Origin: Patescibacteria group bacterium
Lineage (GTDB): Bacteria; Patescibacteriota; Microgenomatia; Levybacterales; UBA12049
Direction of reading: 5' to 3'
Assembly (NCBI GenBank): GCA_035946335.1
Contig: DASYZL010000006.1
Span: forward strand, 1,772 to 65,771
Length of the DNA: 64,000 nt
Shown: positions 1 through 64,000 of the stretch, piece by piece
Layout: the number at the start of each line of letters is the position of its first letter
Position numbering within the stretch: position 1 is the stretch's first letter
Made by a program: the position numbers and the translations under genes
The notes under the pieces: generated by a model
What the model was told of the DNA's origin: nothing
Database searches by the model: none
The model's input: the letters and a program-made list of their open reading frames with translations, nothing else

Positions 1-77
1 AGTAAGATAAAAATGCAGAGAAAAACAAGGTAACTCAGGAACTGAAAGTAATTATTACTTTCTTTGACCCAGATGTA

Positions 78-1070
78 TTATTTCATCTTTGTAACCATAA
101 AGGAGGAATTTCCTGCTAACTGATATCCAGAAATCACAGGACCAATATTGTTTAGTTTGCCTTTTTGCATAGTTGCTTCCATAAGATTATATCCTTTATT
201 CTCCTCCGACTGCAGGAAGTATATGCGATTTTTCATATTGGAAAACACGGGAAAAGCAAAATCACCTGACGCAAGTGTTTGTACATTCATTAGACCGGTA
301 TCGGTAAAATCAGCACGATAAAGAGTAACTGTATTCATATCACTATTTCTTCCCAGAAAAAGAAGCGTTTTCCCATCAGGCGAAAATGACTCCTGGTAAG
401 CATTCTTATTTTCAAAAGTAAGCGTTGTCGTAAAACCGGTATCTTTACTGTACTCTTCAATAGTAGAGTATGGCGCAAGTGTCTTCGAGTCATATTGATA
501 GTAATCGTAGAGAAGCACATTCCCGTTGACAGGATTAAATACCGGATGCGCAATGCCTCCTGAGTAGGGATCAGGATTTGCAATATTTGTCGATGTACCA
601 TCTGAAAGATTTAATACGTATAATGCATTATCAGGAACATTTGTCTGCTGCCTATCCTTATCAGATACATATGCAATTCTATCTTGAGCCGGGTTTACTG
701 CAGGATCAGTCACCCAGTGCATTGTGTCTACAGTACCGGTATTTCCGTTAAACAATGTTTTTATTTTATTGCCTGACTGGTCATACAGCAGTAATGAAGC
801 ATAGTTGATGGTTTTTGCAACAGCAATAATATTACCTCCCGCCATAACAGGTTCAATCAGGTTTTGACCGTGAATAATCTGCTTACTGTTTGTTGTTGTC
901 AGCTGATAAATATCACCACCATTACTTATGGTAACCATATCTCCTGGAGCAATATTTTGCAGGTTAAATGCGGGCGCAGTATTTGTCACCAGTACTGCAT
1001 GAAATGAGGCAAATAGATACCCGATAATAAGGGGTAAAATGCTGAATAGTAGTAATACTCTTTTTTTCAT
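78..1070 (-). CDS. Membrane-anchored beta-propeller protein (TolB/PD40-like repeats)
   Basis: N-terminal hydrophobic anchor; repeated motifs of the form SPDGK / D..A.V.NP..G resembling PD40 (TolB-type) propeller blades. 4-nt ATGA overlap with the upstream LCP gene. Confidence 0.5.
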   Translation of the reverse strand: MKKRVLLLFSILPLIIGYLFASFHAVLVTNTAPAFNLQNIAPGDMVTISNGGDIYQLTTTNSKQIIHGQNLIEPVMAGGNIIAVAKTINYASLLLYDQSGNKIKTLFNGNTGTVDTMHWVTDPAVNPAQDRIAYVSDKDRQQTNVPDNALYVLNLSDGTSTNIANPDPYSGGIAHPVFNPVNGNVLLYDYYQYDSKTLAPYSTIEEYSKDTGFTTTLTFENKNAYQESFSPDGKTLLFLGRNSDMNTVTLYRADFTDTGLMNVQTLASGDFAFPVFSNMKNRIYFLQSEENKGYNLMEATMQKGKLNNIGPVISGYQLAGNSSFMVTKMK

Positions 1071-2116
1071 TGTTGAATATCCTGTTCGTTTGATAAGTTT
1101 GTCAAAGTTGTCTGCGCTGCTTTTGTACCAAAAAGCGTTTCAACAAGCTTTGCAGATTCGGTTGCATTTGCAATAACAATACTCTGGCCGTCTGATGATG
1201 TACCAACTTGTGAGTACGTTGGCGGAGAAAGCGTGAATTGCTTTTCAATGAGACTGTTTTTATTTGTCAGGAAAAAGAACCCAAGCTGTGCGCTATCTGT
1301 AAGGGTAACATCTGTTTTTATTTGACCTTTCAGGTTATCAAATAACCGCGGGGCATCAGTCAGGAGATTTGGCGATGAAAGCAGTGTCTGCTTTAACGCT
1401 AAAAGGAGTTGCCTTTGTCGCTCTGTTCTGCCAAAATCTCCAATTAAGTCTTCATGTCGGGATCGAACGTACTGAAGAGCCTCTTCTCCTGTCATATGCT
1501 GCATACCAGGCTGAATATCAAGACGTTGGTATCCATATGGGTTAGAACTATTAATATCCGTAGGATATGCATTGTCCAGTACTGGATGTACTACCTGTAA
1601 ATTGATGCCTCCAATAGTATCGATACTTTTGATAAACCCATATAATCCTACCCAAGCGTAATGATCAATTGGTATACCAAATGTTTGTTCAACCACTTTT
1701 ATCGCACTGGGGATTCCTTCATATTCCGCAGCTTGATCTATTTTTCCATAGATTTGTTGATCTGGCATTTTCACCCATAAATCTCTGGGAATAGAAAACA
1801 TATCCACTTCTTTTTTTGCATAGTCTATGTGAACAACCATCATTGTTTGCGTTAAAGGATTACCGGTAAACTTTTGATCGTTATCACTCCCAAGGAGAAG
1901 AACATTTGTTTGGTTTGGAAGCTGAGATGTGCTAACAAGCGTTTTCAGGGTAATGTGCTGATTCATCGCTGAAGTGATAAATTGCTCAAGAGCGCCCAGA
2001 AAATAAACAGTGAAGCCAATGCAAAAGAAAACAACAGCAAAAACAAAACAAATGAGTACCCGAATAACAAAAGGCTTCTGTGTCTTTTTTACAGGATTCT
2101 CTTGCATACTGCACAT
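1067..2116 (-). CDS. LytR-CpsA-Psr (LCP) family cell-envelope glycopolymer ligase
   Basis: N-terminal TM segment, then LCP-like motifs (LLLGSDND...; SIPRDLWV; conserved R/D residues). Typical LCP size of ~350 aa. Confidence 0.7.
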   Translation of the reverse strand: MCSMQENPVKKTQKPFVIRVLICFVFAVVFFCIGFTVYFLGALEQFITSAMNQHITLKTLVSTSQLPNQTNVLLLGSDNDQKFTGNPLTQTMMVVHIDYAKKEVDMFSIPRDLWVKMPDQQIYGKIDQAAEYEGIPSAIKVVEQTFGIPIDHYAWVGLYGFIKSIDTIGGINLQVVHPVLDNAYPTDINSSNPYGYQRLDIQPGMQHMTGEEALQYVRSRHEDLIGDFGRTERQRQLLLALKQTLLSSPNLLTDAPRLFDNLKGQIKTDVTLTDSAQLGFFFLTNKNSLIEKQFTLSPPTYSQVGTSSDGQSIVIANATESAKLVETLFGTKAAQTTLTNLSNEQDIQQ

Positions 2117-2319
2117 TGTACCAATTACATTACGGAATAGTCTACATTATCTGATCATTGCTTATTTGTTTAATCTCTTTTATTTTTTGTTGCGAACTAA
2201 ACCATGTCCCTAATTTTTCAAGAAGTGTCTTGTCCATATGAAACGTTATCACATTATAATAAATCTCATAAACAAAATGCTTTGCTTGCATGTTTTTTTG
2301 TGTTATGCTAAATATTCTC

Positions 2320-3120
2320 ATGGAGAACATTATCGCTGTCGCTGATTTGGTAAAAAAATTTCAGAGTTTTGTTGCGGTAAATGCCATTACGTTTCAAGTC
2401 GGCAAAGGAGAAATCTTTGCTTTTCTGGGACCAAACGGCGCCGGCAAAACAACAACGATCAAAATGCTCACGACACTTCTGCAACCGACCAGCGGGACAA
2501 TAACAATTAATAATTTTGATGTTGTACGGGAAAAAGATAACGTACGAAAATCGTTTGGCATTGTCTTTCAGGACCCTAGCCTTGAAGACGAACTGACCGC
2601 AGAAGAGAATATGGAGTTTCATGGGGTACTCTATAATGTTCCAAAGCATATCCGAAAGCAGAGAATAAAAGAATTGTTAACCTTTGTCGAACTTTGGGAT
2701 AGAAAAAACAGTCTCGTTAAAACGTTTTCAGGCGGTATGAAGCGCCGTCTTGAGATCGCTCGAGGCTTATTGCATCATCCAAAAATCTTTTTCCTTGATG
2801 AACCTACTCTTGGGCTTGATCCACAAACGCGAAATCACATCTGGAGTTATATAAAAAATTTGCGTGACAAAGAGGGCATTACGATTTTCTTTACAACACA
2901 CTACATGGAAGAGGCACAGGAAATGGCAGACAGAATTGCTATTATGGATCATGGAAAAATTATGACAATCGGTACATTACCAGAATTGCTCCAGGCAACA
3001 AAAACAAAAAGCCTTGAAAAAGCATTTTTGCATCTTACCGGTAATGAGATTCGCGATGAATATGCAAGCGCTTCCGAAAGACTAAAAGCACGTCCCTTTA
3101 TGAGGGGGCGGATGGGATAA
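2320..3120 (+). CDS. ABC transporter ATP-binding protein
   Basis: Walker A GPNGAGKTT, signature LSGGMKRR, Walker B FFLDEPT, H-loop TTHYMEEA. Start moved from 2290 to the internal Met (MENIIAV...) immediately before the ATPase core. Confidence 0.85.
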   Translation: MENIIAVADLVKKFQSFVAVNAITFQVGKGEIFAFLGPNGAGKTTTIKMLTTLLQPTSGTITINNFDVVREKDNVRKSFGIVFQDPSLEDELTAEENMEFHGVLYNVPKHIRKQRIKELLTFVELWDRKNSLVKTFSGGMKRRLEIARGLLHHPKIFFLDEPTLGLDPQTRNHIWSYIKNLRDKEGITIFFTTHYMEEAQEMADRIAIMDHGKIMTIGTLPELLQATKTKSLEKAFLHLTGNEIRDEYASASERLKARPFMRGRMG

Positions 3121-3129
3121 TACATTACT

Positions 3130-3873
3130 ATGAATGCTATTTATATTTTATGGCTCCGCGAATTAAAACGGTATTTCCGTTCACGGGCGCGGATGATTGG
3201 CTCATTGGGACAGCCTGTTTTGTTCCTACTGGCTTTGGGCTTTGGACTTGGGCCTGTGTTTCAACGGGCAGGACAAGGAAACTACTTTCAATTTCTCGCA
3301 CCAGGCGTTATGGCAATGGGTATTTTGTTTACCGCAATTTTTGCTGGTATTCAAGTCATATGGGACAAACAGTTTGGCTTCCTGAAAGAAACTCTCGTTG
3401 CTCCTGTATCACGCCTTAATATTATGCTTGGCAAAACGCTCGGCGGGGCAACCATTGCCTTCATTCAGGGAACAGTTGTTTTTATCCTGGCAATTATTTT
3501 TGGCTTTCGCCCCGACTTGACACTTTTACCGCTGACACTTTTATTCATGCTTATTATTGCCATTTTCTTTACCGCTTTGGGGATCTCGGTAGCATCAATG
3601 CTTGAAGATATTTCGGGTTTTCAGCTCATTATGAATTTTCTCGTACAACCATTATTCTTTTTATCCGGTGCGCTCTATCCGTTAACAAATTTACCCTCAG
3701 TATTAACAACCATTACCAGTATTGATCCCTTAACGTATGGTGTGGACGGTATTCGAGGATCGCTAACACATACGACTCATTTCGGCTTGGGTACTGACCT
3801 GGGCGTTCTTATCATATTGATGTTTGTCGTATTAAGTATTGGCAGTTATCTCTTCTCCAAGATAGAGATGTAA
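3130..3873 (+). CDS. ABC-2 family exporter permease
   Basis: Lies 10 nt downstream of the ABC ATPase. ~6 predicted TM helices and an ABC-2 type layout (N-terminal cytoplasmic basic segment RELKRYFRSRARMIGSL). Confidence 0.75.
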   Translation: MNAIYILWLRELKRYFRSRARMIGSLGQPVLFLLALGFGLGPVFQRAGQGNYFQFLAPGVMAMGILFTAIFAGIQVIWDKQFGFLKETLVAPVSRLNIMLGKTLGGATIAFIQGTVVFILAIIFGFRPDLTLLPLTLLFMLIIAIFFTALGISVASMLEDISGFQLIMNFLVQPLFFLSGALYPLTNLPSVLTTITSIDPLTYGVDGIRGSLTHTTHFGLGTDLGVLIILMFVVLSIGSYLFSKIEM

Positions 3874-3913
3874 TCATTGCCATATTTTCGTACAGCGTTT
3901 TTTTAAATCCCTC

Positions 3914-4138
3914 TTGACAACATGGATCCGCATATGTCTTACTAAGAATATGAAAAGGAAAAAAGTCGCCAAGAAGAAAACAATTTCACATAGAAAAAAA
4001 GCGGATCAGGTATTTTATAAAAGATTTTTTATTGCATCCTTTACGTTAGCAGTTGTTATCCTGTTAAATTTTGCATTTTTGCAGTTCCAGCAATCCCATC
4101 AGACACAACAAGTAGCGGGAGCATCCACAACACAATAA
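3914..4138 (+). CDS. Hypothetical small basic/TM protein (possibly spurious)
   Basis: 74-aa ORF with a Lys-rich N-terminus and one hydrophobic helix. TTGACA hexamer at 3914-3919. No recognisable domain. Confidence 0.2.
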   Translation: MTTWIRICLTKNMKRKKVAKKKTISHRKKADQVFYKRFFIASFTLAVVILLNFAFLQFQQSHQTQQVAGASTTQ

Positions 4139-4162
4139 TTTCTTCTCTCTTTCTCTAAAAAA

Positions 4163-5221
4163 TTATCCGAAAATATACTTTGCACCGGGAAGTTTTTTTC
4201 CTATCGCGACAATAAGAAACGTCACCGTGAAAGTGATCAATGATGGCAACAGAGCAAATAATGCAAGCGGTTTATGCAGCTGCCAAGGCCACAAGTGGAA
4301 ATAGGTCTTTACCAAATCCAGCATGAGGTAATGTAAAAGATAGATGCCGAATGTTGTTGAGGCAATAAATAGTATATATGGTTTGTATTTTACCGAAAAT
4401 GCGATATCCTTAAGAGCAAGAAAGAAAAACAGGCTCATTGGGAATAATGTCGGACTGTAGTTGAAAACAATAAACGCACTCATGTTCCCTCTTGCAATAT
4501 CATTGGTAATAAAACCTAAAAGCAGGTAACAAATACCCAGAAGAAACGCCACTTTCCCTGATATATGTATTGAGCGGAAATAACCGCCTGCAAAAAAATA
4601 ACTGAGATACGGGATAAAAATGGTAATGATGTTTCCTGTTACGTCAAAATGATATGCTGGAAGATTTGCCCAGACAGCACACAAAAGACTTACCATAATC
4701 AAACCGAATAATAACCAGGCCTGCGCTCTTCTGCTTGCTGTGGCCATACATGTTACGAGAAACGGTGCAACAAGGTATAGTTCAAGAATAATGACAAGGA
4801 AATATAAATGACGTAAGTTGACAAACCAGATGGATGCAAGAATATATTGCGGCGTAATTATCTGATGTCCCCAAAACGCGTCCCACCAGAAATATACTAT
4901 AGTCCAAATGACCAATGGAAGGAATATACGGGAAAATCTCCGTTTTAAAAATTGTTTTTTATCTGTTGTCTTCTCTTTCCGTAAAATCAAAAATCCGCTG
5001 AGTAAAACGAATACCGGCACGGCAACACGCGAAAGCGTGTTGAGATAGTAGATAATATACCATGACATATCACCCTTGAGTGTCGGCCAAAGCACAAACA
5101 TATCTGTTGAGTGACTGAAAACCACAAAAAACGCAGCAAGAATACGTATAATATCTGCAGAAAGGGTATACTGTTTTTTCTCCACTGTTCGTATTGTACT
5201 GAGATGCTTTTTTTGACGCAA
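4163..5221 (-). CDS. Acyltransferase family 3 (OafA/YrhL-like) membrane O-acyltransferase
   Basis: ~10 TM helices. N-terminal region ...ADIIRILAAFFVVFSHS... matches the acyltransferase_3 conserved R..A...V...H start. Size of ~350 aa is typical. Confidence 0.7.
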   Translation of the reverse strand: MRQKKHLSTIRTVEKKQYTLSADIIRILAAFFVVFSHSTDMFVLWPTLKGDMSWYIIYYLNTLSRVAVPVFVLLSGFLILRKEKTTDKKQFLKRRFSRIFLPLVIWTIVYFWWDAFWGHQIITPQYILASIWFVNLRHLYFLVIILELYLVAPFLVTCMATASRRAQAWLLFGLIMVSLLCAVWANLPAYHFDVTGNIITIFIPYLSYFFAGGYFRSIHISGKVAFLLGICYLLLGFITNDIARGNMSAFIVFNYSPTLFPMSLFFFLALKDIAFSVKYKPYILFIASTTFGIYLLHYLMLDLVKTYFHLWPWQLHKPLALFALLPSLITFTVTFLIVAIGKKLPGAKYIFG

Positions 5222-5278
5222 GACGCGCTTTACCTTTTATTACCTTTGTACAATACTCACATCTGCTATACTAATAGT

Positions 5279-6046
5279 ATGAGCAAAAAGGATGCGATTA
5301 TTCAGGTGAAAAATCTGATAAAGAAATTCGGGAATTTTACTGCAGTGGATGATATTTCGTTTGAAGTTTATGAAGGTGAAATCTTCGGCATACTGGGACC
5401 AAACGGTGCAGGCAAAACAACGACACTGGAAATCATAGAAACTTTGCAAAAGCAAACAGACGGCGAAGTCCTGGTTGATGATATCAACGTTAGCCAACAT
5501 CCATGGGAAGTGAAGCAACGGATTGGCGTACAATTACAGTCAACAAATTTTTACCCGGAATTGAATCTTATAGAATTATTAAAACTCTTTGGTGCAATGT
5601 ATGACGTTCCAGTCAACCCAATGGAAATGCTTAAGAAAGTACAGCTTGAAGATAAAGCAAAAAATTATGTGAAGCAGCTATCCGGTGGACAAAAACAACG
5701 GTTCTCAGTCGCTTCAACTTTAGTCAATAAACCGAAAGTGATTTTTTTAGATGAACCGACAACCGGACTGGACCCACAGGCAAGATTGCATCTATGGGAT
5801 ATGTTGAGCGATATTAATAAAGAAGGGACAACGCTTGTTTTAACAACCCATTATATGGAAGAGGCTGAAAAATTGTGTGACAGAATTGCAATTATGGATC
5901 ACGGGAAAATACTGCAGATTAACACACCGAAAAAATATATTTCGGACTTGCTTGAAACGGGTTTTAAAAAAGAAGTTGTACAGCAAAAAGCAAATCTGGA
6001 GGATGTCTTTTTGCATTTGACAGGGAGAGGTTTACGGGATGAGTAA
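5279..6046 (+). CDS. ABC transporter ATP-binding protein (second copy)
   Basis: Walker A GPNGAGKTT, signature LSGGQKQR, Walker B FLDEPTTGLD, H-loop LTTHYMEEA. The ORF-track start at 5111 would overlap the convergent acyltransferase gene, so the internal Met MSKKDAIIQVKNL at 5279 was used. Confidence 0.85.
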   Translation: MSKKDAIIQVKNLIKKFGNFTAVDDISFEVYEGEIFGILGPNGAGKTTTLEIIETLQKQTDGEVLVDDINVSQHPWEVKQRIGVQLQSTNFYPELNLIELLKLFGAMYDVPVNPMEMLKKVQLEDKAKNYVKQLSGGQKQRFSVASTLVNKPKVIFLDEPTTGLDPQARLHLWDMLSDINKEGTTLVLTTHYMEEAEKLCDRIAIMDHGKILQINTPKKYISDLLETGFKKEVVQQKANLEDVFLHLTGRGLRDE

Positions 6047-7136
6047 AAATTTTAGGAAACCAAGACAGTTACCTGGTTACTTTGCATTGTCATGGTATGC
6101 ATTTAAAGCTCAAACGCGAAATCCAGCAACGTTTGCCTTCGGGTTTATTTTTCCGATAGTCTTTATTAGTATCTTCGGGCTCATCGGAAATACACCACAA
6201 AAATTGACGATTGGCGTTCCAAAGACTTCATCGCAAAATAACCCGGTCATTGCTGCATTACAAAAACAATCGTACGTTATACTGAAGCGAAGTAATGAAA
6301 GTACCCTTGAGACGCAACTGAAACAGGGGAAGCTATCCGGTATTCTCGCAATTACAGAGATGCCAGCAAATCACTTTTCCGTTTCTCTCATAACCTCTTC
6401 TGCCAATCAGCAGGAAGCAGCGACGTTACAAGGTACGATGCAGGGAATTACAGATGCATTGAATCTACATCTTGCCGGCGTAACACATCCACCTGTCACA
6501 TTAACACAGCAGGAAGTATCAGGGAGACAAAATCGCTACATTGATTTTGCTCTTCCCGGACAAATCGGTTTTTCCCTGCTATCTACTGCAGTATTTGGAA
6601 CTGTTTTCGGATTGATTTATCTGAAAAAGGCACTCGTGTTAAAACGGATGTTCTCTACCCCCTCCCGTCCGCTGACAATTTTATTCGCACAGGGAACGAG
6701 TAGGCTCATCATGGCAATCATGCAAACATTATTGATTCTCCTGTTCGGCGTATTCCTCTTCCATTTCTACTTACCCCATGGACTGATAACATTTGCAGAA
6801 CTGATGCTCATTGCTGCATTAGGGTTAATTGCATTTTTGGGATTTGGGTATTTCATGGCAGGACTAGTGAATGACGAAAACTCCGCAAGTCCTCTTGTGA
6901 ACCTGGTAACGCTGCCTCAATTTTTGTTAAGCGGTACTTTTTTCTCAACAGATTCCCTTCCGAATTGGGTGCAACCGATTGCGAATAATTTACCGCTTTC
7001 GTATTTCAACGTCGCTGTACGGAAAATTACTACTGAGGGAGGAAACTTCGTTGATACAGTACCATATCTTATAGGTTTACTCCTTTGGGGCATAGTGATG
7101 TATGTACTTGCTGCATGGACGTTTAAGTGGGAATAA
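6039..7136 (+). CDS. ABC-2 family exporter permease (second copy)
   Basis: ATGA overlap with the upstream ATPase. N-terminal TM, a large extracytoplasmic loop, then 5 C-terminal TM helices (ABC-2 / YhgE-like topology). Confidence 0.7.
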   Translation: MSKNFRKPRQLPGYFALSWYAFKAQTRNPATFAFGFIFPIVFISIFGLIGNTPQKLTIGVPKTSSQNNPVIAALQKQSYVILKRSNESTLETQLKQGKLSGILAITEMPANHFSVSLITSSANQQEAATLQGTMQGITDALNLHLAGVTHPPVTLTQQEVSGRQNRYIDFALPGQIGFSLLSTAVFGTVFGLIYLKKALVLKRMFSTPSRPLTILFAQGTSRLIMAIMQTLLILLFGVFLFHFYLPHGLITFAELMLIAALGLIAFLGFGYFMAGLVNDENSASPLVNLVTLPQFLLSGTFFSTDSLPNWVQPIANNLPLSYFNVAVRKITTEGGNFVDTVPYLIGLLLWGIVMYVLAAWTFKWE

Positions 7137-7148
7137 TTTTCTTTCCCG

Positions 7149-8327
7149 TTACTTCTTCTGTTTGGATTCGCGCTCGGCAAGGAAGAAAATTGGTAGTGCG
7201 ATTAGTTGCAAAAGAACGGAAAAGAAAATAAGAGCTGGAATCGATTTATCATACAACACTCCTATTGTTGCACTTCCAAGAAACCAGAAAATACCATAAC
7301 TTGTATCAAATACGCCGAATCCAGTACTTCGCTTGTTTGCAGGAATAATAGGTACGAGTATCGATTTCAGTAGCGAATCTTGGGCGCCTATACCTGCTCC
7401 CCATAAAATCATCCCGAAAAGCGCAAAGAGCGAATTGCCGAGAAAAATAAATGGAGCAAATAAGGAAGAGATAAAAAATGCAATGAATACTGATGGAAAA
7501 CCTATTTTATCCAACAACTTACCAAACAATAACGCTGTTATGGCACCTGTTGCCATCGCAACTGCATAGTAGATAGGAATAATATGACTGGAAATAATAT
7601 GTGTTTTTTGGAAATGGAATGAAATAAGGGAAAAATCCACAAACCCGGCTGCTATGCATGCACCTGCTATCACGGAAAACCAGTATGCACTTGAAAACCC
7701 TTTTGTTCGCAATGGTATTGCTTCTTTTTTTTCTAAGTCTTGAGGACGCGGATACAAAATCCTGGCAAGAATAAGGGTAACAAAACACAATACTGCTGAA
7801 ATAAGAAGTACGGCAAACCCATACCTATAACCCCCTTTTAGATAAAGTACGAGAGCAACAATTAATGGTCCAATTGTTGCTCCTGTCTGATCAAGCGCCT
7901 CATTGAATCCAAATACCCACCCTCGTCCCATTTCTTTTGTTGTATATGCGAGCATGGTATCAATGTTTGGTTTTCTTATCGCCCTGCCTGTTCGCTCAAG
8001 TATCATTAACGCTGCTGCTGTTGGCCAGTTACCGGCAAGAGCGAGTGCCGGAACTGCAAACAAATTGATAAAGTAACCAAAAAGGGTCATTAACCAGTAT
8101 TTATGGGTTTTATCACCAATAAACCCTGTGATTGAACGTAATCCATATCCCATCAATTCACCAAACCCTGCAACGAATCCAACAATTGTTCCGCTGGCAC
8201 CCAGAGTCCCGAGAAATGCGCCCATGACGCTTCGCCCACCCTCATAGGTAAAATCTGCAAAGAGATTAACGATACCAATGATGAGAACAAAACGGAATGC
8301 CAAATTGGCAATATGCTTTTTCGTCAT
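7149..8327 (-). CDS. MFS transporter
   Basis: 12 predicted TM helices in two 6-helix bundles with a basic central loop. MFS-like loop motif G.A.R..N around helices 2-3. Confidence 0.75.
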   Translation of the reverse strand: MTKKHIANLAFRFVLIIGIVNLFADFTYEGGRSVMGAFLGTLGASGTIVGFVAGFGELMGYGLRSITGFIGDKTHKYWLMTLFGYFINLFAVPALALAGNWPTAAALMILERTGRAIRKPNIDTMLAYTTKEMGRGWVFGFNEALDQTGATIGPLIVALVLYLKGGYRYGFAVLLISAVLCFVTLILARILYPRPQDLEKKEAIPLRTKGFSSAYWFSVIAGACIAAGFVDFSLISFHFQKTHIISSHIIPIYYAVAMATGAITALLFGKLLDKIGFPSVFIAFFISSLFAPFIFLGNSLFALFGMILWGAGIGAQDSLLKSILVPIIPANKRSTGFGVFDTSYGIFWFLGSATIGVLYDKSIPALIFFSVLLQLIALPIFFLAERESKQKK

Positions 8328-8434
8328 AGTAATAAAAGTATACCACTAAAATAAAAATCAATGAGAAAGGTTCTTAATAAGCAACAGGGCCCAAGATCAG
8401 GAAGCGCAATAAAATATGATATACTCAAGTACGT

Positions 8435-8839
8435 ATGAAGCTGCAGCACGCACTCTCTATGCAAGGTATATTTGTATTGGTATTTCTGGTTATTGAATAC
8501 TTCCTAGGTATGTTTACGAATTTATTTATATCGTTTCCGAACAATACATATGGAGGCAAAGCCTGGGTATTTGCGTGGCGCCAAATTCCGCTAGCACTCC
8601 ATATCATCGTAGGATTTTCTTTGTTGGTTGGCGCAATTGTCTTAGTAGTCAGAGCAATCAGACAAAAAAATAAAAACTGGATACTTGCATCTGTTATTGG
8701 TTTTATTGCAATTCTTTCTGCTGCACTTGCAGGCGCATTGTTCATTTCTTTACAAAGGAGCATTTATTCGTTCATTATGGCTATAAGTTTTGTAGTTGCT
8801 CTATTTGCCTACGGATGGGGAGTATACAAAGAACGATAA
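8435..8839 (+). CDS. Small integral membrane protein (4 TM)
   Basis: 134-aa ORF with four clear hydrophobic helices. Preferred over the overlapping antisense ORF 8425..8763, which lacks any features. Confidence 0.45.
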   Translation: MKLQHALSMQGIFVLVFLVIEYFLGMFTNLFISFPNNTYGGKAWVFAWRQIPLALHIIVGFSLLVGAIVLVVRAIRQKNKNWILASVIGFIAILSAALAGALFISLQRSIYSFIMAISFVVALFAYGWGVYKER

Positions 8840-9250
8840 AAACAATTCCCTTTCATTATCACCATCAACAATCTACTCATAGATAAAACTATTATCTTTT
8901 TATCACAAGTGTGCTAGGGAATATTGGAGATTTCCCAATAAACATCACTTTACCGGCTGATTTGCTCTGGCTATAGTATGTAGCACCATACAACACTGAG
9001 AAAAAAATGAGCAAGAACAGAACAAACAAAACCTTACGCATCTGAAACAATGTGGAAATGTTTTTTGCTTTTTCTGATTCCTCTTCTCATGAATTTTTGT
9101 AAAGAATAAAATATCTCAAGGTACGTAGTATTTGTTTCTTTCATAATGTCAATATGATACTCATTCATACATTTTTCGTGCAAGAAATAGTACCAAGCAT
9201 ATCCCCACATAGTTCACCCCCTTTCCTTTTGTGTGTTTTATTAGTATTAA

Positions 9251-9280
9251 AAAACCAGCCATCTGGCTGGTTTTCTGGTT
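9251..9280. terminator. Perfect 11-bp stem / 3-nt loop hairpin (AAAACCAGCCA-TCT-TGGCTGGTTTT) followed by a T-rich tract
   Basis: Read directly from the sequence at 9251-9275. Sits in a 690-bp ORF-free gap, so the transcript it terminates is unassigned (possible sRNA or small-ORF terminator). Confidence 0.35.
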
Positions 9281-9512
9281 TCTTGGTAATCGTTTTTATT
9301 TACTCTACACATAGATATAACTTCATATGAGAAACCAGTAGATTTTCCGGTCCGTTAACAAGAGAGATCAATGAAGAAGGTTTGAAAGTCAATGTAACCA
9401 TACTGAATTGTATTATTATCACAGTGTTTCATTTCTGTCAATGATTTTTTTCACCCAGAACAGCAAAGTAACCCATCCTTGAAAAAATAGTCAAAATTTT
9501 TATACTTTTTTA

Positions 9513-9521
9513 TGGTATAAT
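9513..9521 (+). promoter_or_regulatory. Extended -10 promoter element (TGGTATAAT) for a leaderless transcript of the 9529 gene
   Basis: TGnTATAAT at 9513-9521. The ATG of the downstream ORF at 9529 is only ~7 nt after the -10, implying a leaderless mRNA. Confidence 0.35.
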
Positions 9522-9528
9522 CACATTA

Positions 9529-9957
9529 ATGCATAAAACATTTTATGCAAGCGGATTTTTATACCATTTACCTTCTGAACAAATTCTCTTGCAACAAGAT
9601 ACTTCTTTATACAATCATGCATCTCATTGGTTTTTATTCTGCAGAAAATATACTAAAAATGAGAATCCAGAGGAAGTTTTCCAAAAAATAATCTTCGACT
9701 TCCTTGGTATAGAAGCGGTTTCAGTCCAACCAGTGTACTCATATGAGAATGAACATGCGAATCAATGTATTTTTTATTCTGAATTGGAAGCATTACAAAA
9801 TTTTTCTTCAAAAAATGGCCTTACTTTTAAATGGTTTACATTCAAAGATGTTGAAAAACTAAAAATTATGGAACAAACGAAACACGATATCGTTGTCGGA
9901 CAACGGGTAATTAATGCAGCATCAAGAAAACGGAGAGGTGAACATACATTTCTCTAA
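9529..9957 (+). CDS. Hypothetical protein
   Basis: 142-aa ORF with its own promoter-like sequence. No recognisable domain. Confidence 0.4.
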   Translation: MHKTFYASGFLYHLPSEQILLQQDTSLYNHASHWFLFCRKYTKNENPEEVFQKIIFDFLGIEAVSVQPVYSYENEHANQCIFYSELEALQNFSSKNGLTFKWFTFKDVEKLKIMEQTKHDIVVGQRVINAASRKRRGEHTFL

Positions 9958-9984
9958 ATTACCTATCTCTTCAGAGATATGACA

Positions 9985-11199
9985 TTAGTCTACAAACGTG
10001 AGAGCGGTTCCTCTTTTACCAGCCCGCCCGGTTCTTCCTATTCTGTGAATATAATCCTCGTAAGAAGCAGGAGCATCGTAATTAATAACATGAGTAACAT
10101 TCTCAATATCAAGGCCTCGTGAAACAACGTCTGTTGCTAACAGCACTTGAATCTCATTACTTTTAAATTGTTGCAAAGCCCGTTGTCTCTGGTTTTGTGT
10201 TTTATTTCCATGAATCGCAGCTGCATGAAATCCCCGGGAAATAAGTTCGTTTGCTAGTTTCTGTACTCCCCATTTCGTTCTTCCAAAAATGAGCACCTTG
10301 TCAAACCCTGTTTGTATCAAAAGATCGTGAAGCACGTTTATTTTTGTTTTGCCACCAGTTACCTTGATGATATCCTGATCAATAGTAGCCGATGTATCCT
10401 GCTGCTTCACAGAAATTGTTATGGGATCTGTTACAAAACTTCTTAAGATTTCCTGTGTTTTTGTATCAACGGTTGCAGAAAAGAATAATGATTGTCGAGT
10501 TTTAGGAAGAAGTGAAATGAGAAATTTGATATCTTTAATAAATCCGATATCTACCATTCTATCTACCTCATCAAGAACAACATTTTGAAAAAGCCCTACA
10601 TTGAGATCTTTTCGAATGAGTAAATCTTTTAATCTTCCTGGGGTACCTATGACAAAATGCGGCTTATGGTGCAGTGCATATGTTTGCTTTTTGATATTTG
10701 ATCCTCCTACAAGCGCAGCAGCTTCCAAATCTGTTCCTTTTGCAAAGACGCGAAATTCGTCCGTAATCTGCAGCGCAAGTTCACGGGTTGGAGTAACAAT
10801 CAATACTCGTTGATTCCTGTCAAGATATGCTTTGTTAATCAGGGCAATAAGAAAGGCAGCGGTTTTACCGGTTCCTGTATTTGCAATACCGATAATATCC
10901 CTACCTGCTAAAATCTCAGGAATTGCTTTTTCCTGTATTGCTGTAGGGATTGTATATCCGTGTTCCTGGATATTGCGCTTGAGCTTGTCAACTATTGGGT
11001 AAGCTATAAAACTGCCGTTCGCAGCTTCATCCAACAGGGAAAGATTAGCATTTTCCCTCTCTTCTGCTTTTTTAACAAAAAGCTTGGTATCAAGCTTATC
11101 TGCGTGTTTAGCAAATCCTCGTTGGAATTTTTTCCTGGAGGAATAAAAACCACCTCCGTGTTTACCACGGTAAGCATTGTTTTGTTTCGGTTTATACAT
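9985..11199 (-). CDS. DEAD-box ATP-dependent RNA helicase
   Basis: Motif I ANTGTGKTAAF, Ia PTRELA, II VLDEVDRM, III SAT, VI HRIGRTGRAG. Carries a basic N-terminal extension. Confidence 0.9.
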   Translation of the reverse strand: MYKPKQNNAYRGKHGGGFYSSRKKFQRGFAKHADKLDTKLFVKKAEERENANLSLLDEAANGSFIAYPIVDKLKRNIQEHGYTIPTAIQEKAIPEILAGRDIIGIANTGTGKTAAFLIALINKAYLDRNQRVLIVTPTRELALQITDEFRVFAKGTDLEAAALVGGSNIKKQTYALHHKPHFVIGTPGRLKDLLIRKDLNVGLFQNVVLDEVDRMVDIGFIKDIKFLISLLPKTRQSLFFSATVDTKTQEILRSFVTDPITISVKQQDTSATIDQDIIKVTGGKTKINVLHDLLIQTGFDKVLIFGRTKWGVQKLANELISRGFHAAAIHGNKTQNQRQRALQQFKSNEIQVLLATDVVSRGLDIENVTHVINYDAPASYEDYIHRIGRTGRAGKRGTALTFVD

Positions 11200-11203
11200 A
11201 ATA

Positions 11204-11458
11204 TTATCTTGCTTGAGGAATAGCTTCTTTTACGACGATTGAACGACCATTGATTTGCGAACCATTCAGTTTATTCATGGCTTCTTTAGCAATCTCAGGT
11301 GTTTCCATTTCAACAAATCCAAATCCTTTCCCTTGACCTGTATATCGATCAACAATAACCTTCGCAGAAAGTACTTTGCCAATTGTTGCAAAAAGTTCTT
11401 CAAGTTGTCCATTCGTTGTCCCATAATCGAGACTTCCTATAAATAATTTATTTGTCAT
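11204..11458 (-). CDS. RRM-type RNA-binding protein
   Basis: RNP-2 KLFIGSL and RNP-1 KGFGFVEM motifs. 84 aa. Strong SD (AAGGAGGAG) upstream. Located 5 nt downstream of the DEAD-box helicase on the same strand. Confidence 0.85.
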   Translation of the reverse strand: MTNKLFIGSLDYGTTNGQLEELFATIGKVLSAKVIVDRYTGQGKGFGFVEMETPEIAKEAMNKLNGSQINGRSIVVKEAIPQAR

Positions 11459-11701
11459 TTTTATCTCCTCCTTTCCCTTAAAATATAGTATTGATATTAC
11501 GCTCGTAGGTCTGCTTAGGTAATGAAGTTATTTTTATTTCGAAGAAGATACGTGGAAAAAATAGTATTAAGGTATCTTTTATCTTTTCTAAAAACTAAAT
11601 CAAATATAAGCAGATATACCAGCGTACTATCTGCAATCTACGTTATCATAGCATATCTCTATCCGTAAGTCAATAATGCTATAGGTCTATTTTGTGCTGC
11701 A

Positions 11702-12163
11702 TCAATCAATATGACCATCTAAATTGCAGTCGATTTCATTGATTAGCCAACCATATTTTGCTTTATGTAAGCGCACAGGAATATGATAATTTCCACCAGG
11801 AAAAACTGTCTCGACAATAACAGTTGCTGAAGAACTACTATCCAGATATGGTTTAAATATGTTTATTTTTTGTGGTATTCCCTCATTGCATAGCAACGTA
11901 TCTCCTGGAGTTGCCTTGAGCGTCTTTACAAACGTGCTGTCAAAAAAATCACCTGGATTTACAATACAGTGATCCAGTAATGAACCGTTTTGTAATCTCG
12001 AAGTTTTCATGCATTGAAAATATGAAGTATATACCGCGCGCATGAGTTCCTCGGGAGAAGAATATGCTCTTGAAACCACAGGTACTGTTTCTCTGAGATA
12101 CACCACGAGCATAGTAATAACGAACAGCAGTACACAAACAATGCTTACCGTGGTAACTCTCAT
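11702..12163 (-). CDS. Hypothetical membrane-anchored protein
   Basis: N-terminal TM helix. Starts 4 nt after the stop of the large secreted enzyme gene, so probably co-transcribed with it. Confidence 0.4.
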   Translation of the reverse strand: MRVTTVSIVCVLLFVITMLVVYLRETVPVVSRAYSSPEELMRAVYTSYFQCMKTSRLQNGSLLDHCIVNPGDFFDSTFVKTLKATPGDTLLCNEGIPQKINIFKPYLDSSSSATVIVETVFPGGNYHIPVRLHKAKYGWLINEIDCNLDGHID

Positions 12164-12167
12164 ACGC

Positions 12168-15092
12168 TTACGGACAGACCCGGGCTTGTAACGTCACGGG
12201 AGATAATGGCTGTTGACTCATGTCAAGTGAACCGGTAAAAGGGTCTGCTTGTCCGTCAAGTGAGGTCAATTGCGGCAATCCAAATATATTTTCTGTCAGT
12301 TTTTCAGCTGATGGAAAACTATACATTGTGTGATCAATAAATCCGCGCTTGGCAAAGGGTGAAATAATAATTGCTGGCACTCGAAAACCATACATAATCT
12401 GGCCGTTTGAACCCTTCGGTGGAGCAACATGATCATAAAATCCACCAAAATCGTCCCATGTTAAAATAATAACTGTATTTGCCCAGAGCGCAGGATTACT
12501 CATGACCGCATTGATTTGTTGAACTGTCCAGTTTTCTCCCGTACAAATATTTGCCGGAGGGTGATCACTGACATTTGACGGCTCTACCAGCCAAGAAACA
12601 GCAGGAAGATTACCTGAAGATGCATCAACTGCAAACTGGGAATAGTTTACTACGTGTTGTTGCCATTGTGTTGTTTCCCGTATGTGTTTGATCGCGTCAT
12701 ATATTGACCAAATGTATCCGGATGTTCCCTGATCAGGTGCGTAGTACTTCCATGATAGAGAATGGGCATTGAGGAGGTCGCCAACCGTTTGAAAATTATC
12801 AAAACAGGGAAACACGTTTTGGATCGTTCCATTTGCATGACGCTCTTCTACGGTAGCATTTGCAGGTGAATCACATCCCCAGATACCTGCACTCGTAGGA
12901 TTTGCATCAACATCGTTATCCTGTCCAGCAATAGTAAAAAAGTGATTGGCAAAACTAGGTCCCAGAATTGTTGAAAAGAAATTATCATCCAGCGTAAAAT
13001 TTTGCGCATATTTCCAGTAATTCGATATATCTGATTGCAGAAGTTGAGAATCCGCTTCATCAGTTCCATTTTGCATGGCACCTCTAATTTGTGAGAATTT
13101 ATCCATCCTACCGTTATCATATGCCAGATGAGCTGAATTTGGAGAATGATCGATATCATTAAGTAAAGCTACAGGTTGATGATTCAGAGGATGTGACAGT
13201 CCGTTCGCGTCTTTATACGTTGTTGTTCCATTTGCCCCAGGAAAGGTGCCAAACATACTATCAAATGTCCGATTTTCTTTGTCCATAATAATGATGTGCT
13301 GTATTTTCCCTGCAACTGGAGTATTTGTGGGTGAAGGAAAAAAAGTTGGAGTAGGATTACCTGTAGGAGTTGGGGTGATAGAAGGAACAGTACCGTTACC
13401 CTGCTGCACGCTTATTTCCCGAAGGAAAAGATTATAATCAATGCCATCAACAACGCCGTCGTCGTTAATATCGGCTCCTGGAGATTGCGCTGTAGGAGGC
13501 TTTGTGCATGTTGGGGTTGTTTGCAAATCACCATAGCAACTCACAATTGCATTATAATCCAACAGGTCCAGTTGATCGTCATTGTCAATATCTCCGTTTA
13601 CCAGAGAAAGGGAAGGAAGGGTAATCGTTTGACCGGAAGTAATAGCGATGGTTCCGGGTTCCTGTTTTGAAAGAAATCCATCCATTTTCACTGTCACCGT
13701 GTATTGTCCTGAAGAAAGATTTGAAACGGAAAGAGAACCCTGGAAGTTTCCAGCAGACTGATTATACGAAACAGTCCCCTGCACTGGCATAGATGTACCT
13801 GCAGCAAGAAGGGTAACGATCACTGACCGTTGTTGATGGACAGGATTGGTATTCCCGCCACTATTTGCACTGACGCTATCACCACAATTTCCTAAACCAT
13901 GAGGACAAAGAGTGAGAGAAAGAGTTGTGGATCCTGTTGGAACAGGTGTCCCTGAGGAAGGAGTACTTGATGTGGGCGTTGGTGTTCCTGGGGGTGCTGA
14001 GGAAACCGTTGGCATTGGCGTACCTGCTGTCCCGGCAGACCCAAAAATTGTTGTATAAGCCTGTTTGGCAAGCGCTTCATTGTCAGCACCTATTTGATTG
14101 GTAGTCCCTGTCCAATTACTTGGTTCAAAATAGCTCAAACCTGCTGTATGAGATTGTAAGACAAAATTTGTCATTGCAGTGTTGTATGCCGGATAATCAC
14201 ATCGCCCACCCCACTCGTTGATTATCATACTTGCATGATGCGCATGGAGAAATGTTGCCTCCTGAGGTTTCGTGGTAGCTAACTCGCTTAAAGCCGTGGC
14301 ATTCGGTTCACCGCATTGTCCAGAATATAAATGCCTGTCAATAATGATATTTGTTTGAGTAAAGGGAAAAGGATTATATGGGTAGTTAGGATACTCAACC
14401 TTTAAAACATTAGGATTTCCTTTTTGCAACGCATCAAGCCACATCATATCATCGGCTTGAGGGTTTGGTTCTCCTGCATGGACACCTTCATTTCGAACAT
14501 CAAAAAATACCGCAGGATCATTCGCAAAAAGTGATGCCATACTCTGTAATGCTTGCGCGCCAACAGTCCCTTCATTGGTATTGATTCTGTTGGACATTTG
14601 ATCTTTGTTTAATTCTACGTATAGTCCCCGGGACTCAAGCGCTTTGACATAGGCTTTCACAAAATCCTGATAGTTCATATTTGCTGTAGGTACTGATGGA
14701 TTCGTCGTCCAATAGTCAGGGTGAAAACCGACACGAATCATATTAATTGGTACTTTTTGGAGGATTGCATCGACATAACTCATGTCTGTTGTATCTGTTT
14801 CATATTGTCCACTCGTGAATCCTGCTTTTTTCCCTTCTGCCCCTAATAAATAGACTTCACAACCAGTGGCATCAACCAATAAACCATTTTGGTCCAAATG
14901 CAGTTGTGCAAATGTGTAGGTTCCATCGGAGTTTTTTACTCTTCCTGTATGATTACAGTTTGTCATGGCTGCATATTGTTCTGTTTGCTGCTGTTGCAGG
15001 GAAAAAAGAACTGTTAGAGGTATAGTTACAGCAATAAAAAACGTTGCTAAACCGATATATTTTTTTCCACGCATAAAATGTCTCCTAAACAA
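12168..15092 (-). CDS. Large secreted multidomain protein: N-terminal GH5-like (clan GH-A) glycoside hydrolase, Ser/Thr/Pro linkers, dockerin-like Ca-binding repeats, C-terminal phosphoesterase (PLC/AcpA family)
   Basis: Signal/TM at the N-terminus. GH-A-like catalytic pattern (R..H; NEG; H.Y; INEWGG). Two dockerin-type loops [13 protein letters not shown] and [13 protein letters not shown]. The C-terminal [14 protein letters not shown] matches the phosphoesterase family motif ENRSFDHYFG. Confidence 0.7.
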
Positions 15093-15530
15093 AGGGCAAT
15101 AGATACTGCTTTAAGAGTAAACCAACAAAATAGAAAAAACAAGCAATCAAGTTATCATTATGATACATATCCATTGCTCAATAAATATTACTACTAAAAG
15201 ATATATTAGCTGTAGTATTTTAATAACCTGCCTCCTTTATACAACGGACTGATGAGTTTATATACTTTTCTCAAGCTACAATAATGTGCTCGAGTATAAC
15301 GGTAAAGTATCTATCATTGAAATAGTTGAACAAAAGGATTAAGACTATTTATAATTTATATACGTACGCCTTGACGATGTTCTATTTTCATTGTTTGCAC
15401 TAAGCTTTCTTTTGAGGTAAATCTAATCCAGGTCAAGTCATTTTTGACAAATTTTCGAGGCTAGATTGAAGTAAAATTGTACCTGGCATTCTTGGACGTT
15501 GTAAATAGACAACTGATAAAAGTTATATTA

Positions 15531-16128
15531 TTAAAATGATCCAGTCTTAACTTCCCCTGCGAACTTATAATTGGCGACTATGACTCCATTTGGTGCAATT
15601 TTTCCTTCAACCATTTGAAGCGCAGATGGAACTGTTCCTTCTGCAAATAAACGCTTACCTCTTCCAAGCGTTAGTGGATATATTTTAAGCCAAAGCTCAT
15701 CTACCAAGTTGTTTTTCAAAAGAGTCTGGATAAGATTTCCGCTCCCATGTACTTGTAACTCGGGGCCATCTTTTGCTTTGAGTTTTTTAATCTGATCAAC
15801 AACATTATCTTTTACTATAATTGTCTTTTCCCAATCGTATGCATGGTCAGAACTTGAGACCACATATTTTGTTGCCTTATTAATACTTTCGCCTTCTTCT
15901 GGGTGATCAGGCCAAATAAGATTTAAAAATCTCATAAGTCTTTCTTCCAAGAAGCAAATCGAAAGGATGACCCATTTGTTCTGTCATGACCTTACCCATA
16001 AAATCATCAAAATAAGGGAATTGCCAACCACCGTATTTGAAGTCTCCACTTATATCTTCCTTTGGTCCACCAGGTGCCTGCATAACACCGTCTAAAGTGA
16101 TAAAAGAGAGAACAATAATTTTTCTCAT
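15531..16128 (-). pseudogene. Frameshifted dihydrofolate-reductase-family (RibD C-terminal domain) gene
   Basis: Two overlapping ORFs (15907..16128 N-terminal part MRKIIVLSFITLDGVMQAPGG...; 15531..15950 C-terminal part ...LQVHGSGNLIQTLL...LFAEG) together form one RibD_C/DHFR-like protein. The split implies a frameshift near 15907-15950 (or a sequencing error). Confidence 0.55.
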
Positions 16129-16229
16129 AAAAATTATTTTAATATTAAAGAGCTTATGAAAGCTAGTGTCTGAATTTTTATTTTTTTCTGCCTATTGCGT
16201 TTTAAACATTTATATGGAATAATCATCTC

Positions 16230-16652
16230 ATGGCAAAGATGAATCCAGTTGTGCATTTTGAAATGCCGGCTAAAGATAAAAAAAGAGTATCTGAATTTTA
16301 TTCTAAAGTTTTTGGTTGGCAGATGCATCAACTCGGTGCCAAGATGGGAAATTACCTTCTAGCTCAAACTACAGACACTGATGAAAATATGATGCCTAAA
16401 ACACCAGGAGCAATCAATGGTGGTTTTTTTGATTATCAAAAAAAGAAAGGCTTTAACATCCCTCACTTAGTAATATCTGTTGATAATTTAGAAGAAGCAA
16501 TGAAAAAAGTAGAGGAAGCTGGAGGCAAAATACTTGGTGGTGTCTCTGGTCCTGGAAAAATCGATGATATTCCTGGAGTTGGTCGCTACGTTTCTTTTGT
16601 AGACTCAGAAGGTAATCACGTTGGCATGCTTCAACCAGTTCCGAGAAAATAA
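16230..16652 (+). CDS. VOC (glyoxalase/bleomycin-resistance) family protein
   Basis: N-terminus NPVVHFEMPAKD...FYSKVFGWQ is typical of VOC-family proteins. 140 aa. Confidence 0.65.
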   Translation: MAKMNPVVHFEMPAKDKKRVSEFYSKVFGWQMHQLGAKMGNYLLAQTTDTDENMMPKTPGAINGGFFDYQKKKGFNIPHLVISVDNLEEAMKKVEEAGGKILGGVSGPGKIDDIPGVGRYVSFVDSEGNHVGMLQPVPRK

Positions 16653-16803
16653 TTATTAGCTACATTCTACGAGATTTTTTCGATTATCAGTTCGAGCCCA
16701 AACTTGGTCAAGGCATTTTTAAGATTTTTTGAGGCTAAAATGAAGCTGGCAATCCTGAATGCTGTAGTAATTTTCTCTGTTAAAACCTTGTACTACTCTA
16801 TAT

Positions 16804-17190
16804 CTATATAATTTTTATAGTTTCAACATTATGCTGTTTATCATCAGCAAATTCATATAATAATGCATTTGAAATAGTAGACTTATTGAATACCGCATGA
16901 GGTAAATATGGAGGCATTATGAAAATGGTCAGATTATCGCTAATGAGCATAGTTTCTTCATGTTTTCCTTTTTTATCCAACCAATAGAGCACTAAGTCTT
17001 TATTTGTTGCTATAAATGCTTCTTGCCTTGGGTGCTTATGGTTTCCCCCTACTTCTTGAGGAGGAATTGAAACTAAAGATTGTTCTACTAAATTAAATTC
17101 ACTCGGGAGAAGAGAGGTATCTATGTGGAGTACCCATAAACCATTCTCTTTTTTATAGGAAGGAGCAATAATAATTCTTTGAATTTCCAC
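16804..17190 (-). CDS. Cupin domain protein
   Basis: Cupin motif GGNHKHPRQEAF (G..H.H...E). Small beta-rich protein. Confidence 0.4.
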   Translation of the reverse strand: MEIQRIIIAPSYKKENGLWVLHIDTSLLPSEFNLVEQSLVSIPPQEVGGNHKHPRQEAFIATNKDLVLYWLDKKGKHEETMLISDNLTIFIMPPYLPHAVFNKSTISNALLYEFADDKQHNVETIKII

Positions 17191-17249
17191 ATTGGAAGTA
17201 TACTAAAAAGTTCTGACAAAGTACATTGAGTACAACGTAAACAGAATTG

Positions 17250-17278
17250 TCGGACATGGATAGTATTCGAACTTTTTG
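17250..17278. repeat. 29-nt direct repeat, copy A (CGGACATGGATAGTATTCGAACTTTTTGG)
   Basis: 26/29 identical to copy B at 18155-18183. The two copies bracket the TauE/SafE gene. Confidence 0.55.
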
Positions 17279-17356
17279 GATACAAAATACTGAAAGTTTC
17301 TATGTTTCTATATCCCTAACTATATGTTCTAATAATTATTGAAGTATATTTTTAAC

Positions 17357-18073
17357 TTATTTTAAGATCAACAGTATCCCTGATAAAATCAAAATTATAA
17401 AAACAACTTTTCTGAATATCTCCTCTGAAGATTTAATATGCAATTTATGGCCTAACCAATTGCTTAAAATTAAAACAGGAAAACAAATAACAAATAGAAA
17501 CAATACTTGTCTTGTTATTAAACCATGAATAGCAAATAAAGGAATTTGTATGACCCCATTGAAAAGAAAAAAGATTAAACTGGTAGACCTAAAAAGATTT
17601 TTGTCCTTAAAAACACTTGATAAATAAAGAATAATAGGTGCCCCACCAACTGCAAATATAGCTGATAATATTCCACTTAATATGCCCGTAATAAAACCCA
17701 AAAGAATATTCGGAAGAATTGAAATCTTTTTATCTACGAAAAATATGATGACTGAAGAGACAGGAATAACAATGCCAAGTATTTTTACTAAAACAATATT
17801 TGAATCTAATACAAGAAAATGAACCCCAATAATTCCTCCTACTAAATTACCTAGTATCAATGGTATAAGTACCCAATACTGTATATTTTTGTAAAAAGTT
17901 TTTATGAGAAGTGCATTACTTGAAAAACCAAGGAGATTTACAAATGGAGAAATTGTTGTTAATGGATATAATAAGACAAGCAAAGGAACTGCAACTATTC
18001 CACCACCAAACCCTGCAAAAGCGTTAACAATAAATGCCAGAAAAATAATGACTGCGCTAATTAACATTAACAC
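17357..18073 (-). CDS. TSUP (TauE/SafE) family anion exporter
   Basis: 8 TM helices. N-terminal ...AGFGGGIVAVPLL... motif is characteristic of TauE/SafE. Confidence 0.75.
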   Translation of the reverse strand: MLMLISAVIIFLAFIVNAFAGFGGGIVAVPLLVLLYPLTTISPFVNLLGFSSNALLIKTFYKNIQYWVLIPLILGNLVGGIIGVHFLVLDSNIVLVKILGIVIPVSSVIIFFVDKKISILPNILLGFITGILSGILSAIFAVGGAPIILYLSSVFKDKNLFRSTSLIFFLFNGVIQIPLFAIHGLITRQVLFLFVICFPVLILSNWLGHKLHIKSSEEIFRKVVFIILILSGILLILK

Positions 18074-18154
18074 AAACTAATTGTAGCAGCTTCGAATCCA
18101 AGTTTGGAGAAGTATAGTTTGATATAGTTATTTGAGACTAACTGAGTTTGCTGG

Positions 18155-18183
18155 CGGACATAGACACTATTCGAACTTTTTGG
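18155..18183. repeat. 29-nt direct repeat, copy B (CGGACATAGACACTATTCGAACTTTTTGG)
   Basis: Pairs with copy A at 17250-17278. Confidence 0.55.
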
Positions 18184-18288
18184 CAAACAACACAGGAACG
18201 ATTTTATATTCCAATTTATAGTTAACATTCATTCTCCTGCTTGACACAATTTAATTGTTAATAAATAATATCCTCAGGGGGAGGATAT

Positions 18289-18558
18289 ATGGCATACAGA
18301 CCAAAAGACACACAAGAAAGAATACTGCATCGTCTCAAAATAGCAAAAGGACATTTAGAGAAAGTTATTAAGATGGTTGAAGATGATACATATTGTATTG
18401 ATGTGCTGCAACAGCTCTCAGCAGTAGATAGTGGACTTGAGGAAACAGCCAATGTACTTCTTGAACATCATTTACGAACATGTGCTTCTGAAAAGATGAA
18501 AAAAGGTAAAACAGATGAAGCAATTGAAGAAATAATGACAGTATTCAAGAAAAAATAA
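18289..18558 (+). CDS. csoR: CsoR/RcnR family metal-sensing transcriptional repressor
   Basis: 89 aa. ...RLKIAKGHLEKVIKMVEDDTYCIDVLQQLSAV...EHHLRTC... with the C/H/C metal-ligand arrangement of the CsoR family. Heads a copper-related gene cluster. Confidence 0.75.
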   Translation: MAYRPKDTQERILHRLKIAKGHLEKVIKMVEDDTYCIDVLQQLSAVDSGLEETANVLLEHHLRTCASEKMKKGKTDEAIEEIMTVFKKK

Positions 18559-19722
18559 ATGAACTTATTCCATAACATTCTTATGTCTTTTCTCATGGCT
18601 TTTTACATGCTGTGGGATGTCCTCTGGCCTCTTATATTAGGCTTTGCTCTTTCTGGCGTGGTGCAAGCAGTTGTATCGCATGCAAAAATGGCTGAAACAC
18701 TTGGAGATGATTCTCCCAAAAGTGTTACGCTCGCAACCCTATTTGGGATTGCATCAAGTTCTTGTTCATACGCCGCTATTGCTCTAGCACGATCTATTTT
18801 TCGTAAAGGTGCAAGTTTTTCCAATGCGATGGTTTTTGAACTTTCTTCAACAAACTTAGTTATTGAGCTAGGAGTAATTCTTTGGGTATTTATGGGATGG
18901 CAATTTGTCGCAGCAGAGTTTACAGGAGGGATTATTATGGTTATACTTCTTGCCCTTATTTTTCGTTTTACTTTATCAAGAAAATTAGTGAAAGAGGCCA
19001 GAAGACAAGCAGAAAAGAATGTAATGGGCAAAATGGAGGGCCACGCAGGGATGGATATGAGTCTGACAGAAGGAACCATTTGGTCACGGTTACTTAGCAA
19101 AAAAGGCTTTACCGCAATTAGTCATTTTTTCATTATGGATGTTGCCTCAATTTGGACAGATATTCTTATTGGCTTTGGTATTGCAGGAATACTTGCAGTA
19201 TTTGTGCCAGAGTCATTCTGGCAAGCATTTTTCTTTACCAATCATCCAACCCTTGCATACATTGAAGGACCCTTGGTTGGACCACTTGTAGCCATGCTTT
19301 CGTTCGTTTGTTCTGTGGGAAATATTCCGCTCGCAGCAGTATTATGGAAAGGTGGCATTAGTTTTGGAGGAGTTGTCAGCTTTATCTTTGCAGACCTTAT
19401 TGTTCTGCCAATACTCAACATTTATAGGAAGTATTATGGATGGAAGATGATGGCATATATTTTAGTTACTTTTTATGCAACAATGGCAGCGGCAGGATAT
19501 ATTATTGAGTTTCTTTTTGCTGTACTCCACATTATTCCAACAAATAGAAATGTTGTTATGATAAGCTCGGGCATTTCTTGGAATTATACAAGTATTCTTA
19601 ACATCGCCTTCTTGTTGATTGCTGGTATATTGACGATAAGATTTTTACGCACAGGCGGCCCAGCAATGCTTAAAATGATGGAGATGGACCCAAAAGATAT
19701 GAAGGACTGTTGTAAAGTATAA
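18559..19722 (+). CDS. Predicted permease (DUF318/ArsP-like two-repeat membrane permease)
   Basis: ~10 TM helices. Cys-containing motifs (SSCSYAAIA; CSVGNIPLAAVLWKGG) resemble the ArsP/DUF318 permease family. Abuts the CsoR stop codon. Confidence 0.55.
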   Translation: MNLFHNILMSFLMAFYMLWDVLWPLILGFALSGVVQAVVSHAKMAETLGDDSPKSVTLATLFGIASSSCSYAAIALARSIFRKGASFSNAMVFELSSTNLVIELGVILWVFMGWQFVAAEFTGGIIMVILLALIFRFTLSRKLVKEARRQAEKNVMGKMEGHAGMDMSLTEGTIWSRLLSKKGFTAISHFFIMDVASIWTDILIGFGIAGILAVFVPESFWQAFFFTNHPTLAYIEGPLVGPLVAMLSFVCSVGNIPLAAVLWKGGISFGGVVSFIFADLIVLPILNIYRKYYGWKMMAYILVTFYATMAAAGYIIEFLFAVLHIIPTNRNVVMISSGISWNYTSILNIAFLLIAGILTIRFLRTGGPAMLKMMEMDPKDMKDCCKV

Positions 19723-19724
19723 AT

Positions 19725-20774
19725 ATGGGAAACACAAATTTATTTGCTATCTTTCTTACAGGTCTTATTACAGGTGGACTCACCTGCATGGCTGTACAGG
19801 GTGGACTATTAGCAGCTACACTTGCACAATCTGAAGAAGAAAGACTTGAAGACAAGGCAAGAGGAGGGAACGCTCTTCCCATAGTGGCATTTCTTATAGC
19901 CAAACTGATTGCATATACTGCTCTTGGTTTTTTGCTTGGAATGTTAGGATCATTTTTTAACCTTTCCATTCAAACAAGGGTAATTTTAATGGTGGCAGTT
20001 GCTGTCTTTATGGTTGGGACAGCACTCAACATTCTGGAAGTCCATCCAATTTTTCGTTACTTTATTATTCAACCACCACGATTTTTAACAAGACTGGTCA
20101 GAAAACAATCAAAAAGTCAGGCAATGTTTGCTCCAGCGCTTCTTGGTGCATTTACAGTCTTTATTCCTTGTGGCACAACACAAGCAATGATGGCATTAGC
20201 CATTGCATCTGGTAAGCCTATTCTTGGTGCAGCAATTCTTTTTTCGTTTGTTCTTGGTACTTCACCTGTCTTTTTTATCCTTGGATATTTTGCAACAAAG
20301 TTGGGTGATATGTTTCAACAAGGCTTTATGCAACTTGCTGCTTTTGCAATTATTTTACTAGCAATTTTCAATATCAATAGCGCAATTGCATTAAGTGGTA
20401 GTAGTTGGACAATTGGGAGTGTTATAGGTAATGCAGCAACAAGTTTTTGGTGTACGGTGAGTTTTTGTTCACCTTCTTATTATCAAGCACAGCAGGCAGG
20501 CAATCCATTATCTGATGCAACAATTAACATAACTTCTGTTGGATATACGCCGTCTCTTTTTGCGGTCAAAGCAGGAAGCAAAGTGACACTTCACTTGCAA
20601 AATACCAATGGTGCAGGGTGCCAACAAGCATTTAACATACCGAGTCTTGGTATTCAGAAAATTGTCCCTGTTGGTTCATCTGATACGATTAGCTTTACTG
20701 CTCCAAGTCAACCACAGCAATTAGCTTTTGTGTGTAGCATGGGAATGTATAGAGGAGCAATTCAAGTCTTATGA
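19725..20774 (+). CDS. Membrane protein (DsbD_2/TauE-like TM core) with C-terminal cupredoxin-like metal-binding domain
   Basis: N-terminal TM region with TGGLTCMAVQGG. C-terminal ~110 aa soluble domain with a H...C.MGM pattern (TLHLQN...FVCSMGMYRG) suggesting a cupredoxin-type Cu site. 4-nt overlap with the downstream CopZ gene. Confidence 0.45.
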   Translation: MGNTNLFAIFLTGLITGGLTCMAVQGGLLAATLAQSEEERLEDKARGGNALPIVAFLIAKLIAYTALGFLLGMLGSFFNLSIQTRVILMVAVAVFMVGTALNILEVHPIFRYFIIQPPRFLTRLVRKQSKSQAMFAPALLGAFTVFIPCGTTQAMMALAIASGKPILGAAILFSFVLGTSPVFFILGYFATKLGDMFQQGFMQLAAFAIILLAIFNINSAIALSGSSWTIGSVIGNAATSFWCTVSFCSPSYYQAQQAGNPLSDATINITSVGYTPSLFAVKAGSKVTLHLQNTNGAGCQQAFNIPSLGIQKIVPVGSSDTISFTAPSQPQQLAFVCSMGMYRGAIQVL

Positions 20775-20992
20775 CAAAGAAACAAAAATTCAAAATAACT
20801 GGAATGCACTGTACAGCTTGCACTTTGGAAATAGACGATGCGTTAGAGGAATTGGACGGAGTAAAACAGTCAAATACTCATTATGCAAAACAAATAACAG
20901 AAGTGGAATTTGAAGAGGAGAAAGTTTCGCACGTGAAAATTATTGAGGTAATAAAAAAAGTTGGGTATTCAGCATCTGCTTCGACTGAATAA
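20771..20992 (+). CDS. copZ: Heavy-metal-associated (HMA) domain copper chaperone (CopZ-like)
   Basis: 73 aa with GMHCTAC metal-binding motif (GMxCxxC) and a ferredoxin-like size. Confidence 0.75.
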   Translation: MTKKQKFKITGMHCTACTLEIDDALEELDGVKQSNTHYAKQITEVEFEEEKVSHVKIIEVIKKVGYSASASTE

Positions 20993-21026
20993 TTTCCTGA
21001 AGAACGACTAAATTTGATAGGTTTTG

Positions 21027-21437
21027 TTATTTAAAATTTTGCTGGGCATATGTAAAAAACCATAAAATTCTTGGTAGTAATCCTGTATAACCTAAAATTG
21101 CTAGTATGAACAAAATAAACTCCACCAAACCTAACTTTCCCAAGGTTTGAGACCGATGACTGAAATCAATTATGCCTAACAGGAAATAGAGCGCAATACT
21201 TCCAACAGTGCCACAAATAATATGTATCCATATTTGGTGCGCACGATAGGAGAATGATTTTTCGAGCTTACCATTTGGTTTCCATATCAGATCATTAAAC
21301 CAACCATAATATGCTCCTAATAATATTCCTGAAGCAAGAAAAAAATAAATCCCATTTTGTTTTAAGGATATGCCAATAATTACTAAAACAATCGCTGCAA
21401 AACGAGCTATTAATGATTGACAGATTTCATTTTTCAT
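21027..21437 (-). CDS. Small 4-TM membrane protein (third gene of OLD operon)
   Basis: 136 aa with four hydrophobic helices. Starts 2 nt after the OLD-family gene stop. Confidence 0.5.
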   Translation of the reverse strand: MKNEICQSLIARFAAIVLVIIGISLKQNGIYFFLASGILLGAYYGWFNDLIWKPNGKLEKSFSYRAHQIWIHIICGTVGSIALYFLLGIIDFSHRSQTLGKLGLVEFILFILAILGYTGLLPRILWFFTYAQQNFK

Positions 21438-21439
21438 AT

Positions 21440-23500
21440 TTATGCAGTTATGCTATCAAAAATCTTAGTTATCTCATCAATTTTTGCTGTATTAGCTTGA
21501 TCTTTTATCCAATTCTCAAAATCGTTTTTACAAAATGCTATAACAACATCCAATCCTTTTCCAGTAGTACCCAGATATTCTTCAAGTTCTCCTTCTTGGA
21601 GGATATATATTTGTTTTTTATATAAATCAGCAATACTGGTTTGTAATGTTGAATAGGTACTTGCATCAGTTTTTATGAAATTTACTAAGTCCTCTGAAGG
21701 AATATATCTAACAAGCATATAACCTCTCATTTCTTTAAGTTTTTTAAAGCCTTGCTTCGTCGGGTGACTAATATATGAAGATAGAGATGATAGCATATTA
21801 ACTCTGTCTGTCGAACCTTTTTTGCTTAATACATTAACAGCAATATTTGTATAGACACTATTTAAATATGCCTTATTAAATTTGTTTAACTGGCTCCTTG
21901 AAAGTAAATTAAAACTCACAACATTATCCCAATCACCAATAAAATATGTTTTAACCTTATATTTATTTAAAAAGTTTTTCCATAATTCAAAACTACCTTT
22001 TCCAGAAATATATAAAAACTCCAGTTCAGGGTCTTTATTTTTAATTTCTTTGTAGTAATCATAAAATTTCCTATAAAAATACTCATCACTATCTCCTTCA
22101 ATGAGAACAACTTTCTTACTAAAGAATATCTTTATTGAGTTTGTATAGCTTAAAATTCTTACCAATTCTGCTTCATCATTAGTTATTTTTGGATGGATAA
22201 CTTTTGTAAAACCTCGTACTAAACTAAAACGATAAGTATTATTAATGACCTTGGCATTAATAAACATTGGCGAATGAGTGACAATTATAAATTGTATGTC
22301 CAGATCGTCTTTAATCTGATTGATAACATTCAAGAATTTCTCTTGCATCTGGGGATGAAGATGTGTTTCTGGCTCATCAATTATCAGTAAACCTTTTTCA
22401 ATATCATACCCATATAGACAAAAAATAAAATGAATTATTGCTTTCTGTCCAGCACTTAAATCGCTATATTGAACTTCATTTTTCTTTTCATCGATAAATT
22501 TAAAAGAGTAATTTAAGCTTAAAAGATCAAGTTTATTAATATCGAGTTGAATGTTTAAATAACCTAAGAGTAACTTATTTATGTTTTTAACAATTGGTAA
22601 ATTCAGAGTTAATTTTCTTGCTTTCACTTTTCCATATTGGTCATAATATTCATTAAATCTGAAGGCAAGCTCTTTTTTAACATACATAAATGCAACTGGT
22701 TCTTCATTACTACTAGCACGAGTGTTTTCATTTACATCTTTTGTTTTAAGCTCTGCTGTCCTAGTAAATTCTTTTGCATTCACAGGATAGTTCCCGTCAA
22801 ACATATTATATGTCCTGAAGGAACCCATGAGTGCAAATGTCTGCTTCAACTTATTCCATTGCTTATTCTCAAATGTATTACCAATCTGAATTGCTTTTTG
22901 TAAAAATTCGAAATACTCAAAGTACTTTTCAATAAAATTGACGCACTGATTTTGTTGACGATTGACTCGATGAAATGCAGGTTGGTTAATTGGATTAGTA
23001 TCTTCATATTCAAATTCAATATCATTAGTGTTATCAATATCTTGTTTATTGAAATTAGTTTCAAAAGAGAGACCACCTACGTTTGAGTAGTTGGAAAAAA
23101 TAGTATTAAAGTCTGTAGCGTTGTCAAAAATAAATTTGAGATTATTTTTATCATTTTGATTTAAATTTAAGGAAATTTTAATTTTCCTAACTGAGTTGGT
23201 GCTTTTTCTGTTTGGATTCAAATAATTGTAGTTCCTAGGCGCTTCAGTAATTGTTTGACCAAGAGGTACTTGCCCATTCGATCTGTGGTTGAATACGTTA
23301 TCTTCACTGTAAATGGCTTGCCTGTACAATATATTTTTAAATAATTGGTTTAATATCTCTAAAAAATTACTTTTACCAACACCATTAGGACCAATGAGAA
23401 TGTTTAAACCTTTATCAAAATTTATCTTTGGGGAATGGTTAATGTCATCTCTATATTCAAAACTTAAAATATTGGAAATTTGAATATAGTTTATCTTCAT
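21440..23500 (-). CDS. OLD-family nuclease (N-terminal ABC-type ATPase + C-terminal TOPRIM)
   Basis: Walker A GPNGVGKSN; signature-like LSAGQKAI; Walker B LLIIDEPETHLHP; H-loop VTHSP. TOPRIM VVLIEGDSDEY plus DxD FIGDWDN. Very AT-rich and Asn-rich. Confidence 0.8.
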   Translation of the reverse strand: MKINYIQISNILSFEYRDDINHSPKINFDKGLNILIGPNGVGKSNFLEILNQLFKNILYRQAIYSEDNVFNHRSNGQVPLGQTITEAPRNYNYLNPNRKSTNSVRKIKISLNLNQNDKNNLKFIFDNATDFNTIFSNYSNVGGLSFETNFNKQDIDNTNDIEFEYEDTNPINQPAFHRVNRQQNQCVNFIEKYFEYFEFLQKAIQIGNTFENKQWNKLKQTFALMGSFRTYNMFDGNYPVNAKEFTRTAELKTKDVNENTRASSNEEPVAFMYVKKELAFRFNEYYDQYGKVKARKLTLNLPIVKNINKLLLGYLNIQLDINKLDLLSLNYSFKFIDEKKNEVQYSDLSAGQKAIIHFIFCLYGYDIEKGLLIIDEPETHLHPQMQEKFLNVINQIKDDLDIQFIIVTHSPMFINAKVINNTYRFSLVRGFTKVIHPKITNDEAELVRILSYTNSIKIFFSKKVVLIEGDSDEYFYRKFYDYYKEIKNKDPELEFLYISGKGSFELWKNFLNKYKVKTYFIGDWDNVVSFNLLSRSQLNKFNKAYLNSVYTNIAVNVLSKKGSTDRVNMLSSLSSYISHPTKQGFKKLKEMRGYMLVRYIPSEDLVNFIKTDASTYSTLQTSIADLYKKQIYILQEGELEEYLGTTGKGLDVVIAFCKNDFENWIKDQANTAKIDEITKIFDSITA

Positions 23501-23502
23501 AT

Positions 23503-24021
23503 TTATTGTTTTATTACTTCTTTAATATTTCCATCCTTGTCTCTTAAAATAGCAGTCATTGTCTCCTTAAGATTTATATGATCTCTTAAAACGATCGATT
23601 TTGTAATTCTTTTCTCAACAAAAAAAGTAATCAAACTAAAAATCAAAGCCCCAATAGTCGATAATATTGTGACTATGTCTTGGGATATTAACGTGAAATG
23701 CGTTAAATGCATCAAGAGGGACGATATCGACGCAGATGCAGAATTAAAAAGGACCTTCAAGAACGGATATACTGCTACTCCCGCTGATATTGCAGTAAGG
23801 ACGAGCATCACAATTTGCAATCGGTAGTTTGATTGTTCCAATTTTTGGCTTTGTCTATTGGAGCTTTCAATAGTACTATTTAACTTCTTAATTTTCGTTA
23901 GTAGATCATCCAACATGAATATTGTTTCGACCTGTGTTGAAATAACATGCTGATTATGTGGAGTACCAGTCGTTGGGTTTGCTTGCATTTCTCGAAGGCT
24001 TCGCTTTAATTCTTCTTTCAT
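23503..24021 (-). CDS. Small 2-TM membrane protein with N-terminal coiled-coil-like segment (first gene of OLD operon)
   Basis: 172 aa. Polar N-terminal ~75 aa, then two hydrophobic helices. Its stop is 2 nt before the OLD gene start, suggesting translational coupling. Confidence 0.5.
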   Translation of the reverse strand: MKEELKRSLREMQANPTTGTPHNQHVISTQVETIFMLDDLLTKIKKLNSTIESSNRQSQKLEQSNYRLQIVMLVLTAISAGVAVYPFLKVLFNSASASISSLLMHLTHFTLISQDIVTILSTIGALIFSLITFFVEKRITKSIVLRDHINLKETMTAILRDKDGNIKEVIKQ

Positions 24022-24350
24022 ATGATAATTGCTTGCATTATCCCACTTTTAGCTTGCTATCTCAATATACTTACAGGGTTGGACAACAGATATCTTTACT
24101 TACAGACTTGGGAAGTGTCTCTCTAAACTGGCACAAAATTGTGGAATTTAGCCTCGGGACGTGTGCCATATCTCCTGTCGCTTAACTTCCTGAATTCCTT
24201 GAAGCTAATTGTGCGTAATGATTCTTGAAGTTTAGGGACACTATTGAGCGAAAAAACATCAAAAATGGAAACAAACCTGGACAGGCTTCTGCGTATAATA
24301 CACGCTCATTGACTCCGTGGAAATGTCCAGCTATTTATTTTTATTATCGG

Positions 24351-25004
24351 CTACTGAAGATTGAAAGTTGATCTATGTTCTTGCCCACCAGAGAAAGCGC
24401 CTGTTTTTGGGTCTGTTGTTCCACCAACTACACAATCAAGAGTTATTGTTGCTGGTTTTGTCTGGTAGTTATTGAAACGTTGTTGTTCTGCATTAGCAAA
24501 ATTACCCCAGCCAATACTTTCTGTTTGTCCTGCATTTACCACAAACCCATCCGATTGAAAGTTATCTCCTTGTGGATCAGTCTCATTGACTACCGCATTA
24601 CATTGATCCCATTCTGTTGTTTCCTGATTTGTTATGTACAATGCTGTGTTATCAAATGTCACTTTTGCTTTAAGCGGGTAGCGTGTTGCTTGTCCCTTTT
24701 CCAGAGCATCTTGGGATTTCATACAGTCGACCATTTGAGGTGTTCCTAAATACTGCGCACAAGGGTCCGTAGTTGGCGTAGGACTTCCATTTGTTGTACT
24801 TGCTGGTGTTGTTGTATCTGTTGTTGCTGGAGAAGTTGAAAACAAAGACAGCATGAACTTTATTCCAAAGAACACAATAGCAGCTAAAACAACCAACGTA
24901 ACTACTGTCTGAGCAGGTGTTGCCAATTGCTTCCCACATTTTGGACAATTTTTCGCTTTTGGGTCTTTGATTTGAGCTTTACAGTATTTGCACATCCTCA
25001 TCAT
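24351..25004 (-). CDS. Zinc-ribbon / single-TM / extracellular-domain protein
   Basis: N-terminal CKYC...CPKC zinc ribbon, one TM helix, a Thr/Pro-rich linker and a C-terminal ~130-aa domain. Divergent from the XRE regulator. Confidence 0.55.
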   Translation of the reverse strand: MMRMCKYCKAQIKDPKAKNCPKCGKQLATPAQTVVTLVVLAAIVFFGIKFMLSLFSTSPATTDTTTPASTTNGSPTPTTDPCAQYLGTPQMVDCMKSQDALEKGQATRYPLKAKVTFDNTALYITNQETTEWDQCNAVVNETDPQGDNFQSDGFVVNAGQTESIGWGNFANAEQQRFNNYQTKPATITLDCVVGGTTDPKTGAFSGGQEHRSTFNLQ

Positions 25005-25112
25005 AGGTAATGGAATGGTAACACATAGTATCCCTCAAATCAACCATTTTTGAAGCCAAAAGGATACTGACAGTTGGTTTTGATTAAAATAGTAGCTTGC
25101 TAATCTTGAAGA

Positions 25113-25325
25113 ATGATTACGGAAAATGACAAAAGATTGGGAAAAAGAATAAAAAAACTCAGAAACGCAAAAGGATTAACACAAGACCAGCTTGCTGAAA
25201 AGGCAGGAATTAGTATGAAATATGTTCAATTTATCGAGAACGCCCACAGGATACCTGCGCTAAAAACTTTATACAAAATCGCTCGAGTTCTTGGTGTTAA
25301 AGTTGAAGATATCTTCCCCTTTTAA
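25113..25325 (+). CDS. XRE-family helix-turn-helix transcriptional regulator
   Basis: 70 aa. LRNAKGLTQDQLAEKAGISMKYVQFIENAHRIPALKTLYKIARVLGV is a canonical HTH_XRE. Confidence 0.8.
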   Translation: MITENDKRLGKRIKKLRNAKGLTQDQLAEKAGISMKYVQFIENAHRIPALKTLYKIARVLGVKVEDIFPF

Positions 25326-25759
25326 CCACTTCGTTTACAGACTTGGACAGTGATTTGGATTGATATGGTAATCCAATCTTGACAAGACAATAAATTTGTT
25401 TTAATCTTTAATTAGGTCCCTAGTGACCCACATGGTTTGATTTGTCACAATAGTCCTATCCTCAAAAATTAGCGACTCGACTGTGCTAGTACCTACAGAT
25501 TTCTGAAAGGTTTTAGCTTGTCGAGTTTTTTTATGAGCAGCCTTTCAAGGCTGTTTTTTGTAGCAACTGGGGAGACTATTTGTGCAGGTTATCCGTTTAT
25601 GTTCCCTGCTTGGTTCTCCCCAGGCAAGGAAGATAAACGGATTTTTTATGTTATCAAAAGAAGCTGTGCTGGAGTATCAAGAAGAATACAGAAAAATACA
25701 TGGCAAAATCATCTCTTTCGATGAAGCGATGAGGCAAGCAGAAGAATTACTTAAATTAT

Positions 25760-26191
25760 TTGATGCAATTTACAAACCCATTAAAACCGAGTGGGTTAAA
25801 AAAAATAAAAAATATGGAAAGCATAGATAAGTTACTAAAAAACCATAAAGTTAATAACTTAACAGTAAACAGTAATAGTAAAGATATACCTACTGTTAAC
25901 AGTAGTACTGTATACAGTAGTAAAACCTTTGAGGATAAATTGGATGAGTTAATTGAAAGCGAAGATACTACAAAAGAAGGTCTCGCAAAATATATAGCAG
26001 AAAAACTGGATGATACAAAAAGTTTAACTCTGCATATTCTTTTAGTAAAAGAGCATAAGTCCCAAAAATTACTTGAAGCACTTAATTTTACTTTGGACGC
26101 TTGGAGAAATCATAAAATTAGGACATCCAAACCTATCTATTATATTGCAATTTTACGAAGGTGGAAAATGAAAGTAAATTTTCGTACTTGA
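25760..26191 (+). CDS. Hypothetical protein (uncertain; contains the palindrome cluster)
   Basis: 143-aa ORF with low-complexity N/S/T-rich sequence spanning the inverted and direct repeats at 25856-25919. May be non-coding regulatory DNA instead. Confidence 0.25.
   Translation: MMQFTNPLKPSGLKKIKNMESIDKLLKNHKVNNLTVNSNSKDIPTVNSSTVYSSKTFEDKLDELIESEDTTKEGLAKYIAEKLDDTKSLTLHILLVKEHKSQKLLEALNFTLDAWRNHKIRTSKPIYYIAILRRWKMKVNFRT
25891..25919. repeat. Two adjacent perfect 14-bp palindromes TACTGTTAACAGTA and TACTGTATACAGTA, preceded by direct ACAGTA repeats
   Basis: Read directly: 25891-25904 and 25906-25919. AACAGTA occurs twice in tandem at 25861-25874. Lies ~330 bp upstream of the serine recombinase gene. 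Confidence 0.6.
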
Positions 26192-26249
26192 TAGTACTTA
26201 TTGATGATTAATATAATGGTAACTGACAGTAACCACTATGTGTTAAAAT

Positions 26250-28016
26250 ATGGCATTTTTTGATTACAATTTGAAGGAAAAATTACAAGAATATAAATTC
26301 GGTGCGTATTTACGACGTTCTTCGGAAGACAATGAAGATAAGCAAGTACGAAGTATTGAGGGACAACAGCAAGACCTTCAAGAAGTCAGCACAAAACTGC
26401 GTTTATCAAAACTGAAAAAATATGATCCCGAAAGTAAGTCTGCATTCAAAATCGGTAGACCAATTTTTAGTCAAATTATACAAGATATTGAAAATGGAGT
26501 TATTGACGCATTACTTGTTTGGCATGCAAATCGTATTTCACGAAATTATGGTGATGGTGGAAAATTTGTGCAGTTAATGTCTGAGGGAAAATTAAAAATT
26601 GTTTTAACACCTTTTGGAGTTTTTGAAAATACTCCGAGAGACATGGAATATCTCATGAATGAATTTACTCGTGCGACTAGGGACAGTGGAGATAAATCAG
26701 ACGCAGTAAAACGAGGAAACCGTATAAAATTAAAAGCAGGTTATATTCCTAGTGGCAGACTATCAGAGGGCTACGATCATGTTAAAAATGAGCGAGGTGA
26801 ATCAGTAAACGGCACTAATAGTAATTTCACATTACTAAGGAAAACAATTGAGTTGGTGTTAAATGGAACGCATACACCAATGGAGGCATTGGATGTATTA
26901 AATAATGAATGGAAATATCAGACAAGAAAAACTAAAAGATTAGGAGGGAAATCACTCGCAAAAAGCACATTTTATCGTCTGTTATCGAATCCAAAATCGT
27001 ATGGTCTCATTATTAGCGCAGAAGGAGAATTTACCGCTGAGTTTCCCCCACTAATGACAAAAGAAGAATATGAGAAAATACAAATACTTCTTGGTAAGAA
27101 AGCAGGCAGAAGAAGAACTCCAAAAACGTGGGCATATACAGGTGAAATTACTTGCGACAGCTGCAGTGGATTTATAACAATGGAAGATAAATGGCAAGTT
27201 ATTTGTCCTGTTTGTAAAACAAAATTCCATAAATCCTCGGATAGATTTGCTTGTATAAATTGTCATACTCCAATAGAGGAAATGAGGAATCCAAAACTTC
27301 TTCATTATACTTGGTTGCATTGCACACGGCAGAAACTTGCAGATGGAACCAAATGCAGGCAACCGTACCTCGCTGTTGATAATTTCGATGGACAAGTCCA
27401 AAGCCTCATTGAAAAATTTACTATTCCAGAAGGATTTGCCAAATGGGCAATTAAATGGTTAGAAAAACTAAACGATCAAGAAGTACAACAAAGAACAGTA
27501 ATAAATACTAATCTCCAAAAATTTCATAATGATGTTCAAAAACAGATTGACGATCTGTTGGACTTACGATTAAAAGGACTTATCGACGATGCAGAATATC
27601 AAAAGAAGAAAGAAACGCTACTTCTGGAAAAGAAGGAGGTAAACCAAAAATTACAAGTTACTGATAAGCGAGCAGATGAATGGTTAGACCTATGTGAGAA
27701 TACGTTTAATTTCGCTACTTATGCGCATATATGGTTTGCCAAAGGAACGACTAATCAAAAACGTGCAATACTTCATGCACTTGGATCGAACCTAATATTA
27801 AAAGATAAAGTTTTATTGATACAACAAGCTAGACCATTTATGCTACTTGCTGGAACGAAAGAAAAAGTAGGAATTAAATTGCAAACAATCGAACCTAACG
27901 ATCAGCTTGATGTAGTAGCCCAAAAGCTCGGTTCTGAGGCTTCCAGTCTTGACTTGCTGCCGAGCAGGGATTCGAACCCCAATAAACAGATCCAGATTCT
28001 GTTGTCCTACCATTAG
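26250..28016 (+). CDS. Large serine recombinase (resolvase/invertase-type catalytic domain + recombinase domain + zinc ribbon + coiled coil)
   Basis: N-terminal YLRRSSEDNEDKQVRSIEGQQQ (catalytic Ser region). Cys cluster CDSC...CPVC...CINCH (zinc-ribbon recombinase domain). Coiled-coil C-terminal region. The 3' end overlaps the tRNA-Gln on the opposite strand. Confidence 0.85.
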   Translation: MAFFDYNLKEKLQEYKFGAYLRRSSEDNEDKQVRSIEGQQQDLQEVSTKLRLSKLKKYDPESKSAFKIGRPIFSQIIQDIENGVIDALLVWHANRISRNYGDGGKFVQLMSEGKLKIVLTPFGVFENTPRDMEYLMNEFTRATRDSGDKSDAVKRGNRIKLKAGYIPSGRLSEGYDHVKNERGESVNGTNSNFTLLRKTIELVLNGTHTPMEALDVLNNEWKYQTRKTKRLGGKSLAKSTFYRLLSNPKSYGLIISAEGEFTAEFPPLMTKEEYEKIQILLGKKAGRRRTPKTWAYTGEITCDSCSGFITMEDKWQVICPVCKTKFHKSSDRFACINCHTPIEEMRNPKLLHYTWLHCTRQKLADGTKCRQPYLAVDNFDGQVQSLIEKFTIPEGFAKWAIKWLEKLNDQEVQQRTVINTNLQKFHNDVQKQIDDLLDLRLKGLIDDAEYQKKKETLLLEKKEVNQKLQVTDKRADEWLDLCENTFNFATYAHIWFAKGTTNQKRAILHALGSNLILKDKVLLIQQARPFMLLAGTKEKVGIKLQTIEPNDQLDVVAQKLGSEASSLDLLPSRDSNPNKQIQILLSYH

Positions 28017-28027
28017 ACGACTCGGCA
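27957..28027 (-). tRNA. tRNA-Gln (anticodon CTG)
   Basis: Reverse complement reads TGCCGAG-TC-GTCTAATGGTAGGAC-A-ACAGAATCTGGATCTGT-TTAT-TGGGGTTCGAATCCCTG-CTCGGCA. It has a 7-bp acceptor stem, anticodon loop AUCUGGA (CUG) and a GGTTCGAATCC T-loop. CCA is not encoded. Confidence 0.7.
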
Positions 28028-28066
28028 ATAGAGTAGGCATATTGTACTAAAAAAGGCACTACATTG

Positions 28067-28432
28067 CTATTTGAGCAATTTCAATATATGAGGAATAAAA
28101 ATGAGCATGCCAACAATAATTGATCCGAGAGCAGTAACCAATACCATACCTGCAGCAACGTCTTTTGCAATCTTTGCCTCCCTCCGATGCTCTTGCGTAA
28201 TAAGATCAACCATCTCTTCAATAGCAGTGTTAATCATTTCAGAAGCGATTACCAGCAGAATAATTACTCCTAAAATACCCATCTCAAATCCATTAATGCG
28301 AAAAAGAATACTGGCAAATATAATAACAATTGCAATAGCAACATGAATCCATAAATTCTGATTATTTCGAAAGGCATACTTTACTCCTGCAAATGCGTAG
28401 CCAAATGAGTCAATTAATTTTCTGTGATGCAT
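28067..28432 (-). CDS. dgkA: Diacylglycerol kinase / undecaprenol kinase (DgkA family)
   Basis: 121 aa, 3 TM. Conserved ...ASEMINTAIE... region typical of DgkA. Confidence 0.8.
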   Translation of the reverse strand: MHHRKLIDSFGYAFAGVKYAFRNNQNLWIHVAIAIVIIFASILFRINGFEMGILGVIILLVIASEMINTAIEEMVDLITQEHRREAKIAKDVAAGMVLVTALGSIIVGMLIFIPHILKLLK

Positions 28433-28441
28433 AAGAATATA

Positions 28442-29032
28442 TTATAGTATGATTTTTGCCATAACAAAAGTAAGAAGCGTGATACAACAGCCAATTACCG
28501 CACCGCTGACAACTTCTTGTATTGTATGTTTTCTCAGAAACAACCGTGACCAACTGACTACAAAAGGAATCCAACAAATTACCGCAAACGCAAGTGGCCC
28601 ATATAAAATACCGTATGTTACCACAAAAGCAGTAGACACAGCAGCGTGTGTACTTGCTTTCATGAATTTGTTTGCAAAATCGAAAATAATGAGTGAAAGA
28701 ATGATTCCCAACGCAACAATTGAAAGAGGAAAGAAAATACCTTTAAAAAAAACCGCAATACCAAAATATACAATAGAGAAAAATAGCATAATTGTATAAA
28801 ATAGTGGTCGCTTTTCTTGCTGTGAGATACCAAAATCACTTAAATATTCATTCGGTTTGATAAGGAAAAATACTCCTAACGAAGAGAAAATGAAAACAAT
28901 TGAAAAAATTGTCCATCGCAACCCCATTGATATATTTGTTGTCGCGTGATAGGTGATAATAAAAGGAATCAGTATCGCAAAAACAAGGGGATGGAAAACA
29001 AATGAAATAAATTGAGCAGTTTTTTCTTTCAT
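28442..29032 (-). CDS. PAP2-superfamily membrane phosphatase (tentative)
   Basis: Multi-TM protein with PAP2-like motifs (STHAAVS resembling PSGH; SRLFLRKHTIQE resembling SR.....H...D). Confidence 0.4.
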   Translation of the reverse strand: MKEKTAQFISFVFHPLVFAILIPFIITYHATTNISMGLRWTIFSIVFIFSSLGVFFLIKPNEYLSDFGISQQEKRPLFYTIMLFFSIVYFGIAVFFKGIFFPLSIVALGIILSLIIFDFANKFMKASTHAAVSTAFVVTYGILYGPLAFAVICWIPFVVSWSRLFLRKHTIQEVVSGAVIGCCITLLTFVMAKIIL

Positions 29033-29036
29033 TTTA

Positions 29037-30422
29037 CTAAGTTAATCTTTTCAGTATTTCTTCTTTAGGTATACTTTCAAGATATTCAGGAAGTGGTAAA
29101 CCTACATCCCTTCCTGTTAGTAATCGGTAAACGGTATTCATTTTTATTCCATGCTTTTTTAAAATGCCACGCAAGGCTTCTAAAATATCCTCACTTTTCC
29201 AGGCTGATAACTTTTCGAAAGTTTGTTTTATATCTTTTACGATCAACGTATCGCTATCCGTAAAAGCAATAGGAATAGAAACAACCAATTCTCTAAATTC
29301 CTTGAGCGTTTTCATTCTTGTCTGTGCAAGTAAAACAAGCGCTTCACCATTTTGACTTTGTAAAATTGTCAGAACTTCTTTATCATCTTTATAGAATACT
29401 TCTAGTTTTTTCATTAGCTGTTTTATTTGCACATGCTGAATATAGTATCCGTTCATCCAAGTGAGTTTCTGTCTATCAAACGAAACGAGGTCAGTTTTAT
29501 GAATTTTCTTAACATCGAAGTCCCTGACAAACTCTTCAGTTGTATATATTTCTTTGTCTGTTCCGGGATTCCATCCCAACAGCATAAGGAAATTGACTGT
29601 TGCTTCCGGCAAGTACCCTTCGTCCAAAAACTCTCTCGCTGCAACCGGCCCAAACCGTTTGGAAAGTTTTTTCGTTTCTCCCTTTTCCTTCAAATTCGGC
29701 AAATGAATATATACCGGTAATTCCCAGCCAAATGCATTATAGAGAATAACATGTTTTGGCGTCGATGGAATCCAATCATTTCCCCGCATAACGTGGGTTA
29801 TTTCCATCAAGTGGTCATCAACGACAACGCCCAAATGGTATGTTGGAAAACCATCTGATTTCAGAAGCACTTGATCATCAATATCGTTAGAGCTTACTTG
29901 TACATCACCAAAAACCTCATCATGAAAACTGATTGTTTTATCAGGGATAACATTCAGACGAATCACATATGGTATATTTTCCTGCAGCTTTTTTTCTACC
30001 GCTTCGGGAGTCAACATTAGGCAGTGTTTATCATATTTTGTTGCGGTGATTCCTTTCGCTCTCTGCTCATCTCGCATCTTCTCAAGTCTTTCAACGGTAC
30101 AAAAACAATAGTATGCTGCTTTTTTTGCAACTAACTCCAGTGCATATTTTTTATATATTTCCAGCCGTTCTGATTGCATATACGGTCCATATGCTCCTCC
30201 AACCCTCGGCCCTTCGTCCCAAGTAAACCCATAGTCGATAATAATATCGAGGATTTTATCCATTGCGCCTTCAATGTATCGCACTCTGTCAGTATCCTCA
30301 ATGCGGATAATAAATTTTCCCTCATGTTTTTTCGCAAATGCCCAATTATATAAGACTGTACGGATATGTCCAATGTGATATTCGCCTGTGGGACTGGGAG
30401 CCATTCTTGTGCGAACTGTCAT
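29037..30422 (-). CDS. gltX: Glutamyl-tRNA synthetase
   Basis: Class I HIGH motif (PSPTGEYHIGHIRT) and KMSKS-type KKLSKR. Size and layout match GluRS. Confidence 0.9.
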   Translation of the reverse strand: MTVRTRMAPSPTGEYHIGHIRTVLYNWAFAKKHEGKFIIRIEDTDRVRYIEGAMDKILDIIIDYGFTWDEGPRVGGAYGPYMQSERLEIYKKYALELVAKKAAYYCFCTVERLEKMRDEQRAKGITATKYDKHCLMLTPEAVEKKLQENIPYVIRLNVIPDKTISFHDEVFGDVQVSSNDIDDQVLLKSDGFPTYHLGVVVDDHLMEITHVMRGNDWIPSTPKHVILYNAFGWELPVYIHLPNLKEKGETKKLSKRFGPVAAREFLDEGYLPEATVNFLMLLGWNPGTDKEIYTTEEFVRDFDVKKIHKTDLVSFDRQKLTWMNGYYIQHVQIKQLMKKLEVFYKDDKEVLTILQSQNGEALVLLAQTRMKTLKEFRELVVSIPIAFTDSDTLIVKDIKQTFEKLSAWKSEDILEALRGILKKHGIKMNTVYRLLTGRDVGLPLPEYLESIPKEEILKRLT

Positions 30423-30489
30423 ACGATTTTACTGCAATGCTTGCTTTCTCACCTTGCATTGTAGCGAAAAATGCTTCTATACTCAAGGT

Positions 30490-31542
30490 ATGGCAACATT
30501 AACGCAGGTCGCTTCGTCGACCCGAAAAATCCTTACTATTTCTATCCTGCTACTTATCGGATTTGCTGTGGTACTATTTCTCTTCAATGTTGCTATTAAT
30601 GTTAAAAATTCTCTCTATCCTACACCACCCACACCACCAACAGTTACGTATGGTAAATTGCCCGCAATTCTTTTTCCTCAAAGTATAAATGTACAAAAAC
30701 TTTCTTATACGCTCAATACCCTCACCGGCAATTTACCCTCACTTCCTGACCGCGTCGCGGTTAATCAAATTGCACAACCGCAAGCAACGCTATTAGATTT
30801 ACAAAATACGCAAAATCTTGTCACACAAATCGGCTATGTACTATCATCTCAAAGACAATTGAACGAAACACTCTACCAATGGACAAACACCGATGATCTT
30901 CCTAAAACAATTACCATGGATACGACAACAAAAGATTTCACCATTAATTCAAGTTATCCTACTGATCTGAATGTAGCAAACGCATATAACCTCCCGGGGA
31001 AATCAGGAGCAATTACCGTGTCTCAAACATTCCTGGAAAATTTCCTGGGAAACCTTCCTTCGGATATTGATAACAGCAAAACAACTGCATCATTTTTTAC
31101 GATAAATAACAGCGGGCTTGTACCGGCAACAAGTTTTTCCGGCACGAAGATTGTACGTGTTGATTTTTTTCAAAAAAACATGAATAGCCTCCCTATTTTT
31201 TATCCCTATGCTGGTGAGTCGCTGATGAATATATTAATAGGAGGTGGCAGCAGCTTGGCCCAAATAGTAAACGCACAGTTTGTCCATAAAACAATTCTTT
31301 CTGACAACGCAACGTATCCAATAAAAACCTCACAAGTTGCTTACCAGGATTTGCAAAACGGCAATGCATATATTGCATCTCTTGATTTCGGAGTAACATC
31401 AGTAACTATCCGCAATGTCCTCCTAGGCTATTACATAGGTGATTTTAACGAACAATATCTAATGCCAATTATAGTATTTGAAGGAGACAACAATTTTGTT
31501 GCTTATGTTTCTGCGATTACGGATGGATGGATAAGTAAGTGA
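30490..31542 (+). CDS. Hypothetical membrane-anchored secreted protein
   Basis: Start set at Met MATLTQ... (30490) to avoid overlapping gltX. Single N-terminal TM then a ~300-aa extracellular domain with no recognised motifs. Confidence 0.4.
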   Translation: MATLTQVASSTRKILTISILLLIGFAVVLFLFNVAINVKNSLYPTPPTPPTVTYGKLPAILFPQSINVQKLSYTLNTLTGNLPSLPDRVAVNQIAQPQATLLDLQNTQNLVTQIGYVLSSQRQLNETLYQWTNTDDLPKTITMDTTTKDFTINSSYPTDLNVANAYNLPGKSGAITVSQTFLENFLGNLPSDIDNSKTTASFFTINNSGLVPATSFSGTKIVRVDFFQKNMNSLPIFYPYAGESLMNILIGGGSSLAQIVNAQFVHKTILSDNATYPIKTSQVAYQDLQNGNAYIASLDFGVTSVTIRNVLLGYYIGDFNEQYLMPIIVFEGDNNFVAYVSAITDGWISK

Positions 31543-32638
31543 CATTGTCGGTAATAAGTAATAATAATTTTTCTGTATCGGAAAATCTGTCGTTGCTCTT
31601 CATAATGACCAGAATGTATTGATGGGTATGTTGAACAGCAGATGTAACCAATACCTCACCTGCTTCATCTGTTGTACCGGTTTTTACCCCATTCACTCCC
31701 TCATACCCAAGTAATTGATTCAGATTTTTAATCGGATAAACATCTCCCTGAAGAGAAAAAATAGTCTTTATTTTTGTGTCAACAATGCGGGAAAGCAACG
31801 TATTTTGCATAACATGTGATGCAATGATTGCTAGATCATGAGGTGACGTATAATCACCATCATCTTCCAGTCCTGCCGGATCAATAAAATGAGTATCAAA
31901 TAAGCCAAACAACGTAACATTTTCGTCCATTTTTTTCACAAATGCATCAATCCCTCCGGGATAATTGTCAGCTATTGCATCAGCTGCATCATTGGCTGAA
32001 GGCAAAAACATAGCATAGAGTAAATCAATAAAATGGAACTGTTCCCCTTTGTAGAAATGCAACCCTGATCCTTCAACATAATTCCGTTGCACGGTTAATA
32101 TAGCTTGCGGCTTAAAATAAGCGAGCGCTGTTAATGCAGTCATCATTTTTGTAGTTGAGGCAGGCGAAAAACGAACTGACGCATTTTTTGTAAAAATCGG
32201 TACCCCTGAAGTTATGTCCAATACATATGCACCATTTGCAGAAACCTGCGGAATAAATGCATTACTTACTACCGGATACGAGGCGAAGTTGAAAGCTGGA
32301 AAGGGATCTGGAAGAGGAGTATTGACTTGTGCTTGCTGCTGGAGTATTTTCGTTACAAGAAAAAGCAATATCGCAAGACTAACGCAAAAAAAACAAAAAA
32401 TTTTCCCAACAACATGCGTACTACTAATGTACCCTTTTCTTATGTGAATAAAACGAGAATCTTTGCTGACACTTTGGGCAGATGGAGTATCATTTTTTAC
32501 CTGTTTCTTTTTTTCGTTTTGCTCTTGGTGTTTTACCGTTTCTTTTTGTATGACTGTCTTTTGCTTATTATGTGTCTTTTTGTTGAGCGGCTTGTTTTTT
32601 CTGGTGAATTGCATGTTTTTATTGTAGAAGATATGCAA
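31517..32638 (-). CDS. D-alanyl-D-alanine carboxypeptidase (peptidase S11, PBP5/6-like)
   Basis: SxxK (SPASTTKMMTA), SxN (LPSANDAA) and KTG (VKTGTT) motifs. Lys-rich N-terminal extension plus a TM anchor. Confidence 0.85.
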   Translation of the reverse strand: MHIFYNKNMQFTRKNKPLNKKTHNKQKTVIQKETVKHQEQNEKKKQVKNDTPSAQSVSKDSRFIHIRKGYISSTHVVGKIFCFFCVSLAILLFLVTKILQQQAQVNTPLPDPFPAFNFASYPVVSNAFIPQVSANGAYVLDITSGVPIFTKNASVRFSPASTTKMMTALTALAYFKPQAILTVQRNYVEGSGLHFYKGEQFHFIDLLYAMFLPSANDAADAIADNYPGGIDAFVKKMDENVTLFGLFDTHFIDPAGLEDDGDYTSPHDLAIIASHVMQNTLLSRIVDTKIKTIFSLQGDVYPIKNLNQLLGYEGVNGVKTGTTDEAGEVLVTSAVQHTHQYILVIMKSNDRFSDTEKLLLLITDNVTYLSIHP

Positions 32639-32660
32639 GGCATTGTCATGAATTGATTTA

Positions 32661-34016
32661 TTATTTCTCGATTACTGCAAACCGTTCATCAATTCGCTCC
32701 ATATCGCGGGGGAACATACTTGCTTCCCGGATATTAGAAAGGCCTAAAATTTGCATAGTAATCCGTTCAGCACCAAAAGCAAATCCCCCTTCAGGCGGTG
32801 CGCCATATTTAAATGCTTCCAGAAACATCTCGATATTTTTCTCATGCAATCCCCATTCCTTCACATGCCGCATCAGTTGTTCGTAATCGTTAATGCGTCT
32901 TCCCCCAGATAACCATTCAACCCCCCGACAAAGTAAATCCATTCCTTCATTGAATGCGGGATTTTCCTTTGAAGGGTATACATAAAATTTATGTTGCTTT
33001 GACGGATAACCATAAATAAAAACCAGATCTGATCCCGTTTCTTTTTTGATGATTGCGCAAATTTCCCGCTCATCTTCCGGATTTAAATCTTTTTCTTTTC
33101 TGTTATCTCTTCCTGAATGTTCAAAGATTTTTTGCTGTGCTTCCCGCAGGGTCAATGCCGGTGTTTTGTCTATCACTGAGGGTAACGTTGCCTGAAAAAG
33201 TAACAACTCTTTTTTACATTCTTTTTCTAATCTTTGAAAGATGTGACGGATTACACCCTCTGCCAGTTCTTTTACATCAATCCATGACTCAATAAATCCC
33301 ATTTCAGCATCAAGCGACACAACCTCTGTTAAGTGACGGGTTGTCATACTTGGTTCTGCGCGGAATATTTTATTAACGGAGAAAACGCGCTCAAATGCTG
33401 TCATAACTATTTGTTTATATAGCTGCGGACTTTGTGTCAAAAATGCATCATGTCCGAAATAGTCAATATGGAATACCTCTGCACCTCCTTCTGCGACAAC
33501 CGGCGCAATGGAAGGAGCCTGAAATTCAAAAAAATCCTGAGATTTGAGATACTCACGAAATGCATCAATAACAACTGCCTGCACTTTAAATATTGCCTGC
33601 ACCTTTGGGTGACGTAACGTAAGGCCACGATGATCTAAAAGTGTTGGCAATTCGAGATTAAGTGACTCATTTTCTATGTCAAACGGAAGCGGTGCTGCCT
33701 TCGCAAGAATGGTCAGCTTTGTTGCCTCCAGTTCTATCGTACCAGAGATAATTTTTGGATTTACTAGTTTTTCCGGACGTTTCTTCACTGTCCCCTCAAT
33801 GACAACCACAAATTCGCTTCGTAACTCCTGTGCTGTGTCATATGCTTCCTGAGAAACCTGCGGGTTAAAGATAACTTGTAGTAAGCCTGACCTGTCACGA
33901 AGATCAATAAAAATGAGTTTTCCATGGTTACGTCTCACGTGCACCCATCCTTTAATAAGAACAACTTCTCCTGTTTTTTGCGAAGTTTCCCTGACTAATG
34001 TTCGTTGCATAACCAT
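32661..34016 (-). CDS. aspS: Aspartyl-tRNA synthetase, class IIb archaeal/eukaryotic type (possibly non-discriminating; AsnRS not excluded)
   Basis: N-terminal OB-fold anticodon-binding (VLIKGWVHVRRNHGKLIFIDLRD), QSPQLYKQ loop, motif 2 FRAE, motif 3 GGFAFGAERI. Start placed at MVMQRT (34016); the ORF extends to 34175. Confidence 0.75.
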   Translation of the reverse strand: MVMQRTLVRETSQKTGEVVLIKGWVHVRRNHGKLIFIDLRDRSGLLQVIFNPQVSQEAYDTAQELRSEFVVVIEGTVKKRPEKLVNPKIISGTIELEATKLTILAKAAPLPFDIENESLNLELPTLLDHRGLTLRHPKVQAIFKVQAVVIDAFREYLKSQDFFEFQAPSIAPVVAEGGAEVFHIDYFGHDAFLTQSPQLYKQIVMTAFERVFSVNKIFRAEPSMTTRHLTEVVSLDAEMGFIESWIDVKELAEGVIRHIFQRLEKECKKELLLFQATLPSVIDKTPALTLREAQQKIFEHSGRDNRKEKDLNPEDEREICAIIKKETGSDLVFIYGYPSKQHKFYVYPSKENPAFNEGMDLLCRGVEWLSGGRRINDYEQLMRHVKEWGLHEKNIEMFLEAFKYGAPPEGGFAFGAERITMQILGLSNIREASMFPRDMERIDERFAVIEK

Positions 34017-34217
34017 CGTATTGTACCTTGTATCAAAATACTTGACAAGTGTATAAGGATTTTGTAAGATAATCTCTGTCAATATGAAATTTACTTGGTG
34101 CACATCTAACGGACGATACGTCTCTCTTATTATGTAAGAGGGAGATTTTGCGTTAAGCACTAGCAAATTGCACAATCTCCCTAAGAAATGAGGGAGATTT
34201 TTTTATGAGAAACGGAG

Positions 34218-34538
34218 GTGAACAATATGGAAAAAGATTTGACACAAGTTGCAAGACTTGAAGTTGATGCTATAAACATGAGCAGAAAGCCTTTATATTT
34301 AAGAGCGGAAGAATTATTCTATAATACCACAGGATTACCCTTGGTTAGGCCGCCTGGGTTGGATGTTGATAATATGACATATCCTGCGACTGATACTGGA
34401 GTACCGACGAAAACGATGTATATCGGTGAAGTTCCACACGTAAGACCAGATGGAATACTACTGCTGCCTAAAGCAAAATATCGGGAACCAGTACCAGATA
34501 GACGCACTGCGCAAACTTTGAAACATGTTGTTGGATAA
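34218..34538 (+). CDS. Hypothetical protein
   Basis: 106-aa ORF. No motif recognised. Confidence 0.3.
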   Translation: MNNMEKDLTQVARLEVDAINMSRKPLYLRAEELFYNTTGLPLVRPPGLDVDNMTYPATDTGVPTKTMYIGEVPHVRPDGILLLPKAKYREPVPDRRTAQTLKHVVG

Positions 34539-34574
34539 GTCTTTTATTCAATCATAGGGAGAAAATTTTTCTCC

Positions 34575-36227
34575 CTATGATTTATTTTGAACTTTTATAT
34601 CCTTAACCCTCAACTGTAAGCTCTTTTTTCCATTCCACTTGTTTTCATTAATTGTGTATGCGATTGATATCATGTCTCCCTTTTTTATTGCTTCACCAAT
34701 TTCTCCCATCCCAAACGCAATTGCATCAATTGCATAAGGTAACTTATGCTGACTCACCTTTAATTTCAAATGTTTTTTTCCGTTTCCAATGAGTATACTA
34801 TCTTTTACGACAACGTCACTGACAAATACTGGCTCTTTATTTCCCATGCCAAATGGCGCAAGCTGGTGTATTTCGTCAAACAACTCCTGTGAAACGAGTT
34901 GGAGGGGAATAACACAGTCAATAACAAGTTCCCGGTCTAGTTGCCCATCAGTCAGCTGCCCATCAGCAAGTATTTCGTAATGTTGTTGAAGAGTAACAAG
35001 ATTTTCCGTTGCAACGGTAAATCCTGCTGCCATCGGATGCCCTCCGGCATTAATCAGTAAATGTTCTGCTGTTCTGATAAATTCGATAATATTAAATCCC
35101 GCAACTGACCGTGCAGACCCCTTGCTGATTTTCAACCCTTTTGCAACAATGATTGTGGGACGGTAAAATGCTTCAACCATTTTTCCCGCAACAAGTCCGA
35201 TAATCCCTTCATCATAGCTTTCGTCAGATAGAAAAAGCAGTTTTTTCTTCTCAGTCATTTGAAATACACTATTTCTTGCCCCGTCGCTAGTTACTTGTGT
35301 CAAAAGTTGACGCTCTCTATTTGTGGTGTCCAGTTTTAATGCTAATGCTTTCGCGCGTTGTGCATTTCTCGTGCACAATAACCGCAAGCTGTCCATTGCT
35401 GAAGCTATCCGACCCATTGCATTCAGCCTAGGAGCAATAACATGACCGATTTCATAGACACCAATGTTTTCCGTTTTGATTTGTGCTTCCTGAAAAAGTG
35501 CAAGCAAACCAGGTCGCTTTGTTTTTTGTAATTCCTGTAAACCATAGGTCAGCAAAATTCTATTTGTACCGGTTAGCGGTACCAAATCTGCAACAGTTGC
35601 AAGTGCAATAAGAGAAAGGTGATCATTTGGTTTATCATCCTGCACTTTCTTCAGAATTTCCTTGCATACTATCCATGCCACTCCTGCTCCGCATAACTTT
35701 GTTGTGTGAAGAATTGCATATGCTTGCGGCACTTTTTCAGAGGGTAAATGGTGATCAGTAATGATAATATCTATATTTTTTTCGTTCGCAAAGTTGACTG
35801 CTTCATGCGCAACAATGCCATTGTCAACGGTAATAATACATGTTGCTTTAGGATAAGTTTTCAATAGATTTTCAATACCCTTTACCGACAATCCATATCC
35901 TTCATCAGTTCTATTGGGAATATATGGGTGAACCTGATAGCCTAATCCATGTAACGTTTCCCATACAATTGCGGTTGCGGTAACTCCGTCAACATCGTAA
36001 TCACCATAAATAATAATAGTTTCATTTCTCTCCTTTGCACTATCGAGTCGTTTTAACAAGCTTATAAGTTGTTTATTATCAATACCAACTGATTCAAGTG
36101 TTACCTCTGCAAGGTTTGGGTGAAGAAATGCATCAATTGCTTGTTGGGTAATCCCTCTATTTGCTAAAAGTGTATGAAAAATATTTTTTCTATCTTCCAG
36201 CTCATGCAGTATCCTCCATTTCTTCAT
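34575..36227 (-). CDS. recJ: Single-stranded-DNA-specific exonuclease RecJ
   Basis: DHH motifs (IIIYGDYDVDGVTA; ITDHH) and DHHA1 (GGHPMAAG). 550 aa. Confidence 0.85.
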   Translation of the reverse strand: MKKWRILHELEDRKNIFHTLLANRGITQQAIDAFLHPNLAEVTLESVGIDNKQLISLLKRLDSAKERNETIIIYGDYDVDGVTATAIVWETLHGLGYQVHPYIPNRTDEGYGLSVKGIENLLKTYPKATCIITVDNGIVAHEAVNFANEKNIDIIITDHHLPSEKVPQAYAILHTTKLCGAGVAWIVCKEILKKVQDDKPNDHLSLIALATVADLVPLTGTNRILLTYGLQELQKTKRPGLLALFQEAQIKTENIGVYEIGHVIAPRLNAMGRIASAMDSLRLLCTRNAQRAKALALKLDTTNRERQLLTQVTSDGARNSVFQMTEKKKLLFLSDESYDEGIIGLVAGKMVEAFYRPTIIVAKGLKISKGSARSVAGFNIIEFIRTAEHLLINAGGHPMAAGFTVATENLVTLQQHYEILADGQLTDGQLDRELVIDCVIPLQLVSQELFDEIHQLAPFGMGNKEPVFVSDVVVKDSILIGNGKKHLKLKVSQHKLPYAIDAIAFGMGEIGEAIKKGDMISIAYTINENKWNGKKSLQLRVKDIKVQNKS

Positions 36228-36248
36228 GTTATAATTCTAGCAGAGATT

Positions 36249-36680
36249 ATGAAAAAAGGAATTGACTATGTTGGTGTCGGTATTGGAGCAGTCATCGTTA
36301 GGGATGGGAAAATTTTTCTCTCAAAACGTGGAAAAAAAGCAAAAAATGAGGTTGGAAAATGGGAGTGTCCCGGGGGAGGATTGGAATTCGGAGAACAGTT
36401 TGAGGATTGTATTAAGCGGGAAATCAAGGAAGAATTTGACTGCGAGATTCAACCACTTGAAATGGTAGAACCGGTTAACCATCTTATTCCCGAAGAAAAT
36501 CAGCACTGGGTAGCACTTGCATATATTTGCAAATTGACAAATGGAGAACCGAAGATCGCAGAACCCGAAAAGTCAGAGGCAATAGGCTGGTTTACTATAA
36601 GTGAAATGGAAACTATGTCACTCACTTTGGCAACGAAAGAAAGACTGAGGCAAATGAAAGAAAGGATAAAACACGTATGA
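36249..36680 (+). CDS. NUDIX hydrolase
   Basis: Nudix box GGGLEFGEQFEDCIKREIKEEF. Start set at Met MKKGIDYVG (36249), just past the divergent recJ start. Confidence 0.75.
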   Translation: MKKGIDYVGVGIGAVIVRDGKIFLSKRGKKAKNEVGKWECPGGGLEFGEQFEDCIKREIKEEFDCEIQPLEMVEPVNHLIPEENQHWVALAYICKLTNGEPKIAEPEKSEAIGWFTISEMETMSLTLATKERLRQMKERIKHV

Positions 36681-38050
36681 TAAATGCAATTCCGCCGGAA
36701 ATACTCTCAATTTATGAAACATTACAGACCGCAGGATTTTCCGTTTATTTTGTCGGCGGTTGTGTGAGAAACATGCTTTTAAAAAGGGAGGTAAATGACT
36801 GGGATATGACAACTTCAGCTACCCCACAGGAAACAGTGAAACTTTTTCAGGATTGTTTTTATAACAACACATTTGGAACGGTCGGCGTACCAGTTTTCCT
36901 TCAGGAGAAAAAACGTGTTATTGAAATAACCACCTTCCGTACAGAACAGCATTATGCAGATAATCGCCATCCACAAAACGTGCGATGGGGAACATCCATC
37001 GAAGAAGACCTGGAAAGACGAGACTTTACCATTAATGCAATTGCATTGCATATTCAGAATCGTGAGGAAAAGCTTATTGACCCCTTCCATGGACAAAAGG
37101 ATTTAGAAAATAAAATCATTCGCTCAGTCGGAAATCCAAATAAACGATTTAAAGAAGATGCGCTTCGCCTCATGCGGGCAATCCGTTTTGCAACAGCGCT
37201 GTCCTTTACTATTGAGGAAAACACCTGGAAGGCATTGCAGGAGGATGCAAAGCTTCTGCAAAACATTTCTACCGAGCGAATCAGGGAAGAACTCCTCAAG
37301 ATCCTGGCAAGCGATTATCCCTATGAAGGCATCATGATGCTGAGAAATGCAAATCTACTACAGAGCATAATACCCGAATTATTAGAAGGTATTGGCATTT
37401 CGCAAGAACGGCCTGGAAGGCATCATACTGAAGATGTGTTTACCCATAATGTATTGTCTTTGAAATTCTGTCCATCCAAGGACCCGATTGTACGATTTGC
37501 AACCCTGATTCACGATATCGGCAAGCCCCGTGTTGCTTCGAGTGACACAAATGGTCTGGTTATCTTTTATAACCATGAGGTTATCGGCGCACAATTTGCC
37601 TATGAAATAACCAACAGGTTACACTTTTCCAAAAAAGACCGGGAAAAAATTGTCAAACTCATCAGGTGGCACATGTTTTCTGTTGATGAACACATAACTG
37701 ATGCCGCTGTACGACGATTCATCAGACGGATTGGTGTAGATACAGTAAAAGATATCATTGATTTGCGTATTGGTGATCGGCTTGGCAGCGGTATTCCTGA
37801 GGAACGGGCAGAAAGCTGGCGACTAAAATTATTTAAAGATCGTGTTGAAAAAGAGCTACAACCCGCCCCGTTTTCAATAAATGATTTGGCGATTGATGGA
37901 AATGACGTTATGAAAGAACTCAATATGAAGCCAGGAAGAAGAATCGGCGAATTGCTACAGAAGTTATTTGAAGAGGTAGATGAAGATATGAGCAAAAATA
38001 CGAAAGCATATTTATTGCAAAGAGTGAAAGAGATAGAAGTTACACAATAG
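36677..38050 (+). CDS. cca: CCA-adding tRNA nucleotidyltransferase with HD domain
   Basis: PolyA-polymerase head motif GGCVRNMLL...DWD, a central HD domain (H...HD...D) and ~457 aa. ATGA overlap with the Nudix gene. Confidence 0.85.
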   Translation: MINAIPPEILSIYETLQTAGFSVYFVGGCVRNMLLKREVNDWDMTTSATPQETVKLFQDCFYNNTFGTVGVPVFLQEKKRVIEITTFRTEQHYADNRHPQNVRWGTSIEEDLERRDFTINAIALHIQNREEKLIDPFHGQKDLENKIIRSVGNPNKRFKEDALRLMRAIRFATALSFTIEENTWKALQEDAKLLQNISTERIREELLKILASDYPYEGIMMLRNANLLQSIIPELLEGIGISQERPGRHHTEDVFTHNVLSLKFCPSKDPIVRFATLIHDIGKPRVASSDTNGLVIFYNHEVIGAQFAYEITNRLHFSKKDREKIVKLIRWHMFSVDEHITDAAVRRFIRRIGVDTVKDIIDLRIGDRLGSGIPEERAESWRLKLFKDRVEKELQPAPFSINDLAIDGNDVMKELNMKPGRRIGELLQKLFEEVDEDMSKNTKAYLLQRVKEIEVTQ

Positions 38051-38061
38051 AGTTTAACAAG

Positions 38062-38859
38062 TTATTCTGGCAAAAGTAACCTTCCCCTCATATTTTGAAT
38101 ATACTGCATTCGAAGGAATAATGCATCAGATGCACCTGAACGTTGATTATGTGGATCTTTAGACACATTTGTTGGAGTAAATAACTGAAATGAAGGCCTT
38201 ACAGGAATATAGTTATGTTCTTTCATCCAAGAGGGTATATATAACTCAGACGTGTACTCTTCTGCGAGTGGCTTATGAAATAACCCTCCTTTCAGGATTT
38301 CTTTTGGAAATCTGATAGCCAACTGTACATTATTAAATAAATTTCTCCAAAAAGGGTTTATATCAGATTTACCATTCTCTTCAGTCCACATAAGATGGCA
38401 TCGTCTCAATTCATCTGTGTCAACATCTGCTTTGATATAGAATAAAGATTTCTTATTTCCTATTGCAGAAAATCGAACTCGAAGAGGTATGTCTAACCCG
38501 GTATCCAACTGGACAGTGTGAAAATATTCTTTCTGGTTATATGGTTTCTCCTGAAATTCTTTATCCATATGTGGAAACACAATAAACTCTTTACCAAATT
38601 GCTTAAAACGTGTTTCTTCCGAAGTAGACAAGAGATCGCTTAGGTAGACTGAAGAAGCACTTTTTTGTAAAATTCGACCCGTTTGTTGAAGTACTATCTC
38701 TCGTTCTGCTACTGCTTCTGGGTCTGGATCTAGGGGGATTCCTGGAAAATTTGAATGTTCTAGTTGGATAAGTAAATCTCTCCAAGATTGTCCGGGTAAT
38801 TCATTGTCGTTCATAATATTATTTTCATCTTCTCTACTCATGGCTGGATTATACAACAC
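38062..38859 (-). CDS. Hypothetical protein
   Basis: 265-aa ORF. No motif recognised. Confidence 0.4.
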   Translation of the reverse strand: MLYNPAMSREDENNIMNDNELPGQSWRDLLIQLEHSNFPGIPLDPDPEAVAEREIVLQQTGRILQKSASSVYLSDLLSTSEETRFKQFGKEFIVFPHMDKEFQEKPYNQKEYFHTVQLDTGLDIPLRVRFSAIGNKKSLFYIKADVDTDELRRCHLMWTEENGKSDINPFWRNLFNNVQLAIRFPKEILKGGLFHKPLAEEYTSELYIPSWMKEHNYIPVRPSFQLFTPTNVSKDPHNQRSGASDALFLRMQYIQNMRGRLLLPE

Positions 38860-38895
38860 TCTCCATATTTTTTCATTTTATGCTATACTCCTCTC

Positions 38896-39351
38896 ATGTT
38901 GGGTTGTATCTTTTGTAAAATCGTTTCAGGAAAATTTGAAAGTGCAACGGTGTGGGAAAACGATGATTTTGTTGCACTACTGGATATTAATCCGAATACC
39001 AAAGGCATGACGCTCGTTGTTTCAAAAGAGCATTATGATTCCTATGCAGTGGACATGGACGATGAAATGTATGGAAAGTTTTTTTTCGCCGCAAAGGAAG
39101 TATCAAAAATGCTTGAAAAGGGACTTGGTGTACAACGGGTTGCAATAGTGATGGAGGGACTGGGTATTAACCATGCACATATTAAATTATACCCAATTCA
39201 CGGTCTGAGTAAAAAATTTGAAGCATTCTGGAATAATGAAACAGTATATTTTGATAAATATCAGGGATATATTTCGACACAGGTTGGACCAAAGAAAGAA
39301 ATGATGGAACTAAAAAAATTGGCAAAGGAAATTCAGGAAAAGAGCAAATAA
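38896..39351 (+). CDS. HIT (histidine triad) family protein
   Basis: N-terminal CIFCKI...FVALLDINP and a histidine-rich segment INHAHIKLYPIHG consistent with HIT. Confidence 0.65.
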   Translation: MLGCIFCKIVSGKFESATVWENDDFVALLDINPNTKGMTLVVSKEHYDSYAVDMDDEMYGKFFFAAKEVSKMLEKGLGVQRVAIVMEGLGINHAHIKLYPIHGLSKKFEAFWNNETVYFDKYQGYISTQVGPKKEMMELKKLAKEIQEKSK

Positions 39352-39355
39352 TTAT

Positions 39356-39808
39356 ATGCTAAAACAACAACTGAGAGACCAACTGAAAGCATCGATGCTG
39401 GCAAAAGATACGCTGAAAACATCAGTACTCCGTATGCTCCTCTCTGCTATTACCTATTATGAAATCCAAAAAGGCGGGGCCGGGTATGAAGCGAGTGATG
39501 ACGATGTATTATCTGTCATTGACAAACAAGTCAAACAACGGAAAGACAGTATTGAAAGCTTTGAAAAGGCAAATAGACAGGATTTAGCAGACAAAGAAAA
39601 AAAGGAAATGGAACTTTTACAAGTTTATTTGCCAACTCAAATGTCAGAAGATGCAATCAAAAAACTCGTGGAAGATGCGATTGCAAAAACAAATGCTTCA
39701 TCCCAACAGGATATGGGGAAAGTAATGGGAGTTTTGATGCCCCAAGTCAAAGGAAAAGCAGATGGCAGTCTCGTAAGTAAAATTGTGAAAGAGAATCTTA
39801 CTCAGTAA
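39356..39808 (+). CDS. GatB/YqeY domain protein
   Basis: 150 aa. LKASMLAKDTLKTSVLRMLLSAI...QVYLP pattern typical of YqeY. Confidence 0.7.
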   Translation: MLKQQLRDQLKASMLAKDTLKTSVLRMLLSAITYYEIQKGGAGYEASDDDVLSVIDKQVKQRKDSIESFEKANRQDLADKEKKEMELLQVYLPTQMSEDAIKKLVEDAIAKTNASSQQDMGKVMGVLMPQVKGKADGSLVSKIVKENLTQ

Positions 39809-39840
39809 CATACTACATTGATAAACTAATCGAGATTTTT

Positions 39841-40830
39841 TTAAAAATTATTTCTCGCTCTGTACATCGCTCCTCTGGTTGCCCCGACTTTTAGTATGTA
39901 TCCTTCTTTTTGCAGTTGTTGTAAATCATATCGTAATGTTCTCTCCGGTACCTTAAGGAAACGGCGCTTTATGCTATCTAGTGACAATATCTGCTGCTCG
40001 CGAATTAGCAGGAGTAATTCATTCCGTCGTGGTAGTAACATATCTTCTTTATTAAAACGACCACGATGAATAAGTTGTGTCACCTGTTCTGAAGACTGGA
40101 ATAAAACTTCCAGCATAAATTCTGTAAATGCTGTTGGATCTGCTGTATCAAGATTTCCATAGTATTCACTTTTACGTTCATTCAAAATTTCTTCAAATGA
40201 AAGCAACCAGTGAAAATGATACGCTTCTTTCGCGAGAATTGTTTGCAGCAGTAATCTCCCAACCCTGCCATTTCCATCTAAAAACGGATGAATTTTTTCA
40301 AACAGAAAATGAGAAAGAATTGCTCTGATTGGAATATTTTGCTCGGTCTCGCTATTAATAAATTGAATCAGTTGCTCAAGTAAGATAGGGATGTCAGACG
40401 GTGGTGGCGCAACATAGACAGCAAAACCTGCCTCATTAAAAATGGCGCTGGGTTCCATGCGCAATTTACCTAGATTTGCTTTTTCAGCAAGGTCTTTCAT
40501 GACAAAACCATGGAGTTGCAAGATAAAATCCCTGTTTATCGATGGATTTTGCGTATGCTGCAAAAATGAAAATGCTCGTAAAATATTTACTACTTCTAAT
40601 TGTTCTTTTGCTGATGTATTTTCTGGTAATTGCTCTGCTTGAGAAAGGGTCATGGTATTACCTTCAATAGCGGCTGAAAAAAGAGAACTTTTTAACAGTG
40701 ACTTGCGCCGGAAATTATCAATAATTTCCTCAGGAATGCTATTTTCTCTTAGCAACAACTTGTTTGCTTCAATCTTTGCAAATGTTCGAAGCATTGCGGG
40801 AGTTAAAGTGTATGATGGAGGAATTACCAT
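39841..40830 (-). CDS. Fic family protein with C-terminal winged-HTH
   Basis: Fic motif HPFLDGNGRVGRLL. C-terminal wHTH-like segment (...LQQLQKEGYILKVGATRGAMY). Confidence 0.85.
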   Translation of the reverse strand: MVIPPSYTLTPAMLRTFAKIEANKLLLRENSIPEEIIDNFRRKSLLKSSLFSAAIEGNTMTLSQAEQLPENTSAKEQLEVVNILRAFSFLQHTQNPSINRDFILQLHGFVMKDLAEKANLGKLRMEPSAIFNEAGFAVYVAPPPSDIPILLEQLIQFINSETEQNIPIRAILSHFLFEKIHPFLDGNGRVGRLLLQTILAKEAYHFHWLLSFEEILNERKSEYYGNLDTADPTAFTEFMLEVLFQSSEQVTQLIHRGRFNKEDMLLPRRNELLLLIREQQILSLDSIKRRFLKVPERTLRYDLQQLQKEGYILKVGATRGAMYRARNNF

Positions 40831-40921
40831 AACTTACCAAATATTACCACATATTGCCCGATATCGCCAGAAAGAAGATTTGGAGTTACGTATGAAATTA
40901 CTGGCTATAAGTAAATGTAGT

Positions 40922-41812
40922 TTATGCTTTCCTCTTCTCAGGAAATTCCTGCCACACAACGAGAAGTGGTGCGGCATTAAAAATAGAAGAATATGTTCCT
41001 GAAATAACACCAATAAGAAGCGCTGCGACAAACCATGTCGTACTTTCTCCACCAAATAACAAAAGCGCCAGAAGTACAAGGATAACAGTCATTGATGTGT
41101 TTAGTGAACGCGTCATTGTCTGACTGATTGAAGCATTTACCGTGTCGGCAAAGTGGCTACCACCAAGTTTCGTCAGATTTTCGCGAATCCTGTCAAAAAC
41201 GACAATTGTATCATGTACAGAAAATCCAATGACAGTAAGTGTTGCTGTAATGAACAAACTGTCAACTTGTACACCGAGAAAGTGCCCAAGTAAAGAGAAA
41301 ACGCCGAGTAAAACAAATGCATCATGTAAGAGCGCGATGATGGCACAAATACCAAAACGCCAACTGCTTGCAGGTTTGGGGACTTTCCGGAAAGACAAAC
41401 CAATATACAGAACAATTAATACTGAAGCAAGTGAAACACCAAGAAGCGCATTGGTTGTTGTTTCGCTCCCGATCGTCGGACCGACAGTAATAAATTCATT
41501 TTCCTGAAATGGTCCTGTTTGAGCATACATTATCTGTAACAGCGTTGTATGCTGCGCATCGGTTAATGGTTTTGTTTTTATTGTCACCTGCTGTCCCTGC
41601 TGTGTAAGCGAGTAGACAGGCTCATGGATCTCAGTGAAAACGTGCTGAATTGTAGATATGCTGGGAGCTTTCCCATAGGCAAGGGAAATAACAGATCCAC
41701 CAGTAAAGTCAACAGACAGATTGAGTCCGAATAGTGCAAGGGAAATTATTCCCGGGATAATCACCAGCAGTGAGATTGCAAAGAAAATATTTCTGTATTT
41801 AATGATATTCAT
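40922..41812 (-). CDS. secF: Protein translocase subunit SecF
   Basis: 6 TM. Follows SecD with a 14-nt overlap. Conserved SecF C-terminal TM bundle. Confidence 0.85.
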   Translation of the reverse strand: MNIIKYRNIFFAISLLVIIPGIISLALFGLNLSVDFTGGSVISLAYGKAPSISTIQHVFTEIHEPVYSLTQQGQQVTIKTKPLTDAQHTTLLQIMYAQTGPFQENEFITVGPTIGSETTTNALLGVSLASVLIVLYIGLSFRKVPKPASSWRFGICAIIALLHDAFVLLGVFSLLGHFLGVQVDSLFITATLTVIGFSVHDTIVVFDRIRENLTKLGGSHFADTVNASISQTMTRSLNTSMTVILVLLALLLFGGESTTWFVAALLIGVISGTYSSIFNAAPLLVVWQEFPEKRKA

Positions 41813-43181
41813 AATTTTTTCTGTAAAATACCCGTATTAATGTTCTTGTCACAAAAATTGCTGAAAACATAGACATTAAAACTCCAATTGCCAATGTTAG
41901 CGCAAATCCCCGTACACTTCCTGTCCCAAATTTATATAAAATTGCGCTGGTAATTAATGTTGAGGCATTTGAATCGCGGATTGATGACCATGCGCGGGCA
42001 AATCCCAACTCAATTGCGCTTGTCAGTGACTTTCCGCTTTTTAACTCTTCCCTGGTTCGTTCAAAAATGAGAATATTTGCATCAACTGCCATGCCAATAG
42101 AAAGAATAAATCCGGCAATCCCTGCCAGAGTAAGTGTTACGGGAATTGCTTTAAAGATTGCTAAAACCAATAAGGTATAGAGTGTTAACGCTGCACTTGC
42201 AATGAAACCAAGCCGTTTATACAAGGTCACCATGAAAACAATGACAATGAAAAATCCGAGTATTCCTGCAAATAAACTTTGTTTTAATGCATTTTGCCCC
42301 AATGAAGCACCAATAGTTTGTGAAGAAAGGGGAGTTAATGATATCGGTAGTACACCCGCTTGTAATTCTATTGCGAGCCGATTAACCTGGTCAGTGGTGA
42401 AGTTACCATTAATGACCGCGTTGCCATTAGGTATAGCTTGACTGACGATCGGTGGCGCGGTGATAATTTCATTATCTAAAACCATTGCCAGAGGTTTCCC
42501 GACATTTCTCTTGGTAATATCGGCAAATTTTTTGGTTCCTTCACTATTGAAGATAAGCTGCACCTCAGGTTTTCCGGTTGTCGGATCAAATGTGGACGAT
42601 GCACTTTGCAAATCTTTACCGTTTAGATCTGTTTTGTGGGCATTGAGCCCAAGGGTTTGCGGTACCCCAAGCGGCAATGCTGATGCTGAAGCAACTGCTG
42701 ACCCGCTTGCTCCCTCTTCCCAAAAAGATAGCTGTGCTGTTGTGCCGACAAGTTGTTCGGCTTGCTGATTATTGACTCCCGGTAATTCCACAACAATCCG
42801 GTAATCATTATTTGTCGTAACGGTTTGAATAACCGGCTCTGAAATACCATAGAGGTTAACACGATTTTCCAGAACCGCCTGTGCACTTTGCAATGCACTA
42901 TCACGCTCAGAGGCAGGAATATTTTGCATATTCGCACGCAAGGTAATACTTGTTCCTCCTTGTAAATCAAGTCCTTCGCGGAAAACAAAGTCTTTATTCA
43001 CAACTGTTTGCCCAATGGTAAAATGCAATCCGAATCCCGGATAATTATTTATTGACACTTTTTTTCCGATAACAGGCAGCTGGTAAGAAAGATGCAGGGG
43101 AAATTTCGGTAGATCTATAAGTACTACCAGAGAGGTAAGAACAATAATACACCACAAGGCAAAACGGGGATGAGTTCTCAT
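41799..43181 (-). CDS. secD: Protein translocase subunit SecD
   Basis: N-terminal TM, large periplasmic domain, C-terminal 5-TM bundle with ...IAGFILSIGMAVDANILIFER... Confidence 0.85.
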   Translation of the reverse strand: MRTHPRFALWCIIVLTSLVVLIDLPKFPLHLSYQLPVIGKKVSINNYPGFGLHFTIGQTVVNKDFVFREGLDLQGGTSITLRANMQNIPASERDSALQSAQAVLENRVNLYGISEPVIQTVTTNNDYRIVVELPGVNNQQAEQLVGTTAQLSFWEEGASGSAVASASALPLGVPQTLGLNAHKTDLNGKDLQSASSTFDPTTGKPEVQLIFNSEGTKKFADITKRNVGKPLAMVLDNEIITAPPIVSQAIPNGNAVINGNFTTDQVNRLAIELQAGVLPISLTPLSSQTIGASLGQNALKQSLFAGILGFFIVIVFMVTLYKRLGFIASAALTLYTLLVLAIFKAIPVTLTLAGIAGFILSIGMAVDANILIFERTREELKSGKSLTSAIELGFARAWSSIRDSNASTLITSAILYKFGTGSVRGFALTLAIGVLMSMFSAIFVTRTLIRVFYRKNYEYH

Positions 43182-43789
43182 GCGAGCAAACTTTCTTCGT
43201 CTCCTATAAGCATAATCCGCGCATCAACTAATATTTTTCCAAGGAACGGGTCATGGCGTTCTTTGCGAAATTGGAATTCATCTTCACTCATCACCGTGTA
43301 ATTTATTTCTCCGCCAATCCTCGCTTCTTCGTTACGAACAAGCAGGGATAACTCAGGGATAACAACAGTACCGACAATGAGAAAGTCAACATCGTCTGCA
43401 TATTTTTTATGTTCTTTCGCATACCTGCCTGCAAACATCGCATACTTTATTTTTCCAAGCTTCGCTCTGTTTTTCATGATTGCCCCACCAAGTCCTGTTG
43501 ATTTTACCGCAAGACGAAGTAAGTCCGGATAATATGAGTAAGACTTGGAAAGGAAATAGTAAACTCTATTTGCCCGCTTTTCTTTTTGTAGAATACCCCT
43601 TCCCTCAAGAAAAGAAAGTTCCCGTCTTACTGCGTTAATTTCATCGCCAGTTCTTCTGACAAGCTCTCTAACGTGAAACATTTCGTAGGGGTGTTCGAGA
43701 AAAACGCTGATGAGTTTAATGCGGGATTTTGATGTAATAAAGTCTGCTAACATGTCACCAAGTATACACCATTCCGTTGTATTGAACAA
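43178..43789 (-). CDS. Hypothetical protein: N-terminal wHTH-like and C-terminal nucleotidyltransferase-like segment (tentative)
   Basis: N-terminus resembles ArsR/wHTH regulators (…FHVRELVRRTG…). C-terminal GR....DDVDFLIVG resembles minimal NTase G[SR]x9-13D.D. ATGA overlap with secD. Confidence 0.3.
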   Translation of the reverse strand: MFNTTEWCILGDMLADFITSKSRIKLISVFLEHPYEMFHVRELVRRTGDEINAVRRELSFLEGRGILQKEKRANRVYYFLSKSYSYYPDLLRLAVKSTGLGGAIMKNRAKLGKIKYAMFAGRYAKEHKKYADDVDFLIVGTVVIPELSLLVRNEEARIGGEINYTVMSEDEFQFRKERHDPFLGKILVDARIMLIGDEESLLA

Positions 43790-44953
43790 CTATTGTACGC
43801 TGACAGTACCTTCCGGAGGAACAATCGTAAACCAAATAAGTCCTCTGTCAAAAGGGAATGGGGAACCATTCGCACTATATATAGTTAATTGCGCTGTCCT
43901 GCTAGCTTTTTTCCATGTCCCGTTTATTTGTTTCCCTTCCATAAAAATTGTCGCATTTCCTACTCCGATATCGTCGTAGAGCAAATGCTCATTGTTCAGA
44001 TAGCCATCAGAAGCATTTTCCTCTTTCATTTTTAAGATAACAAGCGTTGTTGCAGATAATTGTTTCTTTGTATCAAAATCAATGTATGGACTATTGTTCC
44101 CGTCAAAACGCTTGTAGGTATTACTCATAACGTCATATACCCAATTGACAAAATAATCGTTTTGATCCGGCCAGATCTGAACGGAAACTTTTTGCGTTGT
44201 TCCCTTTTGACTAGCTGGATCCTGGAAGGAATAGGGAACAAAATTTGCATCCCATGCTACTCCGTTTTTATCAACGTTCGTCAGTCCTCGACTCGTCTTT
44301 GCAAAATCCCAAAGTTTTGTTGTTGTTGAATACATGGTATGTTCTGTTGCAACGGTCTTCCCTGTTCGCGTGTAATCCCGCCAGAATGCCGGAAAACCAA
44401 TGGAAAACTGATTGAGATCATTATATCCAGCCCAACCATATTGTTCCAGCTGACCCAGCGCATCAGCAGGCCCAGCTGCATTCGCACCACCGACATGCGC
44501 ATATAATGGACTCGCACCAAATCCCGACGCAAAATCTATGAAATATGTCCGCGCAGAGCGAACAGGCCCGATTTCCGGTGCGTCCTGACAATAAAATAAA
44601 ACAGCAAATCGCGTGATACCACCCTCTGCTACTGCCTCAAAAACCTGATCAGCGTAGGATATACCTGATTGTGGCCGTGCATCAACAGAGTTTTCTATCA
44701 TGACAATAAGCGGGCGGTGTTGCTTCCACCACGCTTCCTGTTGTGTTGAATATTTTACACCATTCATAGGACAGGGTTGGGTTTTAGGGAGTGCGGGGTT
44801 AAACGCTACTGTTCCATTTGCGAGCTTTGTCGGAGGAACTGTCTGAATGAGTCTTGTGGGGGGGAAAACTGCAGAGAATATATACATTGATATTCCAGCA
44901 CTTACACCAAAAATTCCAACAGCAATGAGGGCAATCAGTGTTTGTTTTTTCAT
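43790..44953 (-). CDS. DUF3048-like secreted/lipoprotein
   Basis: Signal/TM then ...RPQSGISYADQVFEAVAEGGITRF..., which matches the DUF3048 (YerB-like) signature. Confidence 0.5.
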   Translation of the reverse strand: MKKQTLIALIAVGIFGVSAGISMYIFSAVFPPTRLIQTVPPTKLANGTVAFNPALPKTQPCPMNGVKYSTQQEAWWKQHRPLIVMIENSVDARPQSGISYADQVFEAVAEGGITRFAVLFYCQDAPEIGPVRSARTYFIDFASGFGASPLYAHVGGANAAGPADALGQLEQYGWAGYNDLNQFSIGFPAFWRDYTRTGKTVATEHTMYSTTTKLWDFAKTSRGLTNVDKNGVAWDANFVPYSFQDPASQKGTTQKVSVQIWPDQNDYFVNWVYDVMSNTYKRFDGNNSPYIDFDTKKQLSATTLVILKMKEENASDGYLNNEHLLYDDIGVGNATIFMEGKQINGTWKKASRTAQLTIYSANGSPFPFDRGLIWFTIVPPEGTVSVQ

Positions 44954-45411
44954 TTTTTATCTAATATCTGCAAGGCTTGTTTTTCTTCGTCGGAAAGCTC
45001 ATGTTCTTTTCCTTTACCATTCTGTATTTGCTTGGCATACCAGCGTGTTCCTGCCCGGGAATACAAACCTGAAATGACAACGCCTGTGTTATTTCCATCA
45101 ACAAGTGTCAATATAAAACTTTGATCTCCCCCGGTATCTTTAAACGGATTAAACCGGAGGAGCCCAATACGCTGAATATGCAATTTGCTTTCTTGTTCTA
45201 TTGTATCACATCTCTTTTTAAGAATTTCAATAGCCTTTTTTGTATTACTCATTTCCTCCAATAATCCCTCAAGAATTGCCTGCAAAGACCGTTTATTGGT
45301 CGCTTTTACTAAGGTATTGTAATGCGATGAAAGCCGGACGACATACACTGTCACTAATGCAAGCCAAATGCATACAAAAACCCCTACCCCAACGAAGAGT
45401 CCGATGAGCAT
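44950..45411 (-). CDS. Membrane-anchored hypothetical protein (DUF4446-like)
   Basis: N-terminal TM helix then a coiled-coil and small alpha/beta domain. 4-nt overlap with the upstream gene. Confidence 0.4.
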   Translation of the reverse strand: MLIGLFVGVGVFVCIWLALVTVYVVRLSSHYNTLVKATNKRSLQAILEGLLEEMSNTKKAIEILKKRCDTIEQESKLHIQRIGLLRFNPFKDTGGDQSFILTLVDGNNTGVVISGLYSRAGTRWYAKQIQNGKGKEHELSDEEKQALQILDKK

Positions 45412-45473
45412 AACTAGGCTTATCTTAGCCTCTTGACAGACTCTCTGTCAATAGTGTAACCTGAGCTATCAGC

Positions 45474-45740
45474 ATGGCTAAGCAAAGAAAAACAAAGGCG
45501 CAAAAAATTGCATCTGATGAACGAAAATCTCATGAACAAGTAATACAGTCAACTATGACATTTTCTCTTCCGCCCTCTTATGAAACACAAGTAAAACCCT
45601 CTTTGACCACATCAGTCCCAACACAATACAAAGACCTGCAGAAAACGCTCCTTGTTTCCGCTTTTATCACTGCATTTCAACTTATTCTTTTCTTTTTGCT
45701 AAAAACACATAGTATTACTGTTCCATCAGTACAGTATTAG
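45474..45740 (+). CDS. Hypothetical protein with C-terminal TM helix
   Basis: 88-aa ORF, Lys-rich N-terminus. Immediately upstream of the small zinc-ribbon gene. Confidence 0.35.
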   Translation: MAKQRKTKAQKIASDERKSHEQVIQSTMTFSLPPSYETQVKPSLTTSVPTQYKDLQKTLLVSAFITAFQLILFFLLKTHSITVPSVQY

Positions 45741-45770
45741 CTATTGTGCTGAGAGGAGGTGAAATACCCT

Positions 45771-45914
45771 ATGGTAAGCATGTATTGCGTAAAATGCCGA
45801 GCAAAAAGAGACGTTGACAATCCAGAACACGTCACAATGAAAAATGGAAAACCAGCAATGAAAGCAAAATGTCCTGTTTGTGGTACAGGTATGTATAAAA
45901 TTGGATCAAAATAA
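45771..45914 (+). CDS. Small zinc-ribbon protein (DUF5679-like), 47 aa, not in ORF track
   Basis: ATG at 45771 preceded by GGAGG (45755-45759). Translation MVSMYCVKCRAKRDVDNPEHVTMKNGKPAMKAKCPVCGTGMYKIGSK has C..C...C..C. Followed by a rho-independent terminator. Confidence 0.55.
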   Translation: MVSMYCVKCRAKRDVDNPEHVTMKNGKPAMKAKCPVCGTGMYKIGSK

Positions 45915-45931
45915 AAATATTTGGAAAACAG

Positions 45932-45966
45932 AAACTCCCGTAAACAATGAAAAGGGAGTTTTTGTT
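45932..45966 (+). terminator. Rho-independent terminator (AACTCCC-loop-GGGAGTT + TTTTGTTT)
   Basis: 7-bp GC-containing stem at 45932-45961 followed by a T-run. Immediately downstream of the small zinc-ribbon gene. Confidence 0.5.
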
Positions 45967-46050
45967 TGGGAAAGTGAGAAAAATTTTCTGTTTCAGGAGC
46001 TTCTTCTCAAATACCAAAACAGTTCTTAAGCAATGATCTTTTCTTAAAAA

Positions 46051-46075
46051 TATATCCCGCACCTGCGGGATATAT
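46051..46075 (-). terminator. Rho-independent terminator for the YciI-like gene (ATATCCCGCA / TGCGGGATAT hairpin)
   Basis: 10-bp inverted repeat 46052-46073 with a T-run on the minus strand (AAAAATA on plus). Located 25 nt past the minus-strand gene stop. Convergent with the 45932 terminator. Confidence 0.45.
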
Positions 46076-46099
46076 TAGATAGCTCCGAGCAGATCAGAC

Positions 46100-46447
46100 T
46101 TACATACCAGGCATTGGCATTAATTCCAATACTTCAATTGTATTCCCATCCATCATAAAATGAGGGTGATCAGCAAGCAATACTTGAACTGCCTCCATAT
46201 CTTCAGCTTGAAGAATGGAATATCCTCCAATATGCGCTTTTGCTTTGGAACTTCCTGCTTTGGTAACGTGTATATCGTTACCCAATGGTGCTCCCTGATC
46301 AACGATTGCCATTCCTACTTTTTGAAACCAAGCCATCCAAGGCTCCATTCCTTTTTTCATTTCATCAGGGTTTGCGTTTTTCATTTGATCCTCTGCAGAA
46401 ACGTCGGACATATATAGCACTAAAAATTTTTTCATTTTCAATGGCAT
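46100..46447 (-). CDS. YciI-like (Dabb-fold) protein
   Basis: 115 aa. ...GYSILQAEDMEAVQVLLADHPHF... resembles the YCII-related domain. Confidence 0.45.
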   Translation of the reverse strand: MPLKMKKFLVLYMSDVSAEDQMKNANPDEMKKGMEPWMAWFQKVGMAIVDQGAPLGNDIHVTKAGSSKAKAHIGGYSILQAEDMEAVQVLLADHPHFMMDGNTIEVLELMPMPGM

Positions 46448-46526
46448 GAAACCGTTTCTCTATCGTATTCGTAATATACCATAAAACAATCGAAGTTTTT
46501 CTGTGTATTGGCTCATAAGCAATGTT

Positions 46527-47477
46527 CTATTTTGAGGTAATTTGCACTTCCTTAATTTTGTAATTTCGGAAAAATGTTACGGTAAATAAACTACCAGCCG
46601 GCCTCTGTCCAACTTCGCGGTTTAGGGAATCCACGCCGGAGATATGTTTATCGTTAACTTGAAAAATGAGATCTCCTTTTTGGAATCCGGCATTTTCTGC
46701 TGCGCTCCCCTTTTGCACGGAAAGTATTTCTACCATTGTTGGGAATGTAAGCTTGAATATTTTTTGGATTTGCACTGCGATTGATACTGTTTTTGCAGTA
46801 ATACCAAGTACACCCCGTTTTACCTTGCCAAATCGGATTAATTCACTAATAACCCACGTAGCGGTATTACTCGGTACTGCAAGACCAATGCCTTGTGCCA
46901 TCTGCATTATCGCGGTATTAATCCCTATAACTTTTCCCTGACTATCAACTAATGGACCCCCGGAATTTCCCGGGTTGAGTGAAGAATCTGTTTGAATGAC
47001 ATTTTCTATGAATTTCCCGTTCTGACTTTGCATGGTTCTTCCTAGAGCTGAAATGACTCCTGCTGAAACGGTACTTTGAAATCCGTATGGGTTTCCAATA
47101 GCAATGACGAGTTGTCCTACTCTCAGTTTTTCTGAATTACCAAGGCTTGCGAAGGGCAAACTATTGTCAAGAAGCCTGAGTAATGCAAGATCAGTAGTGG
47201 GATCTGTACCAATTAATTGACCATCATACGATTTTCCTGTTGTCAACGTCACTTCAGTTGCTTTAGCACCATGCACAACATGGTTATTCGTGAGAACAAA
47301 TCCATCAGGGGTAATAATAATACCCGAACCTATACCTTGACCTTCCCTGCTGTCTTTACTTACGAAGCTTTTGATTTGCACCACAGCCGGCCCTACTGTA
47401 TCTACTACATGGATAACAGCATTTGAGTAAGCGTCCAAAAGTTGGTCGTCATGTTCCTGTTCGCGTTTCTGATTCAT
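46527..47477 (-). CDS. HtrA/DegP-family trypsin-like serine protease with PDZ domain
   Basis: Catalytic His (LTNNHVV), Asp, and Ser in GNSGGPLVD. C-terminal PDZ-like region. Confidence 0.85.
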   Translation of the reverse strand: MNQKREQEHDDQLLDAYSNAVIHVVDTVGPAVVQIKSFVSKDSREGQGIGSGIIITPDGFVLTNNHVVHGAKATEVTLTTGKSYDGQLIGTDPTTDLALLRLLDNSLPFASLGNSEKLRVGQLVIAIGNPYGFQSTVSAGVISALGRTMQSQNGKFIENVIQTDSSLNPGNSGGPLVDSQGKVIGINTAIMQMAQGIGLAVPSNTATWVISELIRFGKVKRGVLGITAKTVSIAVQIQKIFKLTFPTMVEILSVQKGSAAENAGFQKGDLIFQVNDKHISGVDSLNREVGQRPAGSLFTVTFFRNYKIKEVQITSK

Positions 47478-47568
47478 GAGAACGTGTTCTCTGAGGGCTA
47501 TAAACTTAGCAGTCGGAGTTAGGCTATGCTAACACTAGTTTTCGCTTCTGTCAAATAGTTTTCATCCA

Positions 47569-47970
47569 CTATGTTGAAGTTTGCAGGGAATCGTCAAGTG
47601 AGTCAACCATCTGAAATAAACGATCCTTTGCAAAACGATTGCAAGACGAATCTTCTCGAATCATGTCTCTCACAGAATTAACAAGTACTCCTTTTTCGGG
47701 GAAGGTTAATTCAAACACCTCGGGAGGAAGGTAATATTTCTGTGAAGCTACATCAGTATCAAACTTTACGAATGCTTCTAGTGCTTGATCCTGTGTGAAA
47801 ACCTGCATGTCACAGCCTTCCCCCTTTCTCGTAAGTAAAACTACTTTGTCAGGTTGTTGCTCAAGATAACAAAATGCAACATATGTTACAGGGCTTGGAA
47901 ATGGAATACATATTTTTTGTAATATGCTTGTCCTATTTGGCAATGAACTGCTTAGCTTCTCTTGGTTCAT
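47569..47970 (-). CDS. Hypothetical protein
   Basis: 133-aa ORF. No motif recognised. Confidence 0.35.
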   Translation of the reverse strand: MNQEKLSSSLPNRTSILQKICIPFPSPVTYVAFCYLEQQPDKVVLLTRKGEGCDMQVFTQDQALEAFVKFDTDVASQKYYLPPEVFELTFPEKGVLVNSVRDMIREDSSCNRFAKDRLFQMVDSLDDSLQTST

Positions 47971-48483
47971 GAGTAATTGATAGCACGACTATATCATAAG
48001 TTAGTAGAGAATTAGTAATGATGTTCTAAGAATTACAAATATGGGTACAATTACACGAAGGTACAAAAGCGACCATCATCGAAAGACGTTTTTGTTAATT
48101 ATTAAATCTTTTCGTTTATTTCCGTTCTCCCATTTTTCAACGTGTTTTGAGGTCTAAAAACGGAAATGATGATAGAGGATTTAGATTGATAAGACAGCAT
48201 TTTCAAAAATCTTCATTGCCGAACTTGTACCTTTATGTGGTTTTATCCATATATCTGATTAAAATGAAATTAAACTTTTTGTTCTTTGCTCTTCTTCTCG
48301 CTATATAATAAACAAAATGCATACAGAGAGAACTGGCATAAGTGCGAGGAACAGGAGAACAAATGGAGCATTACATACACTTATTCGCAGCATGGATCTT
48401 TGTATCCGCAATTTTTGCAAGACGCATCGCGGCTTCCTGGCATTTCCCCTATTAAAAAACCGCATTGTGGACAGGGCTGCATA

Positions 48484-50037
48484 TTATTTCCCCTGGTAAT
48501 GCACCAACCTATATATATCAACAACAACTACATGCTTTTTTTCTGCGATGTCAGCCCTGCCAAATCCTGCGATCTCCCATAAGGAATACCCCAATGGCCC
48601 ACATGGTACACTTTCACATACAACAATCAGCTGTTTGGTAACGGTTTTCCGTTGCGGATCTACTGACGGGTTTTCAATGGTTACTGGCGGGTGTCCCCAT
48701 ATTGTCAGAAAATACCGGTATGCATAATCTGAATTACCCCCGGTGATCAGGGCAAAATTGTACGGTTGGCTATGAGTCATCTGTAAAACATTCTGTGCAA
48801 TAATTTCTGTTTGTTGCAGTTGCTTATTTGCAGGATAACGGAATGGGACACCAGTAAGATTAATAGCAACGAGCACGAGGAGCAAAACAGTGGCAATACC
48901 TTTAACTACTAAGTTTTTCCTCAGCAGAAAACTGCCTACTTCCCCAACAAGGAAAAACGGCAAGGGAAATATAAATTCCAGATAGTAATCATAAATTGCT
49001 TTCCGGTAAAACCCGAACAGAATAACACCAAAGAAAAGCCATAAGACAAGTAAGCTATATTGCAGAAATTTGTCGGAACTGTTCCGATGTTTCCACAACA
49101 GGAATAACAGGTTTCCTGTTGCGACAATACCGACAACCCAAACCGCAACCATCCAAATAGCGAGAGTGGGAGTAATGGTTTTATACAAATCAGGAGAAGG
49201 AATGTTGAGAACAAGCCTTCCAAAAAGTCTATAAAAAACGTCAAGAAAATTCAGTGAAAATCCTGCTCCTGCACCTGCTTCTTTTGACATAAACACAAAC
49301 TGGAGAATGCTTCGGGTATTGGGGAAACCATGACGAGCTTCAAACGCCAAAAATGGCGACCAGCCAATGAGAAACCCGATAAGAAAAACAACATAGTTTT
49401 TTACTGTAAAAACAATTCCCTGGAGTATGTGCTTTTTTTGATACGAGAAGGCGATGAATATATATACAGCAATAACAACACCGATAAAAACTTCTATGTA
49501 GTGCAATTGCATTACAATACCATAGAGAATACCAACGCAAGCAAATAATCTCCATGAATCTTTTTTCACTGCTTTGTATGCGACAAACAATAACAGTAAA
49601 GTAAAAAAAGGCATAAGGTTCGGGTTCCATGAGGAACGTGCATAGGCAATCACCAGGGGAGAAATTGTATACAAGGTTGCCGCAATAAACCCTGTTGTTT
49701 TATTAAAAAACCGTTCGCCTACAAAGTATACTAACCATACTGTTGCAACGCCGAATAATGCAACCATGACAGCCGGACCCACTGGATCATACTGGAATAA
49801 CCATAAAAACGGAGCAATGAAATAGTAGTAAATAGGACCTAAGAAAAAACCACCAACTGACGCTGTGGGACCAAGGAGCGTCAAATGCCCGTGTAAAATA
49901 TTATATGCAATGAGTACGTCTCTCCCTTCATCACCAAGAAACGTCAGGTAATCACGAATATGATATAACCTGAGAAATGCGGCAAGAAGAAGCAGAAGAA
50001 AAAGAGAGATGTGAAAAGAAAATAGTTTTTTTATCAT
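48484..50037 (-). CDS. Glycosyltransferase family 39/83 (ArnT/PMT-like polyprenyl-phosphate-sugar dependent transferase)
   Basis: ~12 TM. N-terminal loop motif FLGDEGRD (DE motif of GT-C PMT/ArnT enzymes). Confidence 0.7.
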   Translation of the reverse strand: MIKKLFSFHISLFLLLLLAAFLRLYHIRDYLTFLGDEGRDVLIAYNILHGHLTLLGPTASVGGFFLGPIYYYFIAPFLWLFQYDPVGPAVMVALFGVATVWLVYFVGERFFNKTTGFIAATLYTISPLVIAYARSSWNPNLMPFFTLLLLFVAYKAVKKDSWRLFACVGILYGIVMQLHYIEVFIGVVIAVYIFIAFSYQKKHILQGIVFTVKNYVVFLIGFLIGWSPFLAFEARHGFPNTRSILQFVFMSKEAGAGAGFSLNFLDVFYRLFGRLVLNIPSPDLYKTITPTLAIWMVAVWVVGIVATGNLLFLLWKHRNSSDKFLQYSLLVLWLFFGVILFGFYRKAIYDYYLEFIFPLPFFLVGEVGSFLLRKNLVVKGIATVLLLVLVAINLTGVPFRYPANKQLQQTEIIAQNVLQMTHSQPYNFALITGGNSDYAYRYFLTIWGHPPVTIENPSVDPQRKTVTKQLIVVCESVPCGPLGYSLWEIAGFGRADIAEKKHVVVVDIYRLVHYQGK

Positions 50038-50109
50038 ACGTTCTGTAACCTGTTCAGGTTGACAGAGGAAAAACGTTCCGCATAGCTTGAAGCGTAATCA
50101 TAGAAGTAG

Positions 50110-51327
50110 TTACTTTTTCTTTTTCCAGATTATTTTATTGTAAATAAGATAATTCATCGGGATGACGATAAAGGCAATGGTCGGCACAAGAATAATGTCC
50201 CTTGTGGGAATATGGAATGAAAAAATGGTTGTTGCTGGTCCGAAAGCAAGTACACCAATCCATATTGCCAGAAACTGGACAATAACCGCACCGAATGATG
50301 TCAGGTTGAAGGTAATACCCCTTTTGATAGTTTGGAAAATATTACTGTGTGCCCTGTCGTGAAATGTCCACAGGTTATTAAGTGTAAAATTAAAGAGAAT
50401 CGCTCCTTCAGCCCCGATTCCTGCAGCGACACCGTTAGCAAAAGCAACAGTATCAGATGTATGGACAAGAACTGTAAGTAACGGATGCAAAAGCACGGCA
50501 AGAAAGGACGCAACCCCTGTATAATAGGATCCTTCCTGCAAGGCAAGTTGGATTATAAACCCTGTTCCTCCCACTATAAGAAATTTAATAAACCGTTCAA
50601 ACTCTTTCAAACGGGTAAAAATAACAAACCGCAACACATCCATAATGTAACTGAAGGAAGCAATCTTTGAGCTACCCAGTTTCCTGTCTGAAAAATGCAA
50701 AGGAACTTCCCCGATTTTATATCCATCCCGTACTGCCTTATGCAAGAATGCTATCTGAAAAATATATCCGCCGAAATTTGCCATCTCCGGACGAACTTTC
50801 AGAAATACCTCTTTCCGTATAGCACGAAACCCCCCTGTCCAGTCATGAATGCTGAATTTTGTAAAGACGGTTCTCACAAACAGGTTAGCAGTAATTGAAA
50901 ACATCTTTCTTTGTAACGGCCAGTTTTCAGGAATAGAACCGCCCCCGCTGTAGCGAGTCTGGATGACCATATCATATCCCTCATCTATCTTCTTTACAAA
51001 CTTCACGATATCATGCGGGTCAAACTGAAAATCCGCATCAATTTCTATAACTACGTCCGCTCCTCTCTTTTCTATTGCTTCCCCCATAGTGCGAAGATAC
51101 GCTGCGCCTAATCCTTTTCTCTCTCCTTGATTCATATCAAGATTTTTATATTTCTTCATCAAACTCTTTATAATGTCGCCAGTCCCGTCAGGAGAATAAT
51201 CATCCGCAACAAGAATGTACATCTCGTGATCTTTTATTCTCGGGAACACTTCTTCTTCCAGAACGGTAATAAACTTTTCAATATTATCTTTTTCATTGTA
51301 TGTTGCAGGAATTACAAAAATTTTCAT
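50110..51327 (-). CDS. GT2 polyprenyl-phosphate sugar synthase (DPM1-like) fused to GtrA-like membrane domain
   Basis: N-terminal IPATYNEKDNI...LVADDYSPDGT (GT2_DPM-like, DxD-type) and a C-terminal 4-TM GtrA-family region. Confidence 0.8.
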   Translation of the reverse strand: MKIFVIPATYNEKDNIEKFITVLEEEVFPRIKDHEMYILVADDYSPDGTGDIIKSLMKKYKNLDMNQGERKGLGAAYLRTMGEAIEKRGADVVIEIDADFQFDPHDIVKFVKKIDEGYDMVIQTRYSGGGSIPENWPLQRKMFSITANLFVRTVFTKFSIHDWTGGFRAIRKEVFLKVRPEMANFGGYIFQIAFLHKAVRDGYKIGEVPLHFSDRKLGSSKIASFSYIMDVLRFVIFTRLKEFERFIKFLIVGGTGFIIQLALQEGSYYTGVASFLAVLLHPLLTVLVHTSDTVAFANGVAAGIGAEGAILFNFTLNNLWTFHDRAHSNIFQTIKRGITFNLTSFGAVIVQFLAIWIGVLAFGPATTIFSFHIPTRDIILVPTIAFIVIPMNYLIYNKIIWKKKK

Positions 51328-52286
51328 ACCGTCTTAAAATATTCTATTGTTTTTTGTAGTCCTTCTTCAAGGGGAACTTTTGGCTCCCAGCCTAACAATT
51401 TTTTCGCTTTAGAAATATCCGGACAACGCCTGTTCGGATCATCCGCTGGTAATTCCTCAAACACAATTTGTGAAGATGACTTTGTTAGTTTTTTGATAAG
51501 TTGGGCAAATACTTTAATAGATCTTTCATTCGGATTTCCAAGATTGACTACTTCTCCATTTATATTCTTTGTAAACATGAGTTTCATAAGCCCTTCAACC
51601 AAATCAGAAACAAAGCAGAAAGAGCGTGTTTGCTTTCCTTTTCCATAGATCGTCAGGGGTTCATTGTGTAGCGACTGTAAAATAAAATTGGAAACAACCC
51701 GTCCATCATCATTTTGCATATGCGGCCCGTAGGTATTAAAAATTCGCGCAATACGGGCATCCAGAGAAAACTTCCGTACGTATGCTATTGTTATCGCTTC
51801 ACCAAACCGCTTCCCTTCGTCATAGACCGACCGGATACCATTGGGATTCACGTTTCCCCAATAGGTTTCAACCTGTGGTGAAACTTTCGGATCACCATAT
51901 ACTTCAGATGTAGAGGCGTATAGAAATCGTGAAGACATTTTTTTTGCAAGGTTTAACAGGATATAGGTTCCCTGCGAATTGACACGGAGTGTTTCAATTG
52001 GATAGCTCATATAACTGCGCGGACTTTTCAGGTTCGGAGAAGCTGGAGAGGCAAGGTGAAAAATATATTGCGGAAGAGGAATATGCTCAAAATCATGCTC
52101 AGTAAGCAGTAAAATATCTTTCTGTAAAAAATGAAAGTGAGCATTTGAAAAAAACGGATTGATATTCTTTTTACTGCTCGTCAGAAAGTTATCGATACAA
52201 ACAACTTCATATCCATCAGCAAGCAACCGCTTGCATAGATGTGAACCAATAAATCCTGCGCCACCCGCAATGTATACGGTTTGCAT
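51324..52286 (-). CDS. UDP-glucuronate decarboxylase (UDP-xylose synthase)-like SDR
   Basis: GGAGFIGSH Rossmann motif, catalytic YDEGKR, and DNF...F pattern typical of UXS/ArnA-decarboxylase. ATGA overlap with the GT2 gene. Confidence 0.75.
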   Translation of the reverse strand: MQTVYIAGGAGFIGSHLCKRLLADGYEVVCIDNFLTSSKKNINPFFSNAHFHFLQKDILLLTEHDFEHIPLPQYIFHLASPASPNLKSPRSYMSYPIETLRVNSQGTYILLNLAKKMSSRFLYASTSEVYGDPKVSPQVETYWGNVNPNGIRSVYDEGKRFGEAITIAYVRKFSLDARIARIFNTYGPHMQNDDGRVVSNFILQSLHNEPLTIYGKGKQTRSFCFVSDLVEGLMKLMFTKNINGEVVNLGNPNERSIKVFAQLIKKLTKSSSQIVFEELPADDPNRRCPDISKAKKLLGWEPKVPLEEGLQKTIEYFKTV

Positions 52287-52335
52287 ACAAGCATTATAGA
52301 AGGAAAATATAGTTTATGCAAAGGAGGAGTATATA

Positions 52336-53055
52336 TTATTTTGTTTCCGATTTTTGTAAAAGTGAGAGTACTTGCATTACTGCTTCAGAGTGAAAGAGTA
52401 CTTTATGATGTCCTTTTTCATGAATACGGATATTCTCAGCTCCTTGCAAGTAACTACCACTTGGGATGTGGTTATCAAATTCCGGAAAAATAGAAACAAT
52501 TTGGCCATTCACTTCCTCATGTGACTGAAGTTCGCGGATCACCTCACTTCCTGGAAGCAATTCTTTAAATGGGGTAAATGGTACTACTCCTGCAACAGGC
52601 GAGCCGGAAAACGGCGTTGCAATCGCTATCAATGTATCTATCCGACCATCTTCATTATCATGAACTAAAAGATATTTTCCAATCAAACCGCCTTTACTAT
52701 GTGCTATAAGTACGACATGATTGAGATTGTTCTTTTCTATTACTTCACGCGTAATCCTTGCTGAATCCTGAATTGTATGGAGATTGTCACCCAAACTCGG
52801 AACTACGTAGACCGCATGCCCTGCTTGAGAAACTGCGTCTCCGATCTTTCTGAGAAAACCCCACCGTTCAATGATACCAGGCAGAAGAATAACCGGAGAT
52901 TTACCTTCTTCATGCTCAAGATAATAGCTCGGTGGTTTAGGAGAAAGATGAGACCGTAGTTGTTCTGTCAAGAGACGAGTATAATCGGAGGTCCAAACTT
53001 TTATTTTTTCCATAATTCCCATATGTATGCATGGTTTATAATACAAAAGGTGCAA
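52336..53055 (-). CDS. Alpha/beta hydrolase (esterase/lipase-like)
   Basis: GxSxG nucleophile elbow AHSKGG. ~240 aa. Confidence 0.6.
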   Translation of the reverse strand: MHLLYYKPCIHMGIMEKIKVWTSDYTRLLTEQLRSHLSPKPPSYYLEHEEGKSPVILLPGIIERWGFLRKIGDAVSQAGHAVYVVPSLGDNLHTIQDSARITREVIEKNNLNHVVLIAHSKGGLIGKYLLVHDNEDGRIDTLIAIATPFSGSPVAGVVPFTPFKELLPGSEVIRELQSHEEVNGQIVSIFPEFDNHIPSGSYLQGAENIRIHEKGHHKVLFHSEAVMQVLSLLQKSETK

Positions 53056-53269
53056 GCATCTTGGATTGTTTCATGTACGACTTATTCACATTGTCAAAGT
53101 GTTTCACAAGCAATTCTTCTTCATCTTCTGCATGGTAACAACCCTAGAGACAAAATTTGAGTAAGACATATTACTAGACTAACATAGCAATATATCTCTC
53201 GCAATACGTGGTTGTGACAAAATAGGGGTGGAAATTCTATTTCGCGTATGTTACAGTTATAATCATTCT

Positions 53270-54268
53270 ATGGGCAAGAAGGCACTGATTGTTGGTGTTT
53301 CCTCACAAGACGGTTCATATTTGGCGGAATTTTTGCTTGACAAAGGGTACGAAGTTATAGGCACAATCCGCCATTCCACAAATTTTTACCAGGAAAATAT
53401 CTCTCACCTGTATGGGAAAATTGCAATCAGAGCAGCTGATGTCATTGATGGAGAAAGCATTGCTGATGTGGTAAAACACTATAAACCTGATGAAGTATAT
53501 AATATGGCTGCACAATCAATTCCTGCAGACAGTTGGACACATCCGTTCTACACCGGTGAAGTAACAGCATTGGGGCCTGTACGGGTTTTAGAAGCAATAA
53601 AACATCATGCACCTAACGCCCGGTTTTATCAAGCAACCAGTCGCGAAATCTACGGCAATGTCAGTGGAACTATTACTGAAGAAGCGGCATATGATGCAAA
53701 CAACCCGTATGGGATTGCAAAAGCATATGCACATATGATGACACGCTGCTACCGTGAGTCATTCGGGATTTTTGCGTGCGGAGGCATTCTCTTTAATCAC
53801 GAGAGTCCACGGCGGAGCCTACATTTTGTCACACGGAAAATTTCTGCAGGTGTCGCGTGTATCAAAAACAAGGTAAAAAATCCACCCCTTAATGAACTTG
53901 GAGAACCATTAATTAAAAATGGTAAATTGCATATGGGAGATTTGGACAGTATGCGTGATTGGGGGTATGCAAAGGAATATGTTGAAGCGATGTGGCTCAT
54001 GCTGCAGCATGAGAAACCACAGGACTATGTTATCGGGACGAATACCTCTTATGCTGTCAGGGAAGCATGCCGGCTTGCCTTTGCACATGTAGGACTGAGC
54101 TGGGAAGATTATGTTGTGTCTGATAAACGGCTATTCAGACCTACGGAAATTAAGCATTTAAAGGGTGATTATACAAAAGCAAAAAAGGAATTGGGCTGGG
54201 AACCGAAAACGTATCTTGAAGATTTAATGAACTTAATGGTTGATGCTGATTTAGAGCGATTTACGTAA
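53270..54268 (+). CDS. gmd: GDP-mannose 4,6-dehydratase
   Basis: KKALIVGVSSQDGSYLAEFLLDKGYEV...RHSTNF matches the GMD N-terminus. Start placed at Met MGKKALIVG. Confidence 0.85.
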   Translation: MGKKALIVGVSSQDGSYLAEFLLDKGYEVIGTIRHSTNFYQENISHLYGKIAIRAADVIDGESIADVVKHYKPDEVYNMAAQSIPADSWTHPFYTGEVTALGPVRVLEAIKHHAPNARFYQATSREIYGNVSGTITEEAAYDANNPYGIAKAYAHMMTRCYRESFGIFACGGILFNHESPRRSLHFVTRKISAGVACIKNKVKNPPLNELGEPLIKNGKLHMGDLDSMRDWGYAKEYVEAMWLMLQHEKPQDYVIGTNTSYAVREACRLAFAHVGLSWEDYVVSDKRLFRPTEIKHLKGDYTKAKKELGWEPKTYLEDLMNLMVDADLERFT

Positions 54269-54293
54269 GCACCTTTTTATCATATATGATAAG

Positions 54294-54938
54294 ATGAAAC
54301 GCGCTAATCATACGCCGCTTGTCCCTTTACACATTCTCCAAACGTTTACCGTTCCCGCTGATGCAAAACAATCAAATAAACTGCTGGATACATTTCAAAA
54401 GAAATGGAAACAAGAACATGGTGGAAAGAAAGGGATAGCTTTTGCTCCTTTCCGTGGACAACCTTGGCATCCCGGCCATGTACACGTGATACAAGCAGCA
54501 CTCCTTATTGCAAACCAGCTAATCATCGGCATTGGGAGTGCAAATATAAGCAGGACCGACGAAAACCCCTGGACAGCGAACGAGAGAAAAACTATGCTCA
54601 TTGATTTACTGAAACGGGAACAGATTGACAGGAATCGTATTCGTATTATTACCATAGATGATGATCCAAGCGATGATATCTGGTTACAAAAAACGCTTGA
54701 AAAAACGGGAAAACAGATAGATGTCGTTGTCAGTAATAATGAGTGGGTAAGTAGCATTTTTCAAAATGCACATTACGTAACACAAACAGTTCCGTTTCTT
54801 GGCGGAACATTACCTAACGGAAAAGCATACGAAAAGCGGATTAAAGCAGAAGAAATCAGAGCGTTTTTACGTGAAAAGGGATATCTACCGTCGTTTGAAA
54901 AAAATCAGAATACGGGAAGCCTGGCAATAACAGCGTAA
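54294..54938 (+). CDS. Cytidylyltransferase-like nucleotidyltransferase (NMNAT/NadM-like fold)
   Basis: (H/T)xGH-type motif: GIAFAPFRGQPWHPGHVHVIQ. ~214 aa. Confidence 0.5.
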   Translation: MKRANHTPLVPLHILQTFTVPADAKQSNKLLDTFQKKWKQEHGGKKGIAFAPFRGQPWHPGHVHVIQAALLIANQLIIGIGSANISRTDENPWTANERKTMLIDLLKREQIDRNRIRIITIDDDPSDDIWLQKTLEKTGKQIDVVVSNNEWVSSIFQNAHYVTQTVPFLGGTLPNGKAYEKRIKAEEIRAFLREKGYLPSFEKNQNTGSLAITA

Positions 54939-54945
54939 ATATACT

Positions 54946-55434
54946 ATGGATTACCATAAGTCTGTTGAGCAAATTATTCGCTTATTGGAATCGCACGATT
55001 GCTGGTTTGAGTCGTTTGAACATGAACCGGTCGTCACGTGTAAAGAAGCAGTAAAAACCCGTCCTGGCTATACGCTTGAACAAGGGGTAAAAGCGTTAAT
55101 TATCCGGGCAAAAATTCCTCATATTGGCAAAAAATTTGTTATGATTGTTTTTCCTGCCCATCAAAAATTTGATACTAAAAAAGTAAATCGGGTATTAAAC
55201 ACAAAAGATATTCGTTTTGCTACAGTTGACGAAGTATTACAACTCACAGACGGAGTACAACCAGGAGGAATACCACCGTTTGGCAATATCTTTTCTCTAG
55301 AAATCATTGCGGACAAAACACTATTTGAACAGGAGAAGATTGTTTTTAATGCAGGAGACCGGCGGTTTTCTCTTGCAATAAAATCAGAGGATTATCTCAA
55401 AACGGCTAAGCCTCGTATCGAAAATATTATTTAG
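54946..55434 (+). CDS. YbaK/ProX-type aminoacyl-tRNA deacylase domain protein
   Basis: ...GGIPPFG... and overall size (162 aa) match the YbaK/ProRS-associated deacylase family. Confidence 0.6.
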   Translation: MDYHKSVEQIIRLLESHDCWFESFEHEPVVTCKEAVKTRPGYTLEQGVKALIIRAKIPHIGKKFVMIVFPAHQKFDTKKVNRVLNTKDIRFATVDEVLQLTDGVQPGGIPPFGNIFSLEIIADKTLFEQEKIVFNAGDRRFSLAIKSEDYLKTAKPRIENII

Positions 55435-56391
55435 CTACTGTTTCCTCCAATATGCTAATACATCCTGTAATGATTTCTTCAAAGGGATTGTTGTCTTCCA
55501 TTCCGTGAGTTTCTTCATTTTTGACGGGTCACAAACAAGTTCAGGATTATCACTGGGACGAAGCAGTGATGGATCTTGTGCAACAGTAATTTTTACTGTG
55601 CTCATAGCTAAAAGCATGTCCAAAACGTCTTGAATCGCATATTGTTTTCCTGAACCGATATTATAGACGTCTCCTGTTTGTCCTCTTTCCATTAACAAGG
55701 CGTATGCTTTTACCATATCCCGGACATCAGTGAAATCCCGTTTTGCTTCCAGATTACCAACGCTGATAACCGGCTTCTGTTTTCCCTTTTCAATTAACGC
55801 AATTTGGCTTGCAAAATCCGCTATTACAAACCCTTTTGTCTGCCTGGAACCAATGTGGGGGAACGGACGGACACGGATAATTGGTTGACGATAGGAAAGA
55901 AAGTACTGCAGCCCTAAAAAATCCTGAGCAATTTTTGAAACCGCGTAAGGATTTGCAGGACGGAGTGGTGTTTCTTCATCAATCGGTAAATCTTCTTTCT
56001 TTACATACCCGTATACTTCTGCCGATGAAACAAGCAGCAGTTTTGTCTTTGTCAAGTTCTGTTTTCGTACACTCTCCAGCAGGAAAATCTCAGCATCAAT
56101 GTTATTGTGAAATGTTTCGGAAGGATTAACAAAACTATTTCTTACTGATGACGATGCTGCAAGATGGTATATTTCGTCAAGTTTTTTTGTAGTAATAAGT
56201 GCATTAACATCATGCTGATGGGTTAAATCAATCCGGACAAGATCAAGTTTTTTTTCTATTGCAGAAACATTTTTCAAACTTTTTTCAGCTAAAAATGTAC
56301 CGGTAATATGCACATTACCTGTGTTTACAAGCAGTTCAGCAAGATGGCTTCCGGCAAAACCGGTAATACCGGTGATGAGAATATTTTTCAT
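55435..56391 (-). CDS. NAD-dependent epimerase/dehydratase (extended SDR; possibly GDP-4-keto-6-deoxy-D-mannose reductase-like)
   Basis: ILITGITGFAGSHL Rossmann motif and Y...K catalytic pair. Sits between gmd and ugd. Confidence 0.7.
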   Translation of the reverse strand: MKNILITGITGFAGSHLAELLVNTGNVHITGTFLAEKSLKNVSAIEKKLDLVRIDLTHQHDVNALITTKKLDEIYHLAASSSVRNSFVNPSETFHNNIDAEIFLLESVRKQNLTKTKLLLVSSAEVYGYVKKEDLPIDEETPLRPANPYAVSKIAQDFLGLQYFLSYRQPIIRVRPFPHIGSRQTKGFVIADFASQIALIEKGKQKPVISVGNLEAKRDFTDVRDMVKAYALLMERGQTGDVYNIGSGKQYAIQDVLDMLLAMSTVKITVAQDPSLLRPSDNPELVCDPSKMKKLTEWKTTIPLKKSLQDVLAYWRKQ

Positions 56392-57686
56392 CGTCCGACC
56401 CCGACATAGATAAATCCGATGTCTTGCATTTTCGAAGGATCATAGATATTTCGTCCGTCAATCAAGGTATTCCCTTTCATCAAGCTCTTCATTTTCTTCA
56501 TGTCCAGCTGCTTGAATTCACTCCATTCTGTAATAAGGAGCAATACATCAGTCTCTTTTGCTGCTTCATATGCATCATGACAAAACGAAAGTCCTGAAAA
56601 TTCCGGAAGCTTTTTTGCATTATTTATTGCAATGGGATCATACGCTTTAACTATTGCGCCCAATTCAAGCAGTTTAGGAATAATAATACGAGATGGTGCA
56701 TCACGCATATCATCCGTATCAGGCTTAAAGGATAAACCCAATACGCCGATTGTTTTCCCTTTTACATTACCCTGAAGTGCTTTACGAACCTTTGTGACAA
56801 TTGCTAACATTGCCTGCCTGTTAATTTCTTCCACATCTTTCAACAGGGTAAAGTCATAATTATAATCTTTTGCAATAGCAATAAGTGCTTTAACGTCCTT
56901 GGGGAAACAACTTCCCCCCCAACCAGCACCAGCATATAAAAAGCTATTACCAATTCTTTTATCAAAACCTACACCTTTCAAAACCTCTGGACCATTTGCA
57001 CCAGTCAATTCAGAAAGTTGCGCAATGGCGTTAGCAAAGGAAATTTTCGTTGCAAGAAATGAATTTGCCGCGTATTTAATCATTTCCGCAGTTTCGATAT
57101 TAGTAAGCACAAACTCGCCATCAATCGGCTTATGGAGTTCAATTAGCACTTTTTGCGCTTTGTCTGATTCAGTCCCGATAACAATTCTGTCTGGATGACG
57201 TGTATCGCTAATTGCCTGACCTTCACGCAAAAATTCGGGACAGGAAGCAATATCAAACTCTACTTTTTCCGTCTTTTCCTTTTCAATAATCGCTTTGACT
57301 TTTCTATTTGTCCCAATCGGCACGGTACTTTTTGTGATGACAACAGTGTAGCCGTCAAGGTGTTGTCCAATTTTTTCTGCAACTTCAAATACGACTGATA
57401 AATCTGCTTCGCCGGTTGGTTTTGGTGGCGTACCAACTGCAATGAAAATAACATTAGATGCAGGAATAGATTCTGTATAGTCAAGAGTAAACAATAACCG
57501 TCCTGCTTTCACATTTCTGATAACCAATTCTTCCAATCCTGGTTCATAAATCGGCAGGATACCTTTTTTGAGGTTTTCAATTTTTTCCTCTGTATGACCA
57601 ATAACCCATACGGTATTTCCTAAGTCAGCAAATACTGCTGCAGTTACTAACCCAACATATCCATGACCAACAAATGTTAATATCAT
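56388..57686 (-). CDS. ugd: UDP-glucose 6-dehydrogenase (UDP-glucose/GDP-mannose dehydrogenase family)
   Basis: N-terminal GHGYVGLVTAAVFADLG NAD-binding motif. Catalytic Cys in GGSCFPKD. 432 aa. Confidence 0.85.
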   Translation of the reverse strand: MILTFVGHGYVGLVTAAVFADLGNTVWVIGHTEEKIENLKKGILPIYEPGLEELVIRNVKAGRLLFTLDYTESIPASNVIFIAVGTPPKPTGEADLSVVFEVAEKIGQHLDGYTVVITKSTVPIGTNRKVKAIIEKEKTEKVEFDIASCPEFLREGQAISDTRHPDRIVIGTESDKAQKVLIELHKPIDGEFVLTNIETAEMIKYAANSFLATKISFANAIAQLSELTGANGPEVLKGVGFDKRIGNSFLYAGAGWGGSCFPKDVKALIAIAKDYNYDFTLLKDVEEINRQAMLAIVTKVRKALQGNVKGKTIGVLGLSFKPDTDDMRDAPSRIIIPKLLELGAIVKAYDPIAINNAKKLPEFSGLSFCHDAYEAAKETDVLLLITEWSEFKQLDMKKMKSLMKGNTLIDGRNIYDPSKMQDIGFIYVGVGR

Positions 57687-58564
57687 AAGGTAATTTGTTT
57701 CTTTATTTCTTGTAATCCTTCGTCAAACGAGTGAAGTCTTACGCCGAGTGTCGCTATTTTAGCACTATTTAAAGATAAATTAAATGGACGTTTTGCACGG
57801 TTTTTAAAAAATGCTTCCCTGGTTGTCTTTTCAATTAAATCCTTATCGAGACCAAATACCTCTGCAACTTTCACCGCAACATCATACGGATTGACTGGCT
57901 GCGAGCTTCCGGCATGAAAAATCCCTGTTGCTTGTTTCTTGATAATCGCATCGAAAACGCCTGCAATATCATCAATGAATGTTGGCGTATAGTAATGATC
58001 TACGACTGCTTCTATGTGTTTCCCCTGTTGCAACAGAGAGAGAAAGATCCGTACATATTCTTTTTTTTCAAAGTTTGCCCGGTACGGATAGGCGATGCGG
58101 ATTATTGTCCACGGAATACGCGCTTGTTCGACAACTTTTTCTCCCATATATTTTGTCATTGCATACCAGTTAACCGGTCCCCGCTCATCTGTTTCATTAT
58201 ATGTTTGCCCAAGGGGTTTATCACCGGGAAACACCATATCGGTTGAAATATAGATCAATTTCTTTTTTGCTCTTTCACAAGCGTTAACAACATGTTGCGT
58301 TCCGGTAACGTTAATTTGCCAAGAAAAACTTTTTTCTTTCAAATCTTTTTCTTGTTCTGCTCCCTCAACATCAGTATATGCAGCCATATGAATAACATAC
58401 TCAGCACTTGACGGGACAATCCGATTGATAACTGCTTCTCTATCGGCAATATCAATTCCCGTTTTTCGACTGATATCTTCAATTTCATAGGCATCCTGCA
58501 ATAACGCAACAGCTCGTGAACCGACAAGTCCTGAAAAACCTGTTCCAATAAGTTTTGTTTTCAT
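57683..58564 (-). CDS. rfbD: dTDP-4-dehydrorhamnose reductase
   Basis: RmlD-like pattern: short GxxGxxG, ...DIADREAV...HMAAYTDVEGAE..., ~290 aa. Confidence 0.7.
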   Translation of the reverse strand: MKTKLIGTGFSGLVGSRAVALLQDAYEIEDISRKTGIDIADREAVINRIVPSSAEYVIHMAAYTDVEGAEQEKDLKEKSFSWQINVTGTQHVVNACERAKKKLIYISTDMVFPGDKPLGQTYNETDERGPVNWYAMTKYMGEKVVEQARIPWTIIRIAYPYRANFEKKEYVRIFLSLLQQGKHIEAVVDHYYTPTFIDDIAGVFDAIIKKQATGIFHAGSSQPVNPYDVAVKVAEVFGLDKDLIEKTTREAFFKNRAKRPFNLSLNSAKIATLGVRLHSFDEGLQEIKKQITL

Positions 58565-58615
58565 ATATTCTTGTTATTTATTCTTAACGAAAACGATACC
58601 AAAAAATGAAGATTC

Positions 58616-58906
58616 TTAAGATATGTATTTATCTCCTAGAATACTCGGCGCTTTGATAACGATAAATTCTGTATCATCTCCTGTTGCGAATTCCTCAATA
58701 ACTGTTTGTGGATACACGACCCAAAAATCTCCTGCATAAGCAATTTGTTTTATCCCATTTGCCAGAAACGTTGCGCTGCCCTTCAGAACAATCGTAATTT
58801 CAACTGCTTTTTTGTGATAGTGTTTATCCTCAAAAGAAGGCTTTTTATTACCAATATGCTGCCAGGCAACTTCAACGAGTGACGATTTTAACAACGGTTC
58901 TTCCAT
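58616..58906 (-). CDS. Small cupin-fold protein (possible sugar epimerase/isomerase-like)
   Basis: 96 aa with a beta-rich cupin-like sequence. Occupies the position where rmlC is usually found between rfbB and rfbD. Confidence 0.35.
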   Translation of the reverse strand: MEEPLLKSSLVEVAWQHIGNKKPSFEDKHYHKKAVEITIVLKGSATFLANGIKQIAYAGDFWVVYPQTVIEEFATGDDTEFIVIKAPSILGDKYIS

Positions 58907-58969
58907 AAAATCGCCAAAAAACCATTCCTTTTTCCCCGTTGCAAATCTTTTTACCGCTCCAAGAAAAAT

Positions 58970-59986
58970 TTATTTGTTGTGTCCATATTGTTTTACATAG
59001 TATTCTTTATATGATCCATTCTTAATATCCTGCCACCAATCCTGATTGTCTTTATACCATCCGACTGTTTTTTCAAGCCATGTGTCAAAATCGTATTTCG
59101 GTTCCCACCCTAATGTAGTACGGATTTTTGTCCAATCAACTGCGTATCTTCTATCATGTCCAGGCCTGTCTTTAACAAATTCGATCATACTCTCATCTTT
59201 CCCAAGCATTTGAATAATTTTCTTCACAACTTCCAGATTGTTGATGTCTTCTGTCATCCCACCAACGCAATAGGTTTCACCAATTTTTCCTTCCTGTAAA
59301 ACCCTTTCGATTGCCTGACAATGATCTTCTACGTACAGCCAATCCCGTATATAGAGTCCGTCACCATATACCGGAACTTTTTTGTTTTCCAAAAGATTTG
59401 TAACGGCAAGCGGAATCATCTTTTCCGGAAACTGAAATGGTCCAAAGTTGTTTGAGCAGTTGGTTATCGTGGCTGGGAGACCATAGGTAACAAAATATGC
59501 TCGAACTAAATGATCTGATCCTGCTTTACTTGCTGAATAAGGACTTCTGGGGTTATATGGTGTTCGTTCATAAAATTTTTCCGTTGTATCCAATGCAAGC
59601 GCTCCGAACACTTCATCAGTACTCACATGTAAAAATTTCTTTATTTTTTGCCGCAATGCAACATCAAGTAACACTTGTGTCCCGGTTACATTTGTTTCCA
59701 CAAAATCAGCTGGGTGCATGATTGACCTGTCTACATGGCTTTCTGCAGCAAAGTGCACAATAACATCAGCTCCTGACATTGCTTTTTCAACTTCGTTAAC
59801 ATCACAAATATCTCCTTTCACAAAATGATAATTGGGATTATGTTCAACTGCTTTGAGGTTTTCCAAATTACCTGCATAGGTCAACTTATCGAAGTTGATG
59901 ATGTCATCATCGGAATGGTTTTTCATCCAGAAGAGAATAAAATTTGAGCCGATAAATCCAGCTCCGCCGGTAATAAAAAGTTTCAC
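58970..59986 (-). CDS. rfbB: dTDP-glucose 4,6-dehydratase
   Basis: ITGGAGFIGSNF, catalytic YSASKAGSDHLVRAY, ~338 aa. Confidence 0.9.
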   Translation of the reverse strand: MKLFITGGAGFIGSNFILFWMKNHSDDDIINFDKLTYAGNLENLKAVEHNPNYHFVKGDICDVNEVEKAMSGADVIVHFAAESHVDRSIMHPADFVETNVTGTQVLLDVALRQKIKKFLHVSTDEVFGALALDTTEKFYERTPYNPRSPYSASKAGSDHLVRAYFVTYGLPATITNCSNNFGPFQFPEKMIPLAVTNLLENKKVPVYGDGLYIRDWLYVEDHCQAIERVLQEGKIGETYCVGGMTEDINNLEVVKKIIQMLGKDESMIEFVKDRPGHDRRYAVDWTKIRTTLGWEPKYDFDTWLEKTVGWYKDNQDWWQDIKNGSYKEYYVKQYGHNK

Positions 59987-60522
59987 AATTTTTTTTCCTT
60001 TCGCAATCTATCCAAGAGCAGTATGCCAATTATACTACTGGATGCGGTAATTTCACCATCCATAACTTTTTGCACAGCGACGTCAAGGGGAACTTTTACA
60101 ACTTCTATACTTTCATGGAGGTCGGGGTGGGGTTCTCCAAGCGTAAGACCTTTTGCCAAGAATAAATAATTTTTTGCCAGAAAAACGCTTGCTGAGATAT
60201 CAATACTTCGCAGAAATTCAAACTGTTCTGCTCGAATACCGGTTTCTTCCTGCAACTCTCTCTTTGCGGCATGCAATGGTGTTTCGTGTTCGTTGATAAA
60301 ACCAGCCATTGCTTCAAGACTTTGTTTTTCCAGAAGATATCGGTATTGTGAAACGAGATAGAGTTCATATTGATCGGTGAGAGGAAAAACAGAAACTGTT
60401 GGTTTTCGAATCGCAACATGATGCGTTACATTGTCACCATCCGAATAGGTCAATTGTACTTCATCAACATGGAATAACTTTGCGGAAAAAACTTGTTTTG
60501 TTATTTTTTTTGGCGATTTCAT
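59983..60522 (-). CDS. NUDIX hydrolase
   Basis: Nudix box ...AAKRELQEETGI.... ATGA overlap with rfbB. Confidence 0.7.
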   Translation of the reverse strand: MKSPKKITKQVFSAKLFHVDEVQLTYSDGDNVTHHVAIRKPTVSVFPLTDQYELYLVSQYRYLLEKQSLEAMAGFINEHETPLHAAKRELQEETGIRAEQFEFLRSIDISASVFLAKNYLFLAKGLTLGEPHPDLHESIEVVKVPLDVAVQKVMDGEITASSSIIGILLLDRLRKEKKL

Positions 60523-60532
60523 CGGGAAGCTC

Positions 60533-61270
60533 TTAGGAGAACAAACTGTTTTTTACTTTTTCTGCTACTAAATTATTAGCCCGCAACAACTCATCGTAGG
60601 ATGTTCCTGCATCAACCCACCAGTCCATAATACCAACTTCCATTGTTCCTTCTTTCACATAGATATTGTTTAAATCTGTTACTTCTAGTTCTCCCCGGGC
60701 TGAGGGTTTCAGTGTTTTGATGAAGCCAAAAACCCGCTCGTCATATAAATAGACACCAGTTTGGGCAAGGTCAGATTTGGGAACATCCGGCTTTTCTTCG
60801 ATGGACAATACTTTTCCGTCTCTTGTTTGTTCAATAACACCATACTGCTTTGAGTGTGTTGGCATATGCATACCAAAAACCATTGCGCCTTTTTTTCTTT
60901 TCTCAAATCGTTCAACATCAGACTTTAATGACTTTCCGAAAATACCATCTCCCAATAAAACTAATAATTTATTATTTCCTGTAAAATTTTCCGCAAGCCC
61001 TATAGCTTGAGAGATACCACCAGGTTTACTTTGAACAGTGAAATATAAATTGAGATTAAAGTCTGACCCATCTTTTAAGAGAGATGCAAATTGACCAGCA
61101 TGATCAGGAGACGAGGACAACAATACTTCCATAATACCGGCACGATGCATTGATTCAAGTGCATAGAAAATCATTGGCTTATTGTAAACCGGGAGCAAAT
61201 GTTTGTTTGTTACTGCAGTAAGCGGCCTGAGTCTGGTAGCTAATCCTCCGGCAAGAATAAGCCCTTTCAC
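60533..61270 (-). CDS. rfbA: Glucose-1-phosphate thymidylyltransferase
   Basis: (V)KGLILAGGLATRLRPLT...KHLLPVYNKPMIFY matches RmlA. Start placed at a GTG that makes a GTGA overlap with the upstream small ORF. The ORF track extends to 61327. Confidence 0.85.
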   Translation of the reverse strand: MKGLILAGGLATRLRPLTAVTNKHLLPVYNKPMIFYALESMHRAGIMEVLLSSSPDHAGQFASLLKDGSDFNLNLYFTVQSKPGGISQAIGLAENFTGNNKLLVLLGDGIFGKSLKSDVERFEKRKKGAMVFGMHMPTHSKQYGVIEQTRDGKVLSIEEKPDVPKSDLAQTGVYLYDERVFGFIKTLKPSARGELEVTDLNNIYVKEGTMEVGIMDWWVDAGTSYDELLRANNLVAEKVKNSLFS

Positions 61271-61521
61271 AAAACTCCTTTCATAACCAGCATAATAATC
61301 GCAATTCCCATGAGTGCTATCGTACAATATTCCAAAACAATTTTCAATCGAAGATCATGATGGATAACATGATGCAATATTCCCCAAAAGCAATAGAATA
61401 GCGCCATAAAGAGAACAAGAAACAGTTGCAGTAATGTATTTCCTTGCGTTTGGCTGATAGCAAGCACAACAGCCCCAAGTACACCAATTTGGCAAATATA
61501 GTATCCAAGATGTTTTTTCAT
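61267..61521 (-). CDS. Small 3-TM membrane protein
   Basis: 84 aa with three hydrophobic helices. Its stop overlaps the rfbA GTG start (GTGA). Starts 2 nt after the CAP-domain gene. Confidence 0.4.
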   Translation of the reverse strand: MKKHLGYYICQIGVLGAVVLAISQTQGNTLLQLFLVLFMALFYCFWGILHHVIHHDLRLKIVLEYCTIALMGIAIIMLVMKGVL

Positions 61522-61523
61522 TG

Positions 61524-62432
61524 TTACAATAGCACTCCGCTTCCTAGTAATGTCGCAATTAAGAGAATTGCAATTAGGAAAAGCATGTGGTCAATGTTAT
61601 GCCCTACGATTCTAATAATCTGTTTTCTGTCAATAAGAATCACATCAATCGTTAAGGTAATAATAAACATCAAAACAAGGGCCATGCCGATAAGTCGTAC
61701 CAGCAACACGCTATTCATAAGAGGTGCTCTTACTACTGCCTGCGATGATGCTTGAGGCGCAAGAGAAGGAGGTATTGTAGGCATTGGCGTTACTGTTGGA
61801 TTGGGGAAAATATAATTTTGCGCTTGCACCTGCTGCACAATAGGTGGAATCGTTTGGGGACTCTGCGCGTAGGTTCTACTTCCAAACATTTCAACGACAA
61901 GCACCGTGTTGTTGTCTCCGGTTAATGTTCCTTGCTGTACAGCAAATCCAACGTTTGTATAGTTTTTGGAAAGCATATTGGCACGATGCTCGGGACTATT
62001 CATCCATGCAGTAATCACATCAGATGCGGTTGTATAACCACGAGCAAGATTTTCTCCAGCAGTCGTGTAATGGTAACCAGCATCAGTAATAAATTGCCAT
62101 GGTGTTACCCCAGTTGGGGAAACGTGTGCCCAGTAGTTATGAAAAAACATATCTTCTGCTTTCCCTGCTGCAGCCTGGGTCAGTTGTGAGTCAATAGTTA
62201 ACGGCGAATCTCCTGCCTGTATTCTATCCTGATTGGTAAGATTGAGTAAATCCTGGGCAGAAATGTTATACGAAATACCCAGAACATCCTGGTAATTTTT
62301 CTTTACTGTTCCAACAAAAAAAGAGCCGATGAACAACGCCACAGCAATAACTAAAACGCTATCGTAGTGAAGTATTTTTGCGCGCTGATTATTGGAGTAA
62401 TGAGGAAGAAACAGATGACGAAATAATTCCAT
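61524..62432 (-). CDS. CAP (SCP/PR-1-like) domain protein with N- and C-terminal TM anchors
   Basis: CAP motifs HYTQVVW-like (NYWAHVSPTGV...) and GENLARGY. Hydrophobic segments at both termini. Confidence 0.65.
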   Translation of the reverse strand: MELFRHLFLPHYSNNQRAKILHYDSVLVIAVALFIGSFFVGTVKKNYQDVLGISYNISAQDLLNLTNQDRIQAGDSPLTIDSQLTQAAAGKAEDMFFHNYWAHVSPTGVTPWQFITDAGYHYTTAGENLARGYTTASDVITAWMNSPEHRANMLSKNYTNVGFAVQQGTLTGDNNTVLVVEMFGSRTYAQSPQTIPPIVQQVQAQNYIFPNPTVTPMPTIPPSLAPQASSQAVVRAPLMNSVLLVRLIGMALVLMFIITLTIDVILIDRKQIIRIVGHNIDHMLFLIAILLIATLLGSGVLL

Positions 62433-62494
62433 TGTGTATCGAGCATAGCAAAGAATAATAGAATTGCAAAGAGTTATTGTTTACACAATGTGAA

Positions 62495-63418
62495 TTAATA
62501 TGTTGGCTCAACAGAAAATTTTCCGTCCTTAATGCTTTGACCATTTACTGGAATGTTCATAGCAAATGCAAATGCATTTGCTATTGCAACACCAACCCGG
62601 AGTCCTGTGAATGAACCTGGTCCAACCGCAACTGAAATATCTGTCAGGTCTTTTGCTGCAAGATTATGTTCTTTCAGCAGTTCGTCAATCATCGGTAAAA
62701 CATTTTGTGAACTTCTGGGAATAACTACTTCTTCCTTTATGTATGTTTTTCCACCAATGGCAAGGGATACAATAATTTTTTTGTTATCGCTGGTGTCAAT
62801 ATATATTATTCTTTCCCCTATAGTTTCTGATAGTTGCACATGCACAATCCCTTCTCTTAGTATTTTCCAAGGATACACTGAACAATCAATAATTGTTGAT
62901 ACGCTGCTTCCTCCACTTGGTTCAAGTAATGTAAAATCAACGAGTGATAATAAGCGTTTGTCGATATCAGCAAACGCTGAAGGCGTTTTTTCACCAGCAA
63001 AATTTGCCGATGGCGCAATTAGCGGCACACCAACTCCTTGAATCAATTGCAAAAGGATGGGATGATTTGTTTGTCGAACCGCAAGTGTTATTCCATTTGC
63101 CCGCACAATTGAAGCAACCTTTTCTGTTTTGCATGGCAGGATAATAGTCAACCCTCCTGGCCAGTATCTTTGTAGTAATTGTTCTTTAACTTCCAGAGGA
63201 ATTGGCAAAAGATAGTCTTGGGCCATTTTAACACTGTCAACAACAACCAATACTGCTTTTTCTTCAGGCCTTTTTCTGATTGCAAACACTTTTTTTATTG
63301 CTTGCTCGTCATCAATCCTACAACCAATGCCATAAACTGTATCTGTTGGAAAAATGCCAACGCCACCTTTTCTAAGTAGTTCTATGGCCCGTTGGATATC
63401 TTTTGCATGGAGTATCAT
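62495..63418 (-). CDS. Fusion protein: L-threonylcarbamoyladenylate synthase (TsaC/YrdC) N-terminal domain + TsaB (YeaZ) N-terminal domain
   Basis: YrdC signature GGVGIFPTDTVYGIGC...RYWPGGLTIIL...SAN in residues ~1-190. TsaB-like IIYIDTSDNKKIIVSLA...ISVAVGPGSFTGLRVGVAIANAFAFAMNIPV in residues ~195-300. Single uninterrupted 307-aa ORF. Confidence 0.7.
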   Translation of the reverse strand: MILHAKDIQRAIELLRKGGVGIFPTDTVYGIGCRIDDEQAIKKVFAIRKRPEEKAVLVVVDSVKMAQDYLLPIPLEVKEQLLQRYWPGGLTIILPCKTEKVASIVRANGITLAVRQTNHPILLQLIQGVGVPLIAPSANFAGEKTPSAFADIDKRLLSLVDFTLLEPSGGSSVSTIIDCSVYPWKILREGIVHVQLSETIGERIIYIDTSDNKKIIVSLAIGGKTYIKEEVVIPRSSQNVLPMIDELLKEHNLAAKDLTDISVAVGPGSFTGLRVGVAIANAFAFAMNIPVNGQSIKDGKFSVEPTY

Positions 63419-63933
63419 ATTTTTTGTATGGTTATTTTTCTCTTGTTTTCATCAAGATAAGTTAATTGTAATTGCCATGCCGACTTAGGCATATATCTTC
63501 CTAATTTTTCCGGCCACTCGATAACAGTAAGCGCAGAAGAATTCTGCAAAATATCTTCTATGCCTAAATCTTTAATTTCGTCTTCGTTTTGTATCCGGTA
63601 CAAATCAATATGATAAAAATCGTGTATGCTATCAGCATTTGTTGCTATTGCATATTTTCTCAGGATAATAAATGATGGTGAAATAATCCGCTGTTGTATA
63701 CCAAATGCTTTTGCTAACCCTTGAGTAAAACTTGTTTTGCCGCTTCCAAGATCGCCGGACAACAGTATTGTATGCCCACCTGTCACATGTTTCGCAAAAT
63801 TGTAAGCAACATGCTGTGTTTCTACAAGACTATTAGTAATAATTGCACGCGTTCGCATAGAAGATATCATTGTTTTGTATTGTAAATGTTGAGTATACCA
63901 TACACAAGGACACAAAGAATCCCTTCCCTGCAA
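63415..63933 (-). CDS. tsaE: tRNA threonylcarbamoyladenosine biosynthesis ATPase TsaE
   Basis: P-loop LSGDLGSGKTSFTQG...ISPSF typical of TsaE/YjeE. ATGA overlap with the tsaC-tsaB fusion gene. Confidence 0.8.
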   Translation of the reverse strand: MQGRDSLCPCVWYTQHLQYKTMISSMRTRAIITNSLVETQHVAYNFAKHVTGGHTILLSGDLGSGKTSFTQGLAKAFGIQQRIISPSFIILRKYAIATNADSIHDFYHIDLYRIQNEDEIKDLGIEDILQNSSALTVIEWPEKLGRYMPKSAWQLQLTYLDENKRKITIQKI

Positions 63934-64000
63934 ATTTTATAAAGAAAGGTTTGATGAGACAATGTTCGTGTTAGAAGGTTACTTTATCTACCTCCACAAT

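Follow-up and report, generated by a model that had tools for sequence, protein, structure and literature searches.

The window, a 64,000-nt stretch of the contig read on its forward strand, contains a mechanical open reading frame of 974 aa on the minus strand (positions 12168 to 15092), which opens with a TTG at 15092. An AGGAG Shine-Dalgarno sequence is located 7 nt before an ATG at 15074, and this ATG is probably the real start of the gene; the coding sequence would then occupy 12168 to 15074 (minus strand, stop codon 12168-12170) and specify a modular protein of 968 aa. This product is identical to P0001, which is listed by NCBI as a MAG TPA: alkaline phosphatase family protein from a Patescibacteria group bacterium. 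Residue numbers throughout are those of the 974-aa frame. In order, the protein consists of a leader, a GH5 domain, a first linker, an XDoc-like module, a second linker, and a PF04185 phosphoesterase. The preliminary description of this DNA had reported the reading frame along with the motifs RNEG, HLY, and INEWGG, the dockerin loops, and the start of the phosphoesterase, and all were found at the positions it gave; the protein it called giant is large at 968 aa, not giant.

The same gene is carried by a contig from a second assembly (Logan contig L001), with 99.98% identity over 10,148 bp, two mismatches, and no gap. GC3 ranges from 0.31 to 0.35 across the parts of the gene, compared to a window mean of 0.32; the exception is the 28-codon linker 2, at 0.11. 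The possibility of an assembly chimera, which the preliminary description had raised, is ruled out by the second assembly, which spans the gene unbroken, and by the homogeneous GC3. The modular protein is the product of one genuine gene in a Patescibacteria (CPR) bacterium. Its modules are ordinary and their combination is unusual: among 5.8 billion proteins, GH5 and PF04185 were found combined in this protein only. The fusion is a singleton, and selection for the coupling of both activities is not demonstrated.

The N-terminal export leader (residues 7-42; 14967 to 15074, minus strand) was read from the sequence. It consists of MRGKK, a 19-residue hydrophobic core, and a Q-rich stretch ending in YAA, features of a putative Sec signal peptide or signal anchor; the relatives P0004, P0006, P0009, and P0014 carry an equivalent leader (a TM segment followed by QQQQxTQQHAA). 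A composition scan delimited two linkers on the same strand, one rich in Pro, Thr, Ser, and Gly (linker 1, residues 353-387, 13932 to 14036; GC 0.59, GC3 0.31) and one rich in Pro and Thr (linker 2, residues 567-594, 13311 to 13394). In a comparison with P0026, linker 2 contained no remnant of a second signal peptide ahead of the phosphoesterase.

Residues 43-352 (14037 to 14966, minus strand) are assigned to a divergent GH5 catalytic domain through Pfam and fold matches. The Pfam profile search matched PF00150 to residues 73-307 (E=3.8e-9; 36.9 bits, cut-off 23.5). The motifs RNEG (200-203), HLY (254-256), and INEWGG (291-296) provide the candidate catalytic residues N201/E202 (acid/base), H254/Y256, and E293 (nucleophile), which, together with R120, are invariant among seven relatives. 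The family profile matches GH5 endoglucanases in the PDB, the best being 5ihs (E=6e-6), and the NE pair and the nucleophile E line up with those of 5ihs and 1lf1; the strand-3 His and the strand-8 Trp could not be assigned in the alignment. The AF2 model of the domain (pLDDT 71, pTM 0.78) is of low confidence in its last third, with pLDDT below 50 across much of residues 224-315 (domain numbering). All 50 PDB matches listed by Foldseek for this model are GH5 enzymes (best 8fc0, E=1.9e-11, TM 0.55-0.64), and these matches fail to separate endoglucanases, endoglycoceramidases, and lichenases. The GH5-like glycosidase of the preliminary description is thus borne out by a Pfam score above the cut-off, the GH5 fold of the model, and the invariant catalytic residues, and the domain is predicted to be a member of family GH5 (PF00150, clan GH-A) with a (beta/alpha)8 fold.

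The GH5 subfamily is rare, with only six relatives among 5.8 billion proteins. The domain has lost an insertion of about 40 residues found in paralogues, and it shows deletions relative to P0002, P0003, P0290, and P0291. The shortened form is common to P0288 and P0289 (46-48% identity), which argues that it represents a conserved subfamily and not decay. The locus of the paralogue P0003 is on the same NCBI contig.

The C-terminal part of the protein (residues 595-974; 12171 to 13310, minus strand) is a PF04185 phosphoesterase of the AcpA/PLC superfamily, as identified by Pfam and PDB profile searches. PF04185 matched residues 597-940 over the whole length of the model (positions 1-356 of 356; E=1.9e-61, 208.7 bits, cut-off 23), in agreement with the family named in the preliminary description. 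The best match to a solved structure is AcpA (2d1g, E=1.5e-23), whose E43, N44, and S175 line up with E606, N607, and S713; PLC structures match at E values from 1e-19 to 1e-13. The predicted active site comprises E606, N607, D646, H649, S713 (the nucleophile, a serine as in AcpA), H844, D880, and D881, and these residues are kept in 114-121 of 121 aligned relatives. The catalytic scheme assigned here follows that of NPC4 (PMC9837106). The motifs ENRSFDxxxG, TxPNR, DExxGxxDHV, and GxRVPxxxxxP have been described for the PF04185 family (PMC7835795); the 14-residue start motif is located at 606-619, the ENRSFDxxxG, DExxGxxDHV, and GxRVPxxxxxP types are present in segments of 21 and 11 residues, and the TxPNR position is occupied by the variant S713-FANH.

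Scores for both NCBIfam subfamilies remained below the cut-offs, at 144 bits for the AcpA acid phosphatases of the Burkholderia/Francisella type (TIGR03397, cut-off 362.75) and 140.8 bits for the phosphocholine-specific PLCs of the PlcH/PlcN type (TIGR03396, cut-off 580.25); the chemistry of the domain could therefore be that of a monoesterase or of a phospholipase C. Pfam detected no C-terminal DUF756 (PF05506) in the protein. The domain would represent a subfamily separate from the TIGR03397 AcpA enzymes, yet like them in its Ser nucleophile and core-only architecture. Its closest relatives are leader-phosphoesterase-linker-XDoc proteins, represented by P0026 (666 aa, from uncultured bacteria), which is 72% identical over the whole domain and has the same XDoc-like module. 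Chloroflexota, Ktedonobacteria, and Dormibacterota encode secreted phosphoesterases that stand alone, about 430-460 aa long and 58-67% identical across the full length of the domain. In P0026 and the stand-alone relatives, the phosphoesterase directly follows its own leader and there is no GH5, whereas here it is C-terminal and follows the module. A recent horizontal acquisition of this half of the gene, considered because of a rise in GC to 0.43 and the 58-67% identity to Chloroflexota, was rejected: in every large part, GC3 is equal to the genome mean, which means that any transfer must be old, and the rise in GC is explained by amino acid composition.

Between the two linkers lies a 180-aa module of two parts, both on the minus strand: an X-module-like beta-sandwich (residues 388-499, 13596 to 13931), recognized from the AF2 model and the XDoc alignment, and a dockerin-like domain (residues 500-566, 13395 to 13595), recognized from the Dockerin_1 score, the AF2 helices, and the fold match. 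The X-module-like part opens with a conserved 13-residue motif and has weak matches to CarboxypepD_reg and DUF3869. The dockerin-like part contains two 12-residue F-hand Ca2+ loops, in the 13-residue stretches 501-513 and 541-553, each followed by a helix and separated by an insert containing Cys; both loops carry the Asp/Asn pattern at positions 1, 3, 5, 9, and 12. Against Dockerin_1, residues 500-556 score 18.5-19.6 bits, under the Pfam cut-off of 22.9. The same profile is matched by 14 of 21 close relatives and, at E<=1e-5, by 48 of 86 more distant ones (best 4e-16).

The dockerin assignment was kept despite the score below the cut-off because of a profile match, the AF2 model, and fold matches to XDoc structures. 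With the profile of the module family, a match to 2b59_B (X-module plus type II dockerin of CipA) was obtained at E=2e-5, spanning both parts. The AF2 model (pLDDT 85.6, pTM 0.83) is all-beta over residues 1-114 and has helices at 123-131 and 163-177 (module numbering), and its best 10 fold matches in the PDB are XDoc chains throughout (E 2e-7 to 1.4e-5). The predicted fold of the module resembles that of the XDoc (X-module plus dockerin) found in cellulosomal scaffoldins. The dockerin-type Ca loops of the preliminary description are both canonical, and they form part of this larger unit. A match of a cohesin-adaptor HMM to the same reading frame (E=2.4e-7, bias 27) was attributed to low-complexity linker and leader sequence.

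A search with the module against 1.84 billion cluster representatives returned 5479 matches at E<=1e-3 and at least 990 at E<=1e-30. The module is C-terminal in 148 of 164 proteins (90%), and its partners in 86 proteins include GH5, GH16, GH18, GH26, GH28, GH39, GH99, CBM4_9, and subtilase, as well as two phosphoesterases. Several copies per genome occur in Levybacteria/Microgenomates MAGs. The XDoc-like module is a lineage-wide tag, common to a large repertoire of secreted hydrolases in CPR bacteria of the Microgenomates/Levybacteria type.

Of 77 related loci, 24 encode a Cohesin-domain protein that is about 200 aa long and has a TM helix; in most cases, its gene and a module gene are 2-114 nt apart on one strand. 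All 12 of 12 such proteins match PF00963 above the cut-off, and all but one of their PDB profile matches are cohesins, including the type II cohesin of SdbA. Related Levybacteria/Microgenomates genomes also encode cohesin-XDoc adaptors. These adaptors, not enzymes, make up most of the genes adjoining the cohesins in the related loci, so that the adjacency is no direct proof that the XDocs of enzymes bind those cohesins. In the 64-kb window, Pfam detected no cohesin in 42 ORFs, which contain housekeeping, transport, and mobile-element families only, and HMMs built from the related loci detected none in all 682 ORFs of at least 40 aa. The preliminary description expected a dockerin to have a cohesin partner or to mean display on the surface, and this is indirectly supported: membrane-anchored cohesins are found beside module genes in related genomes, but not in the parts of the window that were searched. 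Cohesin and dockerin proteins are expressed in a Microgenomates MAG (bioRxiv 10.1101/2021.08.21.457207), and a Saccharibacterium has a dockerin-domain protein that is essential (PMC10633639).

The small membrane-anchored ORF that the preliminary description placed 4 nt downstream is present, encoding 153 aa with an N-terminal hydrophobic transmembrane helix (11702 to 12163, minus strand). The junction reads TAA-GCGT-ATG, with no Shine-Dalgarno sequence. The two genes are probably co-transcribed. The terminator scan found no terminator-like site in or beside the 4-nt gap and one weak match inside the large ORF (13753-13740); the promoter/terminator scan gave no signal above background. The 153-aa ORF has no match in Pfam, NCBIfam, or the PDB, no relatives in 78 loci or in a metagenome scan, and no counterpart beside P0026. 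Its position resembles that of the cohesin genes beside module genes elsewhere. As a cohesin partner, it was rejected in the profile comparisons (hmmsearch E=0.84; hhalign probability 1.2%). From its sequence it looks like a helix followed by sheet, not all-beta.

Our working model, which we regard as probable though far from certain, is that of a two-headed exported protein that is docked on the cell surface through its XDoc and cleaves beta-glycans and phosphate esters. The Sec-type leader would carry the protein across the membrane. The N-terminal head, a divergent GH5 enzyme, would act as a retaining beta-glycanase in which E202 is the acid/base and E293 the nucleophile; the C-terminal head, an AcpA/PLC-superfamily phosphoesterase of the core-only type that has none of the accessory domains of true phosphocholine-specific PLCs, would act via a phospho-Ser713 intermediate. 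Between the heads, with Pro/Thr linkers on both sides, the XDoc-like module (a predicted Ig-like beta-sandwich joined to a dockerin with two Ca2+-binding loops) would dock the protein on the surface by Ca2+-dependent cohesin-dockerin binding. We infer docking because the module is a common tag and because the same bacteria encode membrane-anchored cohesins and adaptors. Extracellular or host-derived beta-glycans and phosphate esters could then be cut side by side, yielding sugars and phosphate, or lipid head-group products, for a cell with minimal biosynthesis. The cohesin result for the window and the dockerin score count against this model, as do the weakness of the GH5 model in its last third and the weak sequence similarity to solved GH5 structures.

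An unlikely but serious alternative is that the module binds no cohesin in this organism, and that the protein is either set free or retained by an N-terminal signal anchor that stays uncleaved. In that case, the module would be a spacer stabilized by Ca2+, would bind glycans or the cell wall, or would be a C-terminal sorting tag specific to the lineage that has become internal. Consistent with this, the searched parts of the window contain no cohesin, and in 90% of proteins the module forms the very C-terminal end, a position typical of sorting tags; four members have weak Por_Secre_tail matches and nine have CarboxypepD_reg matches. Dockerin-like modules are also reportedly widespread in organisms without cohesins. 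However, cohesin genes are tightly linked to module genes in related genomes, the best fold and profile matches are specifically to cohesin-binding XDoc dyads, and both Ca loops are canonical.

We also consider it unlikely that an epibiotic or parasitic CPR cell uses the protein offensively, in line with the preliminary description, which had proposed attack on host or prey envelope glycolipids or teichoic-acid-like polymers. The phosphoesterase would then act as a PLC on host membrane lipids or on lipoteichoic, teichoic, or phosphoglycan polymers, the GH5 would open the glycan layer of the host or cleave glycolipid head groups, and the downstream membrane ORF could serve as a self-protection factor. 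PF04185 does include true PLC toxins, endoglycoceramidases, which cut glycolipids, rank 7, 9, and 10 among the GH5 fold matches, and a small membrane protein follows in a translationally coupled position. Cultivated Patescibacteria are epibionts, and the essential dockerin-domain protein of a Saccharibacterium was proposed to target host glycans (PMC10633639). In contrast, the phosphoesterase has neither DUF756 domains nor a score at the level of PC-PLCs, and its nucleophile is the Ser of the acid phosphatase AcpA, not the Thr of PLCs. The endoglycoceramidase matches are no better than those to endoglucanases, and the small ORF has neither relatives nor a counterpart beside P0026. Stand-alone secreted enzymes of free-living soil Chloroflexota are close to the phosphoesterase (58-67% identity), for which reason phosphate scavenging fits better than attack on a host.

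That one head is non-catalytic, with the GH5 reduced to binding glycans and thereby targeting the phosphoesterase, is very unlikely: the deletions relative to P0002, P0003, P0290, and P0291, the low pLDDT over much of domain residues 224-315, and the weak similarity to solved GH5 enzymes would fit such a role, but the signature residues (R, NE, HxY, and E) are all invariant, and P0288 and P0289 share the shortened form. A GH5-XDoc gene and a phosphoesterase gene joined by misassembly through the Pro/Thr linkers, or by a stop codon lost to sequencing error, would explain why the fusion is in just one database entry with linkers of low complexity, and both assemblies may come from the same reads; this is nevertheless extremely improbable, as two different assemblies agree over 10 kb without an indel, the frame is open for 2.9 kb, GC3 is homogeneous, the module is also internal between two large regions in P0005, P0006, P0013, and P0200, and the phosphoesterase is missing the leader of its stand-alone relatives, which excludes a simple two-gene read-through.

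The CPR or Patescibacteria comprise a large share of bacterial diversity, lack most biosynthetic capacity, and are believed to live at the expense of other cells. Little is known of how their extracellular enzymes are retained and put to use. The protein described here shows that a phosphate-ester hydrolase was drawn into the same dockerin-tagged repertoire as the CPR glycosidases and fused to one of them. If both heads act on one substrate, it would point to what CPR cells eat. The XDoc-like tag, with cohesins and adaptors encoded alongside it in related genomes, may matter more than the single gene, since tag and neighboring cohesins yield a specific and testable model of how CPR display enzymes on their surface, going beyond what metaproteomic work had noted in a single line. 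A more far-reaching and improbable reading is that Microgenomates/Levybacteria-type CPR possess a minimal cellulosome-like display, with a TM-anchored single cohesin, adaptors of one cohesin plus XDoc, and, in each genome, dozens of hydrolases tagged with XDoc. On this view, the protein would be a two-headed cargo, its heads deliberately coupled, that dismantles a composite glycan-phosphate polymer of a host or neighbor (teichoic or lipoteichoic acid, a phosphoglycan, or a glycophospholipid) at the contact surface, and the orphan ORF a divergent anchor or protection partner.

The predicted (beta/alpha)8 fold and the NE/HxY/E signature of the GH5 domain are shared with GH5 endo-beta-1,4-glucanases such as Cel5A from Bacillus agaradhaerens (1a3h) and the metagenomic 8fc0, to which the domain, of a rare subfamily, is only about 15% identical. 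The phosphoesterase has the core-only architecture and serine nucleophile of the superfamily prototype, AcpA from Francisella tularensis (2d1g), whereas sequence similarity is low and the domain is fused to other modules. The PF04185 PLCs (PlcH/PlcN of P. aeruginosa, Plc of M. tuberculosis, and NPC4 of Arabidopsis, 8hav) belong to the same Pfam family and have the motifs ENRxFD, DDxxGxxDHV, and GxRVPxxxxxP in common with the domain (PMC7835795), and their two-step phospho-enzyme mechanism would apply here as well (PMC9837106). Unlike these enzymes, the domain has SFANH in place of TxPNR at the nucleophile and no DUF756 or NPC C-terminal domain.

The XDoc dyads of CipA from C. thermocellum and ScaA from Acetivibrio cellulolyticus (PDB 2b59, 4u3s, 4wi0, and 5g5d) consist, as predicted here, of an Ig-like beta-sandwich followed by a two-F-hand dockerin, and their binding partners are type II cohesins in anchoring proteins, for example SdbA. 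The module aligns with them at a Foldseek E of 2e-7 and a TM of about 0.55-0.59 over about 178 columns, with only 14-18% identity. It differs in a conserved 10-residue N-terminal motif, in the Cys-bracketed insert between the Ca loops, and in its location on enzymes and not on scaffoldins alone. The cohesins of the related CPR genomes match SdbA-type cohesins; the presumed anchor in CPR combines one cohesin and an N-terminal TM helix, in contrast to the SLH-domain protein of the scaffoldin system. Xyn10Z (CE1-CBM6-dockerin-GH10) and Xyn10Y of Clostridium thermocellum are bifunctional cellulosomal enzymes with an internal dockerin. In these, too, one secreted polypeptide holds two catalytic domains, and between them are linkers and a dockerin for plugging into a cohesin. 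Their second head is a carbohydrate esterase or glycosidase, whereas here it is a PF04185 phosphoesterase; the dockerin here is part of an XDoc-like dyad, and the host is a small-genome CPR bacterium, not a cellulolytic Firmicute.

An uninterrupted ORF of 974 aa, counted from a TTG, occupies positions 12168..15092 on the minus strand, in agreement with the preliminary description, and all the motifs quoted there lie at their places in the protein. An in-frame ATG at 15074, with AGGAG 7 nt upstream, yields a 968-aa product. This product is identical to the database entry 'MAG TPA: alkaline phosphatase family protein [Patescibacteria group bacterium]', which is encoded on a 239,830-bp contig. 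The possibility had been raised that the ORF is an assembly chimera with a break in its linker regions. A 10,148-bp contig from the independent assembly resource Logan (run SRR12347820) matched positions 6132..16279 at 99.98% without a gap and carried the identical 968-aa gene together with the same neighboring genes. The GC3 values for the leader and GH5 portion, the middle module, and the phosphoesterase are 0.32, 0.35, and 0.32, respectively, matching the 0.32 ± 0.04 of the 13 other window genes used as reference; the raised GC of the region is thus an amino-acid effect. Because of the gapless contig and the uniform GC3, an assembly artifact is very unlikely. The phosphoesterase domain follows directly after a Pro/Thr linker, and no vestige of the leader peptide borne by its stand-alone relatives precedes it, which marks the gene as a genuine fusion of domains, not as read-through of two genes.

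The window is AT-rich (GC 0.38), and the remainder of it is housekeeping: tRNA synthetases, SecDF, RecJ, a DEAD-box helicase, ABC transporters, and cell-envelope enzymes. At 15531-16128 on the minus strand, two overlapping ORFs of 73 aa and 139 aa, read in different frames, make up one split RibD_C/dihydrofolate-reductase-like gene; since the Logan contig shows the same split, this is a real frameshift or pseudogene and not an assembly error. The stretch 21440-28027 contains an OLD-family nuclease (AAA_15 and TOPRIM, 686 aa), two ORFs without family matches, and the gene for a 588-aa serine recombinase, which at its 3' end runs into an opposite-strand tRNA-Gln gene (27956-28027). The GC content around 20-24 kb is low (0.30-0.35), and 21440-28027 may be an integrated mobile or defense element at the tRNA.

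The middle of the fusion protein, residues 388-566 in the 974-aa numbering (13395-13931, minus strand), is 50-60% identical to a segment in about 20 first-round matches with quite different catalytic domains. In Pfam searches, the protein gave a sub-threshold match to Dockerin_1 (18.5-19.6 bits) and a weak one to CarboxypepD_reg; among the more distant members of the module family, 48 of 86 match Dockerin_1, as do 14 of 21 close ones (best E = 4e-16). The module profile matched the CipA X-module plus type II dockerin (2b59_B) with E = 2e-5, spanning the junction of both parts. In the AlphaFold model (pLDDT 85.6, pTM 0.83), a beta-sandwich is followed by three helices, and the ten best PDB matches of this model were all XDoc chains from type II cohesin-dockerin complexes (E 2e-7 to 1.4e-5, TM 0.49-0.59, ~178 columns). 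Given these profile and fold matches, the dockerin-type repeats of the preliminary description are real and form one half of an XDoc-like dyad. Two Cys pairs are conserved in the alignment of 21 module sequences. Three of these have lost both residues of the CPHGLGNC pair together, and all 21 keep the pair on either side of the insert that separates the two Ca2+ loops; on this pattern, both pairs are likely disulfides, which would be unusual for dockerins.

Across the lineage, this module serves as a common tag. When 1.84 billion cluster representatives were searched with its HMM, 5479 matches were obtained at E ≤ 1e-3, of which 990 reached E ≤ 1e-30; almost every match spans the full module. 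It sits at the extreme C-terminus in 148 of 164 proteins, is N-proximal in eight, and is internal between two large regions in six, one of which is the fusion protein. The partners in 86 representatives include GH5, GH16, GH18, GH26, GH27, GH28, GH39, GH99, CBM4_9, subtilase, VWA, and two phosphoesterases. Among GTDB genomes, the module occurs in Candidatus Levybacteria/Levyibacteriota, Microgenomates, Saccharimonadales, and 'Patescibacteria group' MAGs, with up to seven loci per genome. It is also found in many MAGs with implausible taxonomic labels; those at the related loci L004-L075 include 'uncultured Gammaproteobacteria bacterium', 'Candidatus Acidiferrales', 'Lysobacterales', 'Methylomirabilota', and 'Limnocylindrales'. 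In several of these MAGs, contigs or chromosomes measure only 1.1-1.6 Mb (e.g., OZ246394.1) and the module is present in multiple copies, as in Levybacteria. Many of these labels look wrong.

Many module-tagged proteins share a leader in which a hydrophobic helix precedes a Gln-rich stretch with HAA or YAA at its end (e.g., FFSQQQQKTQQHAA). We read it at the N-termini of the database copy of the fusion protein (P0001) and of the related proteins P0002, P0004, P0006, P0009, P0014, P0020, P0152, and P0169, and among 136 representatives, a simple pattern search recovered a leader of this type in 18. Such a leader may serve as a signal for export or processing that is specific to the lineage.

We clustered all ORFs of 77 related loci, excluding the module-bearing ones, into neighbor families. 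The second most widespread family is a protein of ~200 aa with an N-terminal hydrophobic helix in 24 of 25 copies. All 12 members tested exceeded the Pfam Cohesin cut-off (best E = 3.5e-9), and 24 of 25 PDB matches to the family profile were cohesins, including the type II cohesin of SdbA. This family is present in 24 of the 77 loci, which belong to Levybacteria/Microgenomates-type MAGs; in about 22 cases, the cohesin gene lies on the same strand as the module gene, 2-114 nt downstream or 4-23 nt upstream of it. Examples with Pfam Cohesin matches are found in loci L050 (6609-7212), L013 (6328-6922), L071 (2599-3223), and L054 (7898-8483). The arrangement looks like a conserved operon for the membrane anchor of a cohesin-dockerin system. 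The module genes adjoining the cohesins mostly encode non-enzymes of ~410 aa, composed of leader, cohesin-like domain, Pro/Thr linker, and XDoc (e.g., L024 1569-2922, L050 5316-6540, and L013 5064-6300). Their cohesin-like domain matched the cohesin family at 96.4% in hhalign, and the cohesin HMM matched 40 of the 134 module ORFs in the related loci. By their layout, these proteins would be one-cohesin adaptors resembling a miniature scaffoldin. Judged by these genes for cohesins, adaptors, and tagged enzymes, the module-bearing lineages possess a cohesin-dockerin system with a putative membrane anchor, adaptors, and many tagged enzymes. Cohesin and dockerin proteins are expressed in a Microgenomates MAG (preprint 10.1101/2021.08.21.457207), and one of the essential proteins of a cultivated Saccharibacterium has a dockerin domain (PMC10633639). 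Neither the XDoc dyad nor the cohesin operon was described in the literature that we searched.

Candidate cohesin partners of the kind that the dockerin had been taken to imply are encoded in related loci; no cohesin was found in the 64-kb window by Pfam searches of 42 ORFs and cohesin HMM searches of all 682 ORFs of at least 40 aa. The small ORF previously noted 4 nt downstream is present: between the stop codon of the fusion gene (12168-12170) and the ATG of a 153-aa ORF (11702-12163, minus strand) lie the bases GCGT. This ORF has an N-terminal hydrophobic helix as membrane anchor and no Shine-Dalgarno sequence. Its position resembles that of the cohesin genes beside module genes, but HMM and hhalign comparisons detected no similarity to the cohesins of the related loci; it is cohesin-like by position and not by sequence. 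No family, structure, or relative was found for this orphan in any search, including 78 loci and a metagenome scan.

The N-terminal head is a GH5, as had been proposed. It matches Pfam Cellulase/GH5 with 36.9 bits (cut-off 23.5), and R120, N201-E202, H254, Y256, and E293 (974-aa numbering) are invariant in the alignment of seven sequences. The family profile has weak PDB matches to endoglucanases (5ihs, E = 6e-6; Cel5A types near 1e-3), and its alignment to solved GH5 enzymes places the NE motif and the nucleophile Glu correctly. The AlphaFold model of the domain has a pLDDT of 71 and a pTM of 0.78, with the last third poor; all 50 PDB matches listed for it are GH5 enzymes (best 8fc0, E = 1.9e-11), with endoglucanases, endoglycoceramidases, and lichenases scoring nearly equally. 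From its conserved residues, the domain is probably catalytically active. The subfamily is rare: a search of 5.8 billion proteins retrieved only P0288 and P0289 (48% and 46% identity to the domain), P0290, P0291, P0002, and P0003, the last being a paralog encoded on the same contig. In one MAG (locus L075, 1-5790), three tandem copies with 28-35% identity to the domain lie upstream of a module match, suggesting a local expansion of this rare family.

The C-terminal head (12171-13310, minus strand), described earlier as a PLC/AcpA-family phosphoesterase, matches PF04185 across the whole model length (E = 1.9e-61). The solved structures closest to it are those of Francisella AcpA (2d1g, E = 1.5e-23) and of several phospholipases C; E43, N44, and S175 of AcpA align with E606, N607, and S713. 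The family motifs listed in PMC7835795 are found in the domain, with the 'TxPNR' motif present as SFANH. By motif correspondence to the active site of NPC4 (E23, N24, D76, H79, T158, H264, D299, and E300; PMC9837106), the predicted active site comprises E606, N607, D646, H649, S713, H844, D880, and D881; these residues are kept in 114-121 of 121 aligned relatives, and the nucleophile is Ser in 117. The scores for the NCBIfam models acid_phos_Burk (144; cut-off 362.75) and PC_PLC (140.8; cut-off 580.25) fall short, and a Pfam search found no DUF756 domain. Judged by sequence, the chemistry may be either that of a phosphomonoesterase or that of a phospholipase C. The subfamily is large (>7000 matches), and most of its members come from Chloroflexota, Ktedonobacteria, Herpetosiphonaceae, and Dormibacterota, where they are secreted as stand-alone proteins of ~430-460 aa. 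Their identity to the domain, 58-67%, is far above the inter-phylum expectation for the soil Chloroflexota, Ktedonobacteria, and Dormibacterota, and the GC3 of the domain is that of the genome as a whole; both points suggest that it was transferred between phyla long ago. The two closest phosphoesterases are P0025 and P0026 (72% identity). In P0026 the order is leader-phosphoesterase-linker-module, so this enzyme already occurs elsewhere together with the tag, arranged in the usual way.

In the mechanism we propose, a Sec-type leader would export the fusion protein, and the dockerin would fold with Ca2+ and bind a surface cohesin; from the modeled fold and the related genomes, we put the chances of such docking at about even. 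The GH5 head would cut a beta-linked glycan by double displacement through E293, and the phosphoesterase head would cut phosphate esters through phospho-Ser713. In sum, the surface-bound protein would harvest sugars and phosphate, or else lipid head-group products. The notion that both heads are coupled on one composite substrate is attractive but unsupported, since the fusion is a singleton. An attack on a host, with the phosphoesterase as a toxin, is less favored: the relatives of this domain sit in soil Chloroflexota, and for this reason we favor a role in phosphate scavenging.

All parts of the fusion protein belong to known families. What is new is that GH5 is paired with PF04185, that a phosphoesterase serves as dockerin-tagged cargo, and that this is seen in CPR bacteria with a tag of the XDoc type. 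The cohesin operons, a by-product of this analysis, are arguably a more interesting lead than the fusion gene. Proteins of the type catalytic domain-dockerin-catalytic domain are known from cellulosomes, with Xyn10Z and Xyn10Y as examples; as in these, the dockerin of the fusion protein lies between two catalytic domains.

Follow-up and report, generated by a model that had tools for sequence, protein, structure and literature searches.

A probable integrative element at the 3' end of a tRNA-Gln gene in a Patescibacteria genome, with its putative attP inside the large serine recombinase gene

Why does the reading frame of a large serine recombinase (LSR) run into the 3' end of a tRNA gene on the opposite strand, and how far does the DNA belonging to that recombinase extend? 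The window, which is the whole 64,000-nucleotide stretch analysed here, raises both questions. An initial annotation had proposed an integrated element with a large serine recombinase, bounded by tRNA-Gln. This is borne out by a full-length LSR, a matching attL, and relatives with identical LSR alleles in both junction states. Positions 18148-27959 very likely form an integrative element of about 9.8 kb, which its own LSR placed at the very last bases of the host's tRNA-Gln(CTG) gene. The attL-attR interval runs from about 18.15 to 27.96 kb and measures 9,806 bp (Table 1).

Table 1. Features of the element and its surroundings, in window positions.
Feature	Position	Strand	Basis and remarks
Decayed attL-like site (attL1)	17244-17323	+	Six-frame regex and motif search; nhmmer E=9.3e-6
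TauE/SafE-family membrane transporter	17357-18073	-	Pfam PF01925, E=2.5e-26; flanked by attL1 and attL
attL of the present element (B-P')	18148-18225	+	Motif search; nhmmer
Cargo module 1 (metal homeostasis)	18289-20992	+	Pfam; inside attL-attR; GC 0.384
CsoR-type metal-sensing repressor	18289-18558	+	Pfam
ArsP_1-type permease	18559-19722	+	Pfam
DsbD_2 and cupredoxin membrane protein	19725-20774	+	Pfam
HMA metallochaperone	20771-20992	+	Pfam
Cargo module 2 (defence): 136-aa membrane protein, OLD, 172-aa protein	21027-24021	-	Pfam; PADLOC; GC 0.301
OLD-family ATPase/TOPRIM nuclease	21440-23500	-	Pfam AAA_15, AAA_21, OLD-like_TOPRIM
Zinc-ribbon membrane protein	24351-25004	-	Weak Zn_ribbon_3/DZR_2 matches; divergent from XRE
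XRE-family HTH regulator	25113-25325	+	Pfam HTH_3, E=5e-19
Small conserved protein	25582-25830	+	BLASTP; probably about 60 aa from internal Met at about 25648
143-aa hypothetical protein	25760-26191	+	ORF list; directly upstream of LSR
LSR, integrated-state isoform, 588 aa	26250-28016	+	ORF list; Pfam Resolvase N-terminal domain
attR (P-B')	27931-27977	+	Motif search, junction reconstruction, allele-pair breakpoints, published geometry
tRNA-Gln(CTG), intact	27956-28027	-	ARAGORN; Rfam RF00005

The tRNA-Gln(CTG) is the one tRNA that ARAGORN finds in the window, and Rfam RF00005 matches it at full length (27957-28027, 55.3 bits). Its 3' end faces the element as first annotated, and the overlap with the LSR, then put at about 59 nt, measures 61 nt by ARAGORN coordinates or 60 nt by Rfam coordinates. 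About nt 1 to 71 of the gene come from the host, while the discriminator and the 3' trailer come from the P arm of the element. LSR residues 1-570 are encoded by the element, and residues 571-588 (PSRDSNPNKQIQILLSYH) are an antisense translation of tRNA-Gln. Its catalytic residues R22/S24/R70/R95/R98 are conserved, as are the zinc-binding residues, and the enzyme contains a coiled coil besides its Cys-rich zinc ribbon. It matches the SPbeta integrase among PDB profiles (E=2.6e-15), and an AF2 model of the homologue P0004 (pLDDT 86) matches the full-length SPbeta, phiC31, Bxb1 and LI integrases; Pfam Recombinase (PF07508) and Zn_ribbon_recom were not detected in the window LSR at E<=0.01.

Where are the ends of the element? 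It is flanked by attL (B-P') on the left and attR (P-B') on the right, and the two share the 6-nt core TTGCTG, which is tRNA nt 76-71. The P arm of attR has GTTCTGAG at 27931-27938, then 15 nt, then the core at 27954-27959; on the B' side a 10-nt spacer leads to ATTCGAAC at 27970-27977, the antisense of the tRNA T-loop (nt 60-53). The host half-site B' therefore consists of the 3' strand of the acceptor stem and the T-arm. At attL the core (18148-18153) is followed by a 15-nt spacer and by ATTCGAAC at 18169-18176. Past this octamer lies a detached coding remnant of the native LSR tail, ADIDTIRTFWQTTQERFYIPIYS, which ends in a stop codon at 18223-18225; when the junction is reconstructed, its frame continues that of the LSR. 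An nhmmer profile of P', made from six relatives but not from the window itself, has only two matches in the whole 64-kb window, at 18148-18222 (E=1.2e-14) and 17248-17323 (E=9.3e-6). Because the left end is attL, the csoR, permease, DsbD-cupredoxin and HMA genes are cargo. The second match is a half-site of P' type in which ATTCGAAC stands at 17265-17272; what remains of its tail-coding sequence is degenerate (..DSIRTFWIQNTESFYVS..), and the core is changed to GAATTG/TTG-TC. It appears to mark older material, and the TauE gene beside it (GC of the unit 0.29) is probably cargo left over from an older insertion. A composite island of 15-28 kb had also been considered, and this is right in part: the decayed site flanks the TauE gene, and gene order shared with relatives breaks off precisely at dgkA/tRNA-Gln, which also speaks for an inserted element. 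The present element covers about 18.15-27.96 kb.

At which nucleotides were the strands exchanged? The comparison covers 161 related loci, every one of them from a MAG or metagenome and most with a Patescibacteria label. For 16 loci, the blocks of attL/attR identity, judged by eye on the printed sequences, intersect at tRNA nt 73-71, and the shared sequence is only 4-13 nt at tRNA nt 65-78. Identical LSR alleles of relatives are joined either to P' or to a tRNA, with identity stopping exactly past tRNA nt 71. L012 versus L100/L097, and L104 versus L101/L102, are 100% identical over 11.7 kb and diverge right after TGGCTG (nt 76-71). These alignments would place the crossover at tRNA nt 71-73, in attR probably within 27957-27959. 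Strand exchange may occur at nt 72/71 or 73/72, which would leave the tRNA intact. Note that the octamer ATTCGAAC is 10 nt from the core in the B' of attR and 15 nt from it in the P' of attL/attP. If the centre is assumed at nt 72/71, it would occupy half-site positions 12-19 in attB and 17-24 in attP; the published rule for LSRs has the ZD motif at positions 11-19 in attB and 16-24 in attP (PMC3783163). With the large serine integrases of phages and ICEs, too, attP-type half-sites hold the recognition octamer 5 bp farther out than attB-type ones do (PMC3783163). The 5-bp shift matches the published rule, and the site geometry is canonical for LSRs. In the B arm, on the host's side to the left of the core, no conserved motif was found, which makes attB strongly asymmetric. 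The reconstructed attP is ..GTCTTGACTTGCTG|GCGGACATAGACAC.. and the reconstructed attB ..CTAACTGAGTTTGCTG|CCGAGCAGGGATTCG... A possible mechanism is that the zinc-ribbon domain of the LSR reads the T-loop octamer while its recombinase domain reads the acceptor stem, which would be what differs between clades with different tRNA targets.

There is a further question, what does such a site do to the gene product? Judged from the sequences, attP appears to sit within the 3' end of the LSR gene, and the overlap of reading frame and tRNA would be the signature of that, a reading absent from the initial annotation. The free form would therefore encode a 593-aa enzyme ending ..LLADIDTIRTFWQTTQERFYIPIYS, and the integrated form would be the 588-aa enzyme with 18 terminal residues translated from the antisense of the tRNA; integration at attP would turn the one into the other. 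Both junction states are known for two LSR alleles, which break precisely at the crossover; integration therefore appears to swap out a conserved C-terminal tail. This tail has the pattern ..IRT[FY]W..F[YF][IV]P.., and its stop position is kept in L087/L089/L091 and the window. Among seven sequences only, pS is 0.24 and pN 0.18 within the half-site, and pS is 0.77 and pN 0.36 beyond it. The native tail seems to be under protein-level constraint, and is for this reason probably of importance to the enzyme of the free, integrating form. In the AF2 model of P0004 it has low confidence (pLDDT <50).

Is the element then still mobile? One explanation is that it was integrated once via its LSR, that the tail-less LSR of the integrated state cannot excise it, and that the island is now a fixed part of the chromosome. 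Neither an empty site nor an excised circle was found for the window element, nor is population heterogeneity shown for this locus; the sole other copy has the same arrangement and comes from the same kind of sample. The closest database GltX is just 68% identical. The conserved tail is lost from the integrated isoform, and the older site at 17.25 kb is an instance of an insertion of this kind decaying in place. Against an immobile remnant, attL at 18148-18225 is intact, with a core identical to that of attR and with the tail ORF and its stop position conserved, the LSR keeps its full length and catalytic residues, and identical alleles of relatives are found in both junction states. We consider this explanation unlikely, though it deserves to be kept in mind.

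The cargo offers another alternative, namely a temperate phage with an XRE-based lysogeny switch. The OLD gene was rightly recognized at first: it has AAA_15 and OLD-like TOPRIM domains, and its best PADLOC match is 'Old' (E=4.3e-29). The divergent pair of XRE regulator and zinc-ribbon membrane protein likewise agrees with coordinates, strands and Pfam, and it accompanies an integrase. What is more, among 140 cargo proteins of related elements, 2 match small terminase and 2 match Phage_CRI. However, genes for capsid, portal, tail and lysis are all absent from the 9.8-kb element, PHROG gave a single weak match, of unknown function, for the attP-type contig L083, and a scan of IMG/VR gave no relative of the LSR. 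Taking the pair described initially as lysogeny-switch-like for the mark of a prophage is thus not supported, and a prophage is very improbable. When the ORFs of the window were compared by BLASTP with those of the other loci (whole fetched loci, at most 10 kb either side of the LSR), XRE-related regulators were found in 11 other family loci and the small conserved protein in 13, including L083, while the 143-aa hypothetical protein has one homologue, in L026. Only the LSR, the XRE regulator and the small protein of about 60 aa recur across family loci. Wherever coordinates were listed, the gene of the small protein precedes that of the LSR; it has no Pfam or PADLOC family and is a candidate directionality factor or regulator. 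No recombination directionality factor was identified.

Composition had suggested a different extent, an AT-rich defence island of about 7 kb that would span 21.0-28.0 kb and begin, on the left, beside the HMA gene (copZ). At about 21.0 kb the GC content indeed falls from 0.38 to 0.30 and the gene orientation switches. The compositional claim holds for 21.0-24.0 kb (GC 0.30, window 0.383) but not for 24-28 kb (GC 0.36). Nothing att-like lies near 21.0 kb, as the P' profile matches just 18.15 and 17.25 kb in 64 kb, and the tRNA end is not repeated elsewhere in the window. The cargo of family elements is diverse, so mosaic composition is expected. The 7-kb extent is too short, since 'copZ' and its whole cluster lie inside the element, and an end at 21.0 kb is very improbable.

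Is the overlap with a tRNA general in the family? The 3' end of the LSR lies inside a convergent tRNA in 108 of the 161 loci. Across clades 11 isoacceptor types are targeted (Gln, Ser, Asn, Met, Lys, Glu, Pro, Trp, Arg, Phe, Tyr), and at least 24 loci have an attL of like construction, at a distance of 2.6-9.8 kb upstream of their LSR. It is hardly credible that the overlap is an accident of ORF calling beside a tRNA that is merely adjacent: the read-through varies from 12 to 174 nt and ends at the first stop, which means that there is no selection on the residues encoded by the tRNA as such, but no family member has a stop before the crossover, the entry phase is identical in 103 of 104 loci, attP-type copies continue the same frame into the conserved tail, and the breakpoints between the two states fall within the ORF. 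Circularity could be demonstrated for none of the attP-type contigs. Some P-P' junctions lie within long contigs and may be tandem arrays, not free forms.

How does an integrative element of this kind compare with known systems? The LI/A118, SPbeta SprA, Bxb1 and phiC31 integrases have the same architecture, a resolvase catalytic domain, a recombinase domain and a zinc ribbon with an inserted coiled coil. Phage and ICE large serine integrases are also alike in their short att sites, with attL and attR sharing a short core only. The window family differs in targeting tRNA 3' ends, not a protein-coding gene, in a B' made of acceptor and T-arm with the universally conserved T-loop as presumed ZD motif, in an attP that appears to lie inside the integrase ORF so that the C-terminus would be exchanged on integration, and in its hosts, uncultured Patescibacteria. 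The largest LSR survey covers isolate genomes and does not mention tRNA (PMC10083194). Tycheposons and other tRNA-targeting islands are likewise cargo elements beside a tRNA gene whose 3' end points towards the element; degraded older insertions pile up distally and targets are split by integrase clade in them too. LSRs are carried by 27 of 937 Prochlorococcus elements (10.1101/2020.12.28.424599). Classical tRNA islands use tyrosine integrases and a copied tRNA 3' segment that gives a partial-tRNA direct repeat, whereas the window element has neither, and a Pfam search found no tyrosine recombinase in it. Mycobacteriophage BPs has an attP within a coding sequence, and its free and integrated forms differ in the C-terminus (PMC4557955). 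This C-terminal exchange is common to BPs and the window element. In BPs the exchange affects the repressor gene, a tyrosine integrase carries it out and the tail removed is a degradation tag of ssrA type, while here the serine integrase gene itself is affected, with a tail unlike a degradation tag. Fuselloviruses of the SSV1 type have attP within the integrase gene and a tRNA gene as target. Their integrases are tyrosine recombinases, and integration splits the int gene in two; the window LSR, in contrast, would exchange only its last ~23 codons, and its ORF stays open.

Where does the element begin and end? The right end is marked by the only tRNA gene in the window, a full-length tRNA-Gln(CTG). 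As the initial annotation held, this tRNA stands at the edge of the element and the large serine recombinase (LSR) gene runs into its 3' end; the overlap is 60-61 nt, close to the ~59 nt given there, and residues 571-588 of the LSR, the last 18 of 588 aa (PSRDSNPNKQIQILLSYH), are translated from the tRNA gene in antisense. Relatives that do not abut a tRNA carry the tail motif [DE]x[VI]RT[YWF] instead, and this motif was used to search the window. It has two matches on the plus strand, at 18163 (LSLLADIDTIRTFWQTTQERFYIPIYS, followed by a stop) and at 17259 (inside a longer stretch, DSIRTFWIQNTESFYVS). A DNA profile of att sites from six relatives, the window not among them, also gave only two matches in the 64 kb (see the table). 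The better one begins with the hexamer TTGCTG, which occurs again at the LSR/tRNA junction, and when LSR codon 570 is fused to what follows 18153, the frame stays open and yields a protein of 593 aa whose tail is typical of the family. Taken together, the profile match, the shared hexamer and the in-frame reconstruction indicate that the two junctions are attL (B-P', the B arm being host and the P arm element) and attR (P-B'), with an element of 9,806 bp between them. The left boundary suggested before, at ~21.0 kb, has to be given up, and the proposed search for att sites with a short shared core located both, with 6 nt in common. The reconstructed attP junction is GGTTCTGAGGCTTCCAGTCTTGACTTGCTG joined to GCGGACATAGACACTATTCGAACTTTTTGG, and the reconstructed attB junction is TTATTTGAGACTAACTGAGTTTGCTG joined to CCGAGCAGGGATTCGAACCCC. 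Att sites at base level give precisely delimited mobile elements for bacteria of the candidate phyla radiation (CPR), whose mobilome is poorly defined and which are not yet genetically manipulable.

Features of the window and of related loci (Lnnn, loci fetched around related LSR genes)
Feature	Position	Strand	Basis or remark
GH5/phosphoesterase protein, 974 aa	12168-15092	minus	
RibD_C ORF pair, 139 and 73 aa	15531-16128	minus	profile positions 70-188 and 1-55
Damaged P'-type site	17248-17323		att profile, E=9e-6
T-arm-like segment	18083-18110	plus	GCAGCTTCGAATCCAAG
Predicted attL (B-P')	18148-18225		att profile match at 18148-18222, E=1.2e-14
Hexamer TTGCTG	18148-18153; 27954-27959		attL; LSR/tRNA junction
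csoR, permease, DsbD/cupredoxin, HMA	left end of element		Pfam
OLD module	right of metal-gene block		
OLD-family gene	21440-23500		Pfam, PADLOC
Zinc-ribbon protein, then XRE	right of OLD module		
Small conserved protein and 143-aa protein, then LSR	right end of element		
~60-aa protein	25648-25830		upstream of LSR
LSR	26250-28016	plus	
Predicted attR (P-B')	27931-27977		
tRNA-Gln(CTG)	27956-28027	minus	ARAGORN; Rfam 27957-28027, 55.3 bits
Serial P'-type sites	L035: 2987, 3861; L061: 3956, 4308; L079: 663, 1837; L071: 3001, 5343; window: 17.25/18.15 kb		
tRNA-Gln(CTG) without LSR	L086:6161-6265		
LSR relatives with another tail	L004:1504-4443; L005:10001-12220		58-61% identity
Hairpins	L036, L048, L051, L063, L067, L068, L070, L077, in LSR 3' coding region	minus	

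The genes named earlier were found again: the OLD-family ATPase/TOPRIM gene (AAA_15 at residues 1-414 and OLD-like_TOPRIM at 459-525 by Pfam; PADLOC 'Old', E=4.3e-29) and the XRE regulator divergent from a zinc-ribbon membrane protein (Pfam). Several proteins of the element matched no family, the two small ones flanking OLD included. The claim of an AT-rich segment of ~7 kb stands in part: the GC of the OLD module is 0.301 and that of the window 0.383, but the composition is a mosaic, with ~0.36 between 24.0 kb and the LSR end. At the 17.25-kb site the core is damaged and the tail degenerate, and this site with its enclosed TauE gene may be read as the remnant of an earlier insertion. The T-arm-like segment is placed between attL and the start of TauE, with 49 nt from it to the attL core on its right, and may be a piece of an older att arm. 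The two overlapping RibD_C ORFs, in a low-GC (0.34) stretch to the left of the decayed attL, look like one dihydrofolate-reductase-like gene split by a frameshift. The 974-aa protein is secreted-looking and joins a GH5 cellulase, Pro/Thr-rich linkers, a dockerin-like segment and a phosphoesterase of phospholipase C type, a fusion that is unusual for a CPR genome.

Is the recombinase intact? The initial annotation had allowed that it might prove truncated or inactive on alignment; it is neither, and its catalytic residues and cysteines are in place. The catalytic domain PF00239 covers residues 19-130 (E=1.9e-13). Among 34 LSR homologues, R22, R70, R95 and R98 are invariant, S24 is kept in at least 90%, and C302, C305, C319 and C322 of the zinc ribbon are invariant. 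The motif YLRRS aligns with the SPbeta integrase, to which the LSR profile could be aligned over residues 5-325 of that protein (E=2.6e-15). An AF2 model of the free-form homologue P0004 (pLDDT 86) has long helices at 397-444 and 450-501 forming a coiled-coil hairpin, and with this model Foldseek matched full-length SPbeta, phiC31, Bxb1 and LI integrases, with E down to 1e-19. By sequence and fold comparison, the window protein is a canonical large serine recombinase. Pfam found neither PF07508 nor PF13408 in it, yet they are present in homologues. Pipelines that demand Pfam Resolvase and Recombinase together (PMC12884075) probably miss the clade, as does, probably, the largest LSR survey (PMC10083194), which was built on isolate genomes and protein-coding targets and in which tRNA is not mentioned.

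A protein search with the LSR gave 118 homologues, many of which, at 40-66% identity, finish with the same tRNA-antisense peptide, ..LLP.RDSNP..LSYH. Loci were fetched from species-representative genomes and from metagenomes, 80 of each, which makes 161 with the window. The genome loci all come from MAGs or uncultured assemblies, the majority labelled Patescibacteria/CPR. A convergent tRNA lies at the LSR 3' end in 108 of the 161 loci, and the phase of the ORF relative to tRNA nt 73 is identical in 103 of the 104 loci where it could be measured. There are 11 tRNA types: Gln (46), Ser (20), Asn (13), Met (10), Lys (4), Glu (3), Pro, Trp and Arg (2 each), Phe and Tyr (1 each). Between 12 and 174 nt of the tRNA are read through, most often 12 or 60, and because this length varies, the tRNA-encoded residues are a passive consequence, while the entry into the tRNA is not. 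With at least 11 tRNAs in one geometry, the family is a natural experiment in retargeting the specificity of LSRs, which is the main limit of these enzymes as genome-engineering tools. At least 24 other loci have a site equivalent to attL, 2.6-9.8 kb upstream of the LSR, and several of them have two in series. Such serial P'-type sites stand 0.35-2.3 kb apart upstream of a single LSR, and in some cases their left arms are near-identical; they may be what is left of tandem insertions or small units without an LSR.

There is a further question of concern, how one enzyme design meets so many tRNAs. In attR the T-loop antisense octamer ATTCGAAC starts 10 nt past the core, and in attL and attP-type junctions a similar octamer, RTTMGAAC, starts 15 nt past it. 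This layout, core plus 10 nt in B' and core plus 15 nt in P', is found in the window, in more than 24 loci and in allele pairs. If the centre is assumed at tRNA nt 72/71, the octamer occupies positions 12-19 in B' and 17-24 in P'. The motif of the zinc-ribbon domain in the LI integrase lies at positions 16-24 of attP and 11-19 of attB half-sites, a 5-bp shift (Rutherford et al., PMC3783163). The sites follow the LSR rule (attP ~50 bp, attB ~40 bp, zinc-ribbon-domain motif 5 bp closer in attB), with P and B left arms less clear. A symmetric motif was also sought in the left arms, and the candidate was rejected: GTTCTGAG precedes the core by 15 nt in the window and in L083, but it is not kept across clades and is confounded by coding; no motif was found in the host-side B arms of the compared loci.

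The identity blocks between attL and attR span tRNA nt 65-78 in single loci, and their intersection over 16 loci, read by eye from the sequences, is nt 73-71. Two allele pairs give direct evidence of the crossover, with 10-kb flanks taken (P-P' contigs LCBB01000004.1 and Ga0155155_143; P-B' contigs Ga0209417_1000079 and Ga0075722_101). L012 (P-P') and L100/L097 (P-B', tRNA-Gln) are 100% identical over 11,707 nt and split right after TGGCTG, nt 76-71; L104 and L101/L102 behave in the same way over 11,659 nt. The intersection and these points of divergence place the predicted crossover within the last two acceptor-stem base pairs or at the discriminator. The tRNA body would then be host-derived and intact, with the element giving only the discriminator and the 3' trailer. 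Identical alleles in P-P' and P-B' states are an indirect sign of attP x attB recombination. In L086 a tRNA-Gln(CTG) without an LSR, in a gltX-PAP2-dgkA neighbourhood, has an inverted copy of its own T-arm (CTTGGATTCGAACC) 15 nt beyond; the layout GTTCGAAT-N15-TTGCTG-N10-ATTCGAAC is an attR-like geometry without recombinase and could be a scar or a natural attB.

What kind of element is it? A classical tyrosine-integrase tRNA island can be set aside, with no Phage_integrase match among the ORFs at 15-29 kb. Classical tRNA islands have a repeat of tens of nt of the tRNA 3' segment, whereas attL and attR of the window share 6 nt, and a blastn-short search of the remaining window with the tRNA 3' segment gave only chance-level matches of at most 15 nt. 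Serine integrases can reach tRNA genes by another route than tyrosine integrases: no tRNA copy is carried, the crossover falls in the last acceptor-stem bases, and the invariant T-loop is apparently one recognition module. A prophage was also considered and rejected, since Pfam found no virion structural or packaging genes in the element, and a scan of IMG/VR gave no relatives of the LSR family; PHROGs on L083, an attP-type contig, gave a single weak match, of unknown function. Genes for conjugation are absent as well. The cargo of 26 delimited relatives is diverse, with restriction-modification, HTH_17 and LexA-like regulators, NUDIX proteins and hydrolases, and also two rolling-circle Rep-like proteins and two small-terminase matches. 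Of the genes in the window's own element, besides the LSR, only the ~60-aa protein (13 loci) and XRE-type regulators (11 loci) recur in the fetched DNA of other loci. The members of the family are small (4-11 kb) integrative cargo elements. Excision by LSRs needs a directionality factor, and the conserved ~60-aa protein is a candidate for it.

Empty sites were looked for among relatives, as had been advised, with a divided outcome: none was found for this element, but synteny from dgkA rightwards stops at the tRNA. Exact-protein look-ups with LSR and DgkA returned one 12.5-kb Logan contig of the same arrangement and no empty site. Synteny with GltX relatives is informative on the right side only, and the closest GltX has 68% identity, at which the stop is weakly consistent with an island; in L085 no tRNA follows dgkA, and in L086 the tRNA-Gln(CTG) is 2.5 kb from dgkA. 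No whole contig had terminal repeats, and no attP-type contig was demonstrably circular. Some P-P' junctions are internal to long contigs, many of them accompanied by a second LSR at 8-10 kb, and are probably tandem arrays. Such arrays would call for a hybrid site as recombination partner, and canonical LSRs disfavour this.

What follows for the enzyme from an attP inside its own gene? The free-form tail is in frame, giving 593 aa against 588 aa, and both tail types occur on identical LSR alleles. The P' half-sites of the tRNA-Gln clade are conserved as DNA (pS 0.24, pN 0.18), while over the 13 codons past it synonymous change is saturated (pS 0.77) and pN is only 0.36. The stop of the tail has the same position in L087, L089, L091 and the window, and other clades have a related tail, ..VRTW[IV]M.N.E.F.[VI]PSF... 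From the pN/pS pattern, the stop conservation and the related tails, the free form appears to end in a peptide of ~20-25 aa that is under selection and attached by a flexible linker; the integrated form lacks this peptide. In the P0004 model the tail follows a disordered linker as a helix of low confidence, from which nothing can be read about docking. A role of the tail in directionality or state-dependent activity is a hypothesis that we regard as rather unlikely. It might work as follows. The universal T-loop would serve the zinc-ribbon domain as its anchor, and the recombinase domain would set the acceptor stem and hence the tRNA used. The enzyme of the free circle would have the conserved tethered tail and that of the integrated copy none, and this difference, instead of or besides a separate directionality factor, would bias the reaction by state, to integration in one and to excision or silence in the other. 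That the Patescibacteria integrases form a modular, naturally retargetable tRNA-integration system sensing its own state is, in the same way, a tentative and somewhat doubtful proposal. Two isoforms tied to the integration state make an unexplored control of directionality or expression testable.

The nearest analogue of the tail exchange seems to be the integration-dependent immunity of mycobacteriophage BPs, in which attP lies inside the repressor gene and integration removes an ssrA-like degradation tag (PMC4557955). In both systems attP is within an ORF and integration alters the C-terminus of the product. Unlike in BPs, the switched protein here is the recombinase and not an immunity repressor, and the tails end in ..FYIPIYS, ..FYIPNYN or ..VPSF.., which are not ssrA-like. 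Integration by LSRs is already known, and so are islands next to tRNA genes, among them a minority of tycheposons that bear an LSR, and, from BPs, an attP placed within a gene. The literature search, which has its limits and is not proof of novelty, gave no account of an LSR clade specialised on tRNA 3' ends, of the T-loop as a distal att motif, or of attP embedded in an LSR ORF.

Several minor observations concern the junction. In 8 of 59 loci (0.5 expected from shuffles) a GC-rich hairpin with a T-run follows the tRNA within 46 nt downstream, antisense and inside the C-terminal codons of the LSR; there the host tRNA seems to get a terminator from the element's own gene. Within the LSR 3' end of the window only a weak candidate was found (27780-27763, 175 nt away, chance level). 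The L004 and L005 relatives end in ..LLYLTV and a stop, neither a tRNA- nor a P'-type tail, and have a second, divergent LSR gene ~200 nt further on, a different junction type. At least 14 contigs (L007, L016, L020, L030, L041, L043, L066, L069, L076, L079 and others) end within or right at the tRNA/LSR 3' end. This tendency of assemblies to break there would fit either repeated tRNA sequence or a population in which occupied and empty sites coexist. Where family loci bear other labels, bacterial or archaeal, these may be binning errors: L046, L064, L020 and P0025 (an LSR homologue) are labelled archaea (Thermoplasmatales, Pacearchaeota, Thermococci, Nitrosotalea) or Gammaproteobacteria/Pseudomonadales, and are probably mis-binned or mislabelled CPR contigs; DPANN hosts are a less likely reading.

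Follow-up and report, generated by a model that had tools for sequence, protein, structure and literature searches.

[quoted passage not shown] Both proteins belong to the pathway of t6A37, which is among the few universal tRNA modifications. We hold it very probable that the gene is genuine and that both of its domains are rightly identified. The overall explanation that we favor, and consider likely, is a genuine bifunctional t6A gene in a tsaE-tsaC::tsaB' operon, in which the shortened TsaB, here termed mini-TsaB, would tether TsaC at TsaD.

The fusion gene (62495..63418, minus strand) was taken from the ORF list and comprises 307 codons, starting with ATG and closed by a TAA stop (62495-62497), with zero internal stops. 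A preliminary description of this DNA had reported the same ORF with the same length; only its strand had to be corrected, as the gene lies on the minus strand. All sequence motifs quoted there were found in the protein (PTDT 24-27, SAN 137-139, IIYIDT 204-209, GPGSFTGLRVG 266-276), and the reduced-genome setting that it proposed agrees with the Patescibacteria source. The domain matches of the fusion and of tsaE lie well outside chance expectation. On the opposite strand, a 162-aa ORF (62553-63041, plus) only shadows the fusion gene in antisense and was set aside.

If the fusion had arisen from an error in sequencing or assembly, an indel of 1-2 nt would lie at an overlap of the ATGA type and the organism would truly have two genes. 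The six closest TsaC relatives of the window (65-68% identity) fit this explanation, as in all of them the two genes are separate, overlapping by 4 nt or leaving a small gap, and the fusion protein forms a single-member database cluster. However, the NCBI MAG and an independent Logan assembly (SRR12347820) contain the identical protein (P0001), and the same two-domain architecture occurs in more than 100 other clusters. The junction region contains no ATG, Met or long homopolymer, and the given sequence holds no stop or start-codon remnant between the domains. Against a frameshift error, which the preliminary description had named as a refutation if seen in the reads, the many independent fused homologues argue indirectly. 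Furthermore, Met is absent from the domain boundary of the window protein and of 82 of 89 fused homologues, so that none of these proteins is a read-through product of an ATGA overlap. We regard an artefact as very improbable.

The TsaC domain, a YrdC-type, single-domain L-threonylcarbamoyladenylate synthase, covers residues 6-199 (62822..63403, minus strand). The Pfam profile PF01300 (Sua5_yciO_yrdC) matches residues 13-190 over all of its 178 positions (E=3.8e-46), and the NCBIfam model TIGR00057 (TsaC) aligns its positions 9-200 of 202 with residues 6-199 at 159.7 bits (cutoff 123.2), in line with the full YrdC/TsaC domain claimed earlier. The domain carries the TsaC motifs PTDT (24-27), R48-K49-R50, S137-A138-N139 and STxxDC (174-179). 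In an alignment of 27 fused homologues (alignment A2), the columns of PTDT and STxxDC are invariant, as are R50, S137, A138 and N139, while R48 is at least 90% conserved. R48/R50 and S137/N139 match K50/R52 and S139/N141 of the E. coli protein, its active-site basic-x-Arg and Ser-x-Asn pairs.

In the AlphaFold2 model, the pLDDT of the TsaC domain in 10-residue blocks is mostly 93-98 and decreases at both ends. The modeled domain superimposes on Sua5, TsaC2 and TsaC structures with rmsd values of about 1.6-2.4 Å over 177-192 columns (Sua5 3aje, 1.6 Å over 183 columns; TsaC2 9dsq, 2.1 Å over 189 columns), and on E. coli YrdC (1hru) with 2.3-2.7 Å. The whole YrdC fold and its conserved residues are thus common to the fusion, to type 1 TsaC/YrdC and to Sua5/TsaC2. 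Judged from its sequence, the N-terminal part of 200 residues is a complete single-domain TsaC with conserved active-site residues, and activity is predicted.

The remainder of the protein (62498..62809, minus strand) was assigned to the ASKHA N-lobe of TsaB by TIGR03725, by phmmer against the PDB and by Foldseek. PF00814 matches residues 234-292 (E=1.5e-17), and TIGR03725 (TsaB/YeaZ, NCBIfam) matches residues 204-293 at 83.1 bits (cutoff 69.3). As only positions 1-90 of the 212 in the latter profile are matched, the two-lobed ASKHA architecture of about 200-230 aa is absent, which bears out the earlier claim of a TsaB-like segment devoid of the C-terminal half of canonical TsaB. TsaD models reach only 22-32 bits against cutoffs of 208-375 and cover only profile positions ~47-104. 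Among PDB sequences, residues 3-94 of YeaZ (3r6m) are matched at E=2.1e-15 and TsaD at about 1e-5, and Foldseek aligns the domain with the N-lobe of YeaZ/TsaB at 1.3 Å rmsd over ~90 columns with 30-38% identity, the target chains being 188-230 residues long. The profile search proposed earlier as a check therefore gave the same answer as the PDB-sequence and fold searches, and homology ties the C-terminal 105 residues to a single lobe of TsaB, the N-terminal ASKHA lobe.

In the AlphaFold2 model, mini-TsaB consists of four strands (203-208, 214-221, 224-231, 260-263) and two helices, α1 (236-250) and α2 (271-287), the second of which begins with the motif GPGSFTGLRVG (266-276). Past the N-lobe there is only a tail of ~14 residues, NGQSIKDGKFSVEPTY, with a conserved PxY last; the protein ends in ...VEPTY, and neither the C-lobe nor the C-terminal helix of canonical TsaB is present. 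Conservation in alignment A2 peaks at L241 and L248 in α1 and at G268, S269, T271, G272, R274, G276 and N281 in the α2 region. All of these except N281 are invariant and lie in α1/α2 or in the motif just before α2. In solved TsaB-TsaD complexes, α1 and α2 of TsaB build a four-helix bundle with TsaD (PMC6009658).

TsaB is a non-catalytic paralogue and partner of TsaD. Residues ~2-94 of the bacterial protein (YeaZ; TIGR03725) are homologous to residues 204-293 of the fusion, which retains α1/α2 and the GPGSFTGxRxG motif with its tRNA-contacting Thr and Arg. More specifically, T271 and R274 are the equivalents of T68 and R71 of Thermotoga TsaB, which touch tRNA C34 (PMC13276492). In contrast to bacterial TsaB, the fusion lacks the entire C-terminal ASKHA lobe (~100-120 aa) together with the anticodon-clamping helix, and its mini-TsaB is covalently attached to TsaC. 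[quoted passage not shown] A separately encoded TsaB C-lobe was not detected in the window or in any of the loci by phmmer with four canonical C-lobes, a search of low sensitivity due to the poor conservation of this lobe.

The two domains are connected by the linker IVHVQLSETIGER (residues 191-203, 62810..62848, minus strand), which contains neither Met nor a stop remnant; the corresponding linkers of fused homologues are of low complexity and span 4-49 residues. While both domains have an AlphaFold2 pLDDT of ~91, the linker forms the lowest block of the model (72 for residues 191-200), and pTM reached only 0.68-0.69 for two fusions with linkers of 13 and 4 residues. By these scores, the models predict no defined arrangement of TsaC and mini-TsaB, be it an interface or a channel.

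A TsaC followed by a linker and an α/β domain of ~100 aa mimics the layout of Sua5/TsaC2, which likewise has a second domain of this size beyond a linker. The C-terminal domain could then have ceased to serve as a partner of TsaD and act in cis on TsaC, gating the TC-AMP site in the manner of a SUA5 domain. Foldseek alignments of the complete model with Sua5/TsaC2 do extend over 310-336 columns, but at an rmsd of 16-17 Å, and a Pfam search found no match to PF03481 (SUA5) in the protein at E<=0.01. The second domain of Sua5/TsaC2 is SUA5, an accessory to the first step, whereas that of the fusion is the TsaB N-lobe, a piece of the second-step complex; it is TsaB by sequence, is mostly a separate protein, and its conserved residues are those of the TsaD-facing helices. 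We assign a SUA5-like role a very small probability.

Directly upstream of the fusion lies tsaE, the gene of the t6A complex ATPase (63415..63870, minus strand), whose product has 151 aa if translation starts at the ATG at 63870. A TTG at 63933 opens the longest ORF, whereas the independent Logan assembly has the gene called with 151 aa. The assignment is based on PF02367 (E=2.4e-35) and TIGR00150 (109.5 bits, cutoff 60.1), and the protein displays the Walker A motif GDLGSGKT (residues 39-46) and SPSF (residues 64-67). The tsaE stop TGA (63417-63415) and the fusion start ATG (63418-63416) overlap as ATGA (63415..63418, minus strand), annotated with three shared bases. The overlap, which the preliminary description had also claimed, can be read directly from the DNA and suggests translational coupling of the two genes.

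On the downstream side, a membrane-anchored CAP/SCP-domain protein of 302 aa is encoded at 61524..62432 (minus strand; PF00188, E=2.8e-21). A CAP/SCP gene also directly follows (mini-)tsaB in loci L002, L006, L007 and L008 and in the P0140 contig, and we do not count its product among the t6A components. Two contigs, 644 kb and 213 kb long, keep the gene order ftsE-ftsX-x-tsaE-fusion-CAP. A functional link of tsaE, tsaC and tsaB' is supported by the conservation of this gene order and by two further observations. One homologue (P0038) is a triple fusion of TsaE, TsaC and mini-TsaB. A complex of TsaE with TsaC2 has been seen in T. maritima (PMC5814804). Scans for promoters and terminators around the operon gave the same result as shuffled sequence.

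A search for similar fusions in relatives, as suggested in the preliminary description, showed that the architecture is widespread. Among the 120 best database matches, 103 carry both PF01300 and PF00814; they are 280-446 aa long, share 45-55% identity, were drawn from NCBI, JGI, ENA and Logan, and some occur on up to 12 contigs. Stand-alone mini-TsaB proteins of ~100-110 aa, encoded directly after tsaC, are also very common in the Microgenomates group. Of the best 150 cluster representatives at 50% identity, 132 are no longer than 130 aa, and the best 120 matches to the L002 mini-TsaB all measure 80-142 aa. Separate tsaC and mini-tsaB genes, in this order, were recovered from 19 Patescibacteria-type GTDB species representatives (some differently titled). 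Their junctions show a -4 overlap in six cases and lie between -1 and +71 nt in the others, and in locus L010 a single in-frame stop codon parts the two.

These data show that mini-TsaB is the ordinary TsaB of the lineage, usually a separate gene of ~105 aa that overlaps or abuts tsaC. As the stand-alone form is the norm of the lineage, the truncation of TsaB was not caused by the fusion. A tree of TsaC mixes fused with split lineages, and the sister clade of the window contains split forms only; we conclude that fusion and fission recur and that the two states interconvert. A reconstruction of the fusion event from the junction DNA and that of split relatives was precluded by divergence (72% mean column identity, with gaps).

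Split genes are no rarer than fused ones. Together with the interleaving of the two states, this means that the fusion may give little advantage, and it could be real yet selectively neutral, with translationally coupled neighbors drifting among overlapping, abutting and fused arrangements while the domains act as separate proteins, with no kinetic or channeling gain. The variable junctions, the single stop of L010, the low-complexity linkers of variable length and the low pTM, which suggests independent modules, all fit neutral drift. On the other hand, the strict adjacency of tsaC and a following mini-tsaB over deep divergence, the repeated fusions and the triple fusion with tsaE argue that co-expression and proximity matter, whereas tsaC is unclustered with tsaB, tsaD and tsaE in most other bacteria (PMC3571937). 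A tether alone, even without a fixed interface, would also lift the local concentration. We consider neutrality somewhat unlikely, although it deserves serious weight.

The partner of mini-TsaB would be TsaD. A phmmer search of the six-frame ORFs of the window and the fetched loci with an E. coli TsaD query detected no tsaD in the 64 kb of the window, in the next 7.4 kb upstream (~71 kb in total) or in the fetched Patescibacteria flanks. The query was validated on Clostridia and enterobacterial TsaD, which it matched at E=1e-79 to 1e-217; in the Patescibacteria loci, mini-TsaB segments were the only matches. A TsaD scan of IMG/VR viral contigs gave 11 loci, without a CPR-like one among them. 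As tsaD was not found in the sequence searched, the TsaD partner of the fusion is assumed.

Half of TsaB, including parts essential in Thermotoga, has been lost, and the motifs of a few homologues are degenerate (P0016 'EKGSLTG', P0101 'DDNGSFTGQR'). Mini-TsaB might accordingly be a decaying remnant and TsaD might work alone, for example as a homodimer like mitochondrial Qri7, which is partner-free (PMC4330362). Decay is contradicted by residues that stay invariant among proteins just 45-55% identical and by hundreds of clusters in which the length stays tightly at ~100-110 aa and the final PxY is conserved. Moreover, tsaE is kept next door, and its product binds the TsaB-TsaD heterodimer only (PMC6009658). 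We rank decay lowest in probability of all explanations considered.

In the tethering mechanism, which we judge slightly better than evenly balanced, the TsaC domain would make labile TC-AMP from threonine, bicarbonate (HCO3-/CO2) and ATP, while α1 and α2 of mini-TsaB would dock on a TsaD encoded elsewhere. The flexible linker would keep TsaC beside the TsaD active site, so that TC-AMP would be set free near its point of use, and TsaE would reset the complex through ATP hydrolysis, as in other bacteria. Since the C-lobe and C-terminal helix of TsaB are absent, clamping of the anticodon loop would be left to TsaD and the retained N-lobe contacts T271 and R274. It is plausible that TC-AMP production and the transfer complex are physically coupled; the literature treats the route of TC-AMP to TsaD as unsolved and has put forward proximity (PMC10484737). 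As a separate observation that speaks against tethering, the T. maritima complex requires the C-terminal helix for tRNA, and a mini-TsaB complex would be without this helix.

The loss of the C-lobe would make the partner of TsaD Pcc1-like in size. Pcc1 of KEOPS (~80-100 aa) forms a helical bundle with the N-terminal helices of Kae1 and resembles the TsaB N-lobe only, with no C-lobe (PMC6009658, PMC13276492). Mini-TsaB equals Pcc1 in size and presumably has the same topological role. The likeness is functional and architectural only, as mini-TsaB is a true TsaB homologue and Pcc1 is unrelated to TsaB in sequence.

The fusion is a variant on the known t6A system. In TobZ, HypF and the Pandoravirus TsaN, a single chain likewise unites an adenylate-forming, YrdC-like module with a domain from the Kae1/TsaD/TsaB ASKHA clade, which in TobZ and HypF serves the hand-over of a labile acyl-adenylate (PMC9654439, PMC10484737). 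However, these proteins carry a complete catalytic Kae1-like domain, whereas the ~105 residues after TsaC in the window fusion hold no complete Kae1/TsaD-like domain with metal-binding His residues and represent half of a non-catalytic paralogue. The transferase of the window system would be a separate protein, and no fixed counterpart to the rigid inter-domain channel of TobZ and HypF is predicted. Earlier t6A fusions, which were used to infer physical association, comprise yeaZ::rimI::ygjD, yeaZ-hydrolase, alr::yjeE, kae1-bud32 and tsaC-hemK (PMC3571937, PMC4615747); none of them joins TsaC to TsaB or contains a half-length TsaB. In the literature searched, which covered few subscription journals, no report of a TsaC-TsaB fusion or of a truncated TsaB in Patescibacteria was found. 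The fusion proteins are named only 'L-threonylcarbamoyladenylate synthase', and automated pipelines will therefore score such genomes as lacking TsaB.

For bacterial t6A synthesis, both the transfer of TC-AMP from TsaC to TsaD and the actual contribution of TsaB are unsettled. A bolder and decidedly unlikely extension of tethering holds that the t6A machinery of Microgenomates is a single tethered holoenzyme, in which an N-lobe-only TsaB holds TsaC on TsaD, either covalently or through a stable TsaC/mini-TsaB contact in the split forms, with direct hand-over of TC-AMP instead of diffusion and with the anticodon-loop clamping of the lost C-lobe taken over by TsaC or TsaD. If true, a bacterial complex would have converged on the layout of Kae1 with Pcc1 and would provide the first natural example of coupled t6A steps in tRNA modification. 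Reconstitution and cryo-EM would be attractive for so small a system (TsaE of 151 aa, the fusion of 307 aa, and TsaD). The covalent union of TsaC and mini-TsaB in many members provides Rosetta-stone evidence for a first-step enzyme working at the transfer complex. As a whole, the lineage offers a natural experiment on the role of TsaB, which is here pared down to its TsaD-binding lobe, without the tRNA-binding helix that is essential in Thermotoga.

The tsaC::mini-tsaB gene, which joins TsaC to an N-lobe-only TsaB (mini-TsaB), runs at 62495..63418 on the minus strand (window G+C = 38%) as one unbroken ORF of 307 codons from an ATG start to a TAA stop, as the preliminary description had it; only the strand has to be added. 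Upstream lies tsaE (minus strand, start ATG at 63870 by an independent gene call, 151 aa; PF02367, E=2.4e-35), and the ATGA overlap described there is located at 63415-63418 on the minus strand, where the tsaE TGA and the fusion ATG have three bases in common. The claim of a full YrdC domain is borne out by Pfam, with Sua5_yciO_yrdC complete at residues 13-190 (178/178 profile positions, E=3.8e-46), and by the TsaC equivalog TIGR00057 in NCBIfam (residues 6-199, 159.7 bits against a cutoff of 123.2). The TsaC module retains all of its invariant residues (PTDT, R-x-R, S-A-N, STxxDC), and Foldseek matches the N-terminal part of the AlphaFold2 model over 177-192 columns to Sua5, TsaC2 and E. coli YrdC, with an rmsd of 1.6-2.7 Å. 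By every test run, the fusion is a TsaC member.

The remainder of the protein gave a partial Pfam match to the TsaD/Peptidase_M22 clan (residues 234-292, E=1.5e-17). In NCBIfam, the TsaB/YeaZ equivalog TIGR03725 matches residues 204-293 at 83.1 bits against a cutoff of 69.3; the TsaD/Kae1 models, at 22-32 bits, stay far below their cutoffs of 208-375. When the segment was compared with all PDB sequences by phmmer, residues 3-94 of Vibrio YeaZ aligned to segment residues 3-95 (E=2.1e-15), followed by TsaB of E. coli, Salmonella, Pseudomonas and Thermotoga, with TsaD chains reaching only ~1e-5. In the AlphaFold2 model, built from 27 fused homologues (mean pLDDT 91.6), residues 203-287 form β-β-β-α1-β-α2, i.e. 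an ASKHA N-lobe, which Foldseek places on YeaZ/TsaB N-lobes with an rmsd of 1.3 Å over ~90 columns at 30-38% identity. Equivalog score, PDB match and fold thus agree on the TsaB-like segment proposed earlier. Its missing C-terminal half is equally evident: TIGR03725 is covered only at positions 1-90 of 212, beyond α2 the chain has only one short strand and a tail of 14 residues, the last four being EPTY, and the second ASKHA lobe is wholly absent from the protein. The mini-TsaB residues that never vary are L241 and L248 in α1 and G268, S269, T271, G272, R274 and G276 in the GPGSFTGLRVG stretch that starts α2. The domain is a TsaB homologue, best named a truncated variant since it lacks the two-lobe architecture. 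Neither an additional full-length TsaB nor a separate C-lobe was found in the accessible sequence, a search of low sensitivity for the C-lobe. Domain matches, ORF and ATGA junction with tsaE therefore confirm the original observation.

That an indel error created the fused frame in this one genome is highly improbable. The inter-domain junction IVHVQLSETIGER (62810-62848, minus strand) is free of an ATG, a stop remnant or a long homopolymer. The identical database protein (P0001) occurs on two contigs: one of 239,830 bp in NCBI, under the title 'MAG TPA: L-threonylcarbamoyladenylate synthase [Patescibacteria group bacterium]', and one of 12.9 kb from Logan, an independent assembly of run SRR12347820. 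The search for similar fusions proposed in the preliminary description covered 5.8 billion proteins; among its top 120 hits, 103 combine PF01300 with PF00814. These two-domain homologues have lengths of 280-446 aa, share 45-55% identity with the query and come from NCBI, JGI, ENA and Logan, some on up to 12 contigs, with Levybacteria/Levyibacteriota, Woesebacteria and Microgenomates as named sources. As in the window protein, the TsaB part starts without a methionine in 82 of 89 fused homologues. On two contigs, 644 kb and 213 kb long, the fused gene lies in the window-like order ftsE-ftsX-x-(LTD)-tsaE-fusion-CAP, then nucleotide-sugar genes. The finding is correct: the gene is real, as is the TsaC plus mini-TsaB architecture.

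The TsaC domains nearest to that of the window (65-68% identity) are not fused but make up whole proteins of 191-200 aa. On contigs of these relatives (L002 and L004), which share the window synteny, a mini-TsaB gene of its own (106 aa) comes after tsaC, with its start codon and the tsaC stop overlapping as ATGA. Among the first 600 pattern matches of a scan of GTDB species representatives, at least 19 have a separate mini-tsaB beside tsaC, and none of these 19 has the fused form; six of the 19 have a -4 overlap at the junction, the others a spacing of -1 to +71 nt, and at L010 one in-frame stop codon is all that separates the two genes. Their titles read Levyibacteriota/Levybacteria, Gottesmanbacteria, 'Patescibacteria group', 'bacterium' and 'uncultured Gammaproteobacteria'. 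The GTDB MAGs titled 'uncultured Gammaproteobacteria bacterium' (L012, L014, L022, L023, L026, L049) carry Microgenomates-type tsaC and mini-tsaB, and their titles are probably placeholders or errors. With the TsaB part as sole query, 1.84 billion cluster representatives yielded 23,274 hits at E<=1e-3, and 132 of the best 150 were <=130 aa; a few of the 150 are TsaC fusions, and only three are recognisable full-length TsaB proteins (P0245, P0255, P0256). For the L002 mini-TsaB, each of the 120 best hits measures 80-142 aa, and the NCBI pipeline already gives them the TsaB name. On a rough neighbour-joining tree of TsaC domains, fused and split forms interleave, and the window is sister of an all-split clade. 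The split nearest relatives, the short-TsaB searches and the interleaved tree together show that N-lobe-only TsaB is the normal TsaB of the lineage, and that its joining to TsaC recurs and can be reversed, the two genes being tightly coupled. A single 446-aa ORF on a 4.4-kb Logan contig (P0038) has TsaE, TsaC and mini-TsaB in series and keeps the TsaC start Met in frame; seen only once, it represents a further fusion or else a read-through error.

The linker between TsaC and mini-TsaB measures 4-49 residues among fused homologues, and AlphaFold2 gave a pTM of 0.68 for the window fusion and of 0.69 for a homologue whose linker has 4 residues; a 'beads on a string' arrangement would therefore fit better than a rigid TobZ/HypF-like channel. 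Many linkers contain a short tandem duplication, IQN-SKF-KIQN or VKS-xKL-KVKS (P0004, P0006, P0013, P0024, P0039, P0044, P0046, P0050 and others), which suggests linker growth by slippage.

TsaB and TsaD are joined by a four-helix bundle from α1 and α2 of each N-terminal domain, and TsaE binds only the TsaB-TsaD heterodimer, at the bundle end (PMC6009658). Mini-TsaB would dock on TsaD as before and would still support TsaE cycling, which may be why TsaE is retained in the operon. In the fused form, a flexible tether would keep TsaC on the transferase, so that labile TC-AMP would be made beside the TsaD site. A TsaE-TsaC2 complex reported in T. maritima (PMC5814804) and the proximity put forward for the TC-AMP route to TsaD, a route called unknown (PMC10484737), agree with a functional link. 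The patchy phylogenetic distribution of the fusion is as compatible with near-neutral drift as with a kinetic benefit over the split form; we consider drift possible, if rather unlikely. No tsaD was found, whether within the 64-kb window, across the 7.4 kb that follow its end or among the Patescibacteria flanks searched. Thermotoga TsaB contacts the ribose and phosphate of C34 through T68 and R71, and its C-lobe supplies R114, Y119 and the C-terminal helix I195-R205 that traps the anticodon loop; deletion of this helix abolishes tRNA binding (PMC13276492). The fusion has T271 and R274 as equivalents of T68 and R71, and tRNA clamping would have to be achieved without the C-lobe. A second short-TsaB class of 134-142 aa (P0175, P0236, P0239 at L090:61-489, P0263, P0266) has an insertion beyond the N-lobe; its conserved tail is basic, PxYG-x-(E/P)P-(N/K/H)-IT-x-PKK, and may be a minimal stand-in for the C-terminal helix that clamps tRNA.

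Several other features of the window were recorded. A membrane-anchored CAP/SCP (PF00188) protein is encoded at 61524-62432 (minus strand), and its gene is always directly 3' of (mini-)tsaB, in the window and at L002:6991-7905, L006:11132-11839, L007:10922-11902 and L008:8313-9212; in L008 the pairing is kept though tsaE, ftsX and ftsE are inverted away. Further 3' of the t6A genes, a long co-directional nucleotide-sugar/envelope block, syntenic in relatives, spans 50110-61327 (minus strand) with an RmlA-like NTP transferase, NUDIX, several epimerases/dehydratases, RmlD, UDP-glucose dehydrogenase and GT2-GtrA. The region 21440-28027 resembles a mobile or defence island that has integrated next to a tRNA gene, with an OLD-family nuclease (AAA_15/AAA_21 + TOPRIM, 686 aa; 21440-23500, minus strand), its 172-aa partner ORF (23503-24021) and a 588-aa large serine recombinase (26250-28016, plus strand) whose 3' end overlaps tRNA-Gln(CTG) (27956-28027, minus strand). 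A 974-aa protein at 12168-15092 (minus strand) combines a GH5 cellulase-like domain (residues 73-307) with a phosphoesterase/phospholipase-C-like PF04185 domain (residues 597-940), a pairing that is unusual in a reduced genome.

Unlike TobZ and HypF, the fusion has no catalytic Kae1 domain and so is not an enzyme of that type; unlike Sua5/TsaC2, it has no SUA5 domain and so is not one of those either. Pcc1 of KEOPS resembles the TsaB N-lobe only (PMC13276492). Fusions of t6A genes on record comprise yeaZ::rimI::ygjD, yeaZ-hydrolase, alr::yjeE, kae1-bud32, tsaC-hemK, TobZ, HypF and TsaN, and neither a TsaC-TsaB fusion nor a half-length TsaB in Patescibacteria turned up in full-text literature searches. 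Because such proteins are already in databases under automatic names, the sequences themselves bring nothing new; their architecture has apparently been neither described nor interpreted before. Both the chemistry and the protein families are familiar, and what we say of the mechanism is inferred. For the t6A specialist, the surprise would be a whole bacterial group without the TsaB C-lobe, and a natural TsaC-TsaB tether would be useful for the study of TC-AMP hand-over.
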